Part shown: piece by piece, positions 1 to 64,000 of the stretch
Numbering within the stretch: the first letter of the stretch is position 1
How the letters are laid out: each line of letters starts with the position of its first letter
DNA from: Escherichia coli
Lineage (GTDB): Bacteria > Pseudomonadota > Gammaproteobacteria > Enterobacterales > Enterobacteriaceae
Length of the DNA: 64,000 nt
NCBI RefSeq assembly: GCF_044324785.1
Contig: NZ_CP172127.1
Direction: 5' to 3' (one strand)
The notes under the pieces: generated by a model
What the model was told of the DNA's origin: nothing
The model's input: only the letters and a program-made list of their open reading frames with translations
The model's database searches: none
Translations under genes and position numbers: made by a program

Positions 1-3
1 GAA

Positions 4-27
4 AGCCTCCCAGTGGAGGCTTTTTTT
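4..27 (+). terminator. pheST attenuator terminator (end of pheM leader region): stem AGCCTCC/GGAGGCT followed by a T-run
   Basis: GC-rich hairpin plus TTTTTT seen directly at the window start, about 210 bp upstream of the pheS ATG; position fits the known pheS attenuator. Confidence 0.6.
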
Positions 28-196
28 GTATGCGCGTTTTGAAAAATAAAAAGCCTGTCTCATCAGGCGTAATTGTCGCAGCCAGTCTGGACACGGCCAG
101 CGCGGAGAAACCGGAGCGTATTTAAGTACGTGAGGATTTCGAGCACTGCCCGGGACCAAAATGGCAAGTAAAATAGCCTGATGGGATAGGCTCTAA

Positions 197-1222
<1,026 letters not shown>

Positions 1223-1233
1223 GGCAGGAATAG

Positions 1234-3624
<2,391 letters not shown>

Positions 3625-3628
3625 ACCT

Positions 3629-3928
3629 ATGGCGCTTACAAAAGCTGAAATGTCAGAATATCTGTTTGATAAGCTTGGGCTTAGCAAGCGGGATGCCAAA
3701 GAACTGGTTGAACTGTTTTTCGAAGAGATCCGTCGCGCTCTGGAAAACGGCGAACAGGTGAAACTCTCTGGTTTTGGTAACTTCGATCTGCGTGATAAGA
3801 ATCAACGCCCGGGACGTAACCCGAAAACGGGCGAGGATATTCCCATTACAGCACGGCGCGTGGTGACCTTCAGACCCGGGCAGAAGTTAAAAAGCCGGGT
3901 CGAAAACGCTTCGCCCAAAGACGAGTAA
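3629..3928 (+). CDS. ihfA: integration host factor alpha subunit
   Basis: 99-aa [60 protein letters not shown]; HU/IHF fold signature. Confidence 0.95.
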
Positions 3929-3945
3929 TCTGATCTAACTAAAAA

Positions 3946-3966
3946 GGCCGCTCTGCGGCCTTTTTT
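3946..3966 (+). terminator. rho-independent terminator after ihfA (GGCCGC-tct-GCGGCC then TTTTTT)
   Basis: perfect 6-bp GC stem followed by a T6 run, seen in sequence. Confidence 0.75.
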
Positions 3967-4028
3967 CTTTTCACTGTCGAAGAGTCACCGTAAAATCAAC
4001 GCCATGACACTTCAGCAGAACGGATACC

Positions 4029-5009
4029 ATGCTGACACTTGCCCGCCAACAACAGCGACAAAATATTCGCTGGTTATTATGCCTGTCAGTTTTGATGCTG
4101 CTGGCGCTTCTCTTAAGCCTTTGCGCCGGTGAACAATGGATTTCGCCAGGTGACTGGTTTACTCCTCGTGGCGAACTGTTCGTCTGGCAAATTCGCCTGC
4201 CACGTACGCTGGCTGTATTGCTGGTTGGTGCGGCGCTGGCTATATCCGGCGCAGTAATGCAGGCGTTGTTTGAAAATCCTCTGGCAGAACCTGGACTACT
4301 TGGCGTCTCTAACGGCGCAGGCGTGGGGCTTATCGCCGCGGTATTGCTTGGGCAAGGGCAACTCCCAAACTGGGCACTAGGGCTGTGTGCGATTGCTGGC
4401 GCGCTTATCATCACTTTAATACTCTTACGTTTCGCCCGTCGTCATCTTTCGACCAGTCGGTTATTGCTGGCTGGCGTTGCATTAGGGATTATCTGTAGCG
4501 CACTAATGACGTGGGCTATCTACTTTTCCACCTCTGTTGATTTACGTCAGCTGATGTACTGGATGATGGGCGGTTTTGGCGGCGTAGACTGGCGGCAAAG
4601 CTGGCTGATGCTGGCATTGATCCCCGTGTTGTTGTGGATCTGTTGTCAGTCCAGACCGATGAATATGTTAGCACTTGGCGAGATCTCGGCGCGGCAACTG
4701 GGTTTACCCCTGTGGTTCTGGCGCAATGTGCTGGTGGCAGCGACCGGCTGGATGGTTGGCGTTAGTGTGGCGCTGGCGGGTGCTATCGGCTTTATTGGTC
4801 TGGTGATCCCACATATTCTCCGGCTGTGTGGTTTAACCGATCATCGCGTATTACTTCCCGGCTGCGCGCTGGCAGGGGCGAGCGCATTGCTGCTGGCTGA
4901 TGTTGTAGCACGCCTGGCATTAGCTGCCGCAGAGCTGCCTATTGGCGTGGTCACCGCAACGTTGGGTTCGCCGGTATTTATCTGGTTATTGTTAAAAGCA
5001 GGACGTTAG
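4029..5009 (+). CDS. btuC: vitamin B12 ABC transporter permease
   Basis: 326-aa polytopic membrane ORF; FecCD-type permease, position in btuCED. Confidence 0.93.
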
Positions 5010-5071
5010 CCGCAAAAAGACGGTCTATGATTAAAAGCTAAGATTTTTACTGACCACACCCAGGAGAAACG

Positions 5072-5623
5072 ATGCAAGATTCCATTCTGACGACCGTAGT
5101 GAAAGATATCGACGGTGAAGTGACCACGCTGGAGAAGTACGCCGGTAATGTGCTGTTGATTGTCAATGTCGCCTCAAAGTGTGGCTTAACGCCGCAATAT
5201 GAGCAGTTGGAGAATATTCAGAAAGCCTGGGCCGATCGAGGTTTTGTGGTGCTGGGATTCCCGTGCAACCAGTTTCTGGAACAAGAACCGGGCAGCGATG
5301 AAGAGATTAAAACTTACTGTACCACCACATGGGGGGTGACGTTCCCGATGTTCAGTAAGATTGAAGTTAATGGCGAAGGACGCCATCCACTGTATCAAAA
5401 ATTGATTGCCGCAGCGCCGACGGCAGTCGCGCCGGAAGAGAGCGGATTCTATGCCCGTATGGTCAGCAAAGGTCGTGCACCGCTGTACCCTGATGATATT
5501 TTATGGAATTTTGAGAAATTTTTAGTCGGCAGGGACGGATTGGTCATCCAGCGTTTTTCCCCGGATATGACGCCGGAAGCTCCCATTGTGATGGAAAGCA
5601 TTAAACTGGCGTTGGCGAAATAA
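5072..5623 (+). CDS. btuE: glutathione/thioredoxin peroxidase
   Basis: 183-aa ORF with glutathione peroxidase motifs ([19 protein letters not shown]). Confidence 0.93.
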
Positions 5624-6372
5624 TGTCTATTGTGATGCAGCTACAGGATGTTGCGGAATCAACCCGCCTTGGGCCGCTTTCTGGCGAGGTTCGGGCTGGG
5701 GAGATCCTGCACCTGGTGGGGCCGAATGGCGCGGGTAAGAGTACCTTACTGGCGCGAATGGCCGGAATGACCAGCGGTAAGGGAAGCATTCAGTTCGCGG
5801 GGCAACCACTGGAAGCATGGTCCGCAACAAAACTCGCGCTGCATCGCGCCTATCTTTCACAACAGCAGACGCCGCCGTTTGCAATGCCGGTCTGGCACTA
5901 CCTGACACTGCATCAGCACGATAAAACGCGTACCGAACTACTGAATGATATCGCAGGGGCGCTGGCTCTTGATGACAAACTCGGACGTAGCACCAATCAA
6001 CTTTCCGGCGGTGAATGGCAACGCGTACGTCTTGCTGCGGTGGTGCTGCAAATCACACCACAAGCCAATCCCGCAGGCCAATTGCTGCTTCTTGATGAGC
6101 CGATGAACAGTCTTGATGTTGCGCAACAAAGTGCGTTAGACAAAATTCTGAGCGTGCTGTGTCAGCAAGGACTGGCGATTGTGATGAGCAGTCACGATCT
6201 CAACCACACATTGCGTCATGCGCATCGGGCGTGGTTGCTAAAAGGTGGAAAAATGCTGGCCAGTGGACGCAGAGAAGAGGTGCTCACGCCGCCAAATCTG
6301 GCGCAGGCCTATGGGATGAATTTTCGCCGTCTGGATATCGAAGGTCACCGAATGCTGATTTCGACCATCTGA
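5623..6372 (+). CDS. btuD: vitamin B12 ABC transporter ATP-binding protein
   Basis: 249-aa ORF with Walker [10 protein letters not shown] and ABC signature LSGGEWQRV; start ATG overlaps the btuE stop (TAATG). Confidence 0.93.
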
Positions 6373-6449
6373 TTTCATTAGTATCTTGAAAATCGGGTAA
6401 TTACGACGCTAAATTAATGCAAGAATAAAAAACAGAGGAACCGTACGGA

Positions 6450-6914
6450 ATGCGTTTCTGCCTTATTTTGATCACAGCACTGTTTCTGGCCGGGTGTAGC
6501 CACCATAAAGCACCGCCGCCAAATGCCAGACTTTCTGATTCGATTACCGTTATTGCCGGTTTGAACGACCAGCTACAAAGCTGGCATGGCACGCCGTATC
6601 GTTATGGTGGCATGACGCGGCGCGGTGTGGACTGTTCGGGATTTGTTGTTGTGACGATGCGCGATCGTTTCGATTTGCAGCTGCCCCGTGAAACCAAACA
6701 ACAAGCCTCTATCGGCACGCAAATTGATAAAGACGAGTTGCTGCCTGGTGACCTGGTCTTTTTCAAAACGGGCTCCGGACAAAATGGTTTGCATGTAGGT
6801 ATTTATGATACCAACAACCAATTTATCCACGCCTCTACCAGCAAGGGAGTGATGCGTTCCTCACTCGATAATGTCTATTGGCAGAAAAATTTCTGGCAGG
6901 CGAGACGAATCTAG
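6450..6914 (+). CDS. nlpC: NlpC/P60 family lipoprotein (peptidoglycan endopeptidase-like)
   Basis: 154-aa ORF with lipobox LAGC and NlpC/P60 Cys motif (DCSGFV). Confidence 0.9.
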   Translation: MRFCLILITALFLAGCSHHKAPPPNARLSDSITVIAGLNDQLQSWHGTPYRYGGMTRRGVDCSGFVVVTMRDRFDLQLPRETKQQASIGTQIDKDELLPGDLVFFKTGSGQNGLHVGIYDTNNQFIHASTSKGVMRSSLDNVYWQKNFWQARRI

Positions 6915-7160
6915 TATGTCGAAAAATGGACGGCGATGATACATCTCCGTCCATTTACTCCTGAATACAGTAGTATTTTACAGACAAAAATTCCGTAAAT
7001 GGATTATTCGTTTATAATCAGGATAATCTAATAAAAGGACCCCTGAAAAAGTGGTTAACATGGAACAAATGAAAGTTACTCCTTCTGTAATTGTTATGTC
7101 TTATGGCCTCATCCCTTTTAGCCGGATACTGAAAAACATCCTTCGAGAGGGACGGTTACC

Positions 7161-7874
7161 ATGAAGATTTTTTTGGAGAATCTTTATCATTCTGATTGCT
7201 ATTTCCTGCCGATAAGAGATAACCAGCAAGACCTTGTCGGCGTTGAGTTAATTACCCATTTCTCCAGTGAAGATGGTACGGTTCGTATCCCGACGAGTCG
7301 GGTTATAGCGCAACTTACCGAGGAGCAACATTGGCAATTATTTTCTGAGCAGTTGGAATTGCTAAAATCATGCCAACACTTTTTTATTCAACATAAACTC
7401 TTTGCCTGGCTTAATTTAACCCCACAAGTGGCTACTTTATTATTAGACAGGGATAATTACGCGGGCGAACTATTAAAATATCCGTTTATTGAACTGTTGA
7501 TTAATGAGAATTACCCGCATCTCGATGAAGGAAAAGATAATCGCGATCTTTTTTCCTTATCGCAAATGTATCCCCTTGTGTTAGGTAATTTGGGCGCAGG
7601 CAATAGCACAATGAAAGCGGTTTTTGATGGCCTTTTCACCCGCGTCATGCTGGATAAAAGTTTTATTCAGCAACAAATCACGCATCGCTCCTTCGAACCG
7701 TTTATTCGTGCGATCCAGGCGCAAATTTCCCCATGTTGCAATTGCATCATCGCGGGGGGCATTGATACGCCAGAAATAATGGCACAGATTATCCCCTTTG
7801 ATTTCCATGCTCTCCAGGGATGCCTGTGGCCTGCCGTTCCTGTAAATCAGATAACGACGTTGGTTCAGCGATAA
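7161..7874 (+). CDS. ydiV: degenerate EAL-domain protein, anti-FlhD4C2 factor
   Basis: 237-aa ORF matching YdiV; AT-rich codon usage; position between nlpC and selO. Confidence 0.88.
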   Translation: MKIFLENLYHSDCYFLPIRDNQQDLVGVELITHFSSEDGTVRIPTSRVIAQLTEEQHWQLFSEQLELLKSCQHFFIQHKLFAWLNLTPQVATLLLDRDNYAGELLKYPFIELLINENYPHLDEGKDNRDLFSLSQMYPLVLGNLGAGNSTMKAVFDGLFTRVMLDKSFIQQQITHRSFEPFIRAIQAQISPCCNCIIAGGIDTPEIMAQIIPFDFHALQGCLWPAVPVNQITTLVQR

Positions 7875-7897
7875 CCCTCCTGTTTGCTGGTGTTTAA

Positions 7898-9373
<1,476 letters not shown>

Positions 9374-9376
9374 AGG

Positions 9377-9568
9377 CTACTTGGTCAACAGCAGCTTGCC
9401 AGCCTGAGTTTTACGAAGCAGATATTCTTGCCCGTCATGATCGATAATCAGTTTGCCATCCGGACCTAACAGTGTCTGGCTGGTAATTCGCCGAATGGGC
9501 TGCGGGGAAGCGGTCTTGTGATTGGCATCCGTTTCAGGCGTGAGTTTTCTGCTATCCGTATAACGCAT
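9377..9568 (-). CDS. ydiE: HemP-like small protein
   Basis: ORF track 9377..9595; internal ATG gives the 63-aa [23 protein letters not shown] protein; convergent with selO with a 3-bp gap. Confidence 0.8.
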
Positions 9569-9592
9569 AAAAATTAATAATAATTGATATAA

Positions 9593-9612
9593 CAATAATT
9601 CTTATTATCAAT
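9593..9612 (-). promoter_or_regulatory. Fur-box-like AT palindrome upstream of ydiE (CAATAATTCTTATTATCAAT)
   Basis: near-perfect inverted repeat with GATAAT-type hexamers about 25 bp upstream of the ydiE ATG; ydiE/hemP homologues are typically iron-regulated. Confidence 0.5.
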
Positions 9613-9699
9613 ATTCTGGCGGGCCAGAGCAAGCAGTAATTTGTTGAGAAGACAACAAGTTGCGCAGAAATGCCCATTCCGTCAGGAATGGGCACGCAT

Positions 9700-10746
9700 T
9701 CAGAAGCGGGTATCAACCGCAGAGGCGAGTTTTTCGACCAGGCGTTCGGTATCTTCCCAGCCCAGACACGGGTCGGTAATCGATTGACCGTAAGTGAGCG
9801 GCTGACCGCCGACGATTTTTTGCGTTCCTTCGCGCAGGAAACTTTCCGCCATAATTCCAGCAATCGCCGTAGAGCCATTGCGGATTTGCTGACAAATATC
9901 CTCACAAACTTCTAACTGGCGACGGTGCTGCTTCTGGCAGTTACCGTGGCTGAAATCCACCACCAGATGTTCAGGCAAATCAAATTCGTGCAGCGTATCG
10001 CAGGCTGCGGCGATATCATCGGCATGATAATTCGGTTTTTTGCCGCCACGCATAATAATGTGGCCATACGGGTTGCCGCTGGTCTGATAGATGGTCATCT
10101 GACCATTTTTGTCTGGCGAGAGGAACATATGGCTGGCGCGGGCTGCGCGGATAGCATCCACAGCAATCCGCGTGTTGCCATCGGTACCATTTTTAAAACC
10201 TACCGGACAGGAGAGTGCCGAAGCCATTTCACGGTGGATCTGACTTTCGGTAGTACGTGCGCCAATCGCGCCCCAACTGATTAAATCAGCAATAAACTGA
10301 CCGGTCACCATATCGAGGAACTCAGTCGCGGTGGGGACGCCCAGCTCATTTACCTGTAAAAGTAATTTGCGCGCCAGCTCCAGACCGTGATTTACCCGAT
10401 AGCTGCCGTTTAAATCCGGATCGGAGATTAGCCCTTTCCAGCCGACAACAGTTCGTGGTTTTTCAAAATAGGTGCGCATTACGATTTCCAGCCGTGACTG
10501 GTACTGGTTGCGCAGCGACTGCAGACGGGTGGCGTACTCCATTGCAGCGGTGAGATCGTGGATCGAGCAGGGGCCAATAATGACCAACAGTCGCTTATCT
10601 TCACCATTCAGTATTTTTTCAATTCTGCGGCGGGAGTCGGTGACATGGGTGGCGACGCCAGGCGTTACGGGATACCGTAGCGCGAGTTCGGCGGGCGTTA
10701 CCAGGCTCTCAATACGCGCAGTACGGAGTTCGTCAGTTCTGTTCAT
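9700..10746 (-). CDS. aroH: DAHP synthase, Trp-sensitive
   Basis: 348-aa ORF; class I DAHP synthase sequence recognised. Confidence 0.95.
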   Translation of the reverse strand: MNRTDELRTARIESLVTPAELALRYPVTPGVATHVTDSRRRIEKILNGEDKRLLVIIGPCSIHDLTAAMEYATRLQSLRNQYQSRLEIVMRTYFEKPRTVVGWKGLISDPDLNGSYRVNHGLELARKLLLQVNELGVPTATEFLDMVTGQFIADLISWGAIGARTTESQIHREMASALSCPVGFKNGTDGNTRIAVDAIRAARASHMFLSPDKNGQMTIYQTSGNPYGHIIMRGGKKPNYHADDIAAACDTLHEFDLPEHLVVDFSHGNCQKQHRRQLEVCEDICQQIRNGSTAIAGIMAESFLREGTQKIVGGQPLTYGQSITDPCLGWEDTERLVEKLASAVDTRF

Positions 10747-10889
10747 TACAAGTCTCAGAAATTTGTTGCTTCTACGGCAGGACTACCGGGAAGTGATGCG
10801 CATCACGATAAACCAATCGCAGCTGATTTCAAGTGCGAGGTGTGTCACACCTCGCCGGGTGGTTAGCATGATAACAAAAAAACAAGTTA

Positions 10890-10909
10890 ATGCACTAGTT
10901 CTCTAGTAC
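10890..10909 (-). promoter_or_regulatory. TrpR operator of the aroH promoter (GTACTAGAGAACTAGTGCAT on the minus strand)
   Basis: CTAG-containing palindrome matching the TrpR operator half-sites, about 145 bp upstream of the aroH ATG and overlapping the ppsR stop codon. Confidence 0.65.
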
Positions 10910-11736
10910 ATTCGGCGGCTAAGGCCCATGATATCGAGGATCTTGGTGGCAATCTCTTCTACCGAATAATTGGTACTGTTAATCCACGGGATCTGATTTT
11001 TACGGTACAACGCTTCCACTTCCGCGACTTCCATCCTGCACTGACGAAGCGAGGCATAGCGACTGTTCTCCCGACGTTCCTCGCGAATCGCCGCCAGACG
11101 TTCCGGGTCGATAGTCAGGCCGAACAATTTATGCTGAAGCGGTTTGAGCGACGCGGGTAGCACAAGATTATCCATATCGTCGGCAATAAAGGGGTAGTTT
11201 GCCGCGCGGATACCAAACTGCATTGCCAGATACAGACTGGTGGGGGTTTTACCACAGCGAGAAACACCGAGCAGGATCACCTGAGCCTGGTCCAGATTGC
11301 GCAACGAAATGCCGTCATCGTGGGCGAGGGTGTAATCAATCGCCGCAATGCGCGCATCATATTTATTGAGATTATTAGGGTTAAGGCCGTGGGTTCGGTG
11401 AGCAATCGGCGTTGGATCCAGTTTCATCTCTTGTTGTAGCGGGGCAACCAGCGCCTGAACGATATCCTGGCAAAACCCTTCACTTTGCAAGATGATGGCG
11501 CGAATCTCCGGCAATACGATGGAGTAGAAGACCAGCGGGCGCACACCTGTCTGGTGATAAATTGCGTCAATCTGATCCTTCACTGCCCGTGCACGGCTCT
11601 CATTTTCGACAAACGGCAGCGTAATGCTGCTGATAGTGACGGGAAATTGTGACATTACTGCGTGTCCTAATACCTCCGCAGTTATTGCCGTACCATCAGA
11701 AATATAAAAAACGTGGCGATCAACAGCATTATCCAT
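10903..11736 (-). CDS. ppsR: PEP synthetase regulatory protein (bifunctional kinase/pyrophosphorylase)
   Basis: 277-aa ORF with P-loop GVSRCGKT; divergent from ppsA. Confidence 0.92.
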
Positions 11737-11966
11737 TTTGTTCTTCCCGTGATGCAGACATAATTCTATGAAAGCATAAATTAAAAACGCACAGAAGCGT
11801 AGAATGTTATGTCTGGTTTATAAAATGAACCTTCAATTTTATTATTTATGAAAACAGCATTTCATTTTTATGGTTTCGTTTATACCGATGGTTTATGTGG
11901 AAATTGTCGAATAAAGCAGGTTTGCGCAACGCTGGGATCAGTCTTAAAAAGTAAAAAAATATATTT

Positions 11967-11980
11967 GCTTGAACGATTCA
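11967..11980 (+). promoter_or_regulatory. Cra (FruR)-box-like site in the ppsA promoter (GCTTGAACGATTCA)
   Basis: matches the TGAA-CG-TTCA Cra half-site arrangement about 90 bp upstream of the ppsA ATG; ppsA is a classical Cra-activated gene. Confidence 0.5.
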
Positions 11981-12068
11981 CCGTTTTTTTCATCCGGTTA
12001 AATATGCAAAGATAAATGCGCAGAAATGTGTTTCTCAAACCGTTCATTTATCACAAAAGGATTGTTCG

Positions 12069-14447
12069 ATGTCCAACAATGGCTCGTCACCGCTGGTGCT
12101 TTGGTATAACCAACTCGGCATGAATGATGTAGACAGGGTTGGGGGCAAAAATGCCTCCCTGGGTGAAATGATTACTAACCTTTCCGGAATGGGTGTTTCC
12201 GTTCCGAATGGTTTTGCCACAACCGCCGACGCGTTTAACCAGTTTCTGGACCAAAGCGGCGTAAACCAGCGCATTTATGAACTGCTGGATAAAACGGATA
12301 TTGACGATGTTACCCAGCTTGCGAAAGCGGGCGCGCAAATCCGCCAGTGGATTATCGACACTCCCTTCCAGCCTGAGCTGGAAAACGCCATCCGCGAAGC
12401 CTATGCACAGCTTTCCGCCGATGACGAAAACGCCTCGTTTGCGGTGCGTTCCTCCGCTACTGCAGAAGATATGCCGGACGCTTCTTTTGCCGGTCAGCAG
12501 GAAACTTTCCTCAACGTTCAGGGTTTTGACGCCGTTCTCGTGGCTGTGAAACATGTATTTGCTTCTCTGTTTAACGATCGCGCCATCTCTTATCGTGTGC
12601 ACCAGGGTTACGATCACCGTGGCGTGGCGCTCTCCGCCGGTGTTCAGCGGATGGTGCGCTCCGACCTCGCATCTTCTGGCGTGATGTTCTCCATTGATAC
12701 CGAATCCGGCTTTGACCAGGTGGTGTTTATCACTTCCGCATGGGGCCTTGGTGAAATGGTCGTGCAGGGTGCGGTTAACCCGGATGAGTTTTACGTGCAC
12801 AAACCGACACTGGCGGCGAATCGCCCGGCTATCGTGCGCCGCACCATGGGGTCGAAAAAAATCCGCATGGTCTACGCGCCGACCCAGGAGCACGGCAAGC
12901 AGGTTAAAATCGAAGACGTACCGCAGGAACAGCGTGACATCTTCTCGCTGACCAACGAAGAAGTGCAGGAACTGGCAAAACAGGCCGTACAAATTGAGAA
13001 ACACTACGGTCGCCCGATGGATATTGAGTGGGCGAAAGATGGCCACACCGGTAAACTGTTCATTGTGCAGGCGCGTCCGGAAACCGTGCGCTCACGCGGT
13101 CAGGTCATGGAGCGTTATACGCTGCATTCACAGGGTAAGATTATCGCCGAAGGCCGTGCTATCGGTCATCGCATCGGTGCGGGTCCGGTGAAAGTCATCC
13201 ATGACATCAGCGAAATGAACCGCATCGAACCTGGAGACGTGCTGGTCACTGACATGACCGACCCGGACTGGGAACCGATCATGAAGAAAGCATCTGCCAT
13301 CGTCACCAACCGTGGCGGTCGTACCTGTCACGCGGCGATCATCGCTCGTGAACTGGGTATTCCGGCGGTAGTGGGCTGTGGTGATGCAACAGAACGGATG
13401 AAAGACGGTGAGAACGTCACTGTTTCTTGTGCCGAAGGTGATACCGGTTACGTCTATGCGGAGTTGCTGGAATTTAGCGTGAAAAGCTCCAGCGTAGAAA
13501 CGATGCCGGATCTGCCGTTGAAGGTGATGATGAACGTCGGTAACCCGGACCGTGCTTTCGACTTCGCCTGCCTGCCGAACGAAGGCGTGGGCCTTGCACG
13601 TCTGGAATTTATCATCAACCGTATGATTGGCGTCCACCCACGCGCACTGCTTGAGTTTGACGATCAGGAACCGCAGTTGCAAAACGAAATCCGCGAGATG
13701 ATGAAAGGTTTTGATTCTCCGCGTGAATTTTACGTTGGGCGTTTGACTGAAGGGATCGCGACGCTGGGTGCCGCGTTTTATCCGAAGCGCGTCATTGTCC
13801 GTCTCTCTGATTTTAAATCGAACGAATATGCCAACCTGGTCGGTGGTGAGCGTTACGAGCCAGATGAAGAGAACCCGATGCTCGGCTTCCGTGGCGCGGG
13901 CCGCTATGTTTCCGACAGCTTCCGCGACTGCTTCGCGCTGGAGTGTGAAGCAGTGAAACGTGTGCGCAACGACATGGGGCTGACCAACGTTGAGATCATG
14001 ATCCCGTTCGTGCGTACCGTAGATCAGGCGAAAGCGGTGGTTGACGAACTGGCGCGTCAGGGGCTGAAACGTGGTGAGAACGGGCTGAAAATCATCATGA
14101 TGTGTGAAATTCCGTCCAACGCCTTGCTGGCAGAGCAGTTCCTCGAATATTTCGACGGCTTCTCAATTGGCTCAAACGACATGACACAGCTGGCGCTCGG
14201 TCTGGACCGTGACTCCGGCGTGGTGTCTGAACTGTTCGATGAGCGCAACGATGCGGTGAAAGCACTGCTGTCGATGGCGATTCGTGCCGCGAAGAAACAG
14301 GGCAAATATGTCGGGATTTGCGGTCAGGGTCCGTCCGACCACGAAGACTTTGCCGCATGGTTGATGGAAGAGGGGATCGATAGCCTGTCTCTGAACCCGG
14401 ATACTGTGGTGCAAACGTGGTTAAGCCTGGCTGAACTGAAGAAATAA
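12069..14447 (+). CDS. ppsA: phosphoenolpyruvate synthase
   Basis: 792-aa ORF; PEP-utilising enzyme domains including the phosphohistidine region ([17 protein letters not shown]). Confidence 0.96.
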
Positions 14448-14454
14448 AATAAAT

Positions 14455-14479
14455 CCCCGGCGGCGTTTTGTCGCCGGGT
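14455..14479. terminator. bidirectional terminator between convergent ppsA and fadK (CCCGGCG-loop-CGCCGGG)
   Basis: GC stem flanked by A/T-rich runs on both sides, seen in sequence. Confidence 0.65.
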
Positions 14480-14503
14480 TTATGTGATCCCCGAAGATGA
14501 AAC

Positions 14504-16150
14504 TTATTCAATCTCTTCACAGACATCCTGAGTTAATCGCCGCATAATATCTTTCCTTAACAAAAACTTTTGTATTTTACCTGAGGCTGTGCGCGGTAGT
14601 TTTTCGATTACCACGATATGTTCAGGATATTTATATTTCGCGACCCGTTTACGGCTAAAAAATGCCACCACCTCTTCCAGCGATAATGAATGATGCGGCG
14701 CTTTCAGCACGACATAAGCGCATGAACGTTCACCTAAGCGTTCATCGGGCATTGCAACCACACAAGCATCGTGAATTTTAGGATGCTGTAATAAAATATC
14801 TTCCACTTCACGGCTGCTAATATTTTCGCCGCCGCGGACAATAATATCTTTCTTGCGCCCGGTTATTTTTATATAGCCAGCCTCATCCATGCGGCAGAGA
14901 TCGCCGCTGTAATACCAGCCTTCTTCATCCAGCGCACGGGCGGTTAATTCAGGTTCATCAAAATACCCCATAAACACATTGGGGCCACGCGAGGCTTCTT
15001 CACCTTCGTAACCTGGCGGTAAGGTCTTGCGTGCGTCATCGACCACTTTAATCTCAACTCCTGCGGCAGCGTAACCATCGGTGTGCATAAAGCGCGATAA
15101 AGGATCGTCGAGATTCACCACTGCGTGCGGCGAACTTTCTGTGGAACCATAAACACTTAATAATTTAATGCCGCGCTGCTGGCATTCACGCGCCACTTTT
15201 TTGGGGATTGTGGTCCCGCCGCAAAGAAAGAAGCGCAGCGCTGAAAGGTCTGCGGGTTGTTTCTCCAGTAAATTCAAAAGATCATAGACAAACGGCGTTG
15301 CGCCGAGCATACAGGTGCAACGCTGCTGCTCAAGCAGCGCGAGACACGCATCAGGAGTGAAAATATCTAACAACACGCTGCGAGCGCCAATTAAGAATGG
15401 TGCCGTTACGCCATGCAGAAAGCCCGTTGCATGACCAAGTGGCGCAGGCATCATAAAGACATCCTGCCAGGTCAGATTCAACCGCGCGCAATAAGCCCGC
15501 TCACTGGCGAGAATATTGTTATGCGTTAGCATCACGCCCTTTGGCAGACCCTCGGTTCCGGAGGTAAACAGCACCGCGGCTAATTCATCGCCGTGGACCG
15601 TTATCGCCGTGGTCAGAGGAGTATTGTCGGCGATAATCTGACTTAATGAGAGGGAAGAGGTGGCGGGAGCCAGTTTGTCCACGCCGACAATTTGTTGTAG
15701 TTGTGGAAGCTGATTTTGCAGCGGCAGGATTAAATCTACCGGACGCGTTTGTTTAAACAACGTCGGAGCAAAGAACATTTTTGCCTGACACTTATTGAGC
15801 ACCCATACCAGTTCTGCTTCCCGCCAGGAAGGCAACAGCGGTACGGAAACCGCACCGATTTTCAGGCAGGCAAGATAGATAACGGTAAATTCACACCAGC
15901 CAGGCAGTTGAAATGCGATGCGATCGCCTGATTCAATACCCTTCGCTAACATCCAGTTTGCCAGACAGCTCGCGGCGTGATCGAGCGCGCTATAGGTGTA
16001 CGATGCTCCATGATTATCGACCACGGCAATTTTGTCTGGCATCGCACGAGCGGTCTGCTGCCAGTAATCGGCCAGCGAAGCATCGCCCCATAGCCCTTGC
16101 TGACGATACGCCGCACGACGTTGTTCGTTAAACGTTAATGTCACTTTCAT
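14504..16150 (-). CDS. fadK: short-chain acyl-CoA synthetase (anaerobic)
   Basis: ORF track 14504..16204; internal ATG gives the 548-aa MKVTLTFNEQ protein; AMP-binding motifs (TSGTEGLPKG). Confidence 0.88.
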   Translation of the reverse strand: MKVTLTFNEQRRAAYRQQGLWGDASLADYWQQTARAMPDKIAVVDNHGASYTYSALDHAASCLANWMLAKGIESGDRIAFQLPGWCEFTVIYLACLKIGAVSVPLLPSWREAELVWVLNKCQAKMFFAPTLFKQTRPVDLILPLQNQLPQLQQIVGVDKLAPATSSLSLSQIIADNTPLTTAITVHGDELAAVLFTSGTEGLPKGVMLTHNNILASERAYCARLNLTWQDVFMMPAPLGHATGFLHGVTAPFLIGARSVLLDIFTPDACLALLEQQRCTCMLGATPFVYDLLNLLEKQPADLSALRFFLCGGTTIPKKVARECQQRGIKLLSVYGSTESSPHAVVNLDDPLSRFMHTDGYAAAGVEIKVVDDARKTLPPGYEGEEASRGPNVFMGYFDEPELTARALDEEGWYYSGDLCRMDEAGYIKITGRKKDIIVRGGENISSREVEDILLQHPKIHDACVVAMPDERLGERSCAYVVLKAPHHSLSLEEVVAFFSRKRVAKYKYPEHIVVIEKLPRTASGKIQKFLLRKDIMRRLTQDVCEEIE

Positions 16151-16206
16151 TTTGGACTCTCGAGACAGAACATCAGGCCCGAGATGCGGGCCTGTGGGAT
16201 GCATGA

Positions 16207-16500
16207 TTAGCCGTAGCGAAAATCAATACCGAAGGTGCCTGCGGGATATTGCCACTGTTCGAGAATAGTGTTGCCGCACAGCACCCGACAGGTGCCGCAC
16301 TCCAGACAACCGGCGGAATCGAAATGAATATTTCCTGCGTCATCCTGCTTATAAAGTCCGGCAGGGCAGGCTTTCATTAATTTACGGAATTCATTGATAT
16401 CGGGATTTGCCGCCAGAATGATATGCGGATGGCCCTCATCAACATGGAATTTATTGACGCCTAATTTGATGTCGACGTTAACCGTAGCGTTCTGGCTCAT
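16207..16500 (-). CDS. ydiT: ferredoxin-like protein (FixX-like)
   Basis: 97-aa ORF with a Cys cluster (CLECGTCRVLC). Confidence 0.88.
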   Translation of the reverse strand: MSQNATVNVDIKLGVNKFHVDEGHPHIILAANPDINEFRKLMKACPAGLYKQDDAGNIHFDSAGCLECGTCRVLCGNTILEQWQYPAGTFGIDFRYG

Positions 16501-17786
16501 AGCGCGGTTGCTCCCTTAATGCCATCTTTCAGCAAGTTGATCAGTCCAATTTTCTTCGCGTGTCCCATGATCATTTTGCGTACCGGTTGGTTAGGTTTGC
16601 CGTCAATGGTGAACATCTCGTTCATGATGTCGGCGACCATGCGCGGATACTGACTAAACAGGCGCGGATTTTCCATCAGCGCCGGGATCTTGCGGAAATG
16701 CTGCATATCGCGCATAACACAACTTTGTTCCAGCTCACGTTTGTATTGCGCCAGACTGCTGGTGGAGAAATCCGCGCGTTCTTTGGCGGCAATCACCGTT
16801 GTGGCGGCAGCCTGAGCTGATGCAATGGCTAAATCCATGCCGCGAACTGTAAAACCCAAATTCAGGCAGAAGCCTGCGGCGTCACCAACGATCATCACGC
16901 CATCGTTAACCAGCTGCGGCACCATCGCCAGACCGCCTTCCGGTACCATATGCGCGGAGTATTCAAGCAGTTTGCCGCCGCTAATCAGCGGGCGAATGGC
17001 GGGGTGTTGTTTAAAATCTTCCAGCATTTGCGGCACGCTTTTTTGCGCATGGGCGATATCACCCAATCCACAAACCAGCCCCAACGATATGGAATCCTTA
17101 TTGGTATAGAGGAATCCGCCACCCATCAGGCCGTCAGAAGGGGAACCGGCAAACAGCCAGGCGGCACCTTCCTCGCCCGTAATATTAAAGCGATCGTTGA
17201 TCTGTTCTGGTGTGAGGCCAATAACCTCTTTAACACCAACAGCGTAATGATGCGGATCGGAAGCGGGAACCATTCCCAGCGAGCGGCCAAGCATCGAGTT
17301 AACGCCATCAGCCAGAATCACCACATTCGCTTCGAGAATATCATCCCCAGCCTGGACGCCAGTGACCTTGTTTCCTTCACGAACCAGCGCATCGACGCGA
17401 ACGCCCGGGATAAACTGTGCGCCCGCCTGCTCGGCTTGTTCCATCAACCACGGGTCCAGACGATTACGCAATACGGTATAAGATGCGTGTTGCGGAACAT
17501 CTGGTTGCTCGCGGTGAAAATCGAGGGTAACGGCGCTCTCTTCGGTTAAGAAGGAGATTTTCTCGCGTGTGACCTTGCGTTCTACCGGCGCTGATGCTGC
17601 AAAGCCTGGAATGATTGCTTCAAGTGTGTGGGCATAAAGACGCCCGCCGGTCATGTTTTTACATCCGGCACTGTCGCCGCGTTCTATCACCAGGACATCC
17701 AGCCCGGCTTGCGCCATGACCAGTGCGGCAACGCTACCAGCAACGCCCGCACCGACCACAATGGCATCAAATTTGTCATCCGACAT
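16497..17786 (-). CDS. ydiS: FAD-dependent oxidoreductase, ETF-quinone oxidoreductase-like (FixC-like)
   Basis: 429-aa ORF with N-terminal dinucleotide-binding motif VVGAGVAGS; 4-bp overlap with ydiT. Confidence 0.88.
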   Translation of the reverse strand: MSDDKFDAIVVGAGVAGSVAALVMAQAGLDVLVIERGDSAGCKNMTGGRLYAHTLEAIIPGFAASAPVERKVTREKISFLTEESAVTLDFHREQPDVPQHASYTVLRNRLDPWLMEQAEQAGAQFIPGVRVDALVREGNKVTGVQAGDDILEANVVILADGVNSMLGRSLGMVPASDPHHYAVGVKEVIGLTPEQINDRFNITGEEGAAWLFAGSPSDGLMGGGFLYTNKDSISLGLVCGLGDIAHAQKSVPQMLEDFKQHPAIRPLISGGKLLEYSAHMVPEGGLAMVPQLVNDGVMIVGDAAGFCLNLGFTVRGMDLAIASAQAAATTVIAAKERADFSTSSLAQYKRELEQSCVMRDMQHFRKIPALMENPRLFSQYPRMVADIMNEMFTIDGKPNQPVRKMIMGHAKKIGLINLLKDGIKGATAL

Positions 17787-17841
17787 GCGTTATGCTCCCT
17801 TCCCGCTGCGTTTACAGCGGGAGATGTGGTTGAAAGGGGAA

Positions 17842-18780
17842 TTAGCGGCTCAACTGGCTAATCAGGGCAGGGACGACTTTGTAGATATCGCCCACCAGAC
17901 CGTAGTCGGCATAGTTGAAGATTGGCGCATTTTTATCTTTATTGATGGCGACAATCACTTTTGCGCCGTTGCCGCCAACCATATGCTGGATCTGCCCGGA
18001 GATTCCCAGCGTCAGGTAGAGATCGGATTTCAGCAACACGCCGGAGACACCGATATAACGTTCACGCTCCATCCAGTTCTCGCCTTCGGCAATTGGACGT
18101 GAACAGCCGACTTCAGCATTCAGAACCGCCGCCAGTTCGTGGACCATTTTCAGGTCATCCTGCGCTGCCAGACCACGACCGACGCCAACCACACGTTTTG
18201 CTTTGCTCAGGTCCACGCTGCTTGCCGCTTTCGCACGGCGTTCGCGACAGAGAATTTCATGACGCGGGGCAACATAAGGTACCGTTTCTGTCGGGCACTG
18301 ATGAGAGGTATCACTGGTGCACGGTTCCTGAACACCGGGTGCAAGGGTAATGATCGCCAGCGGGCTGTTGATCTTTTCCTGTGCGAACGCTAACCCGCCA
18401 TACATCCGGTGTTCGGCGCAAATGTGACCATCGACAATATCCACCGCCGTGGCATCGTTCACCAGCGCCGCATTCAGTTGCACACTTAACCGTGCTGCCA
18501 GAGCTTTACCACGTTTCGTCGCGGCCAACAGCAACATAGCGGGGTGTTTATCTTTCAGCAGGGCAGCAATGCTTTCGGCGTAATTTTCAGTACGTTGCAG
18601 CGCATCATTTTGCTCAAGAACATAAATACATTTTGGACCATAAGGCATAACTGCCTGCGCCTGGTCGGTATTTTGTACAATGGCATACACCTGTTGACCC
18701 CATTGCTGCGCGCCGCCAAACAGTTCAGCATAACGTTCAGGATTATCGCTAAAGACCCAGACGCTGTTTAATTGACTCAT
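17842..18780 (-). CDS. ydiR: electron transfer flavoprotein alpha subunit (FixB-like)
   Basis: 312-aa ORF; ETF alpha family. Confidence 0.88.
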   Translation of the reverse strand: MSQLNSVWVFSDNPERYAELFGGAQQWGQQVYAIVQNTDQAQAVMPYGPKCIYVLEQNDALQRTENYAESIAALLKDKHPAMLLLAATKRGKALAARLSVQLNAALVNDATAVDIVDGHICAEHRMYGGLAFAQEKINSPLAIITLAPGVQEPCTSDTSHQCPTETVPYVAPRHEILCRERRAKAASSVDLSKAKRVVGVGRGLAAQDDLKMVHELAAVLNAEVGCSRPIAEGENWMERERYIGVSGVLLKSDLYLTLGISGQIQHMVGGNGAKVIVAINKDKNAPIFNYADYGLVGDIYKVVPALISQLSR

Positions 18781-18799
18781 CGTTTCTTCTCCGTAGGCT

Positions 18800-19564
18800 T
18801 CAGTTCAGGGCTTTCTTCAGATGTTCCACCAGCTCGGCAATGGCCTCCGGCGAATCGTTATCGAGAATGATGTGCTTACGTTCTGTTTGCGGCGGTACGC
18901 GAATGCCGGTCAGTTCAGCAAGTGGTGCGCTCTGGCTCCAGCCAATATCACTTGCCTGCCACTGATTTACCGGTTTTTTACCCGCGCCGAGAATGGCTTT
19001 CATCGAAGGAATGCGTGGCATGTTAATATCGGAGGTGACGCAGAGCACGGCTGGAACAGAGAGCTCAATAACTTCAACATCATCTTCAAGCGTGCGTTCA
19101 ATCACCAGTGTATTGCCCTGACGCTGAATAGCACTCACTGCATTAATCACCGGAAGTTGCAGAATTTCTCCGACCAGCAAGCCAACCTGCTGGGCATAAA
19201 GGTCGCCGGAACCTTCACCAAAGATCAGTAAATCGAAGCCGATCTTTTCAACTGCTGCCGCCAGCGCCTTTGCGGTATCGAGAGGCAGTGCATGTTCAAG
19301 TTGCGCATCCTGCACCAAATACAGGCTATGCGGCCCGCGGGATAGCACGTCTTTGCGCACTTTCGAGTTCTGCAACAATGAGCCACCAATAGTCAGCGCG
19401 GCTATCTCATCGTCATCTGTTGCAAGCTGGCTTGCAGCTTCAATGGCATTGAGATCGAACTGGCTGATTTTGGCGTCGGCATTGTCGAAATTCAGGGTAT
19501 ATTCTGGAGTGACAACAATGTCCTGTTCTTCAGGCACCAGCTTAAAGCAGGTTATTATTTTCAT
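18800..19564 (-). CDS. ydiQ: electron transfer flavoprotein beta subunit (FixA-like)
   Basis: ORF track 18800..19663; internal ATG gives the 254-aa MKIITCFKLVPEEQDIVV protein. Confidence 0.88.
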   Translation of the reverse strand: MKIITCFKLVPEEQDIVVTPEYTLNFDNADAKISQFDLNAIEAASQLATDDDEIAALTIGGSLLQNSKVRKDVLSRGPHSLYLVQDAQLEHALPLDTAKALAAAVEKIGFDLLIFGEGSGDLYAQQVGLLVGEILQLPVINAVSAIQRQGNTLVIERTLEDDVEVIELSVPAVLCVTSDINMPRIPSMKAILGAGKKPVNQWQASDIGWSQSAPLAELTGIRVPPQTERKHIILDNDSPEAIAELVEHLKKALN

Positions 19565-19879
19565 GATTTCTCCTGTGAGTCGCATACGGAACCATCTCCG
19601 ATGGAAGGTAAAAATGGCCTGAAAATAGTGTGCGATAGCGGTGCGGGGTTTTCGACGGAGCAAGCTGTTTTCCTTGCCAACAATCTTGCAAAAAAAATGC
19701 GATCGCTAAAACAAAAGTGCAATTTGCGGCAATATAGTTATTCCATGACCGTACAATCTTGCATTCAGTGTAAATAATCTTGTTTAGCTCTCGCTAAACG
19801 CGGTTGTATAACCGCAATACACGCCGTATTTTATCCGGCATATATTGTTTTTGCTTGCTCATGGAATAGGGAGGTTGTC

Positions 19880-20791
19880 ATGTATCAACGCTGTTTTGAT
19901 AATGCCAGTGAAACGCTGTTTGTCGCCGGTAAAACGCCACGGCTTTCACGTTTTGCATTTAGCGATGATCCAAAATGGGAGTCCGGACATCACGTTCATG
20001 ACAATGAAACCGAGTTGATTTACGTCAAGAAAGGGGTAGCAAGGTTTACCATCGATTCTTCGTTATATGTCGCGCACGCCGATGACATTGTGGTGATAGA
20101 ACGTGGCAGGCTGCATGCGGTGGCCTCTGACGTTAACGATCCAGCAACGACGTGTACCTGTGCGCTGTACGGCTTTCAGTTTCAGGGGACTGAGGAAAAT
20201 CAGCTACTGCAACCGCATTCTTGCCCGGTAATTGCCGCAGGGCAGGGAAAAGAAGTCATTAAAACCTTATTTAATGAGCTAAGTGTGATTTTGCCGCAAA
20301 GTAAAAATAGCCAAACATCTTCGTTATGGGACGCATTTGCCTATACGTTAGCAATTCTTTACTATGAAAACTTTAAAAATGCTTATCGTTCGGAGCAGGG
20401 GTATATTAAAAAAGATGTTCTGATAAAAGATATTCTTTTCTATCTGAATAATAATTATCGCGAAAAAATCACTTTAGAGCAGTTATCGAAAAAATTTCGT
20501 GCCAGCGTCAGTTATATTTGCCATGAATTTACCAAAGAGTATCGTATTTCCCCTATTAACTATGTTATTCAACGGCGTATGACGGAAGCGAAATGGTCAC
20601 TCACCAATACTGAATTATCACAGGCAGAGATCTCCTGGCGTGTGGGTTATGAAAATGTCGATCACTTTGCCAAACTGTTTTTGCGCCATGTCGGCTGTTC
20701 GCCCAGCGATTACCGCAGGCAATTTAAAAACTGTTTTGCGGAACAAGAAATCTTATCTGAATTTCCTCAACCGGTAAGTCTTGCCGGATAA
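19880..20791 (+). CDS. ydiP: AraC/XylS-family transcriptional regulator
   Basis: 303-aa ORF with C-terminal AraC-type HTH; divergent from ydiQ. Confidence 0.85.
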   Translation: MYQRCFDNASETLFVAGKTPRLSRFAFSDDPKWESGHHVHDNETELIYVKKGVARFTIDSSLYVAHADDIVVIERGRLHAVASDVNDPATTCTCALYGFQFQGTEENQLLQPHSCPVIAAGQGKEVIKTLFNELSVILPQSKNSQTSSLWDAFAYTLAILYYENFKNAYRSEQGYIKKDVLIKDILFYLNNNYREKITLEQLSKKFRASVSYICHEFTKEYRISPINYVIQRRMTEAKWSLTNTELSQAEISWRVGYENVDHFAKLFLRHVGCSPSDYRRQFKNCFAEQEILSEFPQPVSLAG

Positions 20792-20833
20792 ATCTGGCGG
20801 CGCAGTTTGTTAAGAAGCTGCGCCGCCTGCAGA

Positions 20834-21985
20834 TTATTTGTTCTGATAATCTTTCAGGATCTGCCGACCCGCTACGTAAATCATAATTTCGTCTGTACCG
20901 CCGCCGATACGTTCACAACGGACATCACGCCAGAAGCGAGAGACGCGCGCCTCATCGGTATAGCCCAGACCGCCCATGATTTGAATCGCATCATCAATGA
21001 CTTCCATTGCAGTACGTGCGCAGTACAGTTTTGCCAGCGCCGCGCTGGTGCGCAGTGACTGATGCTGATCGGCTTGCCATGCCACTTTCAACACCATGTT
21101 GCGCATGTTGTCGATCTTAATCGCCATCAGCGCCAGTTTTTCCTGGATCATCTGGTTATGACCAATGGGCTTACCAAAAGCGATACGTTGGTTGGCATAG
21201 CGGGCGGCATCTTCGAATGCGCATTCGGCAAAGCCGGTGCTGCGCGCGGCGTTGATCAGGCGCTCCATCTCAAAGTTGTACATCACATTGAGGAAACCCA
21301 TTCCTTCTTCCCCCACCATGTCGCTCTCTTCAACTTCTACGTTGTCGAGATAGACTTCGCAGGTGCTGAGCATATGCCAGCCGATTTTATGCAGCGGGTT
21401 AATCTTAATGCCGGGCTTACTGGAGTCGACCCACCACAGGGTGAAGGCTTTTTTGGGATCTTTCGGTTCTGGATCGCGCGCCAGCACCAGCATATACGGG
21501 TACTCTTTCGCGCCGGTAATAAAGGTTTTCTGGCCGTTGATGTAAACCTTGCCATTTTTACGCGTGTAAGTGGTAGTAGCACTGTTATTGTCTGAGCCTG
21601 CGCCTGGTTCCGTCAACGCCAGGGCATAGGCGGGATCACCCGTTTCCAGGGTGCTCTCTGCCGTTTTACGTAGCTGCTCAGCAGAACCGAAACGGCGCAT
21701 GCTGTGAATACATTGACCGTTGGTAATCAAAAATGCCGGAGCACCGCATTTTGACACTTCCATCAGCGCCAGCATTTGGGTGACGTAATCCGCAGGGATA
21801 CCACCAAATTCTTCCGGCACGCCAAGCATGGAAATACCGTTATCCGCCAGTGCCCGCATAAATTCACGCGGGTATGTCCCGTTTTGATCGCAGGTGCGGA
21901 AATACTCTTCCGGAAAGTTAGTCGTAATCAGTTCGCGAATACTGGCCAGCAGCAGTTCTTGTTCTTCAGTTAAAGAAAAATCCAT
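20834..21985 (-). CDS. ydiO: acyl-CoA dehydrogenase family protein
   Basis: ORF track 20834..22039; internal ATG gives the 383-aa MDFSLTEEQELL protein; ACAD family. Confidence 0.88.
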   Translation of the reverse strand: MDFSLTEEQELLLASIRELITTNFPEEYFRTCDQNGTYPREFMRALADNGISMLGVPEEFGGIPADYVTQMLALMEVSKCGAPAFLITNGQCIHSMRRFGSAEQLRKTAESTLETGDPAYALALTEPGAGSDNNSATTTYTRKNGKVYINGQKTFITGAKEYPYMLVLARDPEPKDPKKAFTLWWVDSSKPGIKINPLHKIGWHMLSTCEVYLDNVEVEESDMVGEEGMGFLNVMYNFEMERLINAARSTGFAECAFEDAARYANQRIAFGKPIGHNQMIQEKLALMAIKIDNMRNMVLKVAWQADQHQSLRTSAALAKLYCARTAMEVIDDAIQIMGGLGYTDEARVSRFWRDVRCERIGGGTDEIMIYVAGRQILKDYQNK

Positions 21986-21998
21986 CGTGATACTCCTG

Positions 21999-23594
21999 TT
22001 AATGAGCCGCTTCAGGCAGGACAAAACCCATCGCCGCATCGATAAATAATCTTTCGTCCATCAGTTTGAGTTCTGGCGAAATCACTGGGGTGAAATCCAT
22101 TTTGTCGAGAATATCTTTTTGTAAATCGACGCCAGGGGCGATTTCGATTAAATGCAGGCCGTCTTCTTTTAGCGTGAATACGGCGCGCTCAGTGATATAA
22201 CGAACATCCAGTCCTCGCTCGAGAGCGATTTTTCCGCTGAAAGTAATTTCCGGTAGTTCCCGAATAAATTTCTTCACCCGTCCTTCCTGGACGATATTTA
22301 ATTTGCCGTCGGCAATTTCTGTTTTTAAACTGCCCGCGGTTAATGTGCCGCAGAAAATGATTTTCTTCGAAGTGGCACTGATATCAATAAATCCACCGGT
22401 GCCCATGATTTTACCATTGAATTTATGCACGCCGACGTTACCGTGCTGGTCGACTTCAGCAAAACTCAAATAACAAACATCCAGACCGCCACCGTGATAA
22501 AAATCAAACTGGGACGTCATATCCAGAATGGCGCGGGTATTCACGTTCGCGCCAAAGGCGATCCCCTGTGAAGTAATTCCGCCAATCGGACCTGTTTCTA
22601 CCGTCAGAATAAAGTCATCAGCACAACCTTCTTCCCGGGCGACCAGGCCAATGCCGTCAGCAATACCGACGCCGACATTCCCCACCGCGCCTTTACGCAT
22701 TTCGAATAATGCGCGCCGCGCAACTAATTTACGTTGGTTTAGGGGCAGGCTAAGTTTGGTACTGTCATCAAGGGTGAAGTCACCAGAAATAAAGCGGTTA
22801 ACCGGTGCACCGCCATACAGTTGGGTTTGATCCGGATCGACCACCACAATATCCACCAGATAACCCGGAATACGGACAGATTTAGGATGCAGCGTGGCTT
22901 TCTTAACCATTTTCTGCACCTGCATCATCACAATACCGCCGTTATTGTGCACCGCCTGGGCAATAACCAATGCGTCGAGATACATCACCTCATCTTCAAA
23001 AGTGGCGTAGCCTTCGCTGTCGCAGGTGGTAGCGCGAATGAAGGCGATATCTGGCGCAATCGCTTTGTAATAGAGATATTCTTTGTTATCAAACTCGACC
23101 AGTTTAATCAGGTCTTCTTTAGTGACTTCATTCAGTTTGCCGCCTTGCTGGCGTGGATCGACAAATGTCCCGATGCCAATATCACTAATAATACCAGGCT
23201 GGTGGGCTGCGGCGGCGCGTAAGGTTTGTGTAAGTACACCTTGTGGATAGTTATAAGCAATAATTTTATTTTGTTCTGCGAGATCAGAAATACGCGGCGA
23301 TTGTCCCCAGTGACCGCATAATGCCCATTTCACCAGACCTTCTTGCGCCAGCGGACTAATACCGCGATCGGCGCGATCGCCAAGCCCTGTTGGACTTATA
23401 ATCGATAAATTACGTGGCGTTTGAGTCTGTTTATATTTATCAGCAAGAGCAGTAATTAACGTGGTGGCTTCCAGAATACCGCCGCCAGCGCCTAACACAC
23501 AAAGTGTTGCTTCGTCGGGAATATAATTCACCGCTTCCTGTGCCGACAGGACCGGCACTCGTCCATTAATACGAGGTGGTTTTACAGGTTTCAT
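21999..23594 (-). CDS. ydiF: family I CoA-transferase (acetate/short-chain acyl-CoA transferase, fused alpha-beta)
   Basis: 531-aa ORF; fused two-domain CoA transferase. Confidence 0.88.
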   Translation of the reverse strand: MKPVKPPRINGRVPVLSAQEAVNYIPDEATLCVLGAGGGILEATTLITALADKYKQTQTPRNLSIISPTGLGDRADRGISPLAQEGLVKWALCGHWGQSPRISDLAEQNKIIAYNYPQGVLTQTLRAAAAHQPGIISDIGIGTFVDPRQQGGKLNEVTKEDLIKLVEFDNKEYLYYKAIAPDIAFIRATTCDSEGYATFEDEVMYLDALVIAQAVHNNGGIVMMQVQKMVKKATLHPKSVRIPGYLVDIVVVDPDQTQLYGGAPVNRFISGDFTLDDSTKLSLPLNQRKLVARRALFEMRKGAVGNVGVGIADGIGLVAREEGCADDFILTVETGPIGGITSQGIAFGANVNTRAILDMTSQFDFYHGGGLDVCYLSFAEVDQHGNVGVHKFNGKIMGTGGFIDISATSKKIIFCGTLTAGSLKTEIADGKLNIVQEGRVKKFIRELPEITFSGKIALERGLDVRYITERAVFTLKEDGLHLIEIAPGVDLQKDILDKMDFTPVISPELKLMDERLFIDAAMGFVLPEAAH

Positions 23595-23739
23595 TGTTAA
23601 TTCCTGATTCAGATGTGATTTTCCCTACGCCAGATGGAGAATTAGCGCACAGAGACTCACGAAATATTTTTATTAAATACGGTTAAATATATTTTTTTTA
23701 GTTCGGCGGGGGAGGATATTCCCGCCGAAATATTATTGC

Positions 23740-24498
23740 TTATGCCTGGTGTAAAATAGTTAATACCGTGCGCAAATCATTTACCGAGATTTGCCCTGGT
23801 GCAGAGGCTTTTTTTACCGCACCAAAAGTTGCCGCCGAGCCAAATACTTCACCAGCCAGACGAGAAATTACGCCAGTTTTTGCCATCGACATCGTGATGA
23901 TTGGACGATCGGCATACTGCTCCTGCATCTCCAGGGTCGCGGCAAGCAACGTCAGCACATCGCTGGTACTTTGCGGCATCAGCGCAATCTTAGGAATATC
24001 GGCATCGAAGGACTGCATTTTGCGCAGACGGGCAATGATTTCTTCGGCTTCCGGCGTTTTATGGAAGTCATGGTTGGACATGACAACTTTCACATCATGC
24101 GCGTGGGCGTAGGCGACGGTTTCTTTAACCTGATCATCGCCGGTAAATAACTCCAGATCGATCATATCAACCAGGCCACTATCGATGGCTGCACGATTGA
24201 GTGCAATATAAGCCTCGGTGGAAATCGCCTGCTCGCCGCCTTCTTTGGCACTGCGGAAGGTAAACAGCAGCGGTTTTTCTGGCATGGTTTCACGGAGAAT
24301 TTTTGCTGCCGCCATGACAGACTCCACATTGGAGAGGTCGGCATAGTGGTCCACACGCCATTCCAGAATATCAAAGTCCGCTTCACGATAGGCGAGAGCT
24401 TCGGATTTCACGCTGGCGATATCTTTCGCCATCAGCGAGACGATGATTTTAGGTGCGCCCGTACCAATGACGAGATCTTTTACAGTTACGGTTTTCAT
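23740..24498 (-). CDS. aroD: 3-dehydroquinate dehydratase, type I
   Basis: 252-aa ORF; type I DHQase sequence recognised. Confidence 0.95.
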
Positions 24499-24528
24499 TT
24501 TTTACCCTTTCTGCACGCGGTCAGCCTG

Positions 24529-25395
24529 TCAGGCACCGAACCCCATGACCTGTTTAACATATTCCAGAGGGAAATCTTTGCCAGTCCATAACGTGAACTG
24601 TTCAGCCCCTTGCCACAACAACATGCCGTATCCATCAATCGTTTTGCAACCAGCTTGTTGCGCCTGCTGCAATAACTTCGTCATATGCGGGTTATACACG
24701 CATTCAGTGACCAGAAGTCCCGGATGTAACAGACTGATATCATTAACCAATGATTCATTCTCAAGGGGTTTCATGCCCACTTTTGTGCCATTGGTTAAAA
24801 TGTCGGCGGAAGCCAGAGCTTCAGCAAAGGCTTGCTGATCGGCGAGATCGGTAACCGTGACGACACAATCGGTGTTTTTGTTAACCCGTTGCGCGAAGGC
24901 GAGGGCTTTATCGAAGAATTCATCCCGACGGTTAAAGAGTTTAATTTCTTTTAAACCTTCAATTGCCCCCTGCGCGCCAATCGCCGTTGAGGCACCGCCG
25001 GCACCCAGCAGCACCATCGTTTTGCCTTTGATATCAAAACCGCTCTCTTTAATGGCGCGAATATGGCCCGTGCCGTCGGTGTTATAGCCACGCAGATAGC
25101 CATCATCATTAACGATGGTGTTGATGGCCCCCACCAGTTTGGCAGCTGGCGTTAATTCATCAACATATTCACATGCCAGTTGTTTGTTCGGCATCGACAC
25201 ACCAGTTCCGCGCATTTTGAGGGCTTTTAATCCTTCAATTGCTCCGGGAAAGCTATCGTTATCCACTTCAAAGGCCATATAGGTAAATGGCAATCCCGCT
25301 TTTTCTAAGGCTTTATTCTGCATTTCGGGCGATAAACTGTGGCGGATGGGATAGGCCATAAGCCCAATCAATTCGTATTTTGCGGTAACATCCAT
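24529..25395 (-). CDS. ydiB: quinate/shikimate dehydrogenase
   Basis: 288-aa ORF with Rossmann motif [10 protein letters not shown]; AroE paralogue. Confidence 0.92.
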
Positions 25396-25406
25396 AATTA
25401 ACTCCT

Positions 25407-26672
25407 TTAACCTCTATGCTTAATTGTGTTTAACCGGGTGCTAAATTTACGCTCGCCAAACCGCACATCATTTTCAGGAATAATGAAAACGCGGTAATAG
25501 CGGATAAAGACAATAATTGCGGTAATCAGGGCCAGCAGCGCGAAAGTAAAATCGAGAGCAATGATATATTGCAGACCGATGTTCGACAGATAACCGGTAA
25601 TCAGCGGAATAACAAAATTAGCCAGTCCACCCATCATCATATATATACTGGTGACTTTGGCTTTGCTTTTTGGGAAAAACTCTGACATGACCGAAACGCC
25701 GAGCTGTAAAATGCCGCCAGCTGCTGAGAAACCGATAACAAAGGCTCCGGCATTACACACCAATGGAGAAGGGTACAGGTAGATAATGGCAGCTGTTATT
25801 GTTGCCAGTGCAGAGTTAAATACATTAGCCCAGATGGGCCGGACCATTTTTTTCAGCAGTGCGGCAAAAATAAAGACACAGACCAGCGAACCCATACTGT
25901 AATAAGAGATGGTTTTTAATGCCTCAGCTTCTGACATACCAGCAAAAGCCATCGCATATTTGGGCATCCACACCACAATCACATAAAAGGTCGAGAATGC
26001 GGCTACACCGAACAGTACCGATGAAACACCTTCCAGCCAGACTAACGGTTTGCTGTTCATTTGCGGTAATTCATTAGCTACGCTGGCGTCCACCAACTGG
26101 CTGGGGAATTTGCTTTTCAACAGCATCAGCGTGATCAGTACAAACAGAATACCCGGAATAATCAGCCCATAGCCGTACCAGATGTTATTGAGCAACATAT
26201 AGCTCACCAGCATTGGGTAGAACATTTGTCCGAATGACACCATCGCTTTAACCAGTATGACCGCCGAACCAGAGGCTTTCGGAAAGCATTCCATGAGCGC
26301 GGGGTAGCCACCCGTATCCAGCGCTGAGTTAGCGATACCTACGCACACTGCCAGACAGTAGGCGAGAGTTAAATTCGGGCAAGCGGGAATACCAAAGAAG
26401 AATAGCAGATACATTATTACTGCCATTAATATCACCGCCCGACGACCAAACTTATCGGAGATCACACCGAAGAATAAAATACTGATCAATCGCCCCAAAC
26501 CGATACCGGAAATTAAATAGGCAATGCCCGCGTTGTCAGTGGAAAACTTTTCTGCCAGAGATGACATATTTTGGGCAAGCGTAATAACACTAATGCCGTG
26601 CAGGAAATAGCTGAAGTAAATACAAAGAACAGCCAGGATAAATGGCGTGCTGAAAGCCTTATTTTGAGACAT
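25407..26672 (-). CDS. ydiN: MFS transporter
   Basis: ORF track 25407..26678; start moved 2 codons to MSQNKAF, about 421 aa; 12-TMS-like hydrophobic profile. Confidence 0.8.
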
Positions 26673-26898
26673 TTTCACAGCTCCTTGCTGAAAGATAATT
26701 TCGTTACCGTACGTATTGTTCTCCGACGGTTTACATAATTACTATACTGAAGATGATTTTCTCTGGGTACATGGCATAAAGTTTATGTTTCCAGGAATAT
26801 TGCATGTCATAGTTTGTTTTTGATCGCGATTTTCCTTAGTTAGCGCAGAAAGAGTTATTTATCCGTAAGATCTTGCATGACCTGAAAAGAATATTGCA

Positions 26899-28113
26899 TT
26901 ACCCACCCGGAGCGACATTTTCCTTTAGCGAGTGATGCCGCGTTTTTTTGCGGCTGCGTAAGCCGATAAACAGTGCCAGTAAAAAGCCGATGGCAGCGAT
27001 GGCGGTATCGAACCACATAATATCGGCAATACTTCTTTGGGACAGATGAGCCGTAATCAACGGAATAGTAAAGGTCGCAATACTGCCCGCACTGTAATAG
27101 ATCCCTGTAGCTTTACCTTTAGCGTAAGGGAAACGTTCAGCCATTAACGTCAGGCCAATTTGCACAACACCTCCAGCAGAGGTAAAACCAATGACAAAAG
27201 CAAATATTATCACCACATAAAATGTGGGATGCAGGCAGACGGTAAACAGAGCAATAAATGAGATAAAGGTGTACAGCATGAGTAATGTTGTTGGGCGAAC
27301 GGTATTACGAATGAGTGGAGCGGTAATAAATACACAAAGCAGCGAACCCACGGTGTAGATACTGAGTAGTTTGATCGACATAGTGTATGACATGCCTGCA
27401 ACAAATTGTCCGTACTGTGCCAGCCACTGGCTAACCAGATAAAACGTTGCCATTGAGATATAGCCATATAAGGTATAACTGGCTAAATCGATAATTGAAC
27501 AGCGATGTTCCGTAGAGCTGGTGGTTTTCTTTATGACAGGTAAGCGACGACCCGGATGGGGTGGGAACGTACAACGGTATAAAAACAGAGCGTTAATAAA
27601 CATAATGCCTGCAGCAATCATAAAGGACCAACCGAACCACAGTTCAGCCCACACTAACAGGCTAATGATTAGCGGTAATAAAAATTGTCCGCTGGAAACA
27701 AATGCTTTAATTAAAATATTGGCTGTCCCAGGTGAGCGTGGAAAAGCTTCCATCAAACTGGGATAAGTGCCTGCATCGAGAAAACTGTTTGCCATTCCCG
27801 CCAGAAAGCCCAAAACATAAGCGATAATGATGTTATTGGTGTGCAGGATGCCAAAAAAGAAGGCCATATAGCAGCACATCCCGAGCATGATAAAAGGGCG
27901 GCGACCAAAGCGATCGGATAATAATCCTGCAAAAAGCAAGACACTTAATCGACCAATGCCCAGCGATGAGATAACTATCGAGACACCCGCGGCATTAGTC
28001 TGCCAAAGTGTCTCCAGCGAGGCCATATTCAGGCTCATCAAAATGACGCCCATACCATGCACCAGGTAATTAAAATACAACCCAAGTGCGGTAGGGTAAT
28101 AGGGATTTTTCAT
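26899..28113 (-). CDS. ydiM: MFS transporter
   Basis: 404-aa hydrophobic ORF, paralogous to ydiN. Confidence 0.82.
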   Translation of the reverse strand: MKNPYYPTALGLYFNYLVHGMGVILMSLNMASLETLWQTNAAGVSIVISSLGIGRLSVLLFAGLLSDRFGRRPFIMLGMCCYMAFFFGILHTNNIIIAYVLGFLAGMANSFLDAGTYPSLMEAFPRSPGTANILIKAFVSSGQFLLPLIISLLVWAELWFGWSFMIAAGIMFINALFLYRCTFPPHPGRRLPVIKKTTSSTEHRCSIIDLASYTLYGYISMATFYLVSQWLAQYGQFVAGMSYTMSIKLLSIYTVGSLLCVFITAPLIRNTVRPTTLLMLYTFISFIALFTVCLHPTFYVVIIFAFVIGFTSAGGVVQIGLTLMAERFPYAKGKATGIYYSAGSIATFTIPLITAHLSQRSIADIMWFDTAIAAIGFLLALFIGLRSRKKTRHHSLKENVAPGG

Positions 28114-28212
28114 AGGTTCTACTTAGCAAAGGTGCTTTAAAAAGTGAAGCGATGTTGTATCAGCATCCGTTCATTATTGTTGTAACAACGACAATTCCTT
28201 TCTGTGGAAAAA

Positions 28213-28569
28213 TTAACAAAGGCGCTCCAGATCGTGTGCATATAATTCAGCGGCTACCGATTGATAGATCTTCCAGTCAATAAAATTGCCATCAGGGTAG
28301 ACACGTTGAAACGCGGTTAAGTCAGGGAAAAAACGCATGGTGTTGTTGCCGATGCGGTTATTTATTTTCTCTATGATGGCATGAAGATGTTTTTTTCGTT
28401 GCTGTCGCATAGCCAACAGTTGCTCGACCACACGATCAGGAATGGCGCATTTGCCATTTTCCCACTGATGCCAGCTTTCACAGTCTCCGGTCTGGGCAAT
28501 CCAGGTCGCGCATTCATCAATAGTCATGGCAAAAATATGGCGAAGAGCCTGGAGTTCATAAGCGTTCAT
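28213..28569 (-). CDS. ydiL: DUF1870-type small protein, unknown function
   Basis: ORF track 28213..28596; internal ATG gives the 118-aa MNAYELQALRHIF protein. Confidence 0.75.
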   Translation of the reverse strand: MNAYELQALRHIFAMTIDECATWIAQTGDCESWHQWENGKCAIPDRVVEQLLAMRQQRKKHLHAIIEKINNRIGNNTMRFFPDLTAFQRVYPDGNFIDWKIYQSVAAELYAHDLERLC

Positions 28570-28706
28570 CGTGTAATGGCTGCATGAAATAAACAATAAA
28601 ATATAAATAACATTATCAGCCTGCTGACGGCTTGAAGAGAGTCACAGTATCTTGTGCAACATTATTGGAAAGCGTGAGGGGCGAGGTAGCGAAGCGGAAA
28701 AATGTT

Positions 28707-28812
28707 AAAAAAAAGCCCATCGTGGGAGATGGGCAAAGACTACACACAGCAATTCGTTGTTTCACTCAGGGGATTTCCATGCTTATAAATCAATATGTTG
28801 ATTTATAACCGT
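28707..28812 (-). ncRNA. rprA: RprA small regulatory RNA (Hfq-dependent, activates rpoS translation)
   Basis: minus-strand sequence ACGGTTATAAATCAACATATTGATTTATAAGCATGGAAATCCCCTGAGTGAAACAACGAATTGCTGTGTGTAGTCTTTGCCCATCTCCCACGATGGGCTTTTTTT recognised as RprA, including the terminal hairpin plus U-run; lies between ydiL and ydiK. Confidence 0.85.
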
Positions 28813-28997
28813 GAGCTAATAGTAGGCATACGGACTTTTTGCGTCGATCAGATTCGTCTCATTAGTTTAAAAACTGTAAAGAATTTGCGACAGGTACTAC
28901 CAGCTGAATGGCGGTAAGCAGGAAAATATGGGGAAGAGCAAGCAAATATCAATTAGCGGTGGTTAACAATCAGGCGGCAGAGCCGCCTGATGAGAAA

Positions 28998-30110
28998 TTA
29001 CTTATTCGGTTTCTCGATTTCGCCAAGTTCTTCGAGAATTTCTTCCGGTTGGTCCGTCGGCGGTGGGACTTCTTCCACCCACGCGGCAAACAGACGCCAG
29101 GAAACGGCTAACAGAACCGGACCAATAAACAGACCGATCATCCCGAAAGCAATCAAACCACCAATAACGCCAGAGAGGATCAGGATCAGCGGTAAATCGG
29201 CACCCATGCGAATTAACATTGGGCGGATGACGTTATCCAGCGTGCCAACCACACCGCTCCACACTAACAATACCGTTCCCCAGGTGGTATCGCCGGTCCA
29301 GTAGAGCCAGATAATCGCCGGAATCAGTACCGGCAACGGTCCAAGCTGGACAAGGCAGGAGAGGATCATTAACACCGTGAGCAACGTTGCATAAGGTACG
29401 CCGGATACGGCGAGGCCGATACCGCCAAGCACTGCCTGTACTAACGCTGTCACCACAACACCCAGCGCCACCGCGCGGATAGCCTGTGCCGCCAGCAGCA
29501 CGGCGGCATCTCCGCGAACGCCTGCCAGACGGGTTGCAAAATGGCGAATGCCTTGTGCCACCTGTTCACCGCGCCAGTACAGCAGGGCACTGAAGAGAAG
29601 CATCAGCGCACAATGCACCATAAAGCGCCCGATATGCGCCGCTTGCCCAACGAACCAGGTGGTGGTGGTGCCAATATAAGGGCGGACTTTCGCCATGATC
29701 GCCGTACCCCCCATATCCAGCAAGTTGTGCCAGCCTGCATATAGCTTCGCGCCAATCACCGGAATGGTATTAAGCCACGCCAGATCGGGTAACGTCATGT
29801 CACCGCTGGAAATAGCTTTAATTAGCGGACCGCTGCCATCGACAATACTGTTAACCAACAAGGCAATAGGGATGATAAACACCATCACTAATAACAGCGT
29901 CATCACCAGAACGGCGAGAGAGCGGCGGCCAAACATGATCTTTTGCAAACGTAACAATACCGGCCAGGTGGCGATAACCACCGTACCGGCCCATGCAAAG
30001 CCGAGAATAAAGGGTTGAACAATCCACAGACATGCCACAATCATGATGGCTAAAAACAGCACCGAAAGCAGAATTTGTGCGACATCCCTGGGCTGACGAA
30101 CATTTACCAT
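28998..30110 (-). CDS. ydiK: AI-2E/UPF0118 family membrane transporter
   Basis: 370-aa polytopic ORF. Confidence 0.85.
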   Translation of the reverse strand: MVNVRQPRDVAQILLSVLFLAIMIVACLWIVQPFILGFAWAGTVVIATWPVLLRLQKIMFGRRSLAVLVMTLLLVMVFIIPIALLVNSIVDGSGPLIKAISSGDMTLPDLAWLNTIPVIGAKLYAGWHNLLDMGGTAIMAKVRPYIGTTTTWFVGQAAHIGRFMVHCALMLLFSALLYWRGEQVAQGIRHFATRLAGVRGDAAVLLAAQAIRAVALGVVVTALVQAVLGGIGLAVSGVPYATLLTVLMILSCLVQLGPLPVLIPAIIWLYWTGDTTWGTVLLVWSGVVGTLDNVIRPMLIRMGADLPLILILSGVIGGLIAFGMIGLFIGPVLLAVSWRLFAAWVEEVPPPTDQPEEILEELGEIEKPNK

Positions 30111-30498
30111 AACTACTTTTCACCTTTTTTGTGCGTCAAATCGTCGACGCGACGTGAACACGCGAAACTCACCTGCATAATGATGAGCAATTTCAGCGGT
30201 TTTTAACAGGCCGATTCTGCCCTTAATTCTGATGGGCGTGTTAGAAAAAAATGTGGTACAACAACTCAGGCAACACGCAAACGATTTACTCGTCGTATTT
30301 CAAGTTGCATATGCTGCGGCTACGTTCGTTCACCCCAGTTACTTACTGTTGTAAGCTCCTGGAGTTCACTCGCTTGCCGCCTTCCTGCAACACGAAATCC
30401 ATAGAGTAAACAAACATCACCTTTCAGTGCGCTATTGCAGCAGCCTGAAAGAATAGTGTATCGACCTACATCACAGACCGCAGGAAAGGGTCAATATA

Positions 30499-33400
30499 AT
30501 GATTCCACAGATTTCCCAGGCACCCGGCGTCGTTCAACTGGTGCTTAATTTTTTGCAAGAGCTGGAGCAACAGGGGTTTACCGGCGATACGGCGACAAGT
30601 TATGCCGATCGTCTGACAATGTCGACCGACAACAGTATTTACCAACTTCTCCCCGATGCGGTGGTATTTCCGCGTTCAACCGCAGATGTGGCGCTGATCG
30701 CCCGTCTTGCCGCGCAGGAACGCTATTCATCGCTGATCTTTACCCCCCGCGGCGGCGGCACCGGCACTAACGGTCAGGCGCTCAACCAGGGGATTATTGT
30801 TGATATGTCCCGCCATATGAACCGCATCATCGAAATTAACCCTGAAGAGGGCTGGGTGCGCGTTGAGGCCGGGGTGATTAAAGACCAACTCAATCAGTAC
30901 CTGAAACCGTTCGGCTACTTTTTTGCGCCGGAACTTTCGACCAGCAACCGGGCAACGCTAGGCGGGATGATCAATACCGATGCTTCTGGTCAGGGATCGC
31001 TGGTCTATGGCAAAACGTCAGATCACGTACTTGGCGTACGTGCAGTGTTGTTGGGGGGCGATATTCTCGATACGCAACCTTTACCCGTCGAACTGGCGGA
31101 AACGCTGAGTAAATCCAATACCACAATCGGGCGAATTTATAACACGGTTTATCAACGTTGCCGTCAGCAACGCCAGTTAATCATCGACAACTTCCCCAAA
31201 CTTAACCGCTTTCTTACCGGTTACGATCTGCGTCATGTCTTTAACGATGAGATGACCGAGTTCGACCTGACGCGCATTCTGACAGGTTCAGAAGGGACGC
31301 TGGCCTTTATTACCGAAGCGCGGCTGGATATTACGCCCTTGCCTAAAGTGCGCCGTCTGGTGAACGTCAAATATGACTCTTTTGACTCTGCGCTGCGTAA
31401 CGCGCCGTTTATGGTTGAGGCGCGGGCGCTTTCGGTAGAGACGGTTGACTCAAAAGTGCTGAATCTGGCGCGGGAAGATATTGTCTGGCATTCCGTCAGC
31501 GAGTTGATTACCGATGTGCCAGACAAAGAGATGCTCGGGCTGAACATTGTGGAATTTGCTGGTGATGATGAGACGCTGATTGATGAGCGGGTAAATGCAC
31601 TCTGTGCGCGGCTGGATGAACTTATCGCCAGTCAGCAAGCAGGTGTGATCGGCTGGCAGGTATGCAGTGAGCTGGCAGGTGTTGAGCGTATTTATGCAAT
31701 GCGCAAAAAAGCCGTTGGTCTGCTTGGCAATGCCAAAGGTGCCGCTAAGCCAATTCCGTTTGCTGAGGATACCTGCGTACCGCCGGAACATCTGGCCGAT
31801 TATATTGCTGAATTTCGCGCGCTGCTCGACAGCCACGGCTTAAGCTACGGTATGTTCGGTCACGTCGACGCAGGTGTCTTGCACGTCCGTCCGGCACTGG
31901 ATATGTGCGATCCACAACAAGAGATTTTGATGAAGCAAATCTCTGATGACGTAGTGGCGCTTACTGCGAAATACGGTGGTTTGTTGTGGGGCGAGCACGG
32001 CAAAGGTTTTCGCGCTGAATACAGCCCGGCGTTTTTCGGTGAGGAACTTTTTGCAGAACTGCGCAAAGTGAAAGCGGCATTTGACCCGCATAACCGACTC
32101 AACCCAGGGAAGATTTGCCCGCCAGAAGGTCTCGATGCGCCGATGATGAAAGTGGACGCGGTGAAGCGCGGTACATTCGATCGGCAGATCCCCATTGCGG
32201 TACGCCAGCAGTGGCGTGGTGCGATGGAGTGTAACGGCAACGGTTTATGCTTCAACTTTGATGCCCGCAGTCCGATGTGCCCGTCGATGAAGATCACCCA
32301 GAACCGGATTCATTCACCGAAAGGGCGCGCAACGCTGGTGCGTGAATGGCTGCGTTTGTTGGCGGATCGCGGCGTTGATCCACTCAAACTGGAACAAGAA
32401 CTGCCTGAATCCGGCGTCAGTTTGCGGACGTTAATTGCCCGCACGCGCAATAGCTGGCATGCGAATAAAGGCGAATATGACTTCTCACACGAAGTCAAAG
32501 AGGCGATGTCGGGCTGTCTGGCCTGTAAAGCTTGTTCGACCCAGTGCCCCATCAAAATTGATGTGCCGGAGTTTCGCTCTCGTTTTCTGCAGCTCTATCA
32601 CACCCGTTATTTACGCCCGCTGCGCGACCACCTCGTCGCTACGGTCGAGAGCTACGCGCCGCTGATGGCACGCGCGCCGAAAACCTTTAACTTCTTCATT
32701 AACCAGCCGCTGGTGCGCAAACTCTCGGAAAAACATATTGGCATGGTTGATTTGCCGCTGCTGTCGGTCCCCTCGCTACAACAACAAATGGTGGGGCATC
32801 GCTCGGCAAACATGACGCTGGAACAGCTTGAAGCTCTCAATGCAGAGCAGAAAGCGCGCACGGTGTTGGTGGTGCAGGACCCCTTTACCAGCTATTACGA
32901 TGCGCAAGTGGTGGCGGATTTTGTCCGTCTGGTTGAAAAATTAGGATTCCAGCCTGTGTTACTGCCATTTTCGCCAAATGGCAAAGCCCAGCATATCAAA
33001 GGCTTTCTTAATCGTTTTGCGAAGACGGCGAAAAAGACGGCGGATTTCCTCAACCGTGTGGCGAAGCTGGGGATGCCAATGGTGGGCGTCGATCCGGCGC
33101 TGGTACTTTGTTATCGCGATGAATATAAACTGGCGCTGGGCGAGGAACGTGGCGAGTTTAACGTCTTACTGGCGAATGAATGGCTCGCAAGCGCACTTGA
33201 GTCACAGCCAGTGGTTACAGTCAGCGGTGAATCATGGTATTTCTTTGGTCACTGTACCGAAGTTACCGCCTTGCCGGGCGCGCCAGCACAATGGGCGGCA
33301 ATATTTGCCCGTTTTGGCGCGAAACTGGAAAATGTCAGCGTGGGTTGCTGCGGCATGGCAGGGACTTACGGACATGAAGCGAAAAACCATAAAAATTCGC

Positions 33401-33555
33401 TCGGGATCTATGAGTTATCCTGGCATCAGGCGATGCAGCGACTGCCGCGTAATCGCTGTCTGGCGACCGGATATTCCTGCCGTAGTCAGGTCAAACGGGT
33501 TGAAGGCACGGGGGTACGCCATCCTGTGCAGGCTTTACTGGAGATTATTAAATGA
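30499..33555 (+). CDS. ydiJ: FAD-linked oxidoreductase with C-terminal Fe-S/CCG domains (reported D-2-hydroxyglutarate dehydrogenase)
   Basis: 1018-aa ORF; N-terminal GlcD/FAD-binding type 4 region, central CxxCxxCxxxCP motif (CLACKACSTQCP) and C-terminal Cys-rich region. Confidence 0.88.
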   Translation: MIPQISQAPGVVQLVLNFLQELEQQGFTGDTATSYADRLTMSTDNSIYQLLPDAVVFPRSTADVALIARLAAQERYSSLIFTPRGGGTGTNGQALNQGIIVDMSRHMNRIIEINPEEGWVRVEAGVIKDQLNQYLKPFGYFFAPELSTSNRATLGGMINTDASGQGSLVYGKTSDHVLGVRAVLLGGDILDTQPLPVELAETLSKSNTTIGRIYNTVYQRCRQQRQLIIDNFPKLNRFLTGYDLRHVFNDEMTEFDLTRILTGSEGTLAFITEARLDITPLPKVRRLVNVKYDSFDSALRNAPFMVEARALSVETVDSKVLNLAREDIVWHSVSELITDVPDKEMLGLNIVEFAGDDETLIDERVNALCARLDELIASQQAGVIGWQVCSELAGVERIYAMRKKAVGLLGNAKGAAKPIPFAEDTCVPPEHLADYIAEFRALLDSHGLSYGMFGHVDAGVLHVRPALDMCDPQQEILMKQISDDVVALTAKYGGLLWGEHGKGFRAEYSPAFFGEELFAELRKVKAAFDPHNRLNPGKICPPEGLDAPMMKVDAVKRGTFDRQIPIAVRQQWRGAMECNGNGLCFNFDARSPMCPSMKITQNRIHSPKGRATLVREWLRLLADRGVDPLKLEQELPESGVSLRTLIARTRNSWHANKGEYDFSHEVKEAMSGCLACKACSTQCPIKIDVPEFRSRFLQLYHTRYLRPLRDHLVATVESYAPLMARAPKTFNFFINQPLVRKLSEKHIGMVDLPLLSVPSLQQQMVGHRSANMTLEQLEALNAEQKARTVLVVQDPFTSYYDAQVVADFVRLVEKLGFQPVLLPFSPNGKAQHIKGFLNRFAKTAKKTADFLNRVAKLGMPMVGVDPALVLCYRDEYKLALGEERGEFNVLLANEWLASALESQPVVTVSGESWYFFGHCTEVTALPGAPAQWAAIFARFGAKLENVSVGCCGMAGTYGHEAKNHKNSLGIYELSWHQAMQRLPRNRCLATGYSCRSQVKRVEGTGVRHPVQALLEIIK

Positions 33556-33962
33556 TATGGAAACGAAAAATCACCCTGGAAGCACTGAATGCCATGGGTG
33601 AAGGAAACATGGTGGGGTTACTGGATATTCGCTTTGAACATATTGGTGATGACACCCTTGAAGCGACAATGCCAGTAGACTCGCGGACAAAGCAGCCTTT
33701 CGGGTTGCTGCATGGAGGGGCATCCGTGGTACTGGCCGAAAGTATCGGTTCCGTTGCCGGTTATTTATGTACTGAAGGTGAGCAAAAAGTGGTTGGCCTG
33801 GAAATCAATGCTAACCACGTCCGCTCGGCACGAGAAGGGCGGGTGCGCGGCGTATGCAAACCGTTGCATCTCGGTTCGCGTCACCAGGTCTGGCAGATTG
33901 AAATCTTCGATGAGAAAGGGCGTTTGTGCTGTTCGTCACGATTGACGACCGCCATTTTGTGA
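33552..33962 (+). CDS. menI: 1,4-dihydroxy-2-naphthoyl-CoA thioesterase (hotdog fold)
   Basis: 136-aa ORF, PaaI-type thioesterase; ATGA overlap with ydiJ. Confidence 0.88.
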   Translation: MIWKRKITLEALNAMGEGNMVGLLDIRFEHIGDDTLEATMPVDSRTKQPFGLLHGGASVVLAESIGSVAGYLCTEGEQKVVGLEINANHVRSAREGRVRGVCKPLHLGSRHQVWQIEIFDEKGRLCCSSRLTTAIL

Positions 33963-34061
33963 CGTTGTCACCAGAAAAGTGTGACGCATATTGCTTTTGG
34001 TCATTATCTGCACAGTAAACGGTGGTATACTGTGCAGGTCTTGTCTAAAAGCGAGGATGCT

Positions 34062-34250
34062 ATGTCTACTCAACTTGATCCCACCCAGCTGGCCATTGAA
34101 TTTTTACGCCGTGACCAGAGCAATCTTTCACCTGCCCAATATCTCAAACGTCTGAAACAACTAGAACTTGAATTTGCTGACCTGCTTACTCTCTCTTCTG
34201 CTGAATTAAAAGAAGAAATCTACTTTGCCTGGCGTCTGGGCGTGCATTGA
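34062..34250 (+). CDS. ydiH: small protein of unknown function
   Basis: ORF track 33981..34250; internal ATG gives the 62-aa MSTQLDPTQLAIEFLRR protein. Confidence 0.7.
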   Translation: MSTQLDPTQLAIEFLRRDQSNLSPAQYLKRLKQLELEFADLLTLSSAELKEEIYFAWRLGVH

Positions 34251-34439
34251 TCCTGACTTAATGCCGCAAGTTCGCCATATCGACCTGGATTAATCTCCGT
34301 CCAGGTTCGATGGCCTTCTTAATACTGCTTATCTACCCGCCTGATATTGTTCAAAAATAATACTAATCGCAGTTTGTGTTAAAACGGCGGGTTAGCTTTA
34401 TGAGATTATTCTTATCGCCCCTTCAAGAGCTAAGCCACT

Positions 34440-34515
34440 GAGAGTGCCGGAGATAAGCGCCGGATGGGGTAGAAACCCTTAAGCCTGTGTCGCACAGACT
34501 TAAGGGTTTTCTTAT
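34440..34515 (+). ncRNA. rydB: candidate small RNA ending at an intrinsic terminator (possibly RydB, reported between ydiH and sufA)
   Basis: strong hairpin CCCTTAAG-loop-CTTAAGGG followed by TTTTC about 225 bp after ydiH and about 290 bp before sufA; 5' end not determinable from sequence; RydB identity is from memory of its map position, not sequence recall. Confidence 0.3.
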
Positions 34516-34738
34516 TTCTAAACGCTGCACTTTTTTACCTATCTCTTAAATAGTCATTTTCAATACAACTTTTTCTTTTTCATCACAGCCTTAATGCTCC
34601 TTAGATAATAATCATTATCTAACAATGAGATACCTAATTCTTAGCGTGCCTGTTAACCCACACATCAGGGTCTATGCTTATTAAAAGCAGGAAAAAAGCA
34701 TGTTTTACGGTAAAGCCCCTGCGTTTGCTGGGTTGAAC

Positions 34739-34753
34739 TGATAATCATTATCA
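34739..34753 (+). promoter_or_regulatory. Fur box in the sufA promoter (TGATAATCATTATCA)
   Basis: canonical GATAAT/ATTATC inverted repeat about 45 bp upstream of the sufA ATG; the suf operon is Fur-repressed. Confidence 0.7.
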
Positions 34754-34798
34754 CTAACATGCTGTTATACGCTGAAAGCGATGAAGTGAGGTAAATCG

Positions 34799-35167
34799 AT
34801 GGACATGCATTCAGGAACCTTTAATCCACAGGATTTCGCCTGGCAGGGCTTAACGCTGACACCCGCAGCCGCTGTCCACATACGCGAGCTGGTGGCAAAG
34901 CAGCCGGGTATGGTCGGCGTGCGCTTAGGCGTGAAGCAAACGGGATGCGCGGGCTTTGGCTATGTGCTCGACAGTGTTAGCGAGCCGGACAAAGACGATC
35001 TGCTGTTTGAACACGACGGCGCGAAGCTGTTTGTCCCGCTGCAAGCGATGCCGTTTATTGATGGCACGGAAGTCGATTTCGTTCGTGAAGGACTTAATCA
35101 GATATTCAAATTTCACAACCCTAAAGCCCAGAATGAATGTGGCTGTGGCGAAAGCTTTGGGGTATAG
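34799..35167 (+). CDS. sufA: Fe-S cluster A-type carrier
   Basis: 122-aa ORF with C-terminal CGCGESF motif. Confidence 0.95.
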
Positions 35168-35175
35168 GCGGTACT

Positions 35176-36663
35176 ATGTCTCGTAATACTGAAGCAACTG
35201 ACGATGTCAAAACCTGGACCGGCGGCCCGCTGAATTATAAAGAAGGATTCTTCACCCAGTTAGCCACCGATGAGCTGGCAAAGGGGATAAACGAAGAGGT
35301 GGTGCGCGCAATTTCGGCGAAGCGTAATGAGCCGGAGTGGATGCTGGAGTTTCGTCTCAATGCCTATCGCGCATGGCTGGAGATGGAAGAACCGCACTGG
35401 TTGAAAGCGCACTACGACAAGCTGAATTATCAGGATTACAGCTACTACTCAGCACCATCGTGCGTTAATTGTGACGACAACTGCGCGTCTGAACCCGGCG
35501 CGGTGCAGCAAACTGGCGCGAACGCCTTTTTAAGTAAAGAGGTGGAGGCGGCGTTTGAGCAGTTGGGCGTTCCCGTGCGGGAAGGCAAAGAGGTGGCGGT
35601 GGATGCCATTTTCGACTCTGTTTCGGTTGCCACCACTTATCGCGAAAAACTGGCGGAGCAGGGAATTATTTTCTGTTCCTTTGGCGAGGCGATCCACGAT
35701 CACCCGGAACTGGTGCGTAAATATCTCGGCACCGTGGTGCCGGGGAATGACAACTTCTTTGCCGCACTTAATGCGGCGGTAGCCTCTGACGGTACGTTTA
35801 TTTATGTGCCTAAAGGCGTGCGCTGCCCGATGGAACTTTCCACCTATTTTCGTATTAACGCGGAAAAAACCGGGCAGTTTGAGCGCACCATTCTGGTGGC
35901 CGACGAAGACAGCTACGTCAGCTACATTGAAGGCTGTTCCGCTCCGGTGCGTGACAGCTATCAGTTACACGCGGCGGTGGTGGAAGTCATCATCCATAAA
36001 AACGCCGAGGTGAAATATTCCACGGTACAAAACTGGTTCCCTGGCGATAACAACACCGGCGGTATTCTCAACTTCGTCACCAAGCGTGCTTTGTGCGAAG
36101 GCGAAAACAGCAAAATGTCATGGACGCAATCAGAAACCGGGTCAGCGATTACGTGGAAATATCCCAGCTGCATTTTGCGCGGCGATAACTCCATTGGTGA
36201 GTTTTACTCAGTGGCGCTGACCAGCGGTCATCAGCAAGCGGATACCGGCACCAAGATGATCCATATCGGTAAAAACACTAAATCGACCATTATCTCGAAA
36301 GGGATCTCTGCCGGACATAGTCAGAACAGTTATCGCGGCTTAGTGAAAATCATGCCGACGGCAACCAATGCGCGCAATTTCACTCAGTGCGACTCAATGC
36401 TGATTGGCGCTAATTGTGGGGCGCATACCTTCCCGTATGTCGAATGTCGCAATAACAGCGCACAACTGGAGCACGAGGCAACGACATCACGTATTGGTGA
36501 AGATCAACTGTTTTACTGCCTGCAACGCGGGATCAGCGAAGAAGACGCCATCTCGATGATTGTTAACGGTTTCTGCAAAGACGTGTTCTCAGAACTGCCG
36601 CTGGAATTTGCCGTTGAAGCACAAAAACTCCTCGCCATCAGTCTTGAACACAGCGTCGGATAA
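35176..36663 (+). CDS. sufB: Fe-S cluster assembly scaffold SufB
   Basis: ORF track 35137..36663; internal ATG gives the 495-aa [14 protein letters not shown] protein. Confidence 0.93.
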
Positions 36664-36672
36664 GGAATAAAC

Positions 36673-37419
36673 ATGTTAAGTATTAAAGATTTACACGTCA
36701 GCGTGGAAGATAAAGCTATCCTGCGTGGGTTAAGCCTCGACGTTCGTCCCGGCGAAGTTCACGCCATTATGGGGCCAAACGGTTCGGGCAAAAGTACCTT
36801 ATCGGCAACGCTTGCCGGGCGAGAAGATTATGAGGTGACGGGCGGCACGGTTGAGTTCAAAGGCAAAGATTTGCTTGCGCTGTCGCCGGAAGATCGTGCA
36901 GGTGAAGGCATCTTTATGGCCTTCCAGTATCCGGTGGAAATTCCTGGCGTCAGTAACCAGTTTTTCCTGCAAACGGCACTTAATGCGGTGCGCAGCTATC
37001 GCGGCCAGGAAACGCTCGACCGCTTTGATTTTCAGGATTTGATGGAAGAGAAAATCGCTCTCCTGAAGATGCCGGAAGATTTATTAACCCGTTCGGTAAA
37101 CGTTGGTTTTTCCGGCGGCGAGAAAAAGCGCAACGATATTTTGCAAATGGCGGTGCTGGAACCGGAGTTATGTATTCTTGATGAGTCGGACTCCGGGCTG
37201 GATATTGACGCATTAAAAGTGGTTGCCGATGGCGTGAACTCGCTGCGTGACGGCAAGCGTTCATTCATCATTGTTACGCACTACCAACGCATTCTCGACT
37301 ACATCAAGCCTGATTACGTCCATGTGCTGTATCAGGGACGAATTGTGAAATCCGGCGATTTCACGTTGGTCAAACAACTGGAGGAGCAGGGTTATGGCTG
37401 GCTTACCGAACAGCAGTAA
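36673..37419 (+). CDS. sufC: Fe-S cluster assembly ATPase SufC
   Basis: 248-aa ORF with Walker A GPNGSGKST. Confidence 0.95.
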   Translation: MLSIKDLHVSVEDKAILRGLSLDVRPGEVHAIMGPNGSGKSTLSATLAGREDYEVTGGTVEFKGKDLLALSPEDRAGEGIFMAFQYPVEIPGVSNQFFLQTALNAVRSYRGQETLDRFDFQDLMEEKIALLKMPEDLLTRSVNVGFSGGEKKRNDILQMAVLEPELCILDESDSGLDIDALKVVADGVNSLRDGKRSFIIVTHYQRILDYIKPDYVHVLYQGRIVKSGDFTLVKQLEEQGYGWLTEQQ

Positions 37420-38665
37420 CGCGCTGCAACAGTGGCATCACTTGTTTGAAGCTGAAGGGACAAAACGCTCACCGCAAGCACAGCAGCATTTACAACAATT
37501 GCTGCGTACCGGACTGCCGACACGGAAACATGAAAACTGGAAATATACGCCGCTGGAAGGGCTGACCAATAGCCAGTTTGTCAGTATTGCGGGAGAGATA
37601 TCCCCACAGCAGCGTGATGCCTTAGCGTTAACGTTAGACGCTGTGCGGCTGGTATTTGTCGATGGACGTTACGTGCCTGCGCTGAGCGATGCAACTGAAG
37701 GCAGCGGATATGAAGTGAGCATTAACGACGACCGTCAGGGGTTACCCGACGCTATTCAGGCGGAAGTGTTTCTGCATTTGACGGAAAGCCTGGCACAAAG
37801 CGTGACGCATATCGCCGTGAAGCGCGGTCAACGACCGGCAAAGCCATTGCTGTTAATGCATATCACCCAGGGCGTGGCAGGTGAAGAGGTGAACACTGCC
37901 CATTACCGACATCATCTGGATCTGGCGGAAGGTGCCGAAGCAACGGTGATCGAACATTTTGTCAGCCTTAATGATGCTCGTCACTTCACCGGCGCACGGT
38001 TCACTATCAACGTCGCAGCGAACGCCCACTTGCAGCATATCAAGCTGGCGTTTGAAAACCCGGTCAGTCACCACTTTGCCCATAACGATTTGTTGCTGGC
38101 TGACGATGCCACCGCATTTAGCCACAGTTTCCTGCTGGGTGGCGCAGTGTTACGACACAACACCAGTACGCAACTCAATGGCGAAAACAGCACGCTGCGG
38201 ATCAATAGCCTGGCGATGCCGGTGAAAAACGAGGTGTGTGATACCCGTACCTGGCTGGAACACAATAAAGGTTTTTGTAACAGCCGACAGTTGCACAAAA
38301 CTATCGTCAGCGACAAAGGCCGCGCGGTGTTTAACGGTTTGATCAACGTCGCGCAGCACGCCATCAAAACGGATGGTCAGATGACCAACAATAATCTGCT
38401 GATGGGCAAACTGGCGGAAGTGGATACGAAACCACAGCTGGAAATCTATGCAGATGATGTGAAATGCAGCCATGGCGCGACGGTGGGGCGTATTGATGAT
38501 GAACAGATGTTCTATCTGCGCTCGCGCGGGATCAATCAGCAGGATGCCCAGCAGATGATCATTTACGCCTTCGCTGCCGAACTGACGGAAGCACTGCGTG
38601 ATGAGGGGCTTAAACAGCAGGTGCTGGCCCGAATCGGTCAACGGCTGCCAGGAGGTGCAAGATGA
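37394..38665 (+). CDS. sufD: Fe-S cluster assembly protein SufD
   Basis: 423-aa ORF; 26-bp overlap with sufC. Confidence 0.93.
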
Positions 38666-39882
38666 CTTATTCCGTCGACAAAGTGCGGGCCGACTTTCCG
38701 GTGCTTTCGCGTGAGGTAAACGGTTTGCCGCTGGCTTATCTCGACAGCGCCGCCAGTGCACAGAAACCGAGCCAGGTGATTGACGCCGAGGCCGAGTTTT
38801 ATCGTCATGGCTACGCGGCGGTGCATCGCGGTATTCATACCTTAAGCGCCCAGGCGACCGAGAAAATGGAGAACGTGCGCAAGCGGGCATCGCTGTTTAT
38901 TAATGCCCGTTCGGCGGAAGAGCTGGTGTTCGTCCGCGGCACGACGGAAGGGATCAATCTGGTCGCCAATAGCTGGGGTAACAGCAATGTGCGGGCGGGC
39001 GATAACATCATCATCAGTCAGATGGAGCACCACGCTAACATTGTTCCCTGGCAGATGCTTTGCGCACGCGTTGGCGCAGAACTGCGTGTGATCCCGCTCA
39101 ACCCCGACGGTACGCTGCAACTGGAGATGCTACCTACGCTGTTTGATGAGAAAACTCGCCTGCTGGCAATTACTCATGTCTCCAACGTACTTGGCACAGA
39201 AAATCCACTGGCGGAAATGATCACGCTTGCGCACCAGCATGGCGCAAAAGTGCTGGTGGATGGCGCTCAGGCGGTGATGCATCATCCGGTGGATGTTCAG
39301 GCGCTGGATTGCGACTTTTACGTGTTCTCCGGGCATAAACTGTATGGCCCCACCGGAATTGGCATTCTTTATGTGAAAGAAGCCTTGTTGCAGGAGATGC
39401 CGCCGTGGGAAGGGGGCGGTTCTATGATCGCCACCGTCAGCCTGAGTGAAGGCACTACCTGGACCAAAGCACCATGGCGGTTTGAAGCCGGTACACCCAA
39501 TACCGGGGGCATCATTGGTCTTGGCGCGGCGCTGGAGTATGTTTCGGCGCTGGGGCTTAATAACATAGCCGAGTATGAACAGAATCTGATGCATTACGCG
39601 CTATCACAGCTGGAATCTGTACCGGATCTCACTCTCTATGGCCCGCAGAACAGGCTTGGCGTTATTGCTTTTAATCTCGGTAAACACCACGCCTATGATG
39701 TTGGCAGTTTTCTCGATAATTACGGCATTGCTGTGCGTACCGGACATCACTGCGCTATGCCATTAATGGCCTATTACAACGTCCCTGCGATGTGTCGGGC
39801 GTCGCTGGCCATGTATAACACCCATGAAGAAGTGGATCGTCTGGTGACCGGCCTGCAACGTATTCACCGTCTGCTGGGATAA
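38662..39882 (+). CDS. sufS: cysteine desulfurase SufS (PLP-dependent)
   Basis: 406-aa ORF with class V aminotransferase motifs ([12 protein letters not shown]) and active-site Cys region; ATGA overlap with sufD. Confidence 0.95.
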
Positions 39883-39894
39883 CAGGGAGGCACT

Positions 39895-40311
39895 ATGGCT
39901 TTATTGCCGGATAAAGAAAAATTGCTGCGTAATTTTTTACGCTGCGCCAACTGGGAAGAGAAATATCTCTACATTATTGAGCTGGGCCAGCGTCTGCCAG
40001 AATTACGCGACGAAGACAGAAGCCCACAAAATAGCATTCAGGGCTGCCAGAGTCAGGTGTGGATTGTCATGCGCCAGAATGCGCAGGGAATTATTGAATT
40101 GCAGGGTGACAGCGATGCGGCGATTGTGAAAGGGCTTATTGCGGTCGTCTTTATTCTCTACGATCAGATGACGCCGCAGGATATTGTCAATTTCGATGTG
40201 CGTCCGTGGTTTGAAAAAATGGCGCTCACCCAACATCTCACCCCATCTCGTTCACAAGGTCTGGAAGCGATGATTCGCGCAATTCGCGCCAAAGCCGCTG
40301 CACTTAGCTAA
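39895..40311 (+). CDS. sufE: sulfur acceptor SufE
   Basis: 138-aa ORF with conserved Cys in IQGCQSQVW. Confidence 0.95.
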
Positions 40312-40459
40312 ACTAAAGGGACAGCTTTCATCCGGTTGGCTCACATTGCCGGATGGTCAATGTTTACACTGACCTGCACAGGAGTGTTTTGGTTTCAGGT
40401 GAACATAAGCGCCATCCGACGTTTCAGCGTGAGTCTCCGGCAAATACAGGAGGTTTACA

Positions 40460-41464
40460 ATGAAACGCGCGTCTTTGCTTACACTCACGCTTATCGGCGC
40501 TTTTAGCGCCATCCACGCTGCCTGGGCGGTTGATTATCCGCTACCTCCAACCGGAAGCCGACTGGTTGGGCAAAATCAAACGTATACGGTGCAAGAAGGG
40601 GATAAAAACCTTCAGGCCATCGCCCGACGTTTTGATACTGCGGCAATGTTGATCCTTGAAGCCAATAACACTATCGCCCCGGTGCCAAAACCTGGTACGA
40701 CGATAACTATTCCTTCGCAACTGTTATTACCTGATGCGCCGCGTCAGGGGATTATCGTTAACCTGGCAGAGCTGCGCCTTTATTATTATCCGCCGGGAGA
40801 AAATATCGTGCAGGTCTATCCGATAGGTATTGGTTTGCAGGGGCTGGAAACGCCAGTGATGGAAACGCGTGTGGGGCAGAAAATCCCTAACCCAACCTGG
40901 ACGCCTACGGCGGGCATTCGTCAGCGTTCGTTGGAGCGTGGCATTAAATTACCGCCAGTCGTTCCTGCCGGGCCAAATAACCCACTAGGACGTTACGCAC
41001 TGCGCCTCGCGCATGGTAATGGCGAATACCTCATTCATGGCACCAGTGCGCCGGACAGCGTCGGTTTGCGCGTCAGTTCGGGCTGTATTCGCATGAATGC
41101 ACCGGATATTAAAGCTTTATTCTCCAGCGTGCGGACGGGAACGCCGGTGAAAGTGATCAACGAACCGGTGAAATATTCCGTGGAACCGAACGGGATGCGT
41201 TATGTTGAAGTACATCGACCACTATCGGCAGAAGAACAGCAGAACGTTCAGACAATGCCATACACACTGCCAGCAGGCTTTACGCAATTTAAAGACAATA
41301 AGGGCGTAGATCAGAAATTAGTCGATAAAGCGTTGTATCGTCGGGCAGGGTATCCGGTTGCGGTGAGCAGTGGAGCAACTCCTGCAGCCAGCAATGCGCC
41401 TTCAGTAGAGTCAGCGCAGAATGGTGAACCAGAGCAAGGGAATATGTTACGCGCGACGCAGTAG
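40460..41464 (+). CDS. ldtE: L,D-transpeptidase (YkuD domain), lipoprotein-PG linking
   Basis: 334-aa ORF with signal peptide, LysM-like region and catalytic HGTS...SSGCIRM motif. Confidence 0.9.
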
Positions 41465-41479
41465 CGGTAAATGGCAGGC

Positions 41480-41510
41480 AAAAAAATGGCGCACAATGTG
41501 CGCCATTTTT
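41480..41510. terminator. bidirectional intrinsic terminator shared by ldtE(+) and lpp(-): ATGGCGCAC-aat-GTGCGCCAT flanked by A and T runs
   Basis: perfect 9-bp stem with A6 upstream and T5 downstream, seen in sequence. Confidence 0.8.
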
Positions 41511-41526
41511 CACTTCACAGGTACTA

Positions 41527-41775
<249 letters not shown>

Positions 41776-42016
41776 CTAGATTGAGTTAATCTCCATGTAG
41801 CGTTACAAGTATTACACAAAGTTTTTTATGTTGAGAATATTTTTTTGATGGGAAGGCACTTATTTTTGATCGTTCGCTCAAAGAAGCATCGAACGCTGGG
41901 TTTTAGATAAAAAAATTGAGAGAAAACAGGATGCTTCCATCGGATTCATCTTAGATAAAGTGAGATTATATAGTGAAATCCGATTTGATTTTTTATTGCT
42001 TCTGGTTATCGATTAA

Positions 42017-42042
42017 ATAAAAAAAGCGCCCATCAGGGCGCT
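42017..42042 (-). terminator. pykF intrinsic terminator (GCGCCC-tgat-GGGCGC then T-run on the minus strand)
   Basis: GC stem followed by T9 on the coding strand about 30 bp after the pykF stop. Confidence 0.75.
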
Positions 42043-42073
42043 TCGATATACAAATTAATTCACAAAAGCAATA

Positions 42074-43486
42074 TTACAGGACGTGAACAGATGCGGTGTT
42101 AGTAGTGCCGCTCGGTACCAGTGCACCAGAAACCATAACTACGACGTCACCTTTGTGTGCCAGACCGCTCTGCAGAGCCAGTTCTTTACCCAGACGGTAG
42201 AAATCATCAGTAGAAGTGATCTCTTTAACCAGTTGCGGTACAACGCCTTTGCTCAGTACCAACTGATGAGCCGTTTTTTCGTTGGTGGTCAGTGCCAGGA
42301 TGGTGGCATCCGGGAAGTATTTACGTACTGCGCGAGCAGATTTACCGCCCTGGGTAGCAACCACGATCAGCGGAGCATCCAGTTTTTCAGCAGTTTCTAC
42401 GGCACCACGGCATACCGCTTCGGTAATGCGCAGTTTACGGTTGTCATTGTTGAACTCGAGACGGCTGTTCATCACGCGGTCGGTACGTTCGCAGATGGTC
42501 GCCATGATAGAAACCGCTTCCAGCGGGTATTTACCTTTTGCGGATTCACCAGACAGCATCACTGCGTCAGTACCGTCGAGGATGGCGTTTGCAACGTCAC
42601 CGGCTTCTGCGCGAGTCGGGCGTGGGTTTTTGATCATGGAATCCAGCATCTGGGTCGCAGTGATAACGACTTTACGTGCACGGATACATTTTTCGATCAT
42701 CATCTTCTGGGCGAAGATAACTTCTTCTACCGGGATTTCTACACCCAGGTCGCCACGCGCAACCATGATGCCGTCAGAGGCTTCGAGGATTTCGTCGAAG
42801 TTGTTGAGGCCTTCCTGGTTTTCGATTTTGGAGATGATGTGGATGTTTTCGCCGCCGTGCGCTTTCAGGTGCTCACGGATTTCGATAACGTCAGAACGCT
42901 TACGAATAAAGGAAGCAGCAACAAAGTCTACGCCTTGTTCGCAACCAAAGATCAGGTCCTGTTTGTCTTTTTCAGCCAGTGCTGGCAGGGCAATGGAAAC
43001 GCCAGGCAGGTTCACACCTTTGTTTTCACCCAGGTCGCCGTTGTTCAGCACTTTACAGATAACTTTGTTACCTTCAATGGCAGTAACTTCCATACCGATC
43101 AGACCATCGTCAACCAGTACAGTGTTGCCAACAGACAGGTCAGTTGTGAAACCTTCATACGTTACCGCAACCATTTCGCTGTTGCCGATAACAGATTTAT
43201 CAGTGGTGAAAGTAAAGGTCTGACCAGCTTTCAGAGAAACGTCGTTACCGCCTTCCAGTTTCATGGTGCGGATTTCCGGACCTTTGGTATCAAGCAGGAT
43301 AGCGGCGGTTTTACCAGTTTTGCTCATCACGTTGCGCAGATTCTGAATGCGCTGACCGTGTTCTGCATAGTCACCATGAGAGAAGTTCAGACGCATAACG
43401 TTCATGCCAGCGTCCAGCATTTTAGCTAACATCTCTTCAGATTCGGTTTTCGGTCCGATGGTGCAAACAATTTTGGTCTTTTTCAT
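42074..43486 (-). CDS. pykF: pyruvate kinase I
   Basis: ORF track 42074..43702; internal ATG gives the 470-aa [24 protein letters not shown] protein. Confidence 0.95.
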
Positions 43487-44042
43487 GACAGTCTTAGTCT
43501 TTAAGTTGAGAAGGATGGGAGAAACTTGCTTTCTGGGCGCACTGCCGGAAAGCGAATCCGGTATTACGAAAGTGGTGGTGCCTCGCTCTAAGGATAGGTG
43601 ACATCGAAAAAGCGTGCAGAGGAATGTGTGCTTGTGTCTCAGCCCAACGTGAGTGCCTGTTTTTGAGTCGTTGAGTTCTACAGTCCAAAGTGCTGAAACC
43701 ATTCAAGAGTCAATTGGCGCGCATTATACGCTGAAATTAATCCAAAAGGAAAACAAAAACAGCGTTTCAAAAAACATACAACTTGTTAGACAATAAATTG
43801 TTATCAAAGATTTAACGTTCCAGGGAAAAGGTTACGCAAAAACTTCGCTGTTTGCGCAACGTCTGGTGCCGGGGTTGTCACTGTGAAGATAAGTGAAAGT
43901 TCATCCGGTGTATAAATACATCATCGCTCAATTGCTACAGTTAAAATAATTTATCGCGTTATTTGTCTGATTTTGTTTGATTTTTGTCTAATTGGTTAGA
44001 TTGATATATGCTGATAGTTGGCATGATAAATAGGTATAAAGA

Positions 44043-44252
44043 ATGGGAAATCGGACAAAAGAGGATGAACTGTACCGAGAAATGTGCAGAGTTGTCGGTA
44101 AAGTTGTGCTGGAAATGCGCGATCTGGGGCAGGAACCAAAGCATATTGTTATCGCAGGTGTATTACGTACAGCATTAGCCAATAAACGCATTCAGCGCAG
44201 TGAGCTGGAAAAGCAGGCGATGGAAACCGTCATTAACGCACTGGTAAAATGA
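44043..44252 (+). CDS. fumD: small fumarase-like protein (YdhZ/FumD)
   Basis: 69-aa ORF matching YdhZ. Confidence 0.75.
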   Translation: MGNRTKEDELYREMCRVVGKVVLEMRDLGQEPKHIVIAGVLRTALANKRIQRSELEKQAMETVINALVK

Positions 44253-44256
44253 CCAT

Positions 44257-44290
44257 TCAGGATGAGGCGATAAGCTTCATCCTGATATTC
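44257..44290 (+). terminator. hairpin after fumD (CAGGATGA-loop-TCATCCTG)
   Basis: 8-bp inverted repeat right after the stop, followed by ATATTCTTGCTT; moderately T-rich. Confidence 0.5.
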
Positions 44291-44492
44291 TTGCTTCAGT
44301 TGCGGTCCAGTTAATCATTCTAAATAACAACTGCTGAAATTATACGAATTTCGATATGTGTTTTAATTTATAACGATAATATTATTTTTATTTTCTGCTA
44401 TGAATGTCACAAATAATTGTCGCTTAAGTTAAATTTATTTCAAATGATAATAAATATCAGTTCACTTATAATTTCTTGCTTTGTAATTTTAA

Positions 44493-44506
44493 TTGATAAC
44501 GATCAA
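44493..44506 (+). promoter_or_regulatory. FNR-box upstream of ydhY (TTGATAACGATCAA)
   Basis: perfect TTGAT-N4-ATCAA consensus about 200 bp upstream of the ydhY ATG; the ydhYVWXUT operon is reported to be FNR-activated. Confidence 0.7.
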
Positions 44507-44707
44507 TGTTAAGGGCTCAGAATAATCACATTATTTTTTCTCCTAACCATAAAGGATTAGTTTATCGGCGTTAAATCTTTTCTCATACACTATCGGGTTA
44601 GGGAAAATATCTGGTGTTGGGGACAGAGTCAGCAGCGTATTAGTTGAATGCTTAATATCAGGCTGCTGAATTGTCAGCACTGTGTTTGCGAAGAGGATGC
44701 GAAATAA

Positions 44708-47457
<2,750 letters not shown>

Positions 47458-47460
47458 GGA

Positions 47461-48108
47461 ATGGGTGAGATGAACCATCAGGATGAATTGTCGTTAGCGG
47501 AAGTCAGCGAAATTGACGAGGCGAAGCGGCAATGGTTGCAGGGGATGCGTCACCCCGTTGATACGGTAACCGAACCAGAACCGGCTGAAATCCTGGCAGA
47601 GTTCATTCGCCAGCATTCTGCGGCTGGGCAGCTGGTGGCGCGCGCCGTGTTTCTCTCGCCACCCTATTCGGTTGCAGAAGAGGAACTGTCAGTTTTGCTG
47701 GAAAACATTAAGCAGAACGGAGACTACGCGGATATCGCGTGTATGACGGGAAGCCAGGATGATTACTATTACTCAACGCAGGCCATGAGTGAAAACTACG
47801 CGGCGATGTCTTTGCAAGTTGTGGAGCAGGACATTTGTCGCGCTATTGCACACGCCGTTCGTTTTGAGTGCCAGACGTATCCTCGTCCTTACAAAGTCGC
47901 CATGCTGATGCAAGCGCCATATTACTTCCAGGAAGCGCAGATTGAAGCCGCGATCGCCGCGATGGATGTTGCACCTGAATATGCCGATATACGGCAGGTG
48001 GAGTCATCGACGGCGGTGTTGTACTTGTTTAGCGAGCGATTTATGACCTATGGCAAGGCGTATGGCTTATGCGAATGGTTCGAGGTAGAGCAGTTTCAGA
48101 ACCCCTGA
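47461..48108 (+). CDS. ydhW: protein of unknown function, operon partner of ydhV
   Basis: 215-aa ORF, tightly linked (3-bp gap) to ydhV. Confidence 0.8.
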   Translation: MGEMNHQDELSLAEVSEIDEAKRQWLQGMRHPVDTVTEPEPAEILAEFIRQHSAAGQLVARAVFLSPPYSVAEEELSVLLENIKQNGDYADIACMTGSQDDYYYSTQAMSENYAAMSLQVVEQDICRAIAHAVRFECQTYPRPYKVAMLMQAPYYFQEAQIEAAIAAMDVAPEYADIRQVESSTAVLYLFSERFMTYGKAYGLCEWFEVEQFQNP

Positions 48109-48171
48109 AATTTCAGGGAGATGTCATGGATAGGGTGGACAGTAGCAGCCACTGCATTAGGGGATAATCAG

Positions 48172-48840
48172 ATGTCCTTCACTCGACGCAAATTTGTTCT
48201 GGGGATGGGAACAGTAATCTTTTTTACTGGTTCTGCGTCTTCTCTGTTAGCGAACACGAGGCAAGAAAAGGAAGTTCGGTATGCCATGATTCATGACGAG
48301 TCACGGTGCAATGGCTGTAATATTTGCGCCCGCGCATGCCGTAAAACTAACCACGTCCCCGCTCAGGGAAGCCGTTTATCGATAGCACACATTCCAGTCA
48401 CCGATAACGACAACGAAACGCAGTATCACTATTTTCGGCAGTCATGCCAGCACTGTGAAGATGCTCCTTGCATCGACGTATGCCCGACAGGGGCGTCGTG
48501 GCGTGATGAGCAGGGGATCGTGCGGGTAGAAAAATCGCAGTGCATCGGCTGCAGTTATTGCATTGGCGCTTGCCCGTACCAGGTTCGCTACCTTAACCCT
48601 GTCACTAAAGTGGCAGATAAATGTGATTTCTGCGCTGAGTCCCGACTGGCAAAAGGCTTTCCGCCCATTTGCGTCAGCGCCTGCCCGGAACACGCCTTGA
48701 TCTTTGGTCGCGAAGATAGCCCAGAAATTCAGGCGTGGTTGCAGGAAAATAACTACTATCAATATCAGCTACCTGGTGCCGGGAAACCGCATCTGTATCG
48801 CCGATTCGGTCAACATTTGATTAAAAAGGAAAATGTATGA
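48172..48840 (+). CDS. ydhX: Tat-exported 4Fe-4S ferredoxin-type subunit
   Basis: ORF track 48121..48840; internal ATG gives MSFTRRKFVLGMG with a twin-arginine motif; four Cys clusters. Confidence 0.85.
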   Translation: MSFTRRKFVLGMGTVIFFTGSASSLLANTRQEKEVRYAMIHDESRCNGCNICARACRKTNHVPAQGSRLSIAHIPVTDNDNETQYHYFRQSCQHCEDAPCIDVCPTGASWRDEQGIVRVEKSQCIGCSYCIGACPYQVRYLNPVTKVADKCDFCAESRLAKGFPPICVSACPEHALIFGREDSPEIQAWLQENNYYQYQLPGAGKPHLYRRFGQHLIKKENV

Positions 48841-49622
48841 ACCCGTCGCAACATGCTGAACAGTTTCAGAGCCAGTTGGCGAACTATGTGCCACAGTTCA
48901 CTCCCGAATTTTGGCCGGTGTGGTTGATCATTGCCGGACTATTGCTGGTTGGGATGTGGTTGGTGCTGGGGCTGCATGCCTTGCTTCGTGCGCGTGGCGT
49001 GAAGAAATCAGCCACCGATCATGGTGAGAAGATTTATCTTTACAGCAAAGCGGTCAGATTATGGCACTGGTCGAATGCGTTACTCTTTGTATTGTTGCTG
49101 GCAAGTGGGCTGATAAATCACTTTGCGCTGGTGGGCGCAACTGCGGTTAAAAGTCTGGTTGCGGTGCATGAAGTTTGCGGATTTTTGTTACTGGCATGCT
49201 GGCTCGGCTTTGTTCTGATCAATGCCGTTGGGGGTAATGGTCACCACTATCGCATTCGTCGTCAGGGTTGGCTGGAGCGAGCGGCAAAACAAACGCGATT
49301 TTATTTGTTTGGCATTATGCAGGGGGAAGAACATCCTTTCCCGGCAACAACCCAGTCTAAATTTAATCCCTTACAGCAGGTTGCCTATATTGGTGTCATG
49401 TATGGATTGCTGCCGTTGTTACTATTGACGGGGCTGCTGTGTCTCTATCCGCAAGCCGTGGGAGATGTGTTTCCTGGCGTAAGATACTGGTTATTGCAGG
49501 CGCATTTTGCTCTGGCATTTATAAGCCTCTTTTTTATCTTCGGTCATCTTTATCTTTGCACCACGGGGCGTACGCCACACGAAACCTTTAAAAGCATGGT
49601 CGATGGCTATCACCGGCACTAA
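48837..49622 (+). CDS. ydhU: membrane cytochrome b-type subunit (PhsC/NrfD-like)
   Basis: 261-aa hydrophobic ORF with conserved His in TM helices; ATGA overlap with ydhX. Confidence 0.85.
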   Translation: MNPSQHAEQFQSQLANYVPQFTPEFWPVWLIIAGLLLVGMWLVLGLHALLRARGVKKSATDHGEKIYLYSKAVRLWHWSNALLFVLLLASGLINHFALVGATAVKSLVAVHEVCGFLLLACWLGFVLINAVGGNGHHYRIRRQGWLERAAKQTRFYLFGIMQGEEHPFPATTQSKFNPLQQVAYIGVMYGLLPLLLLTGLLCLYPQAVGDVFPGVRYWLLQAHFALAFISLFFIFGHLYLCTTGRTPHETFKSMVDGYHRH

Positions 49623-49625
49623 CGA

Positions 49626-50438
49626 ATGATCATTACACGAGCAGACCTGCGAGAATGGCGTATCGGAGCGGTGATGTATCGCTGGTTCCTGCGCCATTTC
49701 CCACGCGGCGGTAGTTATGCCGATATTCATCATGCACTGATTGAGGAAGGATATACGGACTGGGCGGAGAGTCTGGTTGAGTATGCGTGGAAAAAATGGC
49801 TGGCGGATGAAAACTTCGCGCATCAGGAAGTTTCCTCTATGCAAAAACTGGCCACAGACCCCGGAGAGATACCATTTTGCAGTCAGTTTGCCCGCAGCGA
49901 CGATCATGCTCGCATCGGCTGTTGTGAGGATAACGCCCGAATCGCAACCGCTGGGTATGCCGCGCAAATTGCCAGTATGGGTTATAGCGTGCGGATTGGA
50001 AGTGTCGGCTTTAACAGTCACATTGGCAGCTCCGGTGAACGCGCACGGGTTGCTGTAACCGGTAATTCTTCGCGGATAAGCAGCGCTGGAAATAGTAGTC
50101 GGATTGCGAATACCGGAATGCGAGTACGCGTTTGTACATTGGGTGAACGGTGTCATGTCGCCAGTAATGGTGACCTGGTGCAAATCGCCAGCTTTGGCGC
50201 AAACGCCAGAATTGCCAACAGCGGCGACAATGTACACATCATTGCCAGCGGTGAAAATTCAACGGTAGTGAGCACGGGCGTGGTCGACTCAATTATTCTC
50301 GGGCCAGGGGGAAGCGCCGCACTGGCATATCATGACGGCGAAAGAGTTCGCTTCGCCGTCGCCATTGAAGGTGAAAACAATATTCGAGCCGGAGTCCGCT
50401 ATTGCCTTAATGAACAGCATCAGTTTGTTGAGTGCTGA
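49626..50438 (+). CDS. ydhT: repeat-containing protein of unknown function
   Basis: 270-aa ORF; last gene of the ydhY-T cluster; contains about 14 tandem 9-residue repeats. Confidence 0.85.
   Translation: MIITRADLREWRIGAVMYRWFLRHFPRGGSYADIHHALIEEGYTDWAESLVEYAWKKWLADENFAHQEVSSMQKLATDPGEIPFCSQFARSDDHARIGCCEDNARIATAGYAAQIASMGYSVRIGSVGFNSHIGSSGERARVAVTGNSSRISSAGNSSRIANTGMRVRVCTLGERCHVASNGDLVQIASFGANARIANSGDNVHIIASGENSTVVSTGVVDSIILGPGGSAALAYHDGERVRFAVAIEGENNIRAGVRYCLNEQHQFVEC
49908..50285 (+). repeat. tandem 27-bp (9-codon) coding repeats within ydhT, consensus x-[RH]-[IV]-x-x-x-G-x-x
   Basis: translation shows ARIGCCEDN/ARIATAGYA/AQIASMGYS/VRIGSVGFN/SHIGSSGER/ARVAVTGNS/SRISSAGNS/SRIANTGMR/VRVCTLGER/CHVASNGDL/VQIASFGAN/ARIANSGDN/VHIIASGEN/STVVSTGVV. 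Confidence 0.8.
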
Positions 50439-50443
50439 TAGCT

Positions 50444-52054
50444 TTACATTTGATTAAATGAAAGACGCCGACGAGCACGGGATGCAGGCTTTACGACCGC
50501 CTGAGCCATCGCCTCACCAATTTCTGCACATGCCGTAAGTCCCTGTACGAATGGCTGGTCGTGCATCAACCAGGGCAACGCGCCGAACGCTACGCGCCCA
50601 CGAATTTCTTCGGGTTGCTGTAGCGTATAATCTTCGCCAACATCAGGGATTTCATCCCCTGTTTTCTGTAATTGTTCGCGTAGTCCAGGGAAAGGAATAT
50701 CTTTCACTTTAAGCGGACGCTGCCCGCGGGCATCAATAAAAACGTCAAACGAGTAGCTATTGTCTTCCGTTTTCAGGACGGTGCGCGACTCATTAATTTC
50801 CATTTCGTAGTCTTCACCGAGGGCGAGAATATGAATGATTCCCGCTTCACGTAAGGCCAGTAGTCGACGAATAGACTCTGAAGGGATTGCCGCATAATTA
50901 TCGATGAAAACCCGGGCAAGGCCTTTACTGAACCGTTTATGGTCGTGTTCATTCAGATGAGGAACAATTTCCTGTACGGCTTCATGCAGGCGCAGAATGA
51001 CATAACGCCAGGGAACAGTATGTTTTTCTCGTTTATTGCGTTCGACTTCCTGGAGATTTTTTTCTGCCCAGTCGAATGGGTCGCGTTGTTTGCGCTCGGC
51101 AAACCAGGCTTGAGCAAAGGAATCGACATTCAGGCTTTCTAAGGCTATGCGTTGGCTCCAGTCTGGATCAGCAAATTTGATTTCCTCTACTATCAATCTA
51201 AATACCCGATCCAAAAGGCCCTCTTCGCCTTTTTGAATCTCAGCATTTAATGCTTGATCAGTGACGATGTGTAAGGGCTCGTAGGGAATAGGGCAATAGA
51301 AATCGGCTTCGGGTAAAATACCTGTGCGCGACATTAACGTAATATTTAGCTTTTCACTTGCGTTATCGCGGTGAAAAATGATGTGTTGTTTATCATCTTC
51401 AATGAACGAACCATGCTGAATAGCCACTGCCATTGCCGCATCCAGTCCGCTCAAGGATGTTCCCATAATACCCACATTACACGCATCGACCTTTGCTTCC
51501 ATCAGGCCTGACCACGGGCTGGGAAAGTACGTTCTGGTTGCTTCTTCTTCATCAGGCCAGACGTGACCCGTCGCGATCACTGCTAAATCAAACGTCTCGC
51601 TGGGTAAATCCTGATTTGTAGCGAGCATGACGCCAGCATTTGTAGTTTGCAGATCGGTAACCTGGCATGATTCATAAACAGCCACCGCAAATTTTTGCTG
51701 TCGTGCCTGGTCTACTAATCGTAAAAATTGATCGCGGAAATATTCGCCCAGCAGAATTCGCGGTAAAAACTGGCGATCGTGCAAGGTTTCTTTTTTAACG
51801 CCATAACGCTGGAGATGGCTGGCTTCTTGCTTTTGTAGCCATTCGAGATACGTACAATAAATCGGCGGTATTTCAATACTGGCAATATTTGCCAGCATCA
51901 GTTTTGAGTTTTCCTCATCACTGTATGGCATCCCGACACCGGCTTCATCAGCCTGCTCGAAGATAGAAATAGAAAGTGGAGTTTGTTGCTGTAGAAGCGA
52001 GAATAAGGTGTAGATCCCCGTAGGCCCGGCACCCACAATAGCAATTTTTTTCAT
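50444..52054 (-). CDS. ydhS: FAD/NAD(P)-binding protein of unknown function
   Basis: 536-aa ORF with N-terminal GxGxxG (IVGAGPTG); convergent with ydhT with a 5-bp gap. Confidence 0.85.
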   Translation of the reverse strand: MKKIAIVGAGPTGIYTLFSLLQQQTPLSISIFEQADEAGVGMPYSDEENSKLMLANIASIEIPPIYCTYLEWLQKQEASHLQRYGVKKETLHDRQFLPRILLGEYFRDQFLRLVDQARQQKFAVAVYESCQVTDLQTTNAGVMLATNQDLPSETFDLAVIATGHVWPDEEEATRTYFPSPWSGLMEAKVDACNVGIMGTSLSGLDAAMAVAIQHGSFIEDDKQHIIFHRDNASEKLNITLMSRTGILPEADFYCPIPYEPLHIVTDQALNAEIQKGEEGLLDRVFRLIVEEIKFADPDWSQRIALESLNVDSFAQAWFAERKQRDPFDWAEKNLQEVERNKREKHTVPWRYVILRLHEAVQEIVPHLNEHDHKRFSKGLARVFIDNYAAIPSESIRRLLALREAGIIHILALGEDYEMEINESRTVLKTEDNSYSFDVFIDARGQRPLKVKDIPFPGLREQLQKTGDEIPDVGEDYTLQQPEEIRGRVAFGALPWLMHDQPFVQGLTACAEIGEAMAQAVVKPASRARRRLSFNQM

Positions 52055-52145
52055 TGTTACTTACCTGTACGCATTCTTTCGAATTTAGTGTTATCAGATA
52101 AGTTTGGCTGAAATTTTTAGAATTTGAGAAATATCAGACAGGGAT

Positions 52146-52170
52146 GAAAAGGGCGCTAACCGCCCTTGGT
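52146..52170 (-). terminator. ydhR intrinsic terminator (GGGCG-gttag-CGCCC then TTTTCAT on the minus strand)
   Basis: hairpin plus T-run immediately after the ydhR stop. Confidence 0.6.
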
Positions 52171-52179
52171 TAAAATCTG

Positions 52180-52485
52180 TCAGGCGAGTTTTGCCTGATT
52201 GATTTGACTCAGTGGCTCATTGACATCGAAAACTTTGGCGACAACTTCCTCAACGCCGAGATTTTTCAGTCGGGCAGTATGTTTTTCCAGATAGGCTAGG
52301 GCGCTTTTTTCATCAGTGAAAAGGTAGATCCCACCGGCTTCGTGGTTCTTTTCACTTTCTGTCCATACCTTCCACAGAAAACCAGGTTCCTGATTAATCG
52401 ACTCAGCAAGCGGTTTAAGCTGCTCAGCCATTGCGTCGCCAAATGGGCCATTAAAAGCAAAATGAAGTTGTAACAAAGTTGCCAT
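52180..52485 (-). CDS. ydhR: putative monooxygenase/dimeric alpha-beta barrel protein
   Basis: 101-aa ORF. Confidence 0.82.
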
Positions 52486-52592
52486 AGCGATTCTCCTTCT
52501 GATAACGCATACGAAGACAGTGTAAATCTTTTAACGTATTGGATACAGAGAAGAAACAGAGGGAAAAACGAGAAGACCAGATTAAGAAAATC

Positions 52593-52669
52593 TGGTGCGT
52601 CCGAGTGGACTCGAACCACCGACCCCCACCATGTCAAGGTGGTGCTCTAACCAACTGAGCTACGGACGC
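52593..52669 (-). tRNA. valW: tRNA-Val (anticodon GAC), distal copy of a tandem pair
   Basis: minus-strand GCGTCCGTAGCTCAGTTGGTTAGAGCACCACCTTGACATGGTGGGGGTCGGTGGTTCGAGTCCACTCGGACGCACCA: cloverleaf, GAC anticodon, encoded CCA; valV/valW naming is by position and could be swapped. Confidence 0.9.
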
Positions 52670-52673
52670 AGGA

Positions 52674-52750
52674 TGGTGCGTTCAATTGGACTCGAACCAA
52701 CGACCCCCACCATGTCAAGGTGGTGCTCTAACCAACTGAGCTATGAACGC
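52674..52750 (-). tRNA. valV: tRNA-Val (anticodon GAC), proximal copy of a tandem pair
   Basis: minus-strand GCGTTCATAGCTCAGTTGGTTAGAGCACCACCTTGACATGGTGGGGGTCGTTGGTTCGAGTCCAATTGAACGCACCA; differs from its neighbour by compensatory changes in the acceptor and T stems. Confidence 0.9.
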
Positions 52751-53058
52751 AACGTTGTAGGTGACAACGGGGACGAATATTAGCGGCAGAGTGGGAAGGT
52801 GGCAAGAGGCAAAACGTATTTTTCTGCGGTATTTCGACCGTTTGCAGAGCTTTTAAGCAAATTGGCTATATTTTGTTGATTTGCAAGGGCGATTTTTATT
52901 CAGGATCGCATTTACATCAGATACAACCCAATAATCCGTGTATCAGAGTTTAAACAGAGTTGTTTGCCACCATCTCAAAATCTGTCGTGGATAAATCCTC
53001 CGTAGCCTTTACACTTAGGTAGCAATAAAGGCACACAGATGCAGCAAAGGAATAAATC

Positions 53059-54315
53059 ATGGGATCTGATGCGAAAAACTTGATGAGCGACGGGAACGTG
53101 CAAATTGTTAAGACCGGCGAGGTCATTGGCGCGACGCAACTTACTGAAGGTGAGTTAATTGTTGAAGCTGGCGCAAGAGCCGAAAATACCGTGGTCACGG
53201 GGGCCGGTTGGTTGAAAGTGGCAACTGGTGGGATCGCCAAATGCACACAGTATGGCAACAATGGCACGCTATCGGTCAGTGACGGTGCCATTGCCACAGA
53301 TATTGTTCAGTCAGAGGGAGGCGCAATTAGTCTCTCTACGCTCGCTACGGTTAATGGCCGCCATCCCGAAGGTGAATTTAGCGTTGATCAGGGTTATGCC
53401 TGCGGTTTGTTGCTGGAAAATGGCGGTAACCTGCGTGTACTGGAAGGCCATCGCGCGGAAAAAATTATTCTCGATCAAGAGGGTGGCCTGTTGGTCAATG
53501 GGACAACCTCAGCGGTCGTGGTAGATGAAGGTGGTGAATTGTTGGTGTATCCAGGTGGGGAAGCCAGCAATTGTGAGATTAATCAGGGCGGCGTTTTTAT
53601 GCTGGCGGGGAAAGCCAATGATACGTTGCTTGCTGGTGGCACCATGAATAATCTCGGTGGTGAAGACTCTGACACTATTGTTGAGAATGGAGCCATCTAT
53701 CGTCTGGGTACGGATGGTCTTCAGCTCTACAGTTCCGGTAAGACGCAAAACTTGTCCGTTAATGTAGGTGGTCGGGCTGAAGTGCATGCTGGTACGCTGG
53801 AAAACGCGGTAATACAAGGTGGGACAGTGATCTTGTTGTCACCCACCAGCGCGGACGAAAATTTTGTCGTAGAGGAAGATCGCGCACCGGTTGAACTGAC
53901 CGGTAGTGTTGCATTACTGGACGGCGCTTCAATGATTATTGGCTATGGCGCAGATCTGCAACAATCAACGATTACTGTACAGCAGGGCGGTGTGTTGATT
54001 CTCGACGGCAGTACGGTAAAAGGTGACAGTGTCACTTTCAGTGTTGGTAACATCAATCTCAATGGCGGAAAACTGTGGCTGATCACTGATGCGGCAACGC
54101 AGGTGCATCTGAAAGTGAAACGCCTGCGTGGAGAGGGAGCCATTTGCCTGCAAACCAGTGCGAAAGAAATTTCATCTGACTTCATCAATGTGAAAGGGGA
54201 AGTTACCGGTGATATACACGTTGAGATAACAGATGCCAGTCGGCAAACTCTGTGTAACGCACTGAAACTACAGCCAGACGAAGACGGGATTGGCGCAACG
54301 CTCCAGCCTGCGTAA
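53059..54315 (+). CDS. ydhQ: autotransporter-passenger-like (AIDA/pertactin-type beta-helix) protein with no recognisable beta-barrel domain
   Basis: 418-aa ORF rich in G/N/T/V with repetitive GG...V segments; no obvious N-terminal signal peptide. Confidence 0.8.
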   Translation: MGSDAKNLMSDGNVQIVKTGEVIGATQLTEGELIVEAGARAENTVVTGAGWLKVATGGIAKCTQYGNNGTLSVSDGAIATDIVQSEGGAISLSTLATVNGRHPEGEFSVDQGYACGLLLENGGNLRVLEGHRAEKIILDQEGGLLVNGTTSAVVVDEGGELLVYPGGEASNCEINQGGVFMLAGKANDTLLAGGTMNNLGGEDSDTIVENGAIYRLGTDGLQLYSSGKTQNLSVNVGGRAEVHAGTLENAVIQGGTVILLSPTSADENFVVEEDRAPVELTGSVALLDGASMIIGYGADLQQSTITVQQGGVLILDGSTVKGDSVTFSVGNINLNGGKLWLITDAATQVHLKVKRLRGEGAICLQTSAKEISSDFINVKGEVTGDIHVEITDASRQTLCNALKLQPDEDGIGATLQPA

Positions 54316-54354
54316 AAACACAGGCGCAACCCGTTAAGGTTGCGCCTTGTCTTT
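54314..54354. terminator. bidirectional terminator between convergent ydhQ and mdtK (AGGCGCAACC-loop-GGTTGCGCCT)
   Basis: perfect 10-bp stem flanked by an A-run and a T-rich run. Confidence 0.8.
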
Positions 54355-54355
54355 A

Positions 54356-55750
<1,395 letters not shown>

Positions 55751-55943
55751 TTATATGAGAGACTAAAAAGCCGCCTGAATGGGCAGCAAAAAGAAGAAGC
55801 AGGGGAAATTCAGTCTATTGTAGCGAGGATTTATTAATTCTCCAGTGAAAAAATAGCCATTCTTACCCCTTCACTGGTAAGGGCGTTTTCCACCTGCTAT
55901 TGTGCTGAACAGAATGTCTTAACTGATTTCAGGAGTTGTAAGT

Positions 55944-56585
55944 ATGTTTACGGGGATTGTACAGGGCACCGCAAAACTGGTGTCGATTGACGAGAAACCA
56001 AATTTTCGCACGCATGTGGTGGAGTTACCCGACCACATGCTGGACGGCCTGGAAACCGGTGCGTCCGTGGCGCATAACGGTTGCTGCCTGACCGTAACGG
56101 AAATTAACGGCAACCATGTCAGTTTTGACCTGATGAAAGAAACGTTACGCATTACCAATCTTGGCGATTTAAAAGTGGGGGATTGGGTAAACGTTGAGCG
56201 TGCGGCGAAATTCAGCGATGAAATTGGCGGACACTTAATGTCAGGTCATATTATGACCACCGCTGAAGTGGCGAAAATATTAACCTCGGAAAATAATCGC
56301 CAGATCTGGTTTAAAGTCCAGGATAGTCAGTTGATGAAATATATTCTGTACAAAGGATTTATTGGCATCGACGGTATTAGCCTGACCGTCGGCGAAGTCA
56401 CGCCAACGCGTTTTTGCGTCCATTTAATTCCGGAAACACTGGAACGCACGACTCTTGGGAAGAAAAAACTTGGCGCACGCGTCAACATTGAAATCGATCC
56501 ACAAACTCAGGCAGTGGTAGATACGGTAGAACGAGTGCTGGCGGCACGAGAAAATGCCATGAATCAACCAGGTACAGAAGCCTGA
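55944..56585 (+). CDS. ribC: riboflavin synthase (alpha subunit)
   Basis: 213-aa [24 protein letters not shown] with internal lumazine-binding repeat (two MFTGIV/GHIMTTA-like halves). Confidence 0.93.
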
Positions 56586-56624
56586 TCTGAAATCGCCCCC
56601 GGAGAGGGGGCGATAGAATAGCCT

Positions 56625-57773
56625 TTAGCGAGCCACTCGAAGGCCGTTTTCAACACCGCGTGAGAACACGACCTGCCAGAGCTGAATATCACGGGCGCGG
56701 AAAGCACCTGCACAGGCATTCAGATAATAGGTAAACATCCGTTTAAAGCGTTCACTGTAGTTATCCGCAATTTCTGGCCATGCGGCGAGGAATCGTTCAT
56801 ACCACGCCATCAACGTAGTATCGTAATCAGCACCGAAGTTATGCCAGTCTTCCATCACAAAGTGGGGTTCGCTGGACTGAGCAATCTGGCGTACAGAGGG
56901 CAGGCAACCGTTCGGGAAAATATATTTATTAATCCAGGGATCAACATTCAGATCGGTTTTTTTCGAACCGATAGTATGGAGCAGGAATATGCCTTCCGGT
57001 TTCAAATTACGATCCACCACCGCAAAATAGGTATCGTAATTTTTCGGTCCGACGTGCTCGAACATCCCCACAGAAACAATACGATCAAACTGGTCGTTCA
57101 GGTCACGATAATCTTGCAGCAAAATGGTGACATCCAGGCCTTCACAGCGTTCCTGAGCCATTTTTTGCTGTTCGGCAGAAATGGTGACGCCCACCACGCT
57201 TACGTCATAGTTAGATGCCATGTAGTGTGCCAGTCCGCCCCAGCCGCAGCCAATATCCAGTACGCGCATCCCTGGTTTTAACTGCAATTTTTCACAAATC
57301 ATTTTGAGCTTCGCCTGCTGGGCAGATTCCAGATTATCGGCATCTTTCCAGTAAGCGCAGGAATATTGCATGAAGGGATCAAGCATGCGGCTGAACAAGT
57401 CATTACCCAAATCGTAATGCTCTTTGCCGACTATCCAGGCACGTTTTTTACTCTGAAGATTGAAGAGACGAGCGCCAGCAATACGCAGCGTGTCTTTGAA
57501 ATGATGGGGGAGTTGGTTCTCGAGACCTGCGCGTAAGACTTTGCTAAAAAACATATCCAGTCGGTCACATTCCCACCAGCCATCCATATAACTTTCGCCT
57601 AACCCCAAAGAGCCTTCCTGCAGAACGCGTTTAAAAAAATCGGGGTTTTTCACACGAATATCCGCCGGGGCAGAACCGTTAATGGCTATACCGGCACGGC
57701 TAAGTAATTCGTTGGCGATACGGTACCAGTTGTCATCCGGTACACTGACTTCTTCTATACACGATGAACTCAT
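56625..57773 (-). CDS. cfa: cyclopropane-fatty-acyl-phospholipid synthase
   Basis: 382-aa ORF with SAM-binding motif VLDIGCGWGG. Confidence 0.95.
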   Translation of the reverse strand: MSSSCIEEVSVPDDNWYRIANELLSRAGIAINGSAPADIRVKNPDFFKRVLQEGSLGLGESYMDGWWECDRLDMFFSKVLRAGLENQLPHHFKDTLRIAGARLFNLQSKKRAWIVGKEHYDLGNDLFSRMLDPFMQYSCAYWKDADNLESAQQAKLKMICEKLQLKPGMRVLDIGCGWGGLAHYMASNYDVSVVGVTISAEQQKMAQERCEGLDVTILLQDYRDLNDQFDRIVSVGMFEHVGPKNYDTYFAVVDRNLKPEGIFLLHTIGSKKTDLNVDPWINKYIFPNGCLPSVRQIAQSSEPHFVMEDWHNFGADYDTTLMAWYERFLAAWPEIADNYSERFKRMFTYYLNACAGAFRARDIQLWQVVFSRGVENGLRVAR

Positions 57774-58064
57774 AGTTTCTCCATCACTGGTCGGTGATCA
57801 GAACCTTAAAACAGCGTAGACGCTTTTTGGGCTTTGTGAGAAATCTCGCAGAAAAAACCGCGAGTCTATAATCCGACGTAGAACAGAGGGAAAGGAGGAA
57901 CCCTTGCCGAAATGACCATCCATAGTGAGTCGGGAACGATCCTGTCCCCGTAAAAACATAATATTTATCGTAGCTTTAACAACTCGAAATTAGTATAGGC
58001 CGCTAATTTCAATCATACAACAAAATTTTGTTAGCAGCCTAAGTATAAGTGTATCGATATAGAT

Positions 58065-59276
58065 TCAGTGTGATTCGCTATGAGCGACTTCGGCATTGCC
58101 ATGATTCTGGCAGTCAACTTCTTCACAACGTTGCATCATGTAACCCAGAGCGACCAGCACTACTGTTGATAACATCACGCTGGTGGTGGTGAGCAATGGC
58201 GTGCTGATACTGATAAGCCAGGAAACTACCAGACTTGCGAGGAAGCACAGACCCAGTTGTAGAGTGTTCTGCAACGCTGCGGCGCGACCAGTTGCATGTG
58301 GGAAGGGACGCAGCGCCTGGGCGACAACAATCGGGTAGATTGCGCCGTTGGCAATCGCCATCACACAGAATGGGATCAGGATTTCGATAAGCGACACATG
58401 GCTAATGAAGCCCGCAGCCCAGGTCGCAATGACGCTGACAGCAAACAGTACCAGCAACCACGGTAATAACTGCTTGCCTTGCCATTTCTGCAGTGCGGCG
58501 CGACAGCCATAACCACCAATCAGAAACGCGATAGTTTGCGGGACATAACTTAAACCAATAACTGCCGGGCTGTAGCCCATTTCACTAAGGATGAACGGTG
58601 AGCCGGTCAGCCATGCAAAAAAACTGGCTGAACAGGCCGCATATATCAGCACGTTGCCGCGATAGGTTTTAGAACGTAGCAGGTCGGTAAAGGTCAGACC
58701 ATCCTGACTATTGTTACGGGCCTTCGTCGTGGGTTTGAGCCAGAAAATAGGCAGAATCAGCACCACGGTAATGGCAAACAGGGTGGCGAATATCGCCTGC
58801 CAGGAAAAATGGACCAGCAGCCAGCTTCCTAACAGAGGAGCCAGTGCCGGAGATAGACCCACCAGCGGCATGATGGTCGCAAAAATACGGTTAACTTTCT
58901 GTGAAGGATAATAATCCGTCACTAACGCTTGCCAGATAACCGCCGCGGCGCAGACACCCACAGCCTGTACAAAACGCAATACCAGCAGCGTAGCGGCGTT
59001 TTCTACCCACAGCATCCCCAGACTACCTAACGCAAAAATTGTCAGGCCGATTAATAATACCGGTTTACGACCATAACGGTCGGAGAGCGGCCCCCACAGA
59101 AGCTGGGCTGCGGCAAAACCGGCAAGGAACAGACTAAGGCTGGCACTGACAGCAGACGCAGGCGTTTGCAGGTCGGCCTGTATGGCGGCGAAAGCAGGCA
59201 GATACATATCGGTTGCCAGAAAACCGAGTACGCTCAAACCCGCCAGCCAGACTAAAAATCTTTTCCCAGGTTGCAT
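58065..59276 (-). CDS. punC: MFS transporter (purine nucleoside uptake PunC/YdhC)
   Basis: 403-aa 12-TMS ORF, Bcr/CflA subfamily. Confidence 0.88.
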
Positions 59277-59388
59277 GTATATTCTCTAAATCTCTCAATT
59301 AAACACCGCCGCAAAGTGTAGGGAGTGAAATTAGTGTTGTGAAACGGTAATATTTGATGACTGGTTTCAAAAATTTTGCAGGCAGACT

Positions 59389-60321
59389 ATGTGGTCAGAA
59401 TATTCACTCGAAGTTGTTGATGCGGTAGCGCGTAATGGTAGTTTTAGCGCTGCGGCACAGGAGTTGCATCGCGTTCCTTCTGCGGTCAGCTATACCGTGC
59501 GTCAGCTGGAAGAGTGGCTGGCGGTGCCGCTGTTTGAACGACGTCACCGTGATGTGGAACTGACCGCTGCCGGGGCGTGGTTTCTCAAAGAAGGGCGCTC
59601 TGTTGTCAAAAAAATGCAGATCACCCGCCAGCAATGTCAGCAGATAGCGAACGGCTGGCGCGGTCAGTTAGCTATCGCAGTGGATAATATTGTCAGGCCA
59701 GAACGTACACGGCAGATGATCGTTGATTTTTATCGCCATTTTGATGATGTCGAACTTCTTGTCTTTCAGGAAGTGTTCAACGGTGTCTGGGATGCGCTTT
59801 CCGACGGGCGCGTGGAACTGGCGATTGGCGCAACACGCGCGATTCCGGTAGGCGGTCGTTATGCCTTCCGCGATATGGGGATGCTAAGCTGGAGTTGCGT
59901 TGTTGCCAGTCACCACCCGCTGGCGTTGATGGATGGCCCGTTCAGCGATGATACGTTGCGCAACTGGCCGTCGTTGGTGCGCGAAGACACCTCGCGAACG
60001 CTACCTAAACGTATTACCTGGTTGCTGGATAACCAAAAAAGACTTGTCGTGCCTGACTGGGAATCATCGGCAACCTGTATCTCGGCAGGATTATGCATAG
60101 GGATGGTGCCAACACATTTCGCCAAACCGTGGCTTAATGAGGGTAAGTGGGTAGCACTAGAACTGGAAAACCCCTTCCCGGATTCGGCATGTTGTCTGAC
60201 ATGGCAGCAAAATGATATGTCGCCTGCGTTAACCTGGTTGCTTGAGTATCTCGGCGATAGTGAGACGCTGAATAAGGAGTGGCTGCGGGAGCCGGAAGAG
60301 ACTCCCGCAACGGGTGATTAA
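59389..60321 (+). CDS. punR: LysR-family transcriptional regulator (PunR/YdhB)
   Basis: 310-aa ORF with N-terminal LysR HTH; divergent from punC. Confidence 0.88.
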
Positions 60322-61343
60322 CGACGATAGTCGCGGAACGGGCCGTCAGCCACGGAGCGGCGTTCAATCAACCGCGGATGCACTTCAATGGATTGCGGTT
60401 CTTCGCGTTTATTGACGATACGATCCAACAGCATGTTGAACGCCGTTTCGCCCAGCGAATCTTTTGGCTGATGGATCGTGGTCAGCGCCGGCGTAAAATA
60501 GCGGGCGTTGCGCACGTTATCATAACCGATCAGCGAAACATCCTGCGGGACGCGCAGACCCATTTCATCAGCAGCACAAAGTGCGCCCATTGCCATGATA
60601 TCGCCACCACAGAAGACGGCAGTAGGGCGATGCGGCTGCGACAGGATTTGCTGCATGGCGCGATAACCAGATTCGGGTTCAAAGTCACCCTGCACAATCC
60701 AGCTTTCCGGCACCTTGATCATCGCTTCTTCCATCGCCTTCATAAAACCGGCAAGGCGGCCTGCGCCGGTGTTACGTTCCAGCGGGCCGGGGATAACGCC
60801 GATTTCGCGGTGACCGCGTTCTATCAGATAACGCCCGGCCATGTAACCGCCTTCGAACGCGTTATCAATGACCGCATCGGTGAAGTCAGCTTTTGCTTCA
60901 CCCCAGTCCATCACCACCATTGGGATATGGCGATACTCTTCCAGCATCGCCAGCAACGGCTCTGGGTACTCAGAACACATCACCAGCAGACCATCGACGC
61001 GTTTTTGCGCCATCATCGACAGATAAGCCCGCTGTTTCTCAAGATTGTTCCACGCATTGCCCAGAATCAGGGTGTAACCTTTCTGGAAGCAATTTTTTTC
61101 AACCGCTTCAATGATCTCGGCAAAATAGGCCGCTTCGCTGCTGGTCGCCAGCAAACCGATAGACTTGGTGTGGTTAACCTTCAGACTACGCGCCACCGCG
61201 CTAGGGGAGTAGTGTAATTCTTTGATCGCTGCCCACACGGCGTTGCGCGTTTCTTCAGCGACGAAACGTGTTTTGTTGATCACGTGTGACACAGTTGTAG
61301 TGGAAACGTTTGCTCGTTTCGCTACATCTTTTATTGTTGCCAT
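60318..61343 (-). CDS. purR: purine repressor (LacI family)
   Basis: 341-aa [58 protein letters not shown]. Confidence 0.97.
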
Positions 61344-61387
61344 TCCATTTCACTCCAGACCCTAACTTCAGCTCCTGCAAAATCGCA

Positions 61388-61403
61388 AGGTAAACGTTTG
61401 CCT
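61388..61403 (-). promoter_or_regulatory. PUR-box-like operator in the purR leader (AGGCAAACGTTTACCT on the minus strand)
   Basis: AAACGTTT-centred palindrome about 45-60 nt upstream of the purR ATG; purR is autoregulated through operators in its leader. Confidence 0.55.
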
Positions 61404-61641
61404 TTACACACCTTACGCACAACAAAAGTGTTGCGGTACGCCGGAAAAACGACACGGAGCGTCAGGAAGGGGTCAATGGCCAGTACGCAAATAGTGTAAG
61501 CGTGGAATTTTGGCCGATCTTGACGAAAAGGGGAAGTGGTAAAAACACTTATCATTATAAATGACGGGAGATTTTTTCATCACAGTGTGTAAAAATGCGT
61601 AATATCACTTTTTGTGTGGTAATAAAAAAGGAGAAAACTTG

Positions 61642-61731
61642 ATGAGCACCGACCTTAAATTTTCACTGGTAACAACGATTATCGTCCTCGGTTTGATCGT
61701 GGCCGTGGGTTTGACAGCCGCGCTGCACTGA
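61642..61731 (+). CDS. ynhF: 29-aa single-TM small membrane protein
   Basis: ATG AGC ACC GAC ... CTG CAC TGA gives MSTDLKFSLVTTIIVLGLIVAVGLTAALH; GGAG Shine-Dalgarno 8 nt upstream; not in the ORF track because it is under 60 aa. Confidence 0.7.
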   Translation: MSTDLKFSLVTTIIVLGLIVAVGLTAALH

Positions 61732-61896
61732 TTTCCTCTCGAGGGAGCGCGTTCTCCCTCGCATCTCCTTCCTGTTTGTTAGCAAAATGGCAAAAGTGTT
61801 TTCTCTTTTTGTTATTTTCATTTTTTTGTGATTGCTGTCATGCTTTCGCCACTTTAATGAATATCGCGTAATGACGCGAAGAGGTGGAGATAAGGC

Positions 61897-63066
61897 ATGA
61901 AAATTAACTATCCGTTGCTGGCGCTGGCGATTGGCGCGTTTGGTATTGGGACAACGGAGTTCTCGCCAATGGGCTTATTGCCCGTCATTGCGCGCGGTGT
62001 GGATGTCTCGATTCCCGTTGCCGGAATGTTAATCAGTGCCTATGCAGTTGGCGTAATGGTTGGCGCGCCGCTGATGACGCTTCTACTTTCTCATCGTGCT
62101 CGTCGCAGTGCGTTGATTTTCCTGATGGCGATTTTCACGCTCGGCAACGTACTTTCCGCCATCGCGCCGGATTATATGACTCTGATGCTTTCACGCATTT
62201 TGACCAGCCTGAATCACGGAGCATTTTTTGGTTTGGGTTCAGTTGTGGCCGCAAGCGTGGTGCCAAAACATAAACAGGCCAGCGCAGTTGCCACTATGTT
62301 TATGGGGTTGACCCTGGCAAATATCGGTGGCGTGCCGGCGGCGACCTGGTTGGGTGAAACCATCGGCTGGCGGATGTCATTTCTGGCAACGGCGGGGCTG
62401 GGCGTGATTTCAATGGTAAGTCTGTTCTTCTCATTACCTAAAGGTGGCGCAGGGGCGCGACCTGAAGTGAAAAAAGAGCTGGCGGTATTAATGCGTCCGC
62501 AGGTGCTGTCTGCATTGCTGACGACGGTACTGGGAGCTGGTTCAATGTTTACCCTCTACACCTATATCTCTCCGGTACTGCAAAGTATTACCCACGCAAC
62601 GCCGGTGTTCGTTACGGCAATGCTGGTGCTGATTGGTGTCGGATTCTCTATCGGTAACTATCTCGGCGGCAAACTGGCAGATCGTTCAGTTAACGGCACG
62701 TTGAAAGGCTTTTTGTTGCTGCTGATGGTGATTATGCTGGCAATCCCGTTCCTGGCCCGCAATGAGTTCGGCGCAGCTATTAGCATGGTGGTGTGGGGAG
62801 CTGCAACCTTTGCGGTCGTACCGCCGTTACAGATGCGCGTGATGCGTGTCGCCAGTGAAGCGCCAGGTCTGTCTTCATCAGTCAATATTGGTGCCTTTAA
62901 TCTTGGAAATGCGCTGGGAGCAGCTGCTGGTGGTGCGGTAATTTCCGCTGGGCTGGGATACAGCTTTGTGCCGGTGATGGGGGCGATTGTCGCGGGACTG
63001 GCATTATTGCTGGTGTTTATGTCAGCCAGAAAACAACCTGAGGCAGTTTGCGTTGCCAACAGCTAA
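61897..63066 (+). CDS. ydhP: MFS transporter
   Basis: 389-aa 12-TMS ORF. Confidence 0.88.
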   Translation: MKINYPLLALAIGAFGIGTTEFSPMGLLPVIARGVDVSIPVAGMLISAYAVGVMVGAPLMTLLLSHRARRSALIFLMAIFTLGNVLSAIAPDYMTLMLSRILTSLNHGAFFGLGSVVAASVVPKHKQASAVATMFMGLTLANIGGVPAATWLGETIGWRMSFLATAGLGVISMVSLFFSLPKGGAGARPEVKKELAVLMRPQVLSALLTTVLGAGSMFTLYTYISPVLQSITHATPVFVTAMLVLIGVGFSIGNYLGGKLADRSVNGTLKGFLLLLMVIMLAIPFLARNEFGAAISMVVWGAATFAVVPPLQMRVMRVASEAPGLSSSVNIGAFNLGNALGAAAGGAVISAGLGYSFVPVMGAIVAGLALLLVFMSARKQPEAVCVANS

Positions 63067-63070
63067 TTAA

Positions 63071-63103
63071 ACAAAAACGCAGAAGGATAACCTTCTGCGT
63101 TAC
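63071..63103. terminator. bidirectional terminator between convergent ydhP and sodB (AACGCAGAAGG-ataa-CCTTCTGCGTT)
   Basis: perfect 11-bp stem with A-rich 5' flank, seen in sequence. Confidence 0.75.
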
Positions 63104-63211
63104 AGTTGCTGGCAACGTGCGATTTATCTTGCCGGATGCGGTGTTAACGCTTCATCCGAGTTGGCATGGTAAGCGAAGCGCATCAGGCAATGTTGCATTT
63201 GCCATCAGTTA

Positions 63212-63793
63212 TTATGCAGCGAGATTTTTTGCTACGAATTCCCAGTTCACCAGCGCCCAGAAGTGCTCCAGATAGCCAGGACGTGCATTGCGATAGTCGA
63301 TGTAATAAGCGTGTTCCCAGACATCAACGGTCAGCAGCGGAGTTGCATCGGTGGTCAGCGGAGTACCCGCGTTAGAGGTTGAAACGATAGCCAGTTTGCC
63401 ATCGCTGTTTTTCACCAGCCAGGTCCAGCCAGAACCAAAGTTTTTGATCGCTGCATCAGTAAACTGAGCTTTGAAATCGGCAAAGCTGCCAAAAGATGCG
63501 GCGATAGCTTCAGCGACTTTTCCAGTCGGTTCGCCACCCGCGTTCGGTGCCAGGCAGTTCCAGTAGAAAGTATGGTTCCAGACCTGAGCTGCGTTGTTGA
63601 ATACGCCACCTTCAGAGCTGCGAATAATCTCTTCCAGTGATTTACCTTCAAACGCGGTACCTTTAATCAGGTTGTTCAGGTTAGTGACATAAGTCTGATG
63701 ATGCTTGCCATAGTGATACTCGATGGTTTCCGCAGAAATGTGCGGTGCCAGAGCATCTTTAGCATATGGTAGTGCAGGTAATTCGAATGACAT
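63212..63793 (-). CDS. sodB: superoxide dismutase [Fe]
   Basis: 193-aa [43 protein letters not shown]. Confidence 0.98.
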
Positions 63794-63920
63794 TGCTACT
63801 CTCCTTTATTATTAATTTGCATACGTACAATAGCCTTATTGTGCGTATGGATAGGGTAGCAAATTAAAAGGTGAGACAAAAGATGAACTTACCCTGTTGC
63901 CGTAACAACAGGGTAAAGTT

Positions 63921-64000
63921 TTAGCGAAGTGTTTTTGGGGTCATTACCCGACGAGCGCCAACATAGTGGCGCTGCCAGTAGTCTTCACTGAGAGAAGTGA
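63921..64000 (-). CDS. mepH: 3' end of peptidoglycan endopeptidase MepH (YdhO), truncated by the window edge
   Basis: minus-strand translation ...SEDYWQRHYVGARRVMTPKTLR-stop ends at 63921; followed by hairpin TTACCCTGTTG-N6-CAACAGGGTAA at 63889..63916. Confidence 0.6.
   Translation of the reverse strand, partial: TSLSEDYWQRHYVGARRVMTPKTLR

Follow-up and report, generated by a model that had tools for sequence, protein, structure and literature searches.

The ydiV gene of Escherichia coli (rflP, b1707) is AT-rich, and the account that best explains it, which we favor as a whole with moderate confidence, is that of an old, vertically inherited gene, held at a maintained, low-expression AT equilibrium and preceded by a leader of ordinary GC content, in which a short upstream open reading frame (uORF) would be coupled to it. 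The gene was analyzed within a window of 64,000 nucleotides, corresponding to the segment of the E. coli chromosome from pheS to sodB. The gene was already known, and the contrast in composition with its surroundings is real but ordinary. A dip of 8–10 GC points confined to one gene is often taken for foreign DNA: comparison across genera guards against this error and, for ydiV, the dip spans the whole history of the Enterobacteriaceae, thus indicating a trait of a weakly expressed regulator and no transfer scar. To the known picture of YdiV/RflP, the analysis adds that the GC offset is persistent, that GC3 tracks the host and that the synteny is old, together with the uORF.

The ydiV gene and its product

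The coding sequence, located at 7161..7874 on the + strand, encodes a protein of 237 amino acids, and its identity is supported by the list of open reading frames, RefSeq annotation, and Pfam and PDB matches. The same interval is annotated as ydiV/rflP in a 99.4% identical genome and in K-12, with the RefSeq description "anti-FlhDC factor". The protein matches PDB entries 3TLQ and 4ES4 with E = 1e-156 over residues 1–237. The match to the Pfam EAL domain (PF00563), covering residues 13–222, is weak, scoring 34.9 bits where the cut-off is 31.3, and marks a degenerate, stand-alone EAL protein; the best NCBIfam match, to a PDE equivalog, reaches 48 bits where 190 would be required, and no canonical EAL structure was matched in the PDB sequence search. 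Eight out of ten catalytic and c-di-GMP-binding residues are reported as lost (PMC3510510). RefSeq, Pfam, the PDB matches and this last report all agree with the earlier note, made from the sequence, which had described the gene as a known one, encoding a degenerate EAL-domain anti-FlhD4C2 factor.

The window protein differs from that of K-12 at 10 of its 237 residues: none of the changes falls within helix alpha8 (176–192), which binds FlhD, and residues S177, F178, P180, F181 and A184 are invariant over 20 diverse orthologues. YdiV binds FlhD, strips FlhD4C2 off DNA and hands it to ClpXP (PMC3510510, PMC7002133, PMC5425062); its effect depends on dose, the gene being held at very low expression.

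The gene lies between nlpC and selO (ydiU), its neighbors being btuD, nlpC, selO and hemP; it is the same gene as that of YdiV/RflP (CdgR, STM1344), known from E. coli and Salmonella, and it is found at the same nlpC-ydiV-selO position. The sole other PDB sequence match, with E = 5e-22, is STM1697 (PDB 5HXG), the second EAL-like anti-FlhD4C2 protein of Salmonella, which belongs to the same degenerate EAL-only subfamily. It is a paralogue encoded at another locus, absent from the window, and blocks RNA polymerase recruitment (PMC5622320).

Base composition and codon usage

The coding sequence is indeed AT-richer than those flanking it, as initially noticed: its GC content is 0.426, versus 0.495 for nlpC and 0.525 for selO. 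Among the 58 genes of the window (mean GC 0.505, sd 0.032) it is the second lowest, only ydiP being below it. Its GC2 (0.324) and its CAI (0.213) are the lowest in the window, its GC3 (0.441) the fourth lowest. GC and CAI, the two measures suggested as a check of the contrast, place ydiV at or next to the bottom of the window genes (z = -2.5 for GC). CAI was computed with the weights of Sharp and Li (1987); three measures independent of these weights, Nc, GC3 and codon-usage distance, are concordant.

The AT-rich run quoted as an example, ttttttattcaacataaactctttgcc, is present within the gene, at 7380–7406. On a fine-scale profile the AT-rich trough extends over ~6900..7700, including the leader and the first ~540 bp of ydiV, with GC values of 0.30–0.47 per 100 bp, while the 3' end of the gene (7700–7874, the last ~170 bp) features a normal GC content of 0.48–0.52. 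Such dips are not confined to ydiV: ydiP, ydiN/M/L and the fumD region (GC 0.36) are equally or more AT-rich. The codon usage had also been described as of low complexity, and this was a mistake: it is among the least biased and most diverse in the window, as indicated by an Nc of 57.2, a codon entropy ranking 4 out of 46 and a mid-range hexamer complexity.

The deficit of 8.6 GC points may be split into two equal parts, -4.3 points being related to amino-acid composition and -4.3 to synonymous choice. Q, F, I, L, H and N are abundant in the protein, whose A, G, V and R are scarce; the skew is alike at conserved and variable sites, and it could perhaps be an inherited trait of the EAL subfamily to which YdiV belongs. 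As to the synonymous part, GC3 rises with CAI among window genes (rho 0.48, p = 4e-4): the value expected from the CAI of ydiV is 0.49, versus the observed 0.44 (residual z = -1.1). The trend, derived from 41–51 genes of one window, accounts for about half of the synonymous deficit. In the favored account, the protein composition contributes about half of the whole deficit and synonymous sites the other half, where a near-absent codon bias leaves ydiV at the AT-leaning level of the weakly expressed genes of the window. Low expression, we infer, is the cause of this equilibrium.

Maintenance of the AT-rich composition

The nlpC-ydiV-selO order, with btuD upstream, holds in each of the 77 loci whose upstream sequence is long enough, which represent about 15 named genera within the Enterobacteriaceae; in the full set of 80 loci, nlpC was matched in 77 and selO in all. 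The same position is occupied by ydiV in Erwinia (Erwinia psidii) and Symbiopectobacterium, and the gene adjoins selO in Cronobacter. In E. coli, the ydiV region is found in 5424 out of 5426 complete genomes, and neither mobility genes nor tRNA are present within 10 kb of it.

In 74 of the 77 loci the GC content of ydiV is below that of both flanks, with mean deficits of 8.1 points for GC and 12 points for GC3. The GC3 of ydiV follows that of selO with a slope of 0.64 (r 0.67, n = 77), to be compared with the 0.72 (r 0.70) obtained for nlpC, taken as a control. Comparisons between genera show saturation at synonymous sites (pS 0.65–0.78; dS >1.5 or undefined): since the GC3 deficit is kept in 74 of the 77 loci, and follows the host, in spite of this saturation, it is maintained in situ, with no surviving donor signature. 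The gene would be an old regulatory gene of the Enterobacterales, vertically inherited and fixed between nlpC and selO, and its AT-richness a gene-specific equilibrium, showing the same offset in nearly all genera and moving with the GC content of the host.

Two divergent sequences were discarded. A YdiV labelled as from E. fergusonii, with 49% identity, had been considered as an allele replacement within Escherichia: its flanks are 70–76% identical to those of E. coli, and the record is probably mislabelled. Another sequence (P0029), with 68% identity, seems to have been misassembled from an E. coli half and a Citrobacter half.

Tight regulation, which the earlier note had read in the AT content of gene and leader, finds support in the literature and in the content of the leader, but not in the AT content of the latter, which is ordinary for intergenic DNA. 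In E. coli liquid culture, ydiV expression is below detection, and FliZ works via the nlpC promoter (PMC3367168); control is dose-dependent (PMC7002133); the Salmonella gene is silenced by H-NS and counter-silenced by CadC (PMC9728131). AT-richness might be maintained by selection for silencing by H-NS/StpA, the leader and the 5' coding region providing a platform for nucleation and spreading, relieved by counter-silencers. Two H-NS sites have been footprinted in the 313-bp region upstream of the Salmonella gene, from which CadC displaces H-NS (PMC9728131), and in the locus of Salmonella the 19-nt H-NS site falls at -244. The GC content of the leader stays within 0.33–0.45, independently of host GC (r = -0.19); the leader is enriched in TpA steps and A/T tracts, and the trough, about 800 bp long, has a plausible length for a filament. 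Yet the E. coli promoter fragment is not shifted by H-NS in EMSA, and the E. coli and Salmonella promoters are unrelated in sequence (PMC9728131), while the AT content of the leader is no higher than in other intergenic regions. The high-affinity H-NS motif, searched with a consensus, has 2 matches in 800 bp, the average over the window being 1.06 for that length, which is uninformative. Selection for silencing appears unlikely as the main explanation, and could contribute at ydiV in a form which sequence alone does not separate from the effect of low expression.

A lower probability is assigned to relaxed constraint, where ydiV would be a decaying or near-neutral gene, pulled to AT by the universal GC-to-AT mutation bias. 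The protein does evolve 3–4 times faster than its neighbors: its identity to other genera is 41–54%, versus 72–87% for the neighboring proteins, its dN is 3–4 times that of selO, and its dS is higher too. For ydiV, divergence from K-12 is 3.5%, versus 1.2–1.5% in the flanks, and many truncated variants are found in E. coli protein clusters. Within Escherichia, however, the dN/dS of ydiV is about 0.10 (0.04–0.05 for selO, 0.01 for nlpC): this denotes clear purifying selection, and therefore a functional gene. E. coli ydiV knockouts show strong motility phenotypes (PMC5425062, PMC7002133), and the FlhD-binding helix is without change. AT drift at unconstrained sites was also rejected: site conservation and codon GC are uncorrelated in ydiV (rho 0.055, p = 0.40), AT-richness being equal in conserved and variable codons. 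Relaxed constraint is thus contradicted, and at most adds a small share to the synonymous part of the deficit.

Horizontally acquired AT-rich genes are reportedly silenced by H-NS, a behavior known as xenogeneic silencing and said to have been described by Lucchini in 2006 and Navarre in 2007. With such genes ydiV shares a low GC content relative to the genome, and H-NS binding and counter-silencing are known at its Salmonella promoter (PMC9728131). Unlike xenogeneic islands, it is a core gene, syntenic over three families of Enterobacterales, not accompanied by mobility genes and with a composition that tracks the host. Least probable of all, and very much so, is that ydiV be the relic of an old transfer from an AT-rich donor, still unameliorated to E. 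coli composition: its atypical GC, the small size of the YdiV family, far from canonical EAL proteins (317 cluster representatives of 1.84 billion at E <= 1e-3), and a second-tier relative in Hafnia, on an AT-rich, mobile-looking island (gene GC 0.285, locus 0.347), would fit a transfer, but the gene occupies the same place in every locus examined, from the 15 or so named genera and two further families, is core in E. coli, has no integrase, tRNA or transposase at its borders, and keeps at saturated synonymous sites a GC3 deficit that scales with the host. The older horizontal origin, previously suggested as possible, is not supported as a cause of the composition, in view of these same features, and, where the GC3 of today is concerned, a transfer is largely refuted. 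An acquisition predating the divergence of these families would explain nothing visible today. The second-tier, EAL-only relatives include those of Hafnia and Brenneria; on the Hafnia island, the genes close to the relative include KwaB, a resolvase and a repressor of phage type.

The leader and its upstream open reading frame

The nlpC-ydiV intergenic leader (6915..7160, + strand) is exactly 246 bp long, as originally reported, and has a GC content of 0.374; it had been called AT-rich, but is not unusually so, ranking 11th among the 24 intergenic stretches of the window that measure 80 bp or more (mean GC 0.401, sd 0.049). It is found in 5418 out of 5426 E. coli genomes, with 95–100% identity. 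Its regulatory content would consist of the conserved uORF, a -10 box, a hairpin acting as a leaky terminator of nlpC, and GGA motifs, located at 7038–7040 (within AAGGACC), 7063–7065, 7125–7127 and 7150–7152.

The hairpin, followed by a short U tract, is located just past the nlpC stop (6924..6956, + strand). It is stable (dG -19.3 kcal/mol, z = -5.8), none of 200 shuffled sequences folding as well, and is kept in Escherichia species. It is terminator-like, and probably leaky, because read-through from the nlpC promoter into ydiV has been reported (PMC3367168; bioRxiv 10.1101/2020.05.29.124750; nlpC is also a TraDIS hit in PMC5425062). A perfect -10 hexamer, TATAAT, is found at 7013..7018 on the + strand, within a block, GTTTATAATCAG, also present in the Salmonella leader (S. 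enterica). It is a candidate promoter element for ydiV, with a poor -35: a scan for consensus promoters and terminators gave no + strand call in the leader, the -35 associated with this hexamer being too weak. A predicted sigma-E-like element, overlapping 7062–7090, joins the hexamer and the nlpC read-through as a candidate source of ydiV transcripts. As to RNA structure, an Rfam scan of 6300–8100 returned chance matches below threshold only; RNAalifold, run on 60 leader sequences, produced just a 3-bp helix (-0.77 kcal/mol), leading to rejection of a conserved structure, and the fold of the E. coli leader is not significant (z = -0.5).

The uORF (7060/7069..7164, + strand) has 34 codons when started at ATG 7060, or 31 from ATG 7069, at position -92, which is the conserved start. 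Its TGA (7162–7164) overlaps the ydiV ATG (7161–7163) in the sequence ATGA. The uORF is identical in K-12, and its frame is open in 69 out of 79 loci, versus 3 and 6 of 79 for the other + strand frames; stops in this frame total 18, versus 223 and 126 for the two remaining + frames, the - frames having 82–210. An ATG is located exactly at -92 in 65 of the 79 loci, in all of which the ATGA is invariant. Among genus representatives, the uORF is open in 17 out of 17, at a mean nucleotide identity of 49%. The encoded peptide, in contrast, is not conserved, column conservation being 0.68, 0.64 and 0.74 at codon positions 1, 2 and 3.

The start context is ATGAAA, with a Shine-Dalgarno-like GGAA at 7062–7065; upstream of the start, the AAGGAA at -101..-96 features a column conservation of 0.82–0.94. 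At the opposite end, residue 2 of YdiV is variable (K/I/N/M), but its codon always starts with A. In Salmonella the junction between uORF and ydiV reads TAATGA. Inside the uORF, CCGGATACT (7122..7130, + strand) is the E. coli form of a motif, cAGGATGcc, located at -39..-31, with a conservation of 0.8–0.9 over 65 loci. CsrA reportedly binds STM1344 mRNA; given this and the known preference of CsrA for GGA, which CCGGATACT contains, CsrA might bind at this motif. The Shine-Dalgarno region of ydiV, GAGAGGGA (7145..7152, + strand), lies within the last uORF codons, and corresponds to a consensus G.GGGGC at -14..-8, with a conservation of 0.85–0.98. Pairing with UCCCUUUU (7111–7118) is feasible in E. 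coli, but the resulting hairpin is not significant (z = -0.8) and is not conserved, and sequestration of the Shine-Dalgarno sequence was rejected as the conserved element.

A conserved open frame, an unconserved peptide and the ATGA overlap together suggest translational coupling. No earlier description of the uORF was found in the literature, and it is apparently both conserved across Enterobacteriaceae and undescribed. Its translation is putative, no supporting record having turned up among the ribosome-profiling sources consulted, and its most likely role would be that of making ydiV translation depend on that of the leader, by termination-reinitiation coupling, and hence controllable. That ydiV translation is coupled to that of the leader through this uORF, and that control exerted there sets how much YdiV is made, thereby governing flagellar bistability and pulsing, is a proposal for which we see even chances. 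The control could be exercised by CsrA binding to the conserved GGA motifs, by sRNAs, or by use of promoters including or excluding the uORF start.

A comparable arrangement is said to have been described by Vecerek, Moll and Blaesi in 2007 for uof-fur, where translation of a short upstream frame is reportedly needed for that of the downstream regulator. As in uof-fur, the frame in the ydiV leader has about 30 codons and its own Shine-Dalgarno-like element, and ends at the start of a dose-sensitive regulator; here the frame is conserved and the peptide is not, and coupling is putative. Unlike that of uof-fur, the ydiV ribosome-binding site comes without a conserved sequestering RNA structure.

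The uORF could be relevant to flagellar regulation, as YdiV acts by dose and its post-transcriptional control differs between E. coli and Salmonella. If real, the coupling could explain why ydiV is transcribed in E. coli yet yields little protein, and a frameshift in E. albertii and the weak Shine-Dalgarno sequence of Salmonella would be natural variants of the same control point.

Base composition and codon usage of ydiV

The window spans the E. coli chromosome between pheS and sodB. The gene ydiV (now rflP, b1707; 7161-7874, + strand) was located as an ORF coinciding with the RefSeq annotation of the best-matching genome and of K-12, from which gene names were transferred base for base; its neighbours are nlpC (6450-6914) upstream and selO/ydiU (7937-9373) downstream. 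A 3-kb query around it finds a match in 5424 of the 5426 complete E. coli genomes, with a top identity of 99.4%. The encoded protein contains a stand-alone, weak EAL domain (Pfam score 34.9 bits, cut-off 31.3) and matches, with E = 1e-156, the PDB entries 3TLQ (E. coli YdiV) and 4ES4 (YdiV-FlhD); the only further PDB sequence match is the Salmonella paralogue STM1697. Annotation, EAL match and structures confirm that this is a known gene, as stated in the earlier note. Ten residues differ from K-12 YdiV, none of them within the FlhD-binding helix 176-192. Truncated YdiV variants (130-206 aa) are numerous among E. coli assemblies, where protein clusters P0008, P0020, P0028, P0045 and P0051 comprise hundreds of member sequences; this hints at recurrent inactivation in natural strains, loss of ydiV giving hypermotility.

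Composition was tabulated for the 58 genes of the window (GC, GC2, GC3, Nc, and CAI based on Sharp-Li weights). With a GC of 0.426, ydiV is indeed AT-richer than nlpC (0.495) and selO (0.525), and lies well below the gene mean (0.505, sd 0.032; z = -2.5); only ydiP (0.425) is lower. Its GC2 (0.324) and CAI (0.213) are the lowest among window genes, its GC3 (0.441) the fourth lowest. At a fine scale, the AT trough extends from about 6900 to about 7700, the final 170 bp of the gene being GC-normal; the T-rich run quoted in the earlier note is found at 7380-7406. The "low-complexity" codon usage also claimed there is the reverse of the data: Nc is 57.2, denoting nearly no codon bias, by codon entropy the gene is the fourth most diverse of 46, and its hexamer complexity is intermediate. 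ydiV is not the only AT dip of the window; equal or deeper ones are found at ydiP (19880-20791, GC 0.425), in the MFS genes ydiN/ydiM/ydiL (25407-28569, GC about 0.45) and in the fumD region (ynhH-fumD-ydhY intergenic regions, 43400-44800, GC 0.36).

The 8.6-point GC deficit within the window splits evenly between amino-acid composition (-4.3) and synonymous choice (-4.3). Q, F, C, H, I and L are over-represented in the protein, and A, G, V, K and R under-represented. GC3 increases with CAI in window genes (rho 0.48, p = 4e-4), and the low CAI of ydiV predicts a GC3 of 0.49; since the observed 0.44 leaves a residual z of only -1.1, most of the synonymous half may be seen as the appearance of a gene without translational selection, in agreement with a report that its expression cannot be detected in liquid cultures of E. 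coli (PMC3367168). YdiV evolves 3-4 times faster than the neighbouring proteins. Within Escherichia, dN/dS is about 0.10 for ydiV, 0.04-0.05 for selO and 0.01 for nlpC. A value of about 0.10 indicates a gene that is not decaying.

Selection for H-NS binding may also contribute to the AT-richness. In Salmonella, H-NS footprints the ydiV upstream region, from which CadC displaces it (PMC9728131), and the 19-nt site described there was placed, in one S. enterica locus, at -244; for an E. coli ydiV fragment, however, no H-NS shift was reported in the same paper.

Position and age of the locus

An older horizontal origin had been suggested as a possible reason for the composition. An alignment of 20 diverse YdiV proteins was used to fetch 80 Enterobacteriaceae loci, belonging to about 15 named genera: the order btuD-nlpC-ydiV-selO is found in each locus of sufficient extent, nlpC being matched in 77 and selO in all 80. 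The family is small (317 matches at E <= 1e-3 when 1.84 billion cluster representatives were searched with a profile), with further members in Cronobacter, Mangrovibacter, Erwinia, Edaphovirga, Symbiopectobacterium, Brenneria and Hafnia. Erwinia psidii features the order nlpC-ydiV-selO, Symbiopectobacterium nlpC-lplA-ydiV-selO, the inserted gene coding for an lplA-like ligase, and in Cronobacter selO directly adjoins ydiV. Judged from the 80-locus set and these three genera together, the position of ydiV predates the split of Enterobacteriaceae, Erwiniaceae and Pectobacteriaceae. No mobility genes are present at the ydiV borders in the annotated neighbourhood.

Among the 77 loci where both flanks are measurable, ydiV is AT-richer than both in 74, with a mean deficit of 8.1 points in GC and 12 in GC3. 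Its GC3 follows the host (slope 0.64, r 0.67 against selO GC3), much like that of nlpC compared to selO (slope 0.72, r 0.70). Synonymous sites are saturated between genera (pS 0.65-0.78); a third-position signature from a donor could not outlast such turnover, which means that each lineage must keep renewing the offset. An older horizontal origin is conceivable as a remote event, but the old fixed position, the GC3 deficit despite saturation and the host tracking do not support it as the cause of the present composition. Simple AT drift at unconstrained sites is ruled out, conserved and variable codons being equally AT-rich (rho 0.055, p = 0.40). The AT-richness of ydiV is real, maintained across the lineage and probably explained by ordinary causes.

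Some loci show peculiar features. A LacI-family regulator gene lies between nlpC and ydiV in Buttiauxella and Cronobacter, and the Dryocola spacer has the same length, about 1.28 kb, as that of Buttiauxella. A Hafnia paralvei locus (L089, GC 0.347) carries at 4001-4687 a second-tier YdiV-like, EAL-only gene (GC 0.285, E = 6e-27 to the YdiV profile), adjoined by a resolvase, a phage-type repressor and a KwaB homologue; this very AT-rich gene, related to the family, sits on an island. In CP031282.1, labelled Escherichia fergusonii, the ydiV flanks share only 70-76% of their nucleotides with E. coli, a Salmonella-like distance, and btuE is absent; probably, either this is not E. fergusonii or the ydiV region has been replaced.

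The leader and its upstream reading frame

The nlpC-ydiV spacer (6915-7160) is 246 bp long with a GC of 0.374, as described; its AT content is not unusual: of the window's 24 intergenic regions that are 80 bp or longer (mean GC 0.401, sd 0.049), it ranks 11th. A strong hairpin (6924-6956; -19.3 kcal/mol, z = -5.8) lies directly 3' of nlpC. Its short U tract agrees with earlier reports that transcription from the nlpC promoter reads through into ydiV (PMC3367168; bioRxiv 10.1101/2020.05.29.124750), and with the hypermotility of TraDIS insertions in nlpC and the intergenic region (PMC5425062). A perfect TATAAT is found at 7013-7018, within a block, GTTTATAATCAG, common to the Salmonella leader. 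Neither Rfam nor RNAalifold indicates a conserved RNA structure in the leader.

The leader contains a small upstream ORF (uORF; + strand) of 31-34 codons, running from ATG 7060, or ATG 7069 (-92), to a TGA at 7162-7164 which forms an overlapping ATGA with the ydiV start codon. The ATG is exactly at -92 in 65 of 79 loci, and the 31-codon frame is stop-free in 69, against 3 and 6 for the other two + frames (18 total stops, against 223 and 126); minus-strand frames over the stretch are not open. In 17 genus representatives, sharing 49% nucleotide identity over the stretch, the frame is always open (joint probability about 1e-14, assuming independent representatives). Shuffled leaders yield such a uORF in 22 ± 4 of 78 loci; the observed number is 75. 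Conserved elements are the SD-like AAGGAA (-101..-96), the ATGAAA start, cAGGATGcc (-39..-31), the ydiV SD (-14..-8) and the ATGA; YdiV residue 2 is K, I, N or M, the first base of its codon being always A. Conservation is lacking at the peptide level: column conservation is 0.68/0.64/0.74 for codon positions 1/2/3, compared with 0.81/0.88/0.65 in the first codons of ydiV.

Over about 15 named Enterobacteriaceae genera, frame, -92 start and SD-like element are conserved and the peptide is not; at the sequence level the uORF thus resembles a regulatory leader ORF, one that would matter through being translated and not through its product. We propose that termination-reinitiation may couple ydiV translation to the uORF, possibly gated by CsrA at GGA motifs. 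In S. enterica the uORF is present, with TAATGA, and is contained in the transcript starting at the mapped TSS at -230 (bioRxiv 10.1101/2020.05.29.124750). The Buttiauxella-Dryocola group retains it, shifted, with 33 codons; it is absent in Cronobacter, Erwinia and Symbiopectobacterium. In E. albertii (L006, 5900-6000) a 1-nt deletion shifts the frame and cuts the uORF to 25 codons, ending 13 nt upstream of the ydiV start codon, with loss of the ATGA overlap: a natural variant usable for probing the proposed coupling. The K-12 uORF is identical to that of the window, yet is not annotated there; gene finders call it, nameless, on a few dozen contigs. A literature search pairing ydiV with a uORF found no paper, and the uORF is apparently previously undescribed. 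It is the only item of the ydiV finding worth experimental follow-up.

A GGAACAA-N15-TCTGT element at 7062-7090 looks like a sigma-E promoter, and a predicted sigma-24 site in the spacer is cited by PMC5930307. Its overlap with the uORF start means that transcripts initiated there would be without the uORF initiation region.

Similarity to the closest genome

Compared to the closest genome, that of strain N3, the window shows 8-62 mismatches per 4 kb over 1-16000 and none over the 12 kb of 16001-28000, a mosaic which suggests recombination tracts. ydiV is 100% identical to N3 and differs by 3.5% from K-12. Finally, ydiJ (30499-33555), sufS (38662-39882) and ydhS (50444-52054), intact in the window, are annotated in N3 as frameshifted or interrupted pseudogenes, probably reflecting assembly errors or strain-specific lesions in that genome.

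Follow-up and report, generated by a model that had tools for sequence, protein, structure and literature searches.

Three convergent gene pairs with abutting or overlapping ends

The window (i.e., the whole stretch of 64,000 nucleotides of Escherichia coli DNA that was analysed) is colinear with the reverse strand of E. coli K-12 MG1655 from position 1,734,821 to 1,798,830, at 98.2% identity over all 64 kb, and a 1-kb probe taken from it found matches in 5422 of 5426 complete E. coli genomes. It contains three pairs of adjacent genes in convergent orientation with nearly or fully touching 3′ ends, i.e., selO/ydiE, ydhT/ydhS and punR/purR. In the first pair, the coding sequence (CDS) of selO (ydiU; 7937–9373, plus strand; name from RefSeq, boundaries from the ORF list) ends with a TAA stop codon at 9371–9373, while ydiE (hemP; 63 aa; 9377–9568, minus strand; read from the sequence and its translation) ends with a TAG read from 9379 to 9377 (CTA on the plus strand). 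This leaves a stop-to-stop gap of 3 bp (AGG) that is identical in K-12, where b1705 (ydiE) has the same length as in the window. In the second pair, ydhT (49626–50438, plus strand), the last gene of ydhYVWXUT, ends with a TGA at 50436–50438 and faces ydhS (50444–52054, minus strand), with a TAA read from 50446 to 50444 (TTA on the plus strand), the gap being 5 bp in the window vs. 11 bp in K-12. In the third pair, punR (ydhB; 310 aa; 59389–60321, plus strand; TAA at 60319–60321) and purR (60318–61343, minus strand; TAA read from 60320 to 60318) have both of their stops within a single TTAA at 60318–60321 and thus overlap by 4 bp, as in K-12. The RefSeq annotation of K-12 contains the same six genes with gaps of 3, 11 and –4 bp for selO/ydiE, ydhT/ydhS and punR/purR, respectively. 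The three tight tail-to-tail junctions pointed out in an earlier note on this sequence (i.e., gaps of 3 and 5 bp and a shared TTAA) are therefore exact.

Four tetramers, i.e., CTAA, TTAA, CTAG and TTAG, can end two genes on opposite strands (PMC2174442, PMC4161906). The punR/purR junction is such a 4-nt stop/stop overlap, with the TTAA also being present in K-12, Citrobacter and Serratia, while selO/ydiE and ydhT/ydhS abut without overlapping, at 3 and 5 bp.

It is extremely improbable that one gene of a pair was mis-called (because of a wrong stop or because it is not a real gene) and that the tight spacing is an illusion. ydiE is indeed short, and automatic calls at punR/purR elsewhere give long overlaps of 74 bp (L087, Klebsiella, Logan assembly) and 138 bp (L089, Yersinia pseudotuberculosis), which may be C-terminal extensions after stop loss, or mis-calls. 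Likewise, selO of Acerihabitans (L012) is overlapped by an 800-aa ORF, which is without a Pfam match and was set aside as probably spurious. Nevertheless, the stops in the window were read directly from intact ORFs, the six genes are all curated in K-12 with the same ends (for ydhS, see below), the homologues of YdiE, PunR and YdhT have matching C-termini, and ydiE is a measured Fur target.

Tight convergent spacing is common in E. coli

As a baseline, the convergent CDS–CDS pairs in six 50-kb annotated stretches of K-12 (300 kb) outside the window were read by hand. In this sample of 46 pairs, the gap was ≤5 bp in 14 (30%) and ≤11 bp in 16 (35%), eight pairs overlapped (six of them by exactly 4 bp), no pair had a gap of 12–33 bp, and 30 pairs were spaced by 34–380 bp. 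The window itself holds nine convergent pairs with K-12 gaps of 161, –4, 39, 40, 11, 63, 42, 56 and 3 bp, and the probability of finding at least three tight pairs among nine under the baseline rate is 0.55. The tight spacing of the three pairs is not above the genome norm, and a convergent gap of 0–5 bp in E. coli signals nothing unusual, since about a third of the convergent pairs look so. Published counts of convergent overlaps in E. coli are 58 (PMC2174442) or 75 (PMC4161906).

As a side observation, the convergent gaps in the K-12 samples and the window look bimodal, with 16 of the 46 baseline pairs at ≤9 bp, none at 12–33 bp and the remainder at ≥34 bp, where they cluster at 34–47 bp. 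Such a distribution is compatible with junctions that either share a hairpin terminator in the intergenic space or have collapsed to abutting genes. Abutting convergent ends were also seen at other Fur-regulated loci, i.e., a 4-bp overlap at fepE/fepC (K-12 619384–619387) and a 3-bp gap at entS/fepB (K-12 623550–623554), so that tight ends beside iron-regulated genes are not special to ydiE.

The purR transcript ends at a hairpin within punR

Consensus terminator scans around the three junctions yielded nothing at the stops, with totals near the shuffle expectation, and were replaced by our own hairpin-plus-U scan in which each site was ranked against all positions of the window. With neither approach was a convincing intrinsic terminator found for selO, ydiE, punR or ydhS. 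For purR, however, the RNA downstream of the stop contains a hairpin (GCGGGAGUC-UCUUCC-GGCUCCCGC; 60285–60308, minus strand) with a 10-bp stem of ca. –19.5 kcal/mol that lies wholly inside punR. In its 121-nt context this hairpin has a z-score of –3.2 (0 of 200 shuffles folded as well), and its site belongs to the top 0.05% of all window positions in the hairpin-plus-U scan.

Published Term-seq data place the 3′ end of the purR mRNA directly after this hairpin, at K-12 1738907 in LB and 1738908 in a second condition, where it is classified as "primary, antisense" (PMC7815308). Mapped through the K-12 alignment, this end corresponds to window position 60279–60280 (minus strand), i.e., within punR, 38–39 nt past the purR stop and 5–6 nt after the hairpin. 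For this mapping, the 61-nt sequence column of the Term-seq table was taken to span –50 to +10 around the end, a convention that was checked on the pspE terminator. After the purR stem the RNA continues with AGCCACUCCUUAUUC, AGCCA/C being the site of the 3′ end; because this precedes the U-containing tract UCCUUAUUC, the mapped end could be exonuclease-trimmed rather than the point of termination. The RNA downstream of purR has a C/G ratio of 1.36–1.61 (93rd–94th percentile of the window), and no bicyclomycin sensitivity was reported at purR (PMC7815308).

For punR, the downstream RNA is not C-rich (C/G of 0.9). A strong hairpin at 60477–60516, ca. 170–200 nt past the punR stop, ranks high in the scan but was rejected as being at chance level over the ca. 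3000 positions searched.

The punR–purR junction was further compared across eight other genomes. A perfect hairpin of 8–12 bp follows the purR stop in Citrobacter, Kosakonia, Serratia, Klebsiella, Cronobacter, Enterobacter and Yersinia, so that together with Escherichia eight genera carry such hairpins, of –14 to –24 kcal/mol and with differing sequences. The sole exception among the junctions compared was a locus labelled Salmonella Choleraesuis (L085), from which the hairpin is absent. Some pairs have changed on both sides (e.g., an A-U pair in E. coli corresponds to C-G in Klebsiella), although formal covariation is weak, with double changes in 5 of 10 pairs in a MAFFT alignment that shifts the 5′ arm; conservation was therefore judged from the per-sequence folds.

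The last 12 codons of punR consist of the purR terminator hairpin plus the 9-nt spacer before the purR stop, and the punR/purR gap varies across genera (–4, –4, –4, +6, +18, +18 and +19 bp). The loop of the purR hairpin contains the punR stop in Kosakonia, Cronobacter and Enterobacter (…E-W-L-R-E-P-E/Q-stop), at a gap of 18–19 bp, whereas its codons are sense codons in E. coli and Citrobacter, where punR goes seven codons further, through the other arm of the hairpin, to the TAA that shares the TTAA with purR. The position of one stop codon, in the hairpin loop or not, thus sets whether punR and purR are separated by 18 bp or overlap over 4 bp. That one sequence serves both as the purR terminator hairpin and as the coding sequence of the PunR tail, and that this difference between a stop in the loop and read-through sets the spacing, is the mildly new element of this analysis.

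PurR is a repressor of purine synthesis, and PunR is an activator of punC, which encodes a purine nucleoside exporter. The punC-punR-purR order and the tight junction are conserved from Escherichia to Serratia and Yersinia, and the hairpin is present in eight genera despite divergent PunR tails. Both observations would support the hairpin and the PunR C-terminus being a conserved dual-coding element, in which selection on the hairpin RNA shapes the last ca. 10 residues of PunR and the overlap confers reciprocal control of purR and punR. If true, expression of purR and punR would be kept from peaking together, but this evidence contains no sign of a regulatory effect of the overlap, and we regard the proposal as very doubtful.

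A Rho-dependent region within selO downstream of ydiE

The antisense RNA that would arise from reading past the ydiE stop (9077–9376, minus strand) has a C/G ratio of 1.52 over 300 nt, placing it in the 99th percentile of the window. Being C-rich and G-poor, it is an expected substrate of Rho. In agreement, a bicyclomycin-sensitive Rho termination region antisense to ydiU is listed at K-12 1790016 on the plus strand (score 3.2, p-value of 7.6e-5), with 73 reads upstream and 20 downstream without bicyclomycin vs. 83 and 73 with bicyclomycin (PMC7815308). This position corresponds to ca. 9165 in the window, inside selO and ca. 210 nt past the ydiE stop. The region is only just significant, and the Rho-sensitive antisense reads in selO need not come from ydiE but could stem from aroH read-through or an internal antisense promoter. 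Near ydiE itself, the Term-seq tables contain no 3′ end within K-12 1,789,700–1,789,999 (PMC7815308).

Downstream of selO, the RNA is not C-rich (C/G of 0.84–0.87 over 200–300 nt). Two candidate structures were rejected at this junction. A strong hairpin at 9540–9546, ca. 170–200 nt past the selO stop, ranks high but within chance over the ca. 3000 positions searched. Moreover, an inverted repeat spanning both stops (GGCTGG..AGCTGCT / AGCAGCT..CCAGCC), considered as a bidirectional terminator, has z-scores of only –1.0 and –1.4 and is not preserved at the selO/ydiE junctions of Superficieibacter and Enterobacter sp. Bisph1.

Upstream, the ydiE promoter region contains an AT-rich segment resembling a Fur box (TGATAATAAGAATTATTGTTATATCAATTATTATTAA; 9572–9611, minus strand; a match judged by eye and unscored), and a Fur ChIP-exo peak has been assigned to ydiE, which is part of the core Fur regulon (PMC10164565). 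This promoter region is separated from aroH by the aroH intrinsic terminator (GCCCATTCC-TGAC-GGAATGGGC, followed by ATTTCTG; 9664–9693, minus strand), as read from the sequence. In E. albertii (L003), ydiE is absent between selO and aroH, so that ydiE and its Fur-regulated promoter constitute an insertion or deletion relative to E. coli. In this species, 13 bp separate the selO stop from the downstream aroH terminator hairpin and 41 bp separate it from the aroH stop (L003 3935–3985, corresponding to window 9371–9700).

Outside E. coli, the selO/ydiE arrangement was found among the relatives compared only in Superficieibacter and Enterobacter sp. Bisph1, with gaps of 6–7 bp. In Citrobacter and two Enterobacter species, selO is instead followed by a convergent gene for an ABC-transporter ATPase at –4 or 0 bp, and in Pectobacterium by one at +19 bp, while Yersinia and Rahnella have spacers of 43–54 bp past selO, two of which contain visible hairpins.

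A candidate terminator at ydhT and a shifted ydhS stop codon

The ydh operon, which is reportedly expressed under anaerobiosis, has a candidate intrinsic terminator at the end of ydhT (50398–50455, plus strand), consisting of a hairpin and a U-tract found in our own scan. The hairpin of 45 nt (50398–50442; –16.0 kcal/mol) comprises the stop of ydhT with the 13 codons before it and 4 nt after it, and is followed by TTTACATTTGATT / UUUACAUUUGAUU, overlying the stop and last codons of ydhS; directly after the stem, UUUACAUUU has 6 U in 9 nt. Only 0.04% of the window positions score as well in the hairpin-plus-U scan, a rank that is only suggestive given the number of positions searched. Three to five of 1000 shuffles fold as well, the stem is rich in A-U and G-U pairs, and the K-12 version folds at –15.4 kcal/mol. 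The hairpin is kept in another Escherichia locus (L099) and absent from Citrobacter-like loci. These sequence features point to a putative terminator of the ydh operon at the ydhT end; the Term-seq tables for aerobic LB and M63 contain no 3′ end within K-12 1,748,600–1,748,899 (PMC7815308).

The difference between the window and K-12 at this junction lies in ydhS, which is two codons longer in the window because the K-12 stop TAA is a CAA here, shifting the gap from 11 to 5 bp. This 5-bp allele is rare: of 5379 complete E. coli genomes, a single one matches the 80-nt junction at 100% identity, and the two E. coli genomes that were spot-checked had the 11-bp gap. The sole identical genome is that of strain N3, where ydhS is annotated as a pseudogene. 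The 80-nt junction is also far more variable than its flanks, most E. coli being 90–95% identical over it vs. ca. 98% overall. In Citrobacter-like genomes, a convergent ABC permease gene follows ydhT at –32 or +5 bp.

Separately, a very strong Rho region (score 87) is listed immediately upstream of the ydhS start, at K-12 1747130 (plus strand in K-12; window ca. 52055), where it follows the valV-valW-ydhR transcript (PMC7815308). In LB, ydhS should therefore receive little transcription from upstream.

Small RNA matches elsewhere in the window

Several matches to RNA families lie outside the three junctions. The Rfam sRNA family STnc550 has a match of 396 bits at 61344–61734 (plus strand), directly upstream of purR but on the other strand. 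Since this stretch contains the 29-aa cydH (ynhF) gene, the Term-seq 3′ end of which (K-12 1737422) is very abundant, the "sRNA" looks like the mRNA of a small protein. STnc540 matches 3870–4028 (plus strand), overlapping the 3′ end of ihfA and the downstream spacer, and the "antisense RNA" HPnc0260 matches 52469–52631 (plus strand), opposite two tRNA-Val genes (52596–52750, minus strand), a match that probably reflects the complementarity to the tRNAs. RprA (28705–28812, minus strand) and rydB (34417–34477, plus strand) are both present as well.

Transcript overlap and expression of the partner genes

The excludon concept is said to go back to Sesto et al. in 2013. In the MG1655 excludome obtained from RNA-seq coverage with ExcludonFinder (NAR 2025, PMC12288877), purR-punR, ydhS-ydhT and ydiE-selO are all called among 165 convergent excludons, and 276 of 370 convergent operons were found by Conway et al. 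(2014, PMC4161252) to overlap, by 286 nt on average. The overlaps could be functional, i.e., selected so that expression of one gene lowers that of its partner via transcriptional interference or cleavage of the duplex by RNase III, with iron limitation (ydiE on) lowering SelO or with reciprocal PurR/PunR expression as examples. The excludon calls for all three pairs would agree with this, as would the strong Fur regulation of ydiE and the conserved arrangement of punR and purR, both in purine metabolism. List membership tracks geometry, however, since 14 of the 16 baseline pairs with gaps of ≤11 bp are listed vs. 2 of the 30 wider ones (Fisher p = 5e-8), and being listed therefore says little about function or regulation. 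Moreover, partners appear interchangeable (cf. the ABC ATPase facing selO in Citrobacter and Enterobacter, the lack of ydiE in E. albertii, and the ABC permease facing ydhT), the purR overlap amounts to only about 40 nt, and the exact spacing varies within E. coli.

For ydiE/selO, a test is available in strand-specific RNA-seq of fur deletion vs. wild-type strains (PMC10164565). In MG1655, ydiE rose from ca. 11 to ca. 86 (log2 of +2.87) and in W3110 from 0 to ca. 32 (log2 of +8.1), while ydiU (selO) went from ca. 83 to ca. 108 (log2 of +0.32) and from ca. 55 to ca. 146 (log2 of +1.6), respectively. The earlier note had speculated that ydiE couples iron status to SelO expression. Interference would predict a fall of selO when ydiE is induced, yet with ydiE raised at least 7-fold (i.e., from 7-fold to more than 100-fold) the selO mRNA rose, which leaves this coupling unsupported. 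ydiE/selO, the only pair tested in this way, thus does not display mutually exclusive expression, and on the whole we consider a selected regulatory role of the overlaps unlikely.

As an observation in its own right, ydiU (selO) was up in the fur deletion while the upstream ydiV (rflP) was down (window 7161–9373), and a Fur ChIP-exo peak has been assigned to the ydiV/ydiU unit (PMC10164565). This suggests that selO has an expression input independent of ydiV.

Termination within the opposing coding sequences

The earlier note had reasoned that such junctions leave no room for terminators and that transcripts must hence enter the partner gene. The premise is false, since the signals sit inside the opposing CDS (i.e., the purR hairpin and 3′ end in punR, and the Rho region in selO), and terminators inside the partner CDS of E. 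coli convergent overlaps had already been noted in 2007 (PMC2174442). The outcome that the note inferred, transcription into the partner gene, is correct and has been documented before, by the same two signals and by the excludome (PMC12288877). The finding that the note had named as contradicting it, i.e., efficient termination before entry into the convergent gene, was not observed: termination takes place after entry.

We infer the location of four to five of the six transcript ends. The published Term-seq tables that were searched contain no 3′ ends for selO, ydiE, punR, ydhT or ydhS, the bicyclomycin data list no Rho region for the purR, punR, ydhS or ydhT transcripts (PMC7815308), and the SMRT-Cappable-seq supplements mention none of the six genes. 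The selO, punR and ydhS transcripts may possibly end by Rho, by exonucleases or by polymerase collisions.

Collision could even be the general mechanism, with head-on polymerases, positioned by stem-loops in the nascent RNA, terminating both genes of each pair. Such a model has been put forward for hundreds of convergent E. coli pairs with terminators that are neither intrinsic-like nor Rho-dependent (Ju et al. 2019; Wang et al. 2022). In line with it, the near-perfect palindromic sequence of the purR hairpin would allow it to fold in the punR transcript as well as in that of purR, and a stop-spanning hairpin of –24.5 kcal/mol can be drawn at selO/ydiE. The latter is not significant (z of about –1 to –1.4), however, and is not preserved in the other two genera with this pair, while at purR/punR a 3′ end is recorded on one strand (purR) only. 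Moreover, expression of the six genes is low or condition-specific, with ydiE being Fur-repressed and ydhS lying behind the score-87 Rho region, so that simultaneous convergent transcription is probably infrequent. As an account of all three pairs, we therefore hold collision-driven termination to be rather unlikely.

The explanation that we consider likely is that the three pairs are ordinary abutting convergent ends, at which transcription would be ended by signals inside the opposing CDS rather than in an intergenic spacer, and the spacing of which would result from stop-codon drift. For purR, the published data show an mRNA that ends inside punR, just after a GC-rich hairpin, and for ydiE the bicyclomycin data indicate that antisense transcription into the 3′ end of selO is limited by Rho at ca. 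210 nt past the ydiE stop, in C-rich RNA. The ydh operon would end at the hairpin and U-tract formed by the last codons of ydhT and ydhS. Past their own stops, the selO, punR and ydhS transcripts would yield untranslated antisense RNA, which is a normal substrate for Rho and 3′ exonucleases.

In this explanation, the tight spacing would be a by-product of stop codons drifting into or out of the space beside the neighbour, and not a designed regulatory device. Such drift is directly seen for punR (across genera) and for ydhS (within E. coli), and the gene neighbourhoods compared above suggest that the tightness at the selO and ydhT ends is independent of the partner gene. The resulting short sense–antisense overlaps are real, but a regulatory consequence of them would be hypothetical. 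The three junctions are thus real, ordinary and already catalogued, with the regulatory speculation being unsupported, and they illustrate that terminators and Rho-loading regions routinely lie inside the CDS of a neighbour.

Comparison with known systems

The three adjacent pairs resemble convergent excludons in that their transcripts overlap according to the MG1655 excludome table. They differ with regard to the defining claim of the excludon, mutually exclusive expression, which would be hypothetical for the three pairs and is contradicted for ydiE/selO by the fur-deletion RNA-seq.

Peters et al. reportedly described in 2012 the Rho-dependent suppression of antisense and read-through transcription. 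More recently, Adams et al. (2021, PMC7815308) classified 99 Term-seq ends as "primary and antisense" and found 51.5% of 1078 Rho regions to be antisense. Read-through from ydiE would be alike, being untranslated and C-rich and meeting a bicyclomycin-sensitive region in selO, with the difference that direct evidence concerns only one of the six transcript ends here.

The purR 3′ end, directly after a stable stem-loop, is likewise comparable to the hairpin-defined 3′ ends lacking a canonical U-tract (Dar & Sorek 2018, PMC6061677). Its stem-loop also resembles overlapping bidirectional terminators (Ju et al. 2019; Wang et al. 2022, preprint) in being palindromic at a convergent boundary, but it differs from these in that it is located in a CDS instead of between genes and in that a 3′ end has been reported on the purR strand only.

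Finally, punR/purR is alike to the convergent overlaps described by Lillo & Krakauer (2007, PMC2174442) and Huvet & Stumpf (2014, PMC4161906) in sharing a TTAA, unlike selO/ydiE and ydhT/ydhS, which abut at 3 and 5 bp and are not 4-nt stop/stop overlaps. Lillo & Krakauer reported a terminator in the partner CDS for 23 of 116 such E. coli genes, as is likewise seen for purR, and the origin of convergent overlaps by loss or shift of a stop codon (PMC2174442) is the same as the one visible here.

Follow-up and report, generated by a model that had tools for sequence, protein, structure and literature searches.

The question raised by this locus of Escherichia coli is which CoA thioester its ETF-linked redox proteins act on, and by what route and in which direction the electrons travel. 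Within the window, the whole analysed stretch of 64,000 nucleotides, positions 14504-23594 are the already-named ydiF-ydiO / ydiP / ydiQRST-fadK locus of E. coli, bounded exactly by the fadK stop and the ydiF start according to ORFs and annotation. The genes are:

14504..16150, minus strand: fadK (ydiD), short/medium-chain acyl-CoA ligase (annotation and NCBIfam NF004758, 1089 bits, cut-off 736)
16207..16500, minus strand: ydiT, FixX/EtfX-type ferredoxin-like protein (NF011993 FixX, 144 bits, slightly below the FixX cut-off of 166; PDB 7koe_D, 2.3e-14)
16497..17786, minus strand: ydiS, FixC/EtfC-type ETF:quinone oxidoreductase flavoprotein (NF007450, 975 bits; FixC, 640 bits)
17842..18780, minus strand: ydiR, ETF large (alpha) subunit (NF008884, 692 bits)
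18800..19564, minus strand: ydiQ, ETF small (beta) subunit (NF008998, 496 bits)
19880..20791, plus strand: ydiP, regulator with cupin/AraC_binding and HTH_18 domains (annotation and Pfam)
20834..21985, minus strand: ydiO, CaiA-clade acyl-CoA dehydrogenase / enoyl-CoA reductase (NF008997, 787 bits; CaiA, 452 bits)
21999..23594, minus strand: ydiF, family I CoA-transferase with fused alpha/beta halves (PDB 2AHU/2AHV/2AHW, E=0)

The gene content given in an earlier note on this DNA is borne out by both ORFs and annotation for FadK, YdiT, YdiS, YdiR, YdiQ, YdiO, YdiF and YdiP, and the AraC-type regulator gene ydiP is, as claimed there, divergent from ydiQ, but convergent with ydiO. FadK, YdiS, YdiR, YdiQ and YdiO each pass the cut-off of their own NCBIfam equivalog or subfamily model, and YdiF, which equals PDB 2AHU, has solved structures. 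The longest ORFs overshoot the annotated starts of fadK (566 versus 548 aa), ydiQ (287 versus 254) and ydiO (401 versus 383); it is at the annotated starts that alignments to the family models begin. Transcription runs from ydiF to ydiO, and fadK is the last gene of ydiQRST-fadK. A 10-kb stretch shows 100% identity to E. coli strain N3 and is present in 5425 of 5426 complete E. coli genomes, with at least 80% of it covered in 5348 (~99%). An ETF-linked acyl-CoA redox function is not a new idea and restates published proposals for the named locus: FadK has been characterised, the literature assigns the locus to beta-oxidation without oxygen, to the use of butyrate and to beta-oxidation run in reverse, and both redox directions have already been proposed.

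The parallel with the carnitine system that the note had drawn holds well, as the runner-up family of every protein is its Cai/Fix paralog. Compared to the E. coli caiTABCDE/fixABCX genes, which serve the anaerobic conversion of carnitine to gamma-butyrobetaine, identities are 48% (YdiO-CaiA), 55% (YdiQ-FixA), 45% (YdiR-FixB), 61% (YdiS-FixC) and 63% (YdiT-FixX). The catalytic Glu of YdiO is located on helix G (NFEMER), with GGGT in place of the canonical YEGT in 44/44 aligned orthologs, and alignment places this relocated glutamate in CaiA as well. The ligase plus CoA-transferase logic, the anaerobic context and the DLYAQQVG motif of ETF-beta are also common to both systems. The ydi locus differs in having a family I CoA-transferase (CaiB is of family III) and an AraC-type regulator rather than CaiF, in lacking the CaiD hydratase and the CaiT antiporter, and in its partners, an MFS transporter, a quinate/shikimate dehydrogenase and a dehydroquinase. 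The sister clades of YdiO lie in clusters of ligase, CoA-transferase, ACAD, ETF (with or without FixCX) and MFS genes. It is this paralogy, the helix-G glutamate and the sister-clade clusters that argue for a Cai-like logic, in which YdiO would interconvert acyl-CoA and 2-enoyl-CoA.

According to the published view, FadK or YdiF activates a fatty acid, YdiO oxidises the acyl-CoA, the ETF and YdiST pass the electrons via quinone to nitrate or tetrathionate, and FadJ/FadI take care of the other steps. The activity of FadK is highest on C6-C8 and the ability to use fatty acids is lost in a fadD fadK double mutant (both in PMC9329746), and the standard beta-oxidation route is ACAD to ETF to ETF-QO, which YdiS resembles (2gmh, 4.7e-25; 1.3e-70 to PDB 7koe_C). 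Support is also attributed to Gulevich 2016, as cited in PMC10318755, while the genetics as quoted in PMC9530198, PMC13170390 and PMC6249985 connect Salmonella ydiQRSTD/ydiD with anaerobic butyrate use (Bronner 2018); by these secondary citations, fadK and ‘ydiQRSTD’ belong genetically to the use of fatty acids or butyrate under anaerobic conditions, which counts against a hydroaromatic substrate. However, a 2022 review (PMC9329746) describes the function of YdiQR as unknown and experimental evidence as lacking, and reports a failure to reproduce fadK induction under anaerobic conditions and the absence of FadR or CRP control. Furthermore, the closest characterised paralog, CaiA/FixABCX, runs reductively. 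The locus is also less complete than the word ‘self-contained’ in the note implied: no hydratase, 3-hydroxyacyl-CoA dehydrogenase or thiolase is found in it among ORFs and annotation, and the conserved unit exceeds the span. The runner-up family of FadK is the cyclohexanecarboxylate-CoA ligase TIGR03208 (422 bits, below its cut-off).

The note had further considered the module possibly electron-bifurcating, that is, an enoyl-CoA reductase like Bcd-EtfAB, CarCDE or FixABCX, where NADH would reduce a second FAD on YdiQR and one electron would pass to YdiO or quinone, the other to YdiT or ferredoxin. Publications on metabolic engineering have put forward a scheme coupled to ferredoxin, and the nearest solved ETFs to YdiQ bifurcate (CarD 1.3e-23, LctB and C. 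difficile EtfB). The bifurcating EtfABCX of Thermotoga maritima (PDB 7KOE) is matched on each subunit (YdiQ/7koe_A 2e-11, YdiR/7koe_B 1.3e-33, YdiS/7koe_C and YdiT/7koe_D as above). Aligned to 5ol2_A, 7qh2_A, 6fah_A and 7koe_B, YdiR has an intact ET-FAD motif DLYLTLGISGQIQHMVG and domain-interface Arg (EHRMYGG), and YdiQ keeps Thr97. When judged on the published motif criteria for the small subunit, by which the signature Thr is 100% conserved across 216 bifurcating ETFs and the Asp/Glu 95% (PMC8958531, PMC6764259), YdiQ departs from the signature. The clade-specific motif GEGSGDLYAQQVG replaces the bifurcating DGDTAQVG or canonical DxDxNQTG, DLYAQQ occupying in the alignments the place of DGDTAQ (Thr invariant) in bifurcating ETFs and of DDDxNQ in canonical ones, so that the invariant Thr is Ala and the Asp/Glu is Tyr. 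At the position of Thr94 YdiQ carries Pro, a residue it shares with canonical ETFs. Also, YdiT has a single 4Fe-4S-type cysteine motif (C45 in CPAG, with C65, C68, C71 and C75) compared to the extra cysteines of EtfX, and bifurcation would be redundant given that enoyl-CoA and quinone are both high-potential acceptors. A bifurcating YdiQR is thus ruled against on motif comparison, the locus does not look electron-bifurcating, and we regard that mechanism as very improbable. As Thr97 is kept and all of the YdiQ/FixA group conserves the replacement motif, YdiQR may have a second flavin site of non-standard type.

In EtfABCX and the FixABCX of nitrogen fixation, electrons from NADH are split between quinone and ferredoxin/flavodoxin, and an ACAD partner, present in the ydi locus, is missing. 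Acetobacterium woodii CarABCDE of caffeate respiration (PDB 6FAH) resembles the locus in combining CoA-transferase, ligase, ACAD-type reductase and ETF, in its substrate, an alpha,beta-unsaturated ring acid, and in sequence, CarD being the best solved match of YdiQ and CarC matching YdiO at 3.3e-45. However, CarDE is bifurcating with DGDTAQ and ferredoxin-coupled, lacks a FixC/FixX-type quinone link, and has a CarE N-terminal extension missing in YdiR (the alignment begins at CarE residue 69). The canonical ETF/ETF-QO of beta-oxidation (PDB 1EFV, 1EFP, 2GMH) shares the order ACAD, ETF, quinone oxidoreductase, the ET-FAD site and the Pro at the Thr94 position, while the AMP-site motif DxDxNQ is likewise not conserved in YdiQ, the quinone reductase of the ydi system is split into FixC and FixX, and YdiO belongs to the CaiA clade with its relocated catalytic base. 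The subunit-wise homology to 7KOE, the intact ET-FAD site of YdiR and the absent bifurcating-FAD signature together argue for a linear chain.

Gene order suggests a larger conserved unit, of which this locus makes up one half. Beyond ydiF the window contains:

23702..23729: GC-rich hairpin in the 145-bp aroD-ydiF spacer, just past the aroD stop
23740..24498, minus strand: aroD, type I 3-dehydroquinate dehydratase, co-located with YdiO orthologs in 5/5 arrangements
24529..25395, minus strand: ydiB, NAD(P)-dependent quinate/shikimate dehydrogenase, co-located with them in 4/5 arrangements
25407..26672, minus strand: ydiN, MFS transporter, first gene of ydiN-ydiB-aroD (annotation and synteny)

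These three genes lie outside the span considered earlier. YdiO orthologs (at least 72% identity) were compared in five gene orders from Enterobacterales and Burkholderiales. They always occur with a YdiF-type CoA-transferase, an MFS transporter, an ETF and a type I dehydroquinase, and usually with a YdiB-type enzyme. A CoA_trans gene (PF01144) lies directly upstream of the YdiO ortholog, and a YdiN-type MFS gene before the YdiF ortholog, in all five. The shikimate genes directly follow ETF-alpha in three arrangements, in two of which they are located between the ETF and FixC genes in a single operon. An AraC-type neighbour is found in three, while fadK accompanies the module in only two and is missing from three, Sutterella among them. 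By synteny, then, the evolutionarily conserved unit reaches aroD-ydiB-ydiN, and other lineages dispense with fadK and ydiP. YdiO identity is 91-97% in genera of Enterobacterales other than Escherichia, while Sutterella reaches 80-84%, and YdiB is 75-77% identical outside Enterobacterales. Dehydroquinase and shikimate genes are absent from relatives at most 63% identical to the query Sutterella YdiO, corresponding to 63-74% on the E. coli YdiO scale. The host GC content ranges from 42% to 60%, and sharing of the unit therefore does not reflect recent transfer. One of the three low-GC operons was placed in Burkholderiales, the order of Sutterella, and the truly independent host orders may be only two. 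As aroD encodes the biosynthetic dehydroquinase of E. coli, its position could be historical. YdiM/YdiN homologs have been linked with shikimate genes (PMC10588857).

A candidate operator motif connects the two halves:

19756..19782, plus strand: O1, tandem ATCTTG-N15-ATCTTG in a 21-bp register in the ydiP/ydiQ divergent region, candidate YdiP operator
26870..26896, plus strand: O2, second tandem motif ATCTTGCATGACCTGAAAAGAATATTG with one mismatch in the ydiM/ydiN intergenic region (motif search)

O1 precedes the ATG of ydiQ by 218 bp and that of ydiP by 98 bp, with an additional single copy ACAATCTTGCA nearby (19680-19690); O2 precedes the ATG of ydiN by 224 bp, its orientation and register matching those of O1 relative to ydiQ. 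These are the only two occurrences in the 64 kb (0.38 expected). Exact O1 copies occur in the ydiP/ydiQ region of 28 related loci besides this one, and two more lie elsewhere, one upstream of ydiN and one between an AraC gene and its operon. The tandem motif is conserved across genera, precedes the combined operons of the latter locus (L056) and of Sutterella, and is found in the same orientation upstream of ydiN in 10 of 11 Enterobacterales lineages. One operator motif thus seems common to both halves, with YdiP as the presumed binding protein. Counting against the explanation favoured below, aroD and ydiF are set apart by a hairpin or terminator: a hairpin is found after aroD in most genera, a canonical terminator in S. 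wadsworthensis, and in the present locus an A-run instead of a T-run comes after the hairpin on the transcribed (minus) strand. No operator copy was found upstream of ydiF.

The published fatty-acid view has to treat the aroD-ydiB-ydiN linkage as incidental. It leaves unexplained the shared operator upstream of ydiN and the dehydroquinase and quinate/shikimate dehydrogenase genes inside the ETF operon, and we consider it rather unlikely. With modest confidence we favour a Cai/Fix-like redox module for acyl-CoA/enoyl-CoA that is linear and linked to quinone, its substrate probably being a CoA thioester derived from shikimate. The linkage to ydiN, ydiB and aroD and the shared motif make a cyclohexene-carboxyl-CoA derived from quinate or shikimate the most likely substrate, which suggests a native substrate from this source rather than from fatty acids. 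YdiO would exchange electrons singly with YdiQR, which would be connected to the membrane quinone pool by the FixC-like YdiS and the single-cluster FixX-like YdiT in a linear, reversible chain. YdiF is proposed to be the CoA-recycling enzyme, passing CoA from product to the next substrate molecule, while FadK would only prime the CoA cycle and would also activate C4-C8 fatty acids. The transporter YdiN, the dehydrogenase YdiB and the dehydroquinase AroD would complete the unit. We lean towards the reductive direction, from menaquinol via YdiST and YdiQR to YdiO and the enoyl-CoA, the chain serving as an electron sink like carnitine and caffeate reduction.

Another dietary enoate could be the substrate of a similar Cai/Car-like reductase, for example a short 2-enoate, or a hydroxycinnamate that chlorogenic acids release along with quinate, the quinate genes being only co-regulated companions. 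The locus combines ligase, transferase, ACAD and ETF just as the systems for caffeate and carnitine reduction do, a caffeyl-CoA reductase ETF subunit is the best solved match of YdiQ, and the sole near full-length family match of YdiP is HpaA, an aromatic-acid-responsive regulator, with a weak score. As this alternative covers co-regulation but not the retention of dehydroquinase inside the operon in every lineage, it is improbable.

Shikimate and 3-dehydroshikimate are themselves alpha,beta-unsaturated acids. Streptomyces collinus and Alicyclobacillus have a pathway from shikimate to cyclohexanecarboxyl-CoA, and lactobacilli and gut flora reduce quinate and shikimate. These systems likewise reduce the ring double bond of shikimate-derived acids, partly as CoA thioesters, but their described enzymes are not known to be coupled to an ETF or to quinone, and the likeness to ydi is putative. 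The conversion of shikimate to cyclohexanecarboxylate by gut microflora, for which Brewster 1978 is cited in PMC7558350, is weakly consistent with the favoured substrate, as is a 28-32-fold increase of ydiQ, ydiR and ydiT in a shikimate-overproducing strain (PMC4015609).

All eight genes that the earlier note had read from the locus are present, in the same order, in the annotation of the matching E. coli record. The gene calls, based on the open reading frames and the annotation of the identical public record, are as follows.

Genes of the locus at 14504-23594
14504-16150, minus strand: fadK, acyl-CoA ligase
16207-16500, minus strand: ydiT, FixX-like protein
16497-17786, minus strand: ydiS, FixC-like flavoprotein
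17842-18780, minus strand: ydiR, large (alpha) ETF subunit
18800-19564, minus strand: ydiQ, small (beta) ETF subunit
19880-20791, plus strand: ydiP, AraC-type regulator
20834-21985, minus strand: ydiO, acyl-CoA dehydrogenase (ACAD) of the CaiA clade
21999-23594, minus strand: ydiF, CoA-transferase

The sequence is from an E. coli chromosome, 100% identical to strain N3 in a nucleotide search and 95-99% identical to 5424 other records, the next-best reaching 98.7%. The region occurs in 5425 of 5426 complete E. coli genomes, with at least 80% coverage in 5348 (approximately 78 genomes fall short of that coverage), and a megablast of 14000-24000 gave a median of two places per genome (8689 places, 5429 records). 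In strain E69 (CP089930.1, locus L048) the ydiF match is followed by ppsA about 1.3 kb on, with a 71-residue ydiO remnant between them, which looks like a natural deletion running from inside ydiO through fadK. FadK, YdiS, YdiR, YdiQ and YdiO passed their own NCBIfam cut-offs in a profile search, and YdiT is FixX-like, with a score slightly below the FixX cut-off. YdiF corresponds to a solved structure (2AHU/2AHV/2AHW) and is a family I CoA-transferase (PF01144), while YdiP combines cupin/AraC_binding and HTH_18 domains, an assignment at the domain level only. In transcription order ydiF precedes ydiO. The description of ydiP as a divergent regulator holds with respect to ydiQ, from which the plus-strand ydiP diverges, but not with respect to the minus-strand ydiO, with which it is convergent. 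For fadK, ydiQ and ydiO, the family models favour the shorter starts of the annotation. The longest fadK reading frame would start at 16204 (566 instead of 548 aa) and include a GC-rich minus-strand hairpin (16174-16194, 8-bp stem, no T-run) in the spacer (16150-16206) that separates ydiT from fadK as annotated; the hairpin may serve in processing or attenuation within the operon. The only match in the Rfam scan was the small RNA RprA (RF00034, 118.5 bits; 28705-28812, minus strand), which is outside the locus, at its annotated E. coli place between ydiK and ydiL.

The locus is named and core in E. coli; both its proposed functions and the interpretation in the earlier note have been published before. 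FadK has been characterised as a short/medium-chain acyl-CoA ligase (PMC9329746). Its position beside fadK led to the proposal that YdiQR acts when cells grow anaerobically on fatty acids (Campbell 2003 and Morgan-Kiss 2004, both covered by the review PMC9329746), and in Salmonella the anaerobic use of butyrate has been attributed to the ‘ydiQRSTD’ genes (Bronner 2018, as reported in PMC9530198, PMC13170390 and PMC6249985). The 2022 review describes the function of YdiQR as unknown and the evidence as lacking; it adds that induction of fadK under anaerobic conditions failed to reproduce and that control by FadR or CRP is absent (PMC9329746). Expression of ydiQ, ydiR and ydiT was 28-32-fold higher in a strain overproducing shikimate (PMC4015609), and the accessible literature yielded no report that links either ydiF or ydiO to shikimate or quinate.

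The module had also been claimed to be self-contained. This view is not tenable, as the beta-oxidation genes are missing (the open reading frames and annotation between ppsA and ydiM include no hydratase, 3-hydroxyacyl-CoA dehydrogenase or thiolase) and the conserved syntenic block is larger than the span claimed. At 45 loci with YdiO orthologs the genes belong to a block ydiN-ydiB-aroD-ydiF-ydiO-<ydiP-ydiQRST-fadK, found in Escherichia, Citrobacter, Kosakonia, Intestinirhabdus, Yersinia, Serratia, Dickeya, Brenneria, Prodigiosinella and Symbiopectobacterium, and flanked by ppsA only in the Escherichia, Citrobacter and Intestinirhabdus loci. With the Sutterella YdiO as query, three further arrangements (C-E) were retrieved.

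Gene arrangements around YdiO orthologs
A, Enterobacterales: ydiN-ydiB-aroD-ydiF-ydiO-<ydiP-ydiQRST-fadK
B, Sutterella (two species, Betaproteobacteria): ydiTSRQ beside ydiN-ydiB-aroD-ydiF-ydiO, without ydiP and fadK; flanks unrelated
C, locus L056: MFS-YdiF-YdiO-ETFbeta-ETFalpha-SDH-DHQase-FixC-FixX, with a divergent cupin-AraC gene
D, loci L059/L060: MFS-YdiF-YdiO-ETFbeta-ETFalpha-DHQase-FixC-FixX-ligase
E, loci L061/L062: AraC-MFS-MFS-YdiF-YdiO-ETFbeta-ETFalpha-SDH-DHQase

The Sutterella island has a GC content of 0.59-0.62, compared to 0.44-0.54 in E. coli. Arrangements C-E are tight single-strand operons of low-GC hosts (42-44% GC), whose dehydrogenases share 75-77% identity with E. coli YdiB and whose dehydroquinases share 65-69% with AroD; arrangement E is placed in the Burkholderiales by a flanking guaA fragment, and the truly independent host orders are possibly only two. 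A type I dehydroquinase (DHquinase_I) accompanies the YdiO clade in all five arrangements and a YdiB-type dehydrogenase in four, such that a transporter, a quinate/shikimate dehydrogenase and a dehydroquinase are linked to YdiO in varied gene orders. None of six outgroup contexts holds shikimate genes; those at most 63% identical to the Sutterella query (Desulfovibrio desulfuricans and others) carry family III CoA-transferases, and their enzymes are 63-74% identical to E. coli YdiO, compared to 77-84% for the shikimate-linked clade. The accessory genes are the AraC gene, present in three of the five arrangements, and fadK, present in two. The published fatty-acid or butyrate role is a serious rival to a hydroaromatic one; however, the evidence for it, as far as the available texts show, centres on fadK, and we regard it as somewhat unlikely. 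Two candidate intermediate lineages (P0203 and P0122) were rejected as frameshift-ridden E. coli-like assemblies, and P0297, an orphan ACAD, was uninformative. Among the compared loci, a contig labelled Martelella alba, an alphaproteobacterium (NZ_SZPQ01000057.1, L032), carries a full enterobacterial-type block with YdiO at 91% identity, a label that looks like misassignment or contamination. The block of Enterobacter sp. EA-1 (CP025776.1, L047) retains YdiO, AroD and FadK at 70%, 51% and 55% identity, with no full-length match to YdiF, YdiP, YdiS or YdiT, and looks degraded by pseudogenisation in a reduced genome.

A shared motif, a candidate operator, also connects the two parts of the larger block. 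The tandem ATCTTG-N15-ATCTTG, with a 21-bp register, occurs at two places.

Candidate YdiP operators
19756-19782: O1, tandem motif in the ydiP/ydiQ region, 218 bp upstream of the ydiQ ATG
26870-26896: O2, tandem motif in the ydiM/ydiN intergenic region, 224 bp upstream of the ydiN ATG, in the same orientation as O1

Allowing up to one mismatch, these are the two matches in the 64-kb window, compared to 0.38 expected. The ydiN site is detected by the tandem 6-N15-6 pattern but not by the 11-mer ACAATCTTGCA; besides O1, the ydiP/ydiQ region has a single ACAATCTTGCA at 19680. The exact tandem is found in the ydiP/ydiQ region of 28 related loci as well as the window's own (L001), upstream of ydiN instead in one MAG, and between the AraC gene and the combined operon in arrangement C, while both Sutterella species have a one-mismatch tandem between ydiQRST and ydiN-...-ydiO. 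Upstream of ydiN, a tandem in the same orientation with at most two mismatches is present in 10 of 11 Enterobacterales lineages, against a background of approximately 0.2 per kb; no copy was found upstream of ydiF. We infer that YdiP may bind the tandem motif. A hairpin follows aroD at its 3' side in most genera and a canonical terminator in S. wadsworthensis, which makes the two halves neighbouring transcription units in arrangements A and B and led us to reject a single ydiN-to-ydiO operon in E. coli and Sutterella. Control by FNR finds no support in the sequence: the scan for TTGAT-N4-ATCAA with at most two mismatches gave 48 matches (36 ± 6 expected), none of them convincing in the ydiP/ydiQ region. 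The sole zero-mismatch match in the window is a perfect FNR-type palindrome, TTGATAACGATCAA, at 44493-44506, and a one-mismatch FNR-like site, TTGATTTACGTCAA, lies inside ydiP at 20015-20028, 135 bp into the coding region; an FNR ChIP-chip paper names ydiP once (PMC1802558). Scans for generic promoters and terminators gave no more than chance would.

Taken with the synteny, the operator data provide a new and testable lead on the long-open question of the YdiO/YdiQRST substrate. One explanation, to which we give an even chance, is that ydiF-ydiO and ydiQRST do not mainly serve fatty-acid metabolism and form one regulon, presumably that of YdiP, with ydiN-ydiB-aroD, in which products of quinate would be loaded with CoA and the ring C1=C2 bond reduced or formed in a menaquinone-linked reaction. 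Quinate would be imported by YdiN and converted by YdiB and AroD to 3-dehydroshikimate and shikimate, which as cyclohex-1-ene-1-carboxylates would offer YdiF alpha,beta-unsaturated acids for CoA loading, the cycle being primed by FadK or acetyl-CoA. YdiO would then reduce the C1=C2 bond in the ring of the thioester, drawing electrons from quinol via YdiST and YdiQR, and YdiF would hand the CoA to the next molecule, a scheme resembling carnitine and caffeate reduction. If correct, this would amount to a ‘shikimate/quinate respiration’ in Enterobacterales and Sutterella, and enteric bacteria would use abundant dietary plant acids as electron acceptors or donors in respiration. The reduction of quinate and shikimate to cyclohexane carboxylates by gut microbes, observed decades ago (for shikimate and cyclohexanecarboxylate it goes back to Brewster 1978, cited in PMC7558350), would gain a genetic basis, and the dual quinate/shikimate specificity of YdiB would be explained. 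YdiO and YdiQRST are counted among the ‘y-ome’ genes, whose function the 2022 review still gives as unknown. The part ascribed to ‘ydiQRSTD’, both in Salmonella gut biology and in the engineering of reversed beta-oxidation, would then need re-reading.

The parallel to the Fix/Cai carnitine systems noted earlier is borne out, as the carnitine-system paralog is the runner-up family for each protein. Identities to the K-12 proteins are 48% for CaiA, 55% for FixA, 45% for FixB, 61% for FixC, 63% for FixX and 29% for CaiC. The two systems have in common a CaiA-clade ACAD and a FixABCX-type ETF/quinone module (45-63% identity), a helix-G glutamate and the DLYAQQ motif. They differ in that Cai has the family III CoA-transferase CaiB, the hydratase CaiD and the antiporter CaiT, whereas YdiF is of family I and annotation and family searches found no ECH-type or BCCT-type gene in the ydi locus. 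In the alignment, YdiO and CaiA lack the glutamate of the canonical Y-E-G-T motif, which reads GGGT in YdiO (44 of 44 orthologs) and SGGS in CaiA, while a glutamate in helix G is conserved in YdiO (NFEMER) and CaiA (EFDHER), where two MCAD-type reference structures have glycine. We take this to be the catalytic-base position of isovaleryl- and long-chain ACADs, a placement associated with bulky or branched substrates. The next-closest YdiO relatives (42-54% identity) are found in clusters of AMP-ligase, CoA-transferase, ACAD, ETF and MFS genes, with or without FixC/FixX, which is the layout of the CoA-recycling reductases of carnitine and caffeate reduction. Such a layout would also accommodate another dietary enoate, for example hydroxycinnamates from chlorogenate; set beside the hydroaromatic genes that accompany the YdiO clade, this substrate appears improbable. 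The conservation of YdiO is unusually high, at 91-97% amino acid identity from Citrobacter to Yersinia and Dickeya (loci L008-L046), and in the same genomes YdiR is at 67-76% and YdiP at 62-84%; many protein contacts are one possible reason. A metagenome contig (L057) has an orphan YdiO-like gene (10001-11143) that is 74% identical to E. coli YdiO and has neither ETF nor CoA-transferase genes beside it; a multihaem cytochrome c/4Fe-4S/NrfD-type membrane complex is encoded about 1.7 kb upstream of it, with an aldo-keto reductase gene between.

The suggestion that the module is possibly electron-bifurcating was addressed by comparing the FAD-site residues, the ETF group being assigned by this motif test in place of the Garcia Costas 2017 groups. 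Small subunits of bifurcating ETFs carry D-G-D-T-A-Q, with Thr in 100% and D/E at the third position in 95% of 216 sequences, and the AMP site of canonical (group 1) ETFs is D-(D)-D-x-N-Q, with Asn in 98% of 449 sequences (PMC8958531). The second FAD is bound by two threonines, T94 and T97 of RpaEtfS (PMC6764259). YdiQ has G-E-G-S-G-D-L-Y-A-Q-Q-V-G in the alignment, with Ala for the invariant Thr and Tyr for Asp, and its D-L-Y-A-Q-Q matches neither signature; position 94 is Pro, as in canonical ETFs, and position 97 is Thr, as in bifurcating ones. The motif is strictly kept in all YdiQ orthologs, E. coli K-12 FixA, Sutterella, Desulfovibrio-type relatives and the low-GC lineages, and, fitting neither published form, it defines a third kind of site. 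YdiR has an intact ET-FAD motif (DLYLTLGISGQIQHMVG) and interface Arg (EHRMYGG), as expected of the ETF family in general, this Arg being common to bifurcating and canonical ETFs (PMC8958531, PMC6764259). The closest solved ETFs to YdiQ/YdiR are bifurcating ones, a nearness that reflects overall similarity and not the nucleotide site itself. As YdiQ lacks the small-subunit signature, the bifurcating reading is unsupported and, judged from these residues, very improbable, while a second nucleotide site of non-standard type in YdiQR is conceivable. The third E. coli ETF-beta paralog, YgcR (K-12 ygcR, 5777-6556 of locus L003), has SSEGQNGQT at this site, unlike YdiQ/FixA and the bifurcating and canonical forms alike.

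At the quinone end, YdiS matches the EtfC/FixC protein of EtfABCX (7koe_C, 1.3e-70) and ETF-QO (2gmh, 4.7e-25), and YdiT matches EtfX (7koe_D, 2.3e-14), so that the two constitute a FixCX/EtfCX-type pair of flavoprotein and Fe-S protein. YdiT has five cysteines only, in one Cx2Cx2Cx3C and a CP motif, whereas Thermotoga EtfX has additional ones. The simplest wiring would be a linear chain from YdiO via YdiQR and YdiT/YdiS to quinone. The potentials of enoyl-/acyl-CoA (about -10 mV) and menaquinone (about -74 mV) imply that such a chain could run both ways, set by the quinone pool. For the hydroaromatic substrates proposed here, we lean slightly towards reduction over the oxidation of a saturated hydroaromatic acyl-CoA.

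Follow-up and report, generated by a model that had tools for sequence, protein, structure and literature searches.

rprA and its RcsB-activated promoter in the ydiK-ydiL intergenic region of an Escherichia coli genome

We examined the region between ydiK and ydiL in a window of Escherichia coli DNA, by which we mean the whole 64,000-nucleotide stretch of contig NZ_CP172127.1 that was analysed, numbered from its first letter. Strain N3 is 100% identical to it over a 1.2-kb query around rprA, and the RefSeq annotation of N3, in window coordinates, places ydiK at 28998..30110, rprA at 28705..28812 and ydiL at 28213..28569, all on the minus strand. The position of rprA between ydiK and ydiL holds in the RefSeq annotations of both N3 and K-12. 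The ydiK-ydiL intergenic region measures 428 bp (28570..28997) and is the otherwise empty gap of about 400 bp that a preliminary description of this DNA had pointed out; rprA and its mapped promoter account for 28707..28861 of it. The features are listed below, with promoter positions numbered from +1 at 28812.

28862..28884, minus strand: conserved A/T-rich block AAATTCTTTACAGTTTTTAAACTAA, -72 to -50 (cross-species conservation)
28848..28861, minus strand: RcsB box TGAGACGAATCTGA, 14 bp, -49 to -36, centre near -42.5 (consensus, identity to Salmonella, conservation)
28842..28847, minus strand: weak -35 hexamer TCGACG, -35 to -30 (sequence position and cross-species conservation)
28825..28841, minus strand: spacer of 17 bp, -29 to -13 (between the -35 and -10 hexamers)
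28819..28824, minus strand: -10 hexamer TACTAT, -12 to -7 (sequence position and cross-species conservation)
28707..28812, minus strand: rprA gene for the 106-nt RprA sRNA, with transcription start at 28812 and 3' end in the U-run (Rfam, RefSeq, identity to K-12)
28781..28810, minus strand: 5' stem-loop, RprA nt 3-32, an AU-rich hairpin UUAUAAAUCAA/UUGAUUUAUAA (MFE and centroid folds, covariation)
28741..28781, minus strand: target-pairing region, RprA nt 32-72, flanked by the two hairpins (largely single-stranded in the centroid fold)
28732..28753, minus strand: invariant 22-nt core ATTGCTGTGTGTAGTCTTTGCC, RprA nt 60-81 (exact match in at least 120 species-representative genomes)
28707..28734, minus strand: intrinsic terminator, stem GCCCATC/GATGGGC at 28734..28715 and 8-U tail at 28714..28707 (terminator scan)

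In a whole-window Rfam scan, the RprA family RF00034 matched 28705..28812 on the minus strand with 118.5 bits (E 1.6e-16) against a gathering score of 70, over model positions 1-108 of 108 and with no truncation. The preliminary description had let its assignment stand or fall with this model, and the model scores. It had also placed the sRNA on the minus strand from 28707, which is the end to which K-12 MG1655 b4431 (106 nt) maps in alignment (28812..28707). The gene is identical to b4431 at 106 of 106 nucleotides, as is all of the upstream sequence to the ydiK stop, promoter included; the single SNP in 451 aligned window bases lies at 28673, in the rprA-ydiL spacer downstream of the gene. 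When the locus is set against K-12 MG1655 rprA and RF00034, the gene, RcsB box, -35 and -10 hexamers, position between ydiK and ydiL and strand are all the same, and no difference falls inside the gene or the promoter. A permissive Rfam scan of 28200..29100 returned no second RNA family, only sub-threshold matches overlapping RprA. Taken together, all testable defining features are present and the locus is E. coli rprA itself rather than a relative. We regard it as close to certain that 28707..28812 on the minus strand is rprA, the gene of an RcsB-activated, Hfq-dependent sRNA acting on rpoS, with its own promoter in the ydiK-ydiL gap. Both the gene and its RcsB-activated promoter are already known, as the preliminary description had said of the element, and the locus is an ordinary one, identical to that of K-12.

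Of 5426 complete E. coli genomes, 5424 match the 1.2-kb query around rprA, and in one count 5380 hold the region. Gene and promoter together (176 nt) reach at least 99% identity in 5233 of the 5424 E. coli records with the rprA locus, whereas the 1.2-kb region with its flanking genes does so in only 28 of 5425 records, and the flanking genes are about 2% divergent from those of most E. coli genomes. On these counts, the sRNA locus is more constrained than its neighbours. Elsewhere in the window, the ydiJ ORF (30499..33555, plus strand, 1018 aa) is intact, whereas the N3 record marks ydiJ as frameshifted; either the window differs from the N3 assembly here or the N3 assembly has an error at ydiJ.

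Folding of the 106-nt RNA gave an AU-rich 5' hairpin, a largely open middle and a terminator (nt 79-98), with an energy of -25.8 kcal/mol (z -2.5 against shuffles). The GC hairpin and U-run named in the preliminary description correspond to a 7-pair stem with 5 G-C pairs (28734..28715) followed by TTTTTTTT, which together provide the 3' end and the Hfq-type tail characteristic of RprA. Over 104 distinct Enterobacterales sequences among the matches listed, 99.2% of terminator cells are paired and compensatory changes occur at 3 of the 7 pairs, for example C-G to U-A in 16 sequences. For the 5' hairpin, the same 104 listed sequences show changes on both sides at 8 of 9 outer-helix pairs and at all 3 inner pairs; here 78% of cells are paired, a lower value that arises because the 5' halves are non-alignable in distant genera. 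As a control, shifting the 3' partners by 1 to 3 columns lowered overall pairing from 86.6% to 26-46%. Directly 3' of the ydiK stop we also observed a perfect 10-bp stem, ATCAGGCGGC-TCT-GCCGCCTGAT (28969..28991, minus strand), with no T-run, which may stabilise the transcript or act as a weak terminator ahead of rprA.

The preliminary description had expected an RcsB box somewhere in 28813..28900, and the box lies within that region, at 28848..28861 on the minus strand. Its candidate segment corresponds to the 20-mer TGAGACGAATCTGATCGACG, which is found once in the window (28842..28861, minus strand; -49 to -30), and was correct for its first 14 nt, TGAGACGAATCTGA, which are the RcsB box; its last 6 nt, TCGACG, belong instead to the -35 hexamer. 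The box thus abuts the -35 hexamer, with -49..-36 lying directly against -35..-30. The core promoter TCGACG/TACTAT agrees with consensus at 8 of 12 positions, a weakness that is consistent with dependence on an activator. A generic sigma-70 scan of the window did not report the rprA promoter, because 8 of 12 positions falls below the scan threshold.

The structure-derived RcsB consensus is TN(G/A)GAN4TC(T/C)NA (PMC7913699), and in the comparison that the preliminary description had proposed, TGAGACGAATCTGA satisfies all nine specified positions. The same study reports that the Salmonella rprA promoter fragment CCTATTGAGACGAATCTGATCGG, spanning -53 to -33, is bound by RcsB both in EMSA and in a crystal structure (PMC7913699). 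The corresponding window sequence, CTAATGAGACGAATCTGATCG, matches 20 of the 21 native bases of this fragment. The 14-bp box TGAGACGAATCTGA is identical in the crystallised Salmonella Typhimurium 23-mer (PMC7913699), in the same register and at the same position; the one base that differs lies upstream of the box, at -50, which is A in the window and T in Salmonella. Among the 111 species listed in the box-anchored comparison described below, 79 have T and 30 have A here. Later papers credit Majdalani et al. 2002 with having first mapped the RcsB box. Papers that cite the earlier E. coli work state that the dependence of rprA on rcsB was shown experimentally in that species. In Erwinia amylovora, rprA has the same arrangement of box and -35, and its rcsB dependence has been shown experimentally (PMC7814967); PMC12388358 contains no rprA promoter footprint. 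By its identity to the RcsB-bound Salmonella box, 28848..28861 is the predicted RcsB binding site of this promoter.

One could argue that the box is a chance match and that rprA is transcribed here without direct RcsB input. The degenerate box pattern is not enriched in the window, where it occurs 4 times against 2.4 expected, and 24 of 100 shuffles give at least 4 matches. Since the pattern alone was not significant in the window, we used a cross-species conservation test instead. A strict RcsB box was found no more than 170 nt upstream in 112 of 116 usable rprA loci among the matches listed, about 300 times background, while the unspecified positions of the pattern are free to vary. A second count gave 113 boxes in the upstream segments of the listed loci, where the rate over the other 970 kb of these loci would predict 0.37. 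The significance of the box therefore comes from its position, its identity to a known RcsB-binding sequence and its cross-species conservation; together with the equal distance from the start in Salmonella and the rcsB dependence seen in E. coli and Erwinia, these make a chance box extremely improbable, and we retain direct activation by RcsB as the reading of this promoter. As a separate observation, a strict RcsB-box pattern, TGAGATTATTCTTA, occurs at 34401..34414, ending 3 nt before the Rfam rydB match at 34417..34477 (plus strand); it may be a chance match, as about 2.4 such patterns are expected per window.

The loci used in this test were obtained by scanning species-representative genomes with the 22-nt RprA core ATTGCTGTGTGTAGTCTTTGCC, which gave at least 120 loci. 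Among the matches listed, they span the Enterobacterales, including Escherichia, Citrobacter, Enterobacter, Pantoea, Erwinia, Serratia, Yersinia and Dickeya, and also Pectobacterium, Proteus, Providencia, Morganella, Photorhabdus, Xenorhabdus, Arsenophonus and others. We then aligned the loci of 111 species on the box without gaps, an arrangement in which -35 and -10 signals are not imposed by the pattern. Among these listed matches, the -35 region keeps G-33 in 108, A-32 in 104 and C-31 in 93 of the 111 species, and the -10 keeps T-12 in 104, A-11 in 104, A-8 in 103 and T-7 in 106; the promoter spacer is unconserved. Because these positions are kept in an alignment that has no gaps, the box, the -35 GAC and the -10 TAnTAT stand at fixed spacing in more than 100 species.

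Two ordinary-looking rprA loci, those of Edwardsiella ictaluri and E. hoshinae, are the only listed ones of this kind that have no strict RcsB box within 170 nt upstream. They carry a conserved AACTAT followed by CGTCATAGTAAT where the box would stand, and their RNA has a longer, different 5' half. In the window itself, Rfam RF02766 (Ysr49, Yersinia sRNA 49) gave a sub-threshold match at 28709..28802 on the minus strand, with 25.6 bits versus a gathering score of 95. The Yersinia loci share the 22-nt core and the terminator with RprA and likewise have an RcsB box upstream, whereas their 5' halves are not alignable with that of E. coli RprA. Because of this shared core, terminator and box, Ysr49 probably corresponds to the RprA orthologue of Yersinia, listed under a family of its own.

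The A/T-rich block directly upstream of the box is also conserved: among the matches listed, A-51 is kept in 109, A-55 in 90, T-52 in 89, T-67 in 85 and A-72 in 85 of 111 species. It may reflect extended RcsB contacts, a UP-like element contacted by the RNA-polymerase alpha subunit, or a second regulator such as CpxR. In a preprint, RprA is listed with the sRNAs under direct CpxR control (10.1101/2024.10.18.618624). A 2-mismatch match to the CpxR consensus GTAAA-N5-GTAAA lies at 28866..28880; such matches are common, with 76 in the window against 55 expected, so we set this one aside as evidence and keep it as a candidate only. We consider it possible, though on balance doubtful, that 28862..28884 is a distinct binding site of a second regulator, with CpxR as one candidate.

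It could also be proposed that no independently transcribed gene lies here, and that the interval holds a degenerate or silent rprA copy or a 3' piece of read-through from ydiK. Some read-through is conceivable, as the hairpin after the ydiK stop has no T-run, and the sigma-70 scan reported a consensus promoter-like match further upstream (28952..28923), which is unrelated and was not taken as evidence on rprA. Against this, gene and promoter do not differ from those of K-12, where the locus has been characterised experimentally, the within-species conservation described above holds at 99% identity or more, and the -10, -35 and box keep their fixed spacing across species; a silent copy is thus highly unlikely, and an independently transcribed rprA is the reading that we carry forward. 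Equally remote is a small protein encoded instead of, or besides, the regulatory RNA: two mechanical ORFs overlap the gene (28616..28765, minus strand, 49 aa, GTG start; 28632..28808, plus strand, 58 aa, TTG start), but we rejected both as coding, as neither is annotated in K-12 or N3, the 5' half varies by indels, conservation follows paired stems and the nucleotide core rather than codons, with no codon-periodic conservation seen in the cross-species rprA comparison, and the minus-strand ORF would cross the terminator.

It has been previously reported that the Rcs phosphorelay activates rprA in K-12 (PMC3465796, PMC4152358, PMC5861431), and that K-12 RprA, together with Hfq, opens the rpoS ribosome-binding site by pairing with the upstream arm of the leader hairpin (PMC4152358). 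Hfq binding and rpoS activation in vivo are known for the identical K-12 RNA (PMC4152358, PMC5861431). Beyond this, RprA acts as a repressor of csgD and ydaM, and the mRNAs that co-purify with it include rpoS/nlpD, hdeD and lrhA (PMC3465796, PMC4152358, PMC5861431). The genes rcsB, hfq and rpoS all lie outside the 64-kb window, and from the identity to K-12 and Salmonella we infer that expression, Hfq dependence and RcsB dependence of rprA would be the same in this strain. RprA is known to be processed by RNase E, and ricI is one of its targets.

From identity to the characterised sequences, envelope stress would act through RcsC and RcsD to phosphorylate RcsB, and an RcsB dimer on the pseudo-palindromic box at -49..-36, placed against the weak -35, would in turn promote transcription from 28812. 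The single-stranded middle of RprA is predicted in silico to be complementary to the upstream arm of the self-inhibitory rpoS leader hairpin; as published experiments indicate, this pairing with Hfq would free the rpoS ribosome-binding site and lead to more RpoS synthesis. The same RNA would repress csgD and ydaM (dgcM) and bind hdeD and other mRNAs, so that envelope stress would be tied to the general stress response and biofilm control.

For the pairing, a duplex of whole-molecule RprA with the rpoS leader gave meaningless end-to-end pairing and was rejected; the prediction was redone with the single-stranded middle of RprA against 60-nt windows of the leader. The best duplex of RprA nt 32-72 on the 568-nt K-12 rpoS leader falls at -135..-93 from the AUG, with -32.4 kcal/mol. 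When the leader is folded by itself, this site is the arm paired to the start region. The energy is modestly better than that of shuffles, 9 of 200 shuffled queries equalling it anywhere on the leader. DsrA and ArcZ are likewise Hfq-dependent and also free the ribosome-binding site by base-pairing to the same upstream leader arm of rpoS (PMC4152358). They differ from RprA in that their sequences are unrelated to it and their loci are different. The signals also differ: DsrA responds to low temperature, ArcZ to the ArcB/ArcA redox state and RprA to Rcs envelope stress.

Other above-threshold Rfam matches in the window were STnc550 (61344..61734, plus strand, 395.9 bits), STnc540 (3870..4028, plus strand) and rydB, given above. 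Two tRNAs lie at 52469..52631 on the plus strand, and an HPnc0260 'antisense' match (52596..52750, minus strand) overlaps the tRNA genes on the opposite strand; it probably reflects tRNA sequence only.

Outside the window, we found the invariant RprA 3' core, ATTGCTGTGTGTAGTCTTTGCCC, together with a terminator on mobile DNA, where it stands behind an unrelated GC-rich 5' segment and has no RcsB box. It occurs on an 89-kb phage-plasmid-like replicon of E. coli CH468 (NZ_JBRBPZ010000006.1, record positions 31068..31115; 3940-4060 in our extracted locus L124), on identical 88-90-kb Enterobacter plasmids and in the Escherichia phages LLS, Eeyore and Flotzy. In phage Eeyore (PP925821.1; 2501-2600 in our extracted locus L125), the core is found some 470 bp downstream from a gene for a CI-like repressor, under a CDS annotated as 'hypothetical protein'. 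The core was also found at two probable prophage loci (L086 and L106). Furthermore, Phytobacter massiliensis (NZ_HE578945.1) has, beside a normal copy (L047), a second locus (L048) in which RprA nt ~37-106 are exact, the 5' part is different and there is no RcsB box; this second copy could be a mobile variant, or a partial duplication of the kind that integration of an element can leave behind. The phage and plasmid copies might represent a mobile-element mimic of the RprA seed. No description of the mobile core turned up in a limited literature search, and we regard it as the one lead of possible wider interest to come from this analysis.

The locus matters here as annotation only, in that it explains the central part of the 428-bp ydiK-ydiL gap. 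As a node that joins Rcs envelope-stress signalling to RpoS, curli and biofilm control, rprA is already established, and existing knowledge is unchanged by these results. The cross-species footprint neatly confirms control of rprA by RcsB as an ancestral trait of most Enterobacterales. If the A/T-rich block does prove to be bound by a further regulator, for example CpxR, two envelope-stress pathways would meet at neighbouring sites of the rprA promoter throughout the Enterobacterales.

Follow-up and report, generated by a model that had tools for sequence, protein, structure and literature searches.

A 64,000-nucleotide stretch of Escherichia coli DNA (hereafter the window) harbours a gene, called ydiJ in the initial annotation, that joins a flavin dehydrogenase and an iron-sulfur protein in a single polypeptide, raising the question of which substrate this fusion oxidizes and to which acceptor its electrons are passed. 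The open reading frame was found exactly as first described, encoding 1018 amino acids plus a stop from an ATG start at 30499-33555 on the forward strand (Table 1); the nearest in-frame stop upstream lies at 30454, and no alternative start was found between that stop and the ATG. The product scored 1729.9 bits (cut-off 1350) against the NCBIfam equivalog model NF049975, "D-2-hydroxyglutarate dehydrogenase YdiJ", with residues 1-1016 aligned to model positions 1-1017 of 1018, and the length of the frame together with this full-length match to a curated model places it far beyond chance. It was also 1008/1018 identical, without gaps, to YdiJ of E. coli K-12 (b1687, NP_416202.1); the K-12 gene at the equivalent position bears the RefSeq name D-2-hydroxyglutarate dehydrogenase, and the gene order ydiK-ydiJ-menI-ydiH-sufA is identical in both, as expected of orthologues. 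The name YdiJ is thus upheld by the model score and the K-12 identity, and by its sequence the gene is an intact E. coli ydiJ with D-2-hydroxyglutarate (D-2-HG) dehydrogenase as the predicted product. A total of 62 nucleotide differences separate it from the K-12 gene, the codon differences being 52 synonymous and 10 non-synonymous, and part of the gene constitutes an allele at most 98.4% identical to any complete E. coli genome.

Table 1. Features of the ydiJ locus (positions in the window; residues numbered on YdiJ)
Feature	Position	Strand	Basis
ydiK, AI-2E family transporter gene, divergent	28998..30110	-	NCBIfam NF008216
ydiK-ydiJ intergenic region with ydiJ leader, 388 bp	30111..30498		ORF coordinates
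Two ACATCAC heptamers on either side of a 7-nt inverted repeat, candidate sites for pairing with GcvB	30414..30474	+	ydiJ leader
ydiJ coding sequence, 1018 aa	30499..33555	+	NF049975 match and K-12 b1687 identity
FAD_binding_4, VAO/GlcD-type, aa 52-192	30652..31074	+	Pfam PF01565
FAD-oxidase_C cap/substrate domain, aa 281-539, with the sequences GHVDAGVLHV and GEHGKG	31339..32115	+	Pfam PF02913
Atypical first ferredoxin motif, C578-x5-C584-x9-C594-P595	32230..32283	+	sequence
Canonical second ferredoxin motif CLACKACSTQCP, C673-x2-C676-x2-C679-x3-C683-P, aa 673-684	32515..32550	+	sequence, inside Fer4_8
First CCG-equivalent half-domain, Cys-less, invariant D794 and K829, about aa 785-880	32851..33138	+	GlpC alignment
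Second CCG half-domain, C919-x30-C950C951-x42-C994, about aa 909-1000	33223..33498	+	alignment to GlpC/GlcF CCG-2
menI (ydiI)	33552..33962	+	NCBIfam NF007631, 312.2 bits, cut-off 226

The finding is correct and ordinary, and adds nothing new, since what the gene encodes and what its product does in the cell are already established and published. Purified K-12 YdiJ converts D-2-HG to 2-oxoglutarate with a Km of 83 uM and strict specificity, no activity being seen on D- or L-lactate, malate, tartrate, glycerate or L-2-HG, and a ydiJ knock-out accumulates 4.2-25 g/L D-2-HG (PMC9504171, 2022). D-2-HG-specific activity is known for both the K-12 and Pantoea enzymes (PMC9504171), and D-2-HG, one of two substrates suggested initially, coincides with this published activity. 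The compound arises in serine synthesis as a by-product of SerA, which reduces 2-oxoglutarate to D-2-HG whilst oxidizing 3-phosphoglycerate. Deletion of serA suppresses D-2-HG accumulation, and deletion of either the GlcD part or the GlpC part of YdiJ leads to the same accumulation, demonstrating that both halves are needed in vivo (PMC12297413). The serA gene was found directly upstream, on the same strand, in two of seven distant homologue loci (NF008759, 662 and 606 bits, cut-off 404), an adjacency that supports the D-2-HG function on independent, genomic grounds. Clearance by YdiJ of D-2-HG made by SerA is relevant to serine biosynthesis and to engineered production or removal of D-2-HG.

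The N-terminal half belongs to the VAO/PCMH (GlcD-type) FAD-linked oxidoreductases, with both of its Pfam domains above their gathering thresholds. PF01565 was matched at 131.1 bits (E 3e-38; gathering 26.4), in a region that also matches structures of LctD, LDHD and human D2HGDH (6lpn_A, E 4.3e-21), and PF02913 at 230.8 bits over its complete model length (E 2.7e-68; gathering 21.2). A profile of the YdiJ family likewise aligned with LDHD (8jdc) and LctD (7qh2).

A ferredoxin-like domain follows, Fer4_8 being matched at aa 577-687 with 28.6 bits (gathering 27), or 30.9 bits when the C-terminal half was searched in isolation. All three of the proposed Pfam domains FAD_binding_4, FAD-oxidase_C and Fer4_8 are hence above cut-off, and, as 28.6 bits exceeds 27, the C-terminal half does not lack a recognizable CCG/Fe-S domain. 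The central motif noticed initially, CLACKACSTQCP, was confirmed at aa 673-684 and is the sole CxxCxxCxxxCP in YdiJ; two such motifs (eight Cys) are expected of a dicluster ferredoxin, and the place of the other is taken by three Cys in an arrangement termed 'incomplete' (10.1101/2021.04.01.438105). Conservation was assessed on 87 MAFFT-aligned homologues, 31-55% identical, from a representative search, an earlier protein search having returned only homologues at least 89% identical, which were useless for this purpose. C578, C584 and C594 were all kept in 86 of the 87, their 5,9 spacing in 85, and the Cys of the second motif in 86-87. In chemoproteomics, Fe-S ligand behaviour was seen for C673 and C683, and not for C594.

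Within E. coli, the nearest relative of the C-terminal half was found to be GlpC (model E 4e-31, aa 664-1016; BLASTP E 2e-12), with GlcF at E 0.008. GlpC is the Fe-S/CCG subunit of anaerobic G3P dehydrogenase, and GlcF that of glycolate dehydrogenase. The equivalog cut-offs of GlpC (NF008369, 108.3 versus 278; TIGR03379, 45.5 versus 279.9) and GlcF (NF008434, 15.2 versus 333) were not reached, and by sequence comparison YdiJ is a homologue of both and an orthologue of neither. YdiJ had been likened to a GlcD-GlcF system collapsed into one chain; the fusion of a GlcD-type FAD dehydrogenase to an Fe-S/CCG half is borne out (PF01565, PF02913, Fer4_8 and GlpC homology), but the closest relative of the C-terminal half is GlpC, not GlcF.

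In the first CCG half, alignment to GlpC revealed replacement of 'GC' by 'DP', 'KCCG' by 'PNGK' and 'STC' by 'ALV', so that 0/5 motif Cys are retained; no conserved Cys was found in this half among the 87 homologues, and D794 and K829 (D250 and K285 in C-half numbering) were invariant in their alignment. The second half retains four of the five Cys of CX31-39CCX35-36CXXC, with Gly replacing the first Cys of CXXC, and its CCG triplet (aa 950-952, nt 33346) lies within GCCGMAGTYG. The C-terminal Cys-rich segment recorded initially was recovered as C919, C950, C951, C987 and C994, of which C987 is not conserved and the other four were kept in 85-86/87 homologues. Across the 87 homologues there are 11 near-invariant Cys, distributed 3+4+4.

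The expected Pfam CCG match was the one that did not materialize: PF02754 was not matched by the whole of YdiJ (E<=1) or by two isolated C-terminal pieces (E<=10), nor was it precomputed for any of 120 close homologues, whilst the positive controls, E. coli GlpC and GlcF, each gave two PF02754 stretches. The CCG nature of this half is therefore seen through GlpC homology and fold alone, and, because homology and structure recover the fold, the missing match does not equate to a missing fold. With an AF2 model of the C-terminal half (pLDDT 96.1, pTM 0.93), Foldseek returned EtfD (9ojn) as the best match, followed by LutA and HdrB, and an HdrB-like double-CCG fold is thus predicted. A sequence search of the PDB with the C-terminal half gave chance-level matches only, and a homologue-profile search was dominated by the N-terminal GlcD columns contributed by full-length rows, so that neither EtfD nor HdrB could be aligned at residue level. 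YdiJ does not have the N-terminal membrane domain, haem b and quinone site that define the EtfD/HdrDE type, carrying instead a soluble FAD domain at its N-terminus, and no transmembrane segment was identified in it (maximum Kyte-Doolittle 19-residue mean 1.34). The 3+4+4 Cys map, the Cys-less CCG half with its Asp/Lys pair and the EtfD-like fold provide concrete targets for mutagenesis.

The divergent arrangement of ydiJ and ydiK (687.6 bits on NF008216, cut-off 305) across a 388-bp gap was confirmed, the gap having three mismatches to K-12; its description as a shared promoter region was an inference, and a consensus scan of both strands found no sigma-70-like site in it. A divergent AI-2E/ydiJ pairing also occurs at the locus of a homologue 55% identical in the C-terminal half (L006). 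The ydiS gene, from an ETF-like cluster, lies upstream within the window. In the leader, the ACATCAC heptamers at 30414-30420 and 30468-30474 are candidate GcvB pairing sites, and ydiJ appears among the GcvB targets with experimental support (PMC8534726, Table 2). RNAduplex was run with the R1 region of GcvB alone, results with the full-length RNA being meaningless, and gave -26.5 kcal/mol against the leader, marginally better than the controls (shuffles 41/1000, random windows 67/1000). At the other end, the menI start and the ydiJ stop share 4 nt (ATGA), and the two genes are probably co-transcribed. However, menI was downstream of ydiJ in 0/7 distant homologue loci, so the overlap appears to be a local enterobacterial arrangement, and the linkage was set aside as weak evidence for a menaquinone acceptor.

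Taken together, we put at roughly 85% the probability that YdiJ is an FAD/Fe-S D-2-HG dehydrogenase whose electrons leave through a GlpC/HdrD/EtfD-like half, most likely to a membrane quinone. D-2-HG would be oxidized to 2-oxoglutarate at the FAD domain of GlcD/VAO type that forms the N-terminal half (aa 1 to about 540), and the electrons would exit through the C-terminal half (aa about 570-1018). There the seven conserved Cys of the ferredoxin-like domain most likely bind two clusters, one with four Cys ligands (C594, C673, C676 and C679) and the other with only three (C578, C584 and C683); the HdrB-like double-CCG fold would come next, with C919, C950, C951 and C994 of its second half most likely holding a third cluster. 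We infer here the three clusters, their ligands and an EtfD-like wire geometry. The literature ascribes FAD and at least one [4Fe-4S] cluster to K-12 YdiJ, and an AF2-based survey predicts two clusters of the 4Fe-4S kind plus a single 2Fe-2S cluster; since the protein as isolated was reported with a single cluster, probably [4Fe-4S], and C594 showed no ligand behaviour, the count of three is a prediction.

The acceptor had been said not to be evident from the sequence, and this holds; quinone is the most likely candidate. EtfD, the structural relative, reduces menaquinone and has its clusters spaced 8-9 A apart, and a quinone has been proposed for YdiJ on the model of PP4737, an Fe-S D-lactate dehydrogenase (PMC12297413). 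EtfD reaches menaquinone via a haem b membrane domain that YdiJ lacks, and, given that YdiJ has neither transmembrane helix nor haem domain, the quinone would most likely be reached by peripheral membrane association. Homology does not fix which way electrons run through YdiJ, because the flavin donor of EtfD is believed to bind at the CCG end. Assays of YdiJ have all employed the artificial dyes PES and DCIP, and the protein was earlier described as putatively cytosolic (PMC9504171).

A rather unlikely alternative is that the same enzyme donates to a soluble partner, whether an ETF-like flavoprotein (YdiQ/YdiR, FixAB), a ferredoxin or a flavodoxin. The want of a transmembrane helix, the assay of active recombinant YdiJ from the soluble fraction (PMC9504171), the position of ydiS of the ETF-like cluster upstream in the window and the exchange of electrons between the EtfD CCG clusters and ETF FAD are all consistent with such a partner; however, ETF-dependent D2HGDHs are made up of nothing but the GlcD domain whereas YdiJ has its own Fe-S half, needed in vivo (PMC12297413), quinone use is reported, as relayed by that paper, for a multidomain D-lactate dehydrogenase homologous to YdiJ, and ETF genes adjoin ydiJ in 0/7 homologue loci. 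It is very improbable that the CCG site is an HdrB/HdrD-like catalytic reductase coupling D-2-HG oxidation to a small soluble acceptor, such as a disulfide, rather than to the respiratory chain, as Hdr chemistry requires a pair of noncubane clusters that are exposed to solvent and have bridging cysteines, and in YdiJ one of the two is wholly lost and the remaining CCG half has 4/5 Cys. Nor is a small-molecule acceptor of this kind known in E. coli. Least probable of all, and largely refuted, is the single-polypeptide glycolate oxidase or D-lactate dehydrogenase suggested initially: the GlcD model is matched at E 2.2e-56, and paralogues of ~940 aa, which may be of D-lactate type, score 1075-1130 bits, below and separate from the 1350-bit YdiJ group, but equivalog scores are far under cut-off (GlcD 191 versus 568, GlcF 15 versus 333, GlpC 108 versus 278), ydiJ knock-outs accumulate D-2-HG, and the K-12 enzyme shows detectable activity with neither D-lactate, the second substrate suggested, nor L-lactate, nor ten other acids, glycolate being outside the published list (PMC9504171).

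Returning to the quinone-linked dehydrogenase, a tentative and rather unlikely elaboration is that YdiJ-type proteins represent an HdrD/EtfD offshoot without membrane domain or haem, in which the Cys-less CCG half (Asp794/Lys829) would form a quinone pocket beside an unusual four-Cys CCG-2 cluster (noncubane or EtfD-like linear 3Fe-4S) and the strictly conserved three-Cys motif C-x5-C-x9-CP would accommodate another cluster of non-standard kind. If true, this would define anchor-free quinone reduction by soluble CCG proteins such as GlpC, GlcF, LutA and type-E SdhE.

Among known systems, K-12 b1687 is of equal length, shares the neighbours ydiK, rprA, menI, ydiH and sufA, and matches the YdiJ of the window at every one of the 11 conserved Cys and in the two motifs, differing from it by ten conservative-site substitutions (G204S, R280P, Q343K, A359T, H379Q, R390S, S779A, M854V, A906V and E965K). 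PP_4493 ('YdiJ') of Pseudomonas putida, 51.1% identical to E. coli YdiJ (PMC12297413), is the same GlcD+GlpC fusion, and its knock-out accumulates D-2-HG (bioRxiv 10.1101/450254; PMC12297413); its role is in D-lysine catabolism, with lysine and 2-aminoadipate as inducers, whereas E. coli YdiJ recycles a SerA by-product. The classical D2HGDHs (P. stutzeri; human, PDB 6lpn) catalyse the same reaction on the same VAO/GlcD-type FAD fold, yet are about half the length of YdiJ, only 23-25% identical to its N-terminal half and without an Fe-S half, passing electrons to ETF and ETF-QO.

GlpC and GlcF have the same module order as YdiJ, a dicluster ferredoxin domain then two CCG halves, and in GlcF, too, the last element of CCG-2 carries just one Cys; they are, however, separate subunits with a canonical first CxxCxxCxxxCP, where YdiJ shows C-x5-C-x9-CP, followed by a first CCG half devoid of Cys. 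EtfD of Mycobacterium smegmatis (PDB 9ojn, PMC13083937) has five transmembrane helices, haem b and a menaquinone site and receives electrons from ETF, whilst in YdiJ a membrane domain is missing and the flavin dehydrogenase is part of the same chain; sequence identity of YdiJ to EtfD and to archaeal HdrB, HdrC and HdrD is 13-16%. The PP4737/Dld-II type shares the multidomain plan of YdiJ, with FAD, Fe-S and quinone reported (Jiang et al. 2017, J Bacteriol 199:e00342-17, as cited in PMC12297413), its substrate according to that account being D-lactate where that of YdiJ is D-2-HG.

The ydiJ gene is an already characterised, near-universal gene of E. coli, with nothing new in its identity: its DNA was found in 5423 of 5426 complete E. 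coli genomes, and its product scored 1729.9 bits end to end (cut-off 1350) against the NCBIfam equivalog NF049975, "D-2-hydroxyglutarate dehydrogenase YdiJ". Relative to K-12 YdiJ (b1687), 1008 of 1018 residues were identical in a gap-free alignment. The 62 nucleotide differences comprised 52 synonymous and 10 non-synonymous codons and left the conserved cysteines and motifs untouched, and the gene is intact and under purifying selection. The nearest in-frame upstream stop is at 30454, with no other start codon before the ATG, which is preceded by a purine-rich GCAGGAAAGGG. Every feature described in the initial annotation was present, including the exact 388-bp distance from ydiK, the CLACKACSTQCP motif (the sole CxxCxxCxxxCP in YdiJ) and the C-terminal Cys-rich segment, in which a CCG triplet occupies residues 950-952 and five cysteines fall within the final 100 residues. 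That observation was confirmed, and its interpretation as a dehydrogenase fused to Fe-S/CCG modules is supported, with refinements.

Features of the ydiJ locus and its product (nt, window position; aa, YdiJ residue)
Feature	Position	Strand	Remarks
ydiJ	nt 30499-33555	+	single long ORF, ATG start, 1018 codons plus stop
ydiK	nt 30110-28998	-	divergent neighbour of ydiJ
ACATCAC heptamers (two)	nt 30414-30420, 30468-30474	+	within last 85 nt before ydiJ start codon
Inverted repeat CTTTCAG/CTGAAAG	nt 30421-30451		7 nt, flanked by the heptamers
ydiJ-menI overlap	nt 33552-33555		ATGA, 4 nt
RprA	nt 28705-28812	-	118.5 bits
RydB	nt 34417-34477	+	81.6 bits
FAD_binding_4	aa 52-192		Pfam
FAD-oxidase_C	aa 281-539		Pfam
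Fer4_8	aa 577-687		Pfam, 28.6 bits, cut-off 27
CLACKACSTQCP	aa 673-684 (nt 32515-32550)		

The gene neighbourhood is that of K-12 (ydiL, rprA, ydiK, ydiJ, menI, ydiH, sufABCDS), and the RprA and RydB small RNA genes flank the ydiK-ydiJ-menI-ydiH block, as they do in K-12. When E. coli genomes were searched, the matching places numbered 5426 (5423 with a shorter query), and two of them were plasmid-borne. E. coli strain N3 (NZ_CP031609.1), the closest genome, matches positions 24000-39700 identically outside a patch at 31500-34000, covering the 3' two-thirds of ydiJ and menI, where 57 mismatches were found. The top identity of this patch among the 5426 complete genomes was 98.4%, the changes being mainly synonymous, and it looks like a recombinant, unsampled allele. 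The ydiJ of strain N3 carries a 1-nt indel at position 30743 and is annotated as a frameshifted pseudogene, whilst the copy studied here is intact.

The E. coli and Pantoea enzymes have been purified by Samsonov et al. 2022 (PMC9504171), who described a homotetramer of 110-kDa subunits with a Km of 83 uM for D-2-hydroxyglutarate (D-2-HG), in assays that used PES and DCIP as artificial acceptors. Activity was undetectable on L-2-HG, glutarate, pyruvate and the D- and L-forms of malate, lactate, tartrate and glycerate, and ydiJ knock-outs accumulated 4.2 g/L of D-2-HG, or 25 g/L with serA over-expression (PMC9504171). Deletion of either the GlcD part or the GlpC part raises D-2-HG as much as deletion of the whole gene, and serA deletion suppresses the accumulation (PMC12297413, Nature Communications 2025). 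The Pseudomonas putida homologue PP_4493 acts likewise in the catabolism of D-lysine (10.1101/450254).

Amongst seven loci of distant homologues, two have serA as the immediate upstream neighbour of the ydiJ homologue, encoded on the same strand (L007, 3515-4744; L012, 2693-3940). At 662 and 606 bits, both serA products exceed the cut-off of 404 for the E. coli-type phosphoglycerate dehydrogenase equivalog, and the homologue at L007, P0126, scored 1454 bits on the YdiJ equivalog, above the cut-off. This adjacency provides independent genomic support for SerA and YdiJ as a metabolic couple. Paralogues of approximately 940 residues scored 1075-1130 bits on the same equivalog and may be of a D-lactate type. 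A divergent AI-2E transporter gene was kept at one locus, the homologue of which is 55% identical in the C-terminal half.

Three positions in the ydiK-ydiJ gap differ from K-12, and no consensus sigma-70 promoter was found within it. The gene serves elsewhere as a supercoiling-sensitive, relaxation-repressed reporter (PMC12782930), and is listed among the experimentally supported targets of GcvB (PMC8534726, Table 2). The ACATCAC heptamers are exactly complementary to the R1-region GUGAUGU of K-12 GcvB and are candidate pairing sites. The R1-leader duplex of -26.5 kcal/mol was only marginally better than controls, hence this assignment is a lead rather than a result.

A Pfam search bore out the Fe-S part of the proposed C-terminal half (Fer4_8) but not the CCG part: PF02754 was absent from whole YdiJ at E<=1 and, at E<=10, from the C-terminal 459 or 268 residues taken in isolation, and precomputed CCG matches were found in none of the 120 closest homologues. 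With E. coli GlpC and GlcF as positive controls, two CCG stretches were recovered in each (E 3e-34 and 8e-31). The NCBIfam GlpC model aligned residues 664-1016 with its positions 51-398 of 401 (E 4e-31), and BLASTP with K-12 GlpC (E 2e-12) spanned 366 residues covering both CCG halves; the resemblance to GlcF was far weaker. The alignments show that the C-terminal half is homologous to GlpC despite the missing match, the Pfam HMM being too distant from the YdiJ branch. An AlphaFold2 model of residues 545-1018 (90-sequence alignment) was highly confident (mean pLDDT 96.1, pTM 0.93), and its top Foldseek match in the PDB was the menaquinone-reducing EtfD of Mycobacterium smegmatis (9ojn, E 2.6e-5), with a model of LutA and several chains of HdrB ranking next; on these grounds the half has the ferredoxin plus double-CCG architecture of the HdrC/HdrB, HdrD and EtfD lineage.

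When this half was searched against 1.84 billion representatives, 3313 matches were obtained at E<=1e-3, of which 462 reached E<=1e-30, the top ones being mainly 940-1090-residue fusions of the YdiJ kind. Across 87 full-length homologues (31-55% identical in this half), cysteines 578, 584, 594, 673, 676, 679, 683, 919, 950, 951 and 994 were kept in 85-87, whilst C871, C987 and every N-terminal cysteine varied. Chemoproteomics had identified C673 and C683 as ligands, with the first ferredoxin motif termed "incomplete" (10.1101/2021.04.01.438105); its C-x5-C-x9-C(P) form, present in 85 of the 87, is a fixed family feature, not decay. The second CCG half reads C-x30-CC-x38-44-C, with Gly replacing the first Cys of the terminal CxxC of GlpC. 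No conserved cysteine was found in the first CCG half of the 87 homologues, where the "GC", "KCCG" and "STC" of GlpC align with "DP", "PNGK" and "ALV", and D794 and K829 are invariant.

In EtfD, cluster D3 is held by one motif-I and three motif-II cysteines, and D4 by the converse (PMC13083937). By this usual dicluster wiring, C594, C673, C676 and C679 would hold a first cluster and C578, C584 and C683, three Cys ligands only, a second; C919, C950, C951 and C994 would hold a third. A four-Cys CCG half can carry a linear [3Fe-4S] cluster; FadF and DgcB, homologues of EtfD, likewise lack the first CCG cluster (PMC13083937). The published biochemistry of YdiJ, in contrast, extends to one cluster: earlier work, as cited in PMC9504171 and PMC12297413, describes just one cluster, probably [4Fe-4S], alongside FAD in the isolated protein.

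The acceptor, the number and type of clusters and the direction of the wire are well-posed questions of specialist scope. The initial annotation held the acceptor not to be evident from the sequence, correctly and in agreement with the literature. Our best guess is quinone, which has been proposed from an analogy to the Fe-S D-lactate dehydrogenase PP4737 (PMC12297413), because the Fe-S half is needed in vivo (PMC12297413), classical ETF-dependent D-2-HG dehydrogenases lack such a half, and the related D-lactate enzyme is reported, via PMC12297413, to use quinone. The menI gene, confirmed to encode a DHNA-CoA hydrolase, overlaps ydiJ in a manner suggesting translational coupling and invites a menaquinone link, yet was downstream of the homologue at none of the seven distant loci. 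Alternatively, electrons may pass to a soluble partner. Upstream, positions 4000-28900 hold ppsA, fadK, ydiF, selO and ydiS (of the ETF-like ydiQRST neighbourhood), and so offer candidate soluble electron carriers, with no known functional link to ydiJ.

EtfD reaches menaquinone via a haem-b membrane domain, which YdiJ lacks, since no transmembrane segment was found in it (top 19-residue Kyte-Doolittle mean 1.34). The structural match points to three clusters in a linear wire, spaced approximately 8-9 A apart as in EtfD, and FAD and the acceptor would occupy opposite ends of it. Homology does not give which end is which: the CCG end is the presumed docking site of the flavin donor in EtfD, whilst in HdrDE that end is the terminal reductase site (PMC13083937).

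Follow-up and report, generated by a model that had tools for sequence, protein, structure and literature searches.

RNase P RNA, tmRNA, 6S RNA and 4.5S RNA are stable RNAs that lose their terminator as they mature. For the Hfq-dependent small RNAs, it is the terminator hairpin and the U-tail that are bound by Hfq. The effect reported in the literature for the small RNA RydB is that its overproduction lowers rpoS expression, and assorted expression and mutant phenotypes have also been described. Fur represses sufABCDSE, and the literature places the suf promoter under Fur, IscR, OxyR and IHF, with an OxyR site at a long distance from the sufA promoter, on its upstream side, that depends on IHF and on its bending of the DNA. 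The DNA studied here carries rydB and the suf control region next to each other, and we compared both with these described systems.

The window is the whole stretch of E. coli DNA that was analysed (64,000 nt), and all positions below refer to it. The stop codon of ydiH at 34250 and the ATG of sufA at 34799 leave a spacer at 34251..34798, so that the 548-bp ydiH-sufA intergenic region claimed by a sequence-only reading of this DNA was borne out, and every sequence feature named by that reading was found where it had been placed. The order of ydiJ, menI, ydiH, the spacer and sufABCD is all on the + strand. The spacer shares 100% identity with that of E. coli strain N3 and 99% with that of K-12, and was found in 5421 of 5426 complete E. 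coli genomes. K-12 coordinates were converted as window position = 1799185 - K-12 coordinate, which holds downstream of a 1-bp indel near 34337. The spacer consists of two known units placed side by side on the + strand, the rydB gene and then the sufABCDSE control region. We hold with good confidence that the best overall explanation is a rydB gene whose 3' hairpin is removed, together with a suf control region that contains one Fur operator. A permissive Rfam scan for other RNA families in the spacer returned matches at chance level only (E >= 1), and ARAGORN found no tRNA in the spacer. Two short open reading frames were rejected, namely a 13-codon frame from the ATG at 34400, which begins upstream of the mapped RNA start site and whose 'ATG' is the TG of the extended -10 element described below, and an unsupported 35-codon frame on the minus strand at 34423..34530.

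RydB and its mapped ends

The small RNA of this spacer is RydB itself (RF00118; K-12 b4430; alias tpe7, IS082), as the sequence-only reading had suspected. The Rfam model RF00118 matched 34417..34477 on the + strand with 81.6 bits against a gathering score of 50 (E = 9e-18); the match spans positions 1-61 of the 61 positions of the model and is the sole meaningful one in the spacer. The K-12 annotation likewise places rydB in the ydiH-sufA interval, in the orientation of its two neighbours. The K-12 record (1764713..1764780, minus strand, 68 nt) corresponds to window 34405..34472, so that it begins 12 nt upstream of the mapped start and stops 5 nt before the mapped 3' end, and the gene is unannotated in the RefSeq pipeline annotations of other E. 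coli genomes.

The ends of RydB were taken from published mapping, the 3' end from E. coli and the 5' end by homology from Salmonella. The curated Term-seq data of Adams et al. 2021 (PMC7815308) contain a single rydB 3' end, at K-12 1764708, in 3/3 growth conditions. This position is window 34477, at the 5' foot of the downstream hairpin, and between 1764400 and 1764999 no further 3' end was listed in the three conditions, the U-tract at ~1764672-1764678 included. The scores of the rydB end were 2.2 million (LB, OD600 ~0.4) and 4.1 million (LB, OD600 ~2.0), compared with 0.9-2.2 million for tmRNA, 1.2-3.9 million for CsrB, 0.4 million for 6S RNA and 0.08-0.18 million for lpp (PMC7815308). The signal at 34477 is among the strongest of the dataset and is of the same order as those of tmRNA and CsrB. 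The 3' ends of lpp, rprA and csrB fall inside their T-runs in the same data, and therefore Term-seq does detect terminator-ended RNAs.

In Salmonella SL1344, dRNA-seq gave a RydB start site with a 51-nt promoter string ending ...TATGAGATTATTCTTATG (PMC3963941), the last base of which is the +1; it is the G of GCCCC and is homologous to window 34417. With a start at 34417 and a 3' end at 34477, mature RydB is therefore a 61-nt RNA (34417..34477, + strand), exactly the span of the Rfam model. The 3' end lies 5 bases into the 5' arm of the hairpin and 8 nt past the closing helix of RydB, and the RNA that accumulates excludes the hairpin. The sequence-only reading had expected an RNA of 60-80 nt ending near 34515, and this expectation failed at both ends, as the Term-seq 3' end is at 34477, with none listed in the U-tract in three conditions, and an RNA of such a length would need a 5' end at 34435-34455, whereas the mapped one is at 34417.

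The body of RydB is near-invariant in sequence, save one short variable loop (CTGAG in E. coli) in which the common E. coli variants of RydB also sit. Pairs of the Rfam structure and of the hairpin named here were counted on an alignment of 29 sequences. For the closing stem of RydB, compensatory changes were seen in 2/4 pairs; the two inner helices are invariant and hence uninformative on covariation, and both RNAalifold and the single-sequence fold favour another structure for the interior than the Rfam consensus. When the Rfam structure and the hairpin were taken together, 96.9% of cells pair, compared with 28-55% when the partners were slid, and none of the 500 shuffles matched any measure. 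Compared with shuffled sequences, the fold of mature RydB has no extra stability (z = 0), and therefore structure alone does not explain the abundance of RydB.

Upstream of the RNA, the alignment of 30 orthologous regions shows a rydB promoter region at 34366..34409 (+ strand), made of a conserved block, CGCAGTTTGTGTTAAAA, at 34366..34384 (~ -51 to -33 of the rydB start) and an extended -10 element. In this element, TG (34401-02) is followed by one base and then by GATTAT (34404..34409), which ends 7 nt before 34417. On visual inspection, all 30 regions share the TG as well as the G, A and T at hexamer positions 1, 2 and 6, and the middle bases vary among taxa (GAnnnT). From this pattern we infer that TGaGATTAT (34401..34409) is an extended -10 promoter which would start rydB at G34417. 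TATGAG and TAGCTT were also considered as the -10 of rydB and were rejected, being without the invariant A2/T6 pattern or in a variable stretch.

A scan with YdiH yielded 78 loci from Enterobacteriaceae. Those in which RydB and its hairpin were detected belong to Escherichia, Salmonella, Citrobacter, one Leclercia genome and Pseudenterobacter. Rfam found no RydB in 20 loci of Enterobacter, Lelliottia, Kluyvera, Kosakonia and other genera, and all of these loci but that of Intestinirhabdus stop short of sufA; the Intestinirhabdus locus includes sufA and yet is without rydB by Rfam. Most Citrobacter have a 2-kb insertion between ydiH and rydB, with rydB still ~300 bp upstream of sufA, and in Salmonella an insertion lies between rydB and sufA. 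Hence rydB keeps adjoining ydiH or sufA in Salmonella and Citrobacter despite the inserted genes.

The hairpin 3' of RydB and the proposed making of RydB

A conserved hairpin with a U-rich tail occupies 34473..34519 on the + strand (hairpin 34473..34509), as indicated by folding and by covariation. The sequence-only reading had described CCCTTAAG at 34476..34483 and CTTAAGGG at 34499..34506 with TTTTC (34507..34511) behind them. These elements are present, and the repeat is longer than described: the full inverted repeat has arms of 17 nt at 34473-34489 and 34493-34509, which are 94% complementary and enclose a 3-nt loop, and the base of the stem is GGG, followed by the tail TTTTCTTATTTCT. Its fold has -22 kcal/mol with z = -5.9, a value that was equalled by 0/200 shuffles. 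A simple terminator scan missed the hairpin at 34473..34509, probably because of a single C/A mismatch inside the stem. Covariation across Enterobacteria, which had been suggested as a check, supports the hairpin, as compensatory changes occur in 11/15 pairs and 94.9% of cells are paired in 29 taxa.

The hairpin starts 226 bp past the ydiH stop, and the sequence-only reading was right that it is not simply the terminator of ydiH. That role was rejected, as ydiH has a hairpin of its own at 34274..34314 (+ strand), 24-64 nt past its stop codon, and other genera have a canonical hairpin with a T-run at the same place after ydiH. In Escherichia the hairpin at 34274..34314 is without a good T-run and is probably a 3' structure or a weak terminator of ydiH; the sequence 34251..34335 folds with -22.2 kcal/mol (z = -3), and the inner part of the hairpin (34297..34313) was picked up by a terminator-like scan.

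Most likely, the primary rydB transcript stops at the hairpin 3' of RydB, which would also protect suf from read-through and would later be cut away. According to this proposal, transcription from the extended -10 promoter would begin at G34417, and the primary transcript would enter the hairpin and mostly stop in the U-rich tract, giving a precursor of ~95-105 nt. The terminator would then be cut off by an endonuclease, followed by trimming by a 3' exonuclease that would halt a few nucleotides before it reaches the closing helix, much as RNase P RNA and other stable RNAs mature. Moreover, the hairpin would block read-through of the very active rydB promoter into the suf control region ~20 bp downstream. 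In Salmonella, RydB is annotated as 105 nt, which is about the distance from the start site through the terminator and thus fits the proposed precursor. In a Salmonella Hfq pull-down, RydB was enriched 2.5-fold (4 vs 10 reads), and RydC 49-fold in the same table; this weak enrichment and the lack of a U-tail in the mature RNA fit the picture of terminator removal. A precursor ending at the hairpin was absent from the Term-seq data in the three conditions, so that either the lifetime of the precursor is short or the U-run is not a site of termination.

The U-run directly after the hairpin is kept in 24/29 taxa, most with 4-7 T. In five loci (L013, L016, L017, L025 and L030), the hairpin is replaced by a different, longer and fully complementary stem without a good T-run, which in L016 is a perfect stem of 19 bp, and in these five taxa the stem still abuts RydB. 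Some Citrobacter are thus without the U-run and yet keep a 3' hairpin. The stem of these five taxa suits a signal for processing or protection better than a classical terminator, and it suggests that the hairpin may act as such a signal in addition to, or in place of, terminating transcription. The stronger form of this idea, in which the hairpin is mainly such a signal and not mainly a terminator, for example with RNase III cleavage ~12 bp from the loop making the 34477 end, would agree both with these longer stems, which remain next to RydB after loss of the T-run, and with the position of the mature 3' end inside the 5' arm, 12 bp from the loop. However, the 4-7 T that most taxa retain straight after the stem would be needless for a pure processing signal, and the E. 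coli stem of 17 bp with a mismatch is short for RNase III, and we therefore regard this form as rather unlikely. Still less probable is that the hairpin forms the 3' end of a functional, terminator-ended RydB of the Hfq type (60-80 or ~100 nt) with the 61-nt species as its breakdown product, because the resemblance of the hairpin and U-tract to a normal small-RNA terminator, the 105-nt Salmonella annotation and the slight Hfq enrichment are set against a Term-seq profile in which three conditions give no end in the U-tract and one of the strongest ends at 34477, an Rfam model that is 61 nt long and ends at 34477, and an enrichment far under that of true Hfq-binding RNAs such as RydC.

Hence we favour termination at the hairpin followed by its removal. 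Beyond this, we advance tentatively, as a possibility, that RydB is a very abundant, near-invariant 61-nt RNA that matures like a stable RNA through a removed and co-evolving 3' hairpin, and that it is not of the Hfq type. If true, such a maturation would point to a protein-binding or structural role of RydB and to an undescribed processing step.

The suf control region and its Fur-like palindromes

To compare the suf side of the spacer, the 300 bp upstream of sufA were aligned for 22 taxa. From upstream to downstream, the elements are a probable OxyR site, an IHF site, a near-invariant block and an IscR type-2 site, followed by the core promoter. This promoter (34733..34767, + strand) comprises a -35 element TTGAAC (34733-38), the Fur operator TGATAATCATTATCA (34739-53), a -10 element TAACAT (34755-60) and an inferred +1 at ~34767. 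The -35 element, the palindrome, the -10 element and the IscR site are nearly invariant in the 22 taxa, in every genus. The repeat at 34739..34753, which the sequence-only reading had called Fur-box-like, is a 7-1-7 palindrome with 0 mismatches and agrees at 16/19 positions with the 19-bp Fur consensus, the sole such match in the 64 kb of the window. This repeat is the Fur operator already described for the sufA promoter, and the earlier suggestion of Fur, IscR and OxyR control holds inasmuch as this operator belongs to the promoter that is so described in the literature. As the palindrome fills the spacer between -35 and -10, Fe-Fur bound to it would block RNA polymerase.

We take the sufA +1 to lie near 34767. 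The IscR type-2 site at 34712..34737 (+ strand) is conserved across genera and has 0 mismatches to the consensus AWARCCCYTSnGTTTGMnGKKKTKWA, which was probably built partly from the sufA site itself. Footprints in the work of Lee et al. 2004 are reported to cover -236..-197 for OxyR, -156..-126 for IHF and -56..-35 for IscR; the OxyR footprint would presumably correspond to 34531..34570 if +1 is 34767. These coordinates agree with the motif positions found here. A block at 34541..34575, CCTAT-N7-AAATAG.CATT.TC.ATACA.CTTT, is conserved across genera and is a putative OxyR site; it gives a weak match to the OxyR consensus, and from its conservation and position it is most likely the far-upstream OxyR site. 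The position of +1 near 34767 also agrees with the numbering of the sufAB fragment in PMC12533949.

Between the IHF region and the IscR site, the suf alignment shows a near-invariant block at 34653..34687 (+ strand), which includes CAGGGTCTATGCTTAxTAAA. This block may contain an upstream suf promoter composed of TTAACC, 16 nt and TATGCT (34675..34680), with a predicted start at ~34685. In Salmonella, dRNA-seq placed a sufA start site 117 nt upstream of the ATG, with a string ending CAGGGTCTATGCTTAATA and 4 reads.

The sequence-only reading had proposed several Fur-type palindromes upstream of sufA. Both palindromes exist, at 34604..34619 and 34739..34753, and the claim holds for the proximal one; the distal one is confined to Escherichia, is weaker in ~60% of E. 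coli genomes and aligns with an IHF site. The distal box, GATAATAATCATTATC, lies exactly at 34604..34619 within a Fur-like and IHF region at 34604..34641, ~150-160 bp upstream of the sufA +1. It has 2 mismatches to the 7-1-7 palindrome, a level reached at 3 sites in the window compared with 0.22 expected by chance, and has the exact 12-mer ATAATCATTATC in common with the proximal box; on the 19-bp consensus it scores 14/19, a level that is also reached at seven other places of the window. In the 22-taxon alignment the distal palindrome is conserved only in Escherichia. Within the aligned Citrobacter sequence, ATAATCCATTATTAATCAATGCATTGA, the IHF core is perfect (AATCAATGCATTG), and in E. coli it corresponds to the core-like TAACAATGAGATA at 34620..34632, directly 3' of the distal box. 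Moreover, position 34612 is T in 2132 E. coli genomes (~39%; the exact 66-nt sequence of the window) and C in 3256 (~60%, K-12 included), and the C adds a third mismatch to the 7-1-7 palindrome.

Judged by this alignment and motif pattern, the distal box most plausibly represents the AT-rich 5' arm of an IHF site rather than a further conserved Fur operator. Weak binding of Fur to the distal box may occur in strains carrying the T allele, since their box departs from the 7-1-7 palindrome at no more than two positions. A genuine second operator, acting in a layered or cooperative way, for example through a competition with IHF that prevents activation by OxyR when iron is plentiful, would account for the palindrome with its 2 mismatches, for the 12-mer held in common with the proximal operator and for the overlap with the IHF region needed for OxyR activation. 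Nevertheless, we consider such an operator improbable, since the distal box is unconserved outside Escherichia while the proximal box is invariant across genera, most E. coli genomes carry the third mismatch, the consensus score is equalled elsewhere in the window, the box lies ~150-160 bp upstream of +1, and the suf literature, as far as accessible, places Fur at the sufA promoter and mentions no upstream site. A promoter-like match, ATCACA-N16-GATAAT (34582..34609), was rejected, as 3 such matches occur in 1 kb with 1.7 expected, a difference without significance, and this one is unconserved outside Escherichia. The -10 of this match is half of the distal box.

Comparison with known systems

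Both rydB and the Fur-repressed suf promoter are already known, and the spacer holds no new kind of system. What is new is modest, namely the offset of the K-12 rydB annotation, the absence of the conserved 3' hairpin from mature RydB, and the assignment of the distal box to an IHF site. For annotation, the K-12 rydB coordinates do not coincide with the mapped ends, and the gene is left out by automated RefSeq annotation; for biogenesis, a mature RydB without the conserved hairpin that adjoins it may be a clue to how this abundant RNA is made; and for motif searches, the distal box cautions that a good-looking Fur palindrome can be the AT-rich half of an IHF site.

With the described RydB (RF00118), the gene in this window agrees in locus, strand and sequence; biologically there is no difference, and only the K-12 coordinates are offset. 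Like the stable RNAs, RydB is abundant, has a mature 3' end upstream of a terminator-like hairpin and gives a Term-seq signal of the same order; unlike them, it has no known housekeeping role, and for RydB the processing is a proposal. Like the Hfq-dependent small RNAs, for example RprA in the same window, RydB is short, intergenic and independently transcribed and adjoins a hairpin with a U-tract, and the reported lowering of rpoS expression by its overproduction is a further likeness. Unlike these RNAs, mature RydB carries neither the terminator hairpin nor the U-tail, and its enrichment with Hfq is weak. The suf side resembles the described region in having the proximal palindrome in the spacer between -35 and -10, with IscR, IHF and OxyR-type elements upstream in the described order; it differs in the distal Fur-like box, which is absent from the described architecture and appears to behave as part of the IHF site.

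Annotation and abundance of RydB

The RefSeq annotation of rydB in K-12 is a 68-nt gene, equivalent to 34405..34472 here, and it disagrees with the mapped 5′ and 3′ ends of the RNA and with the 61-nt Rfam model, which lies at 34417..34477. Other E. coli genomes, as annotated by the RefSeq pipeline, carry no feature of any kind at this position. In Term-seq data the 3′-end signal of RydB (34417..34477) is on par with those of tmRNA and CsrB, which puts RydB among the small RNAs with the most abundant 3′ ends in E. coli. The predicted fold of RydB is no more stable than that of shuffled sequence (z = 0).

Alterations and insertions around rydB

E. coli P276M (NZ_CP044293.1; positions 1500..1600 of its orthologous locus, L083) has a shorter, unrelated stretch, GGCTGAGAAACCTCGCTTAGTCGGCCAGACTGGCGGTTTTATTT, where the 3′ half of rydB and the adjoining hairpin would otherwise be, and sufA is annotated as frameshifted in the same genome. 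P276M may be a strain in which rydB is naturally disrupted, or else this could reflect an assembly problem.

In most Citrobacter genomes ydiH and rydB are separated by a 2-kb insertion (for example, 2757..4618 of the orthologous locus L014), and in these genomes rydB is still ∼300 bp upstream of sufA. Judged by eye from the translations, the minus-strand ORF of the insertion looks like a metallo-beta-lactamase-fold protein, and the ORF divergent from it resembles a LysR-type regulator. In Salmonella, a transporter gene on the minus strand, STM1368, sits instead between rydB and sufA, and its end is 12 nt from the RydB terminator.

Other RNA and regulator-like matches in the window

Elsewhere in the window, Rfam gave hits to RprA (28705..28812, minus strand), STnc550 (61344..61734, plus strand), STnc540 (3870..4028, plus strand) and HPnc0260, a Helicobacter antisense RNA (52469..52631, plus strand). 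The HPnc0260 match shares part of its interval with a minus-strand tRNA gene (52596..52669), and it is probably a reflection of the tRNA sequence and not a real homologue.

A third Fur-like palindrome, TGATAATAAATATCA, lies at 44445..44459 and departs from the 7-1-7 pattern at one position; it is within the spacer between fumD (ydhZ) and ydhY, with the ydhY operon, which codes for iron-sulfur proteins, ∼250 bp further downstream. For IscR, the sufA site aside, the best type-2-like match in the window is at 7871..7896 on the plus strand, with one mismatch to the consensus.

A conserved block upstream of sufA

In an alignment of 22 taxa, a block at 34653..34687, CTGTTAACCC...CAGGGTCTATGCTTAxTAAA, ranks with the most conserved parts of the region upstream of sufA. 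Comparison of this block with OxyR, IHF, IscR and Fur sites gave no match. Within it, TTAACC and TATGCT are separated by 16 nt. An additional suf promoter, upstream of the core promoter, may lie here: Salmonella dRNA-seq placed a sufA start site, represented by just 4 reads, 117 nt upstream of the ATG, and this position falls immediately after the conserved block, equivalent to ∼34685 in E. coli.
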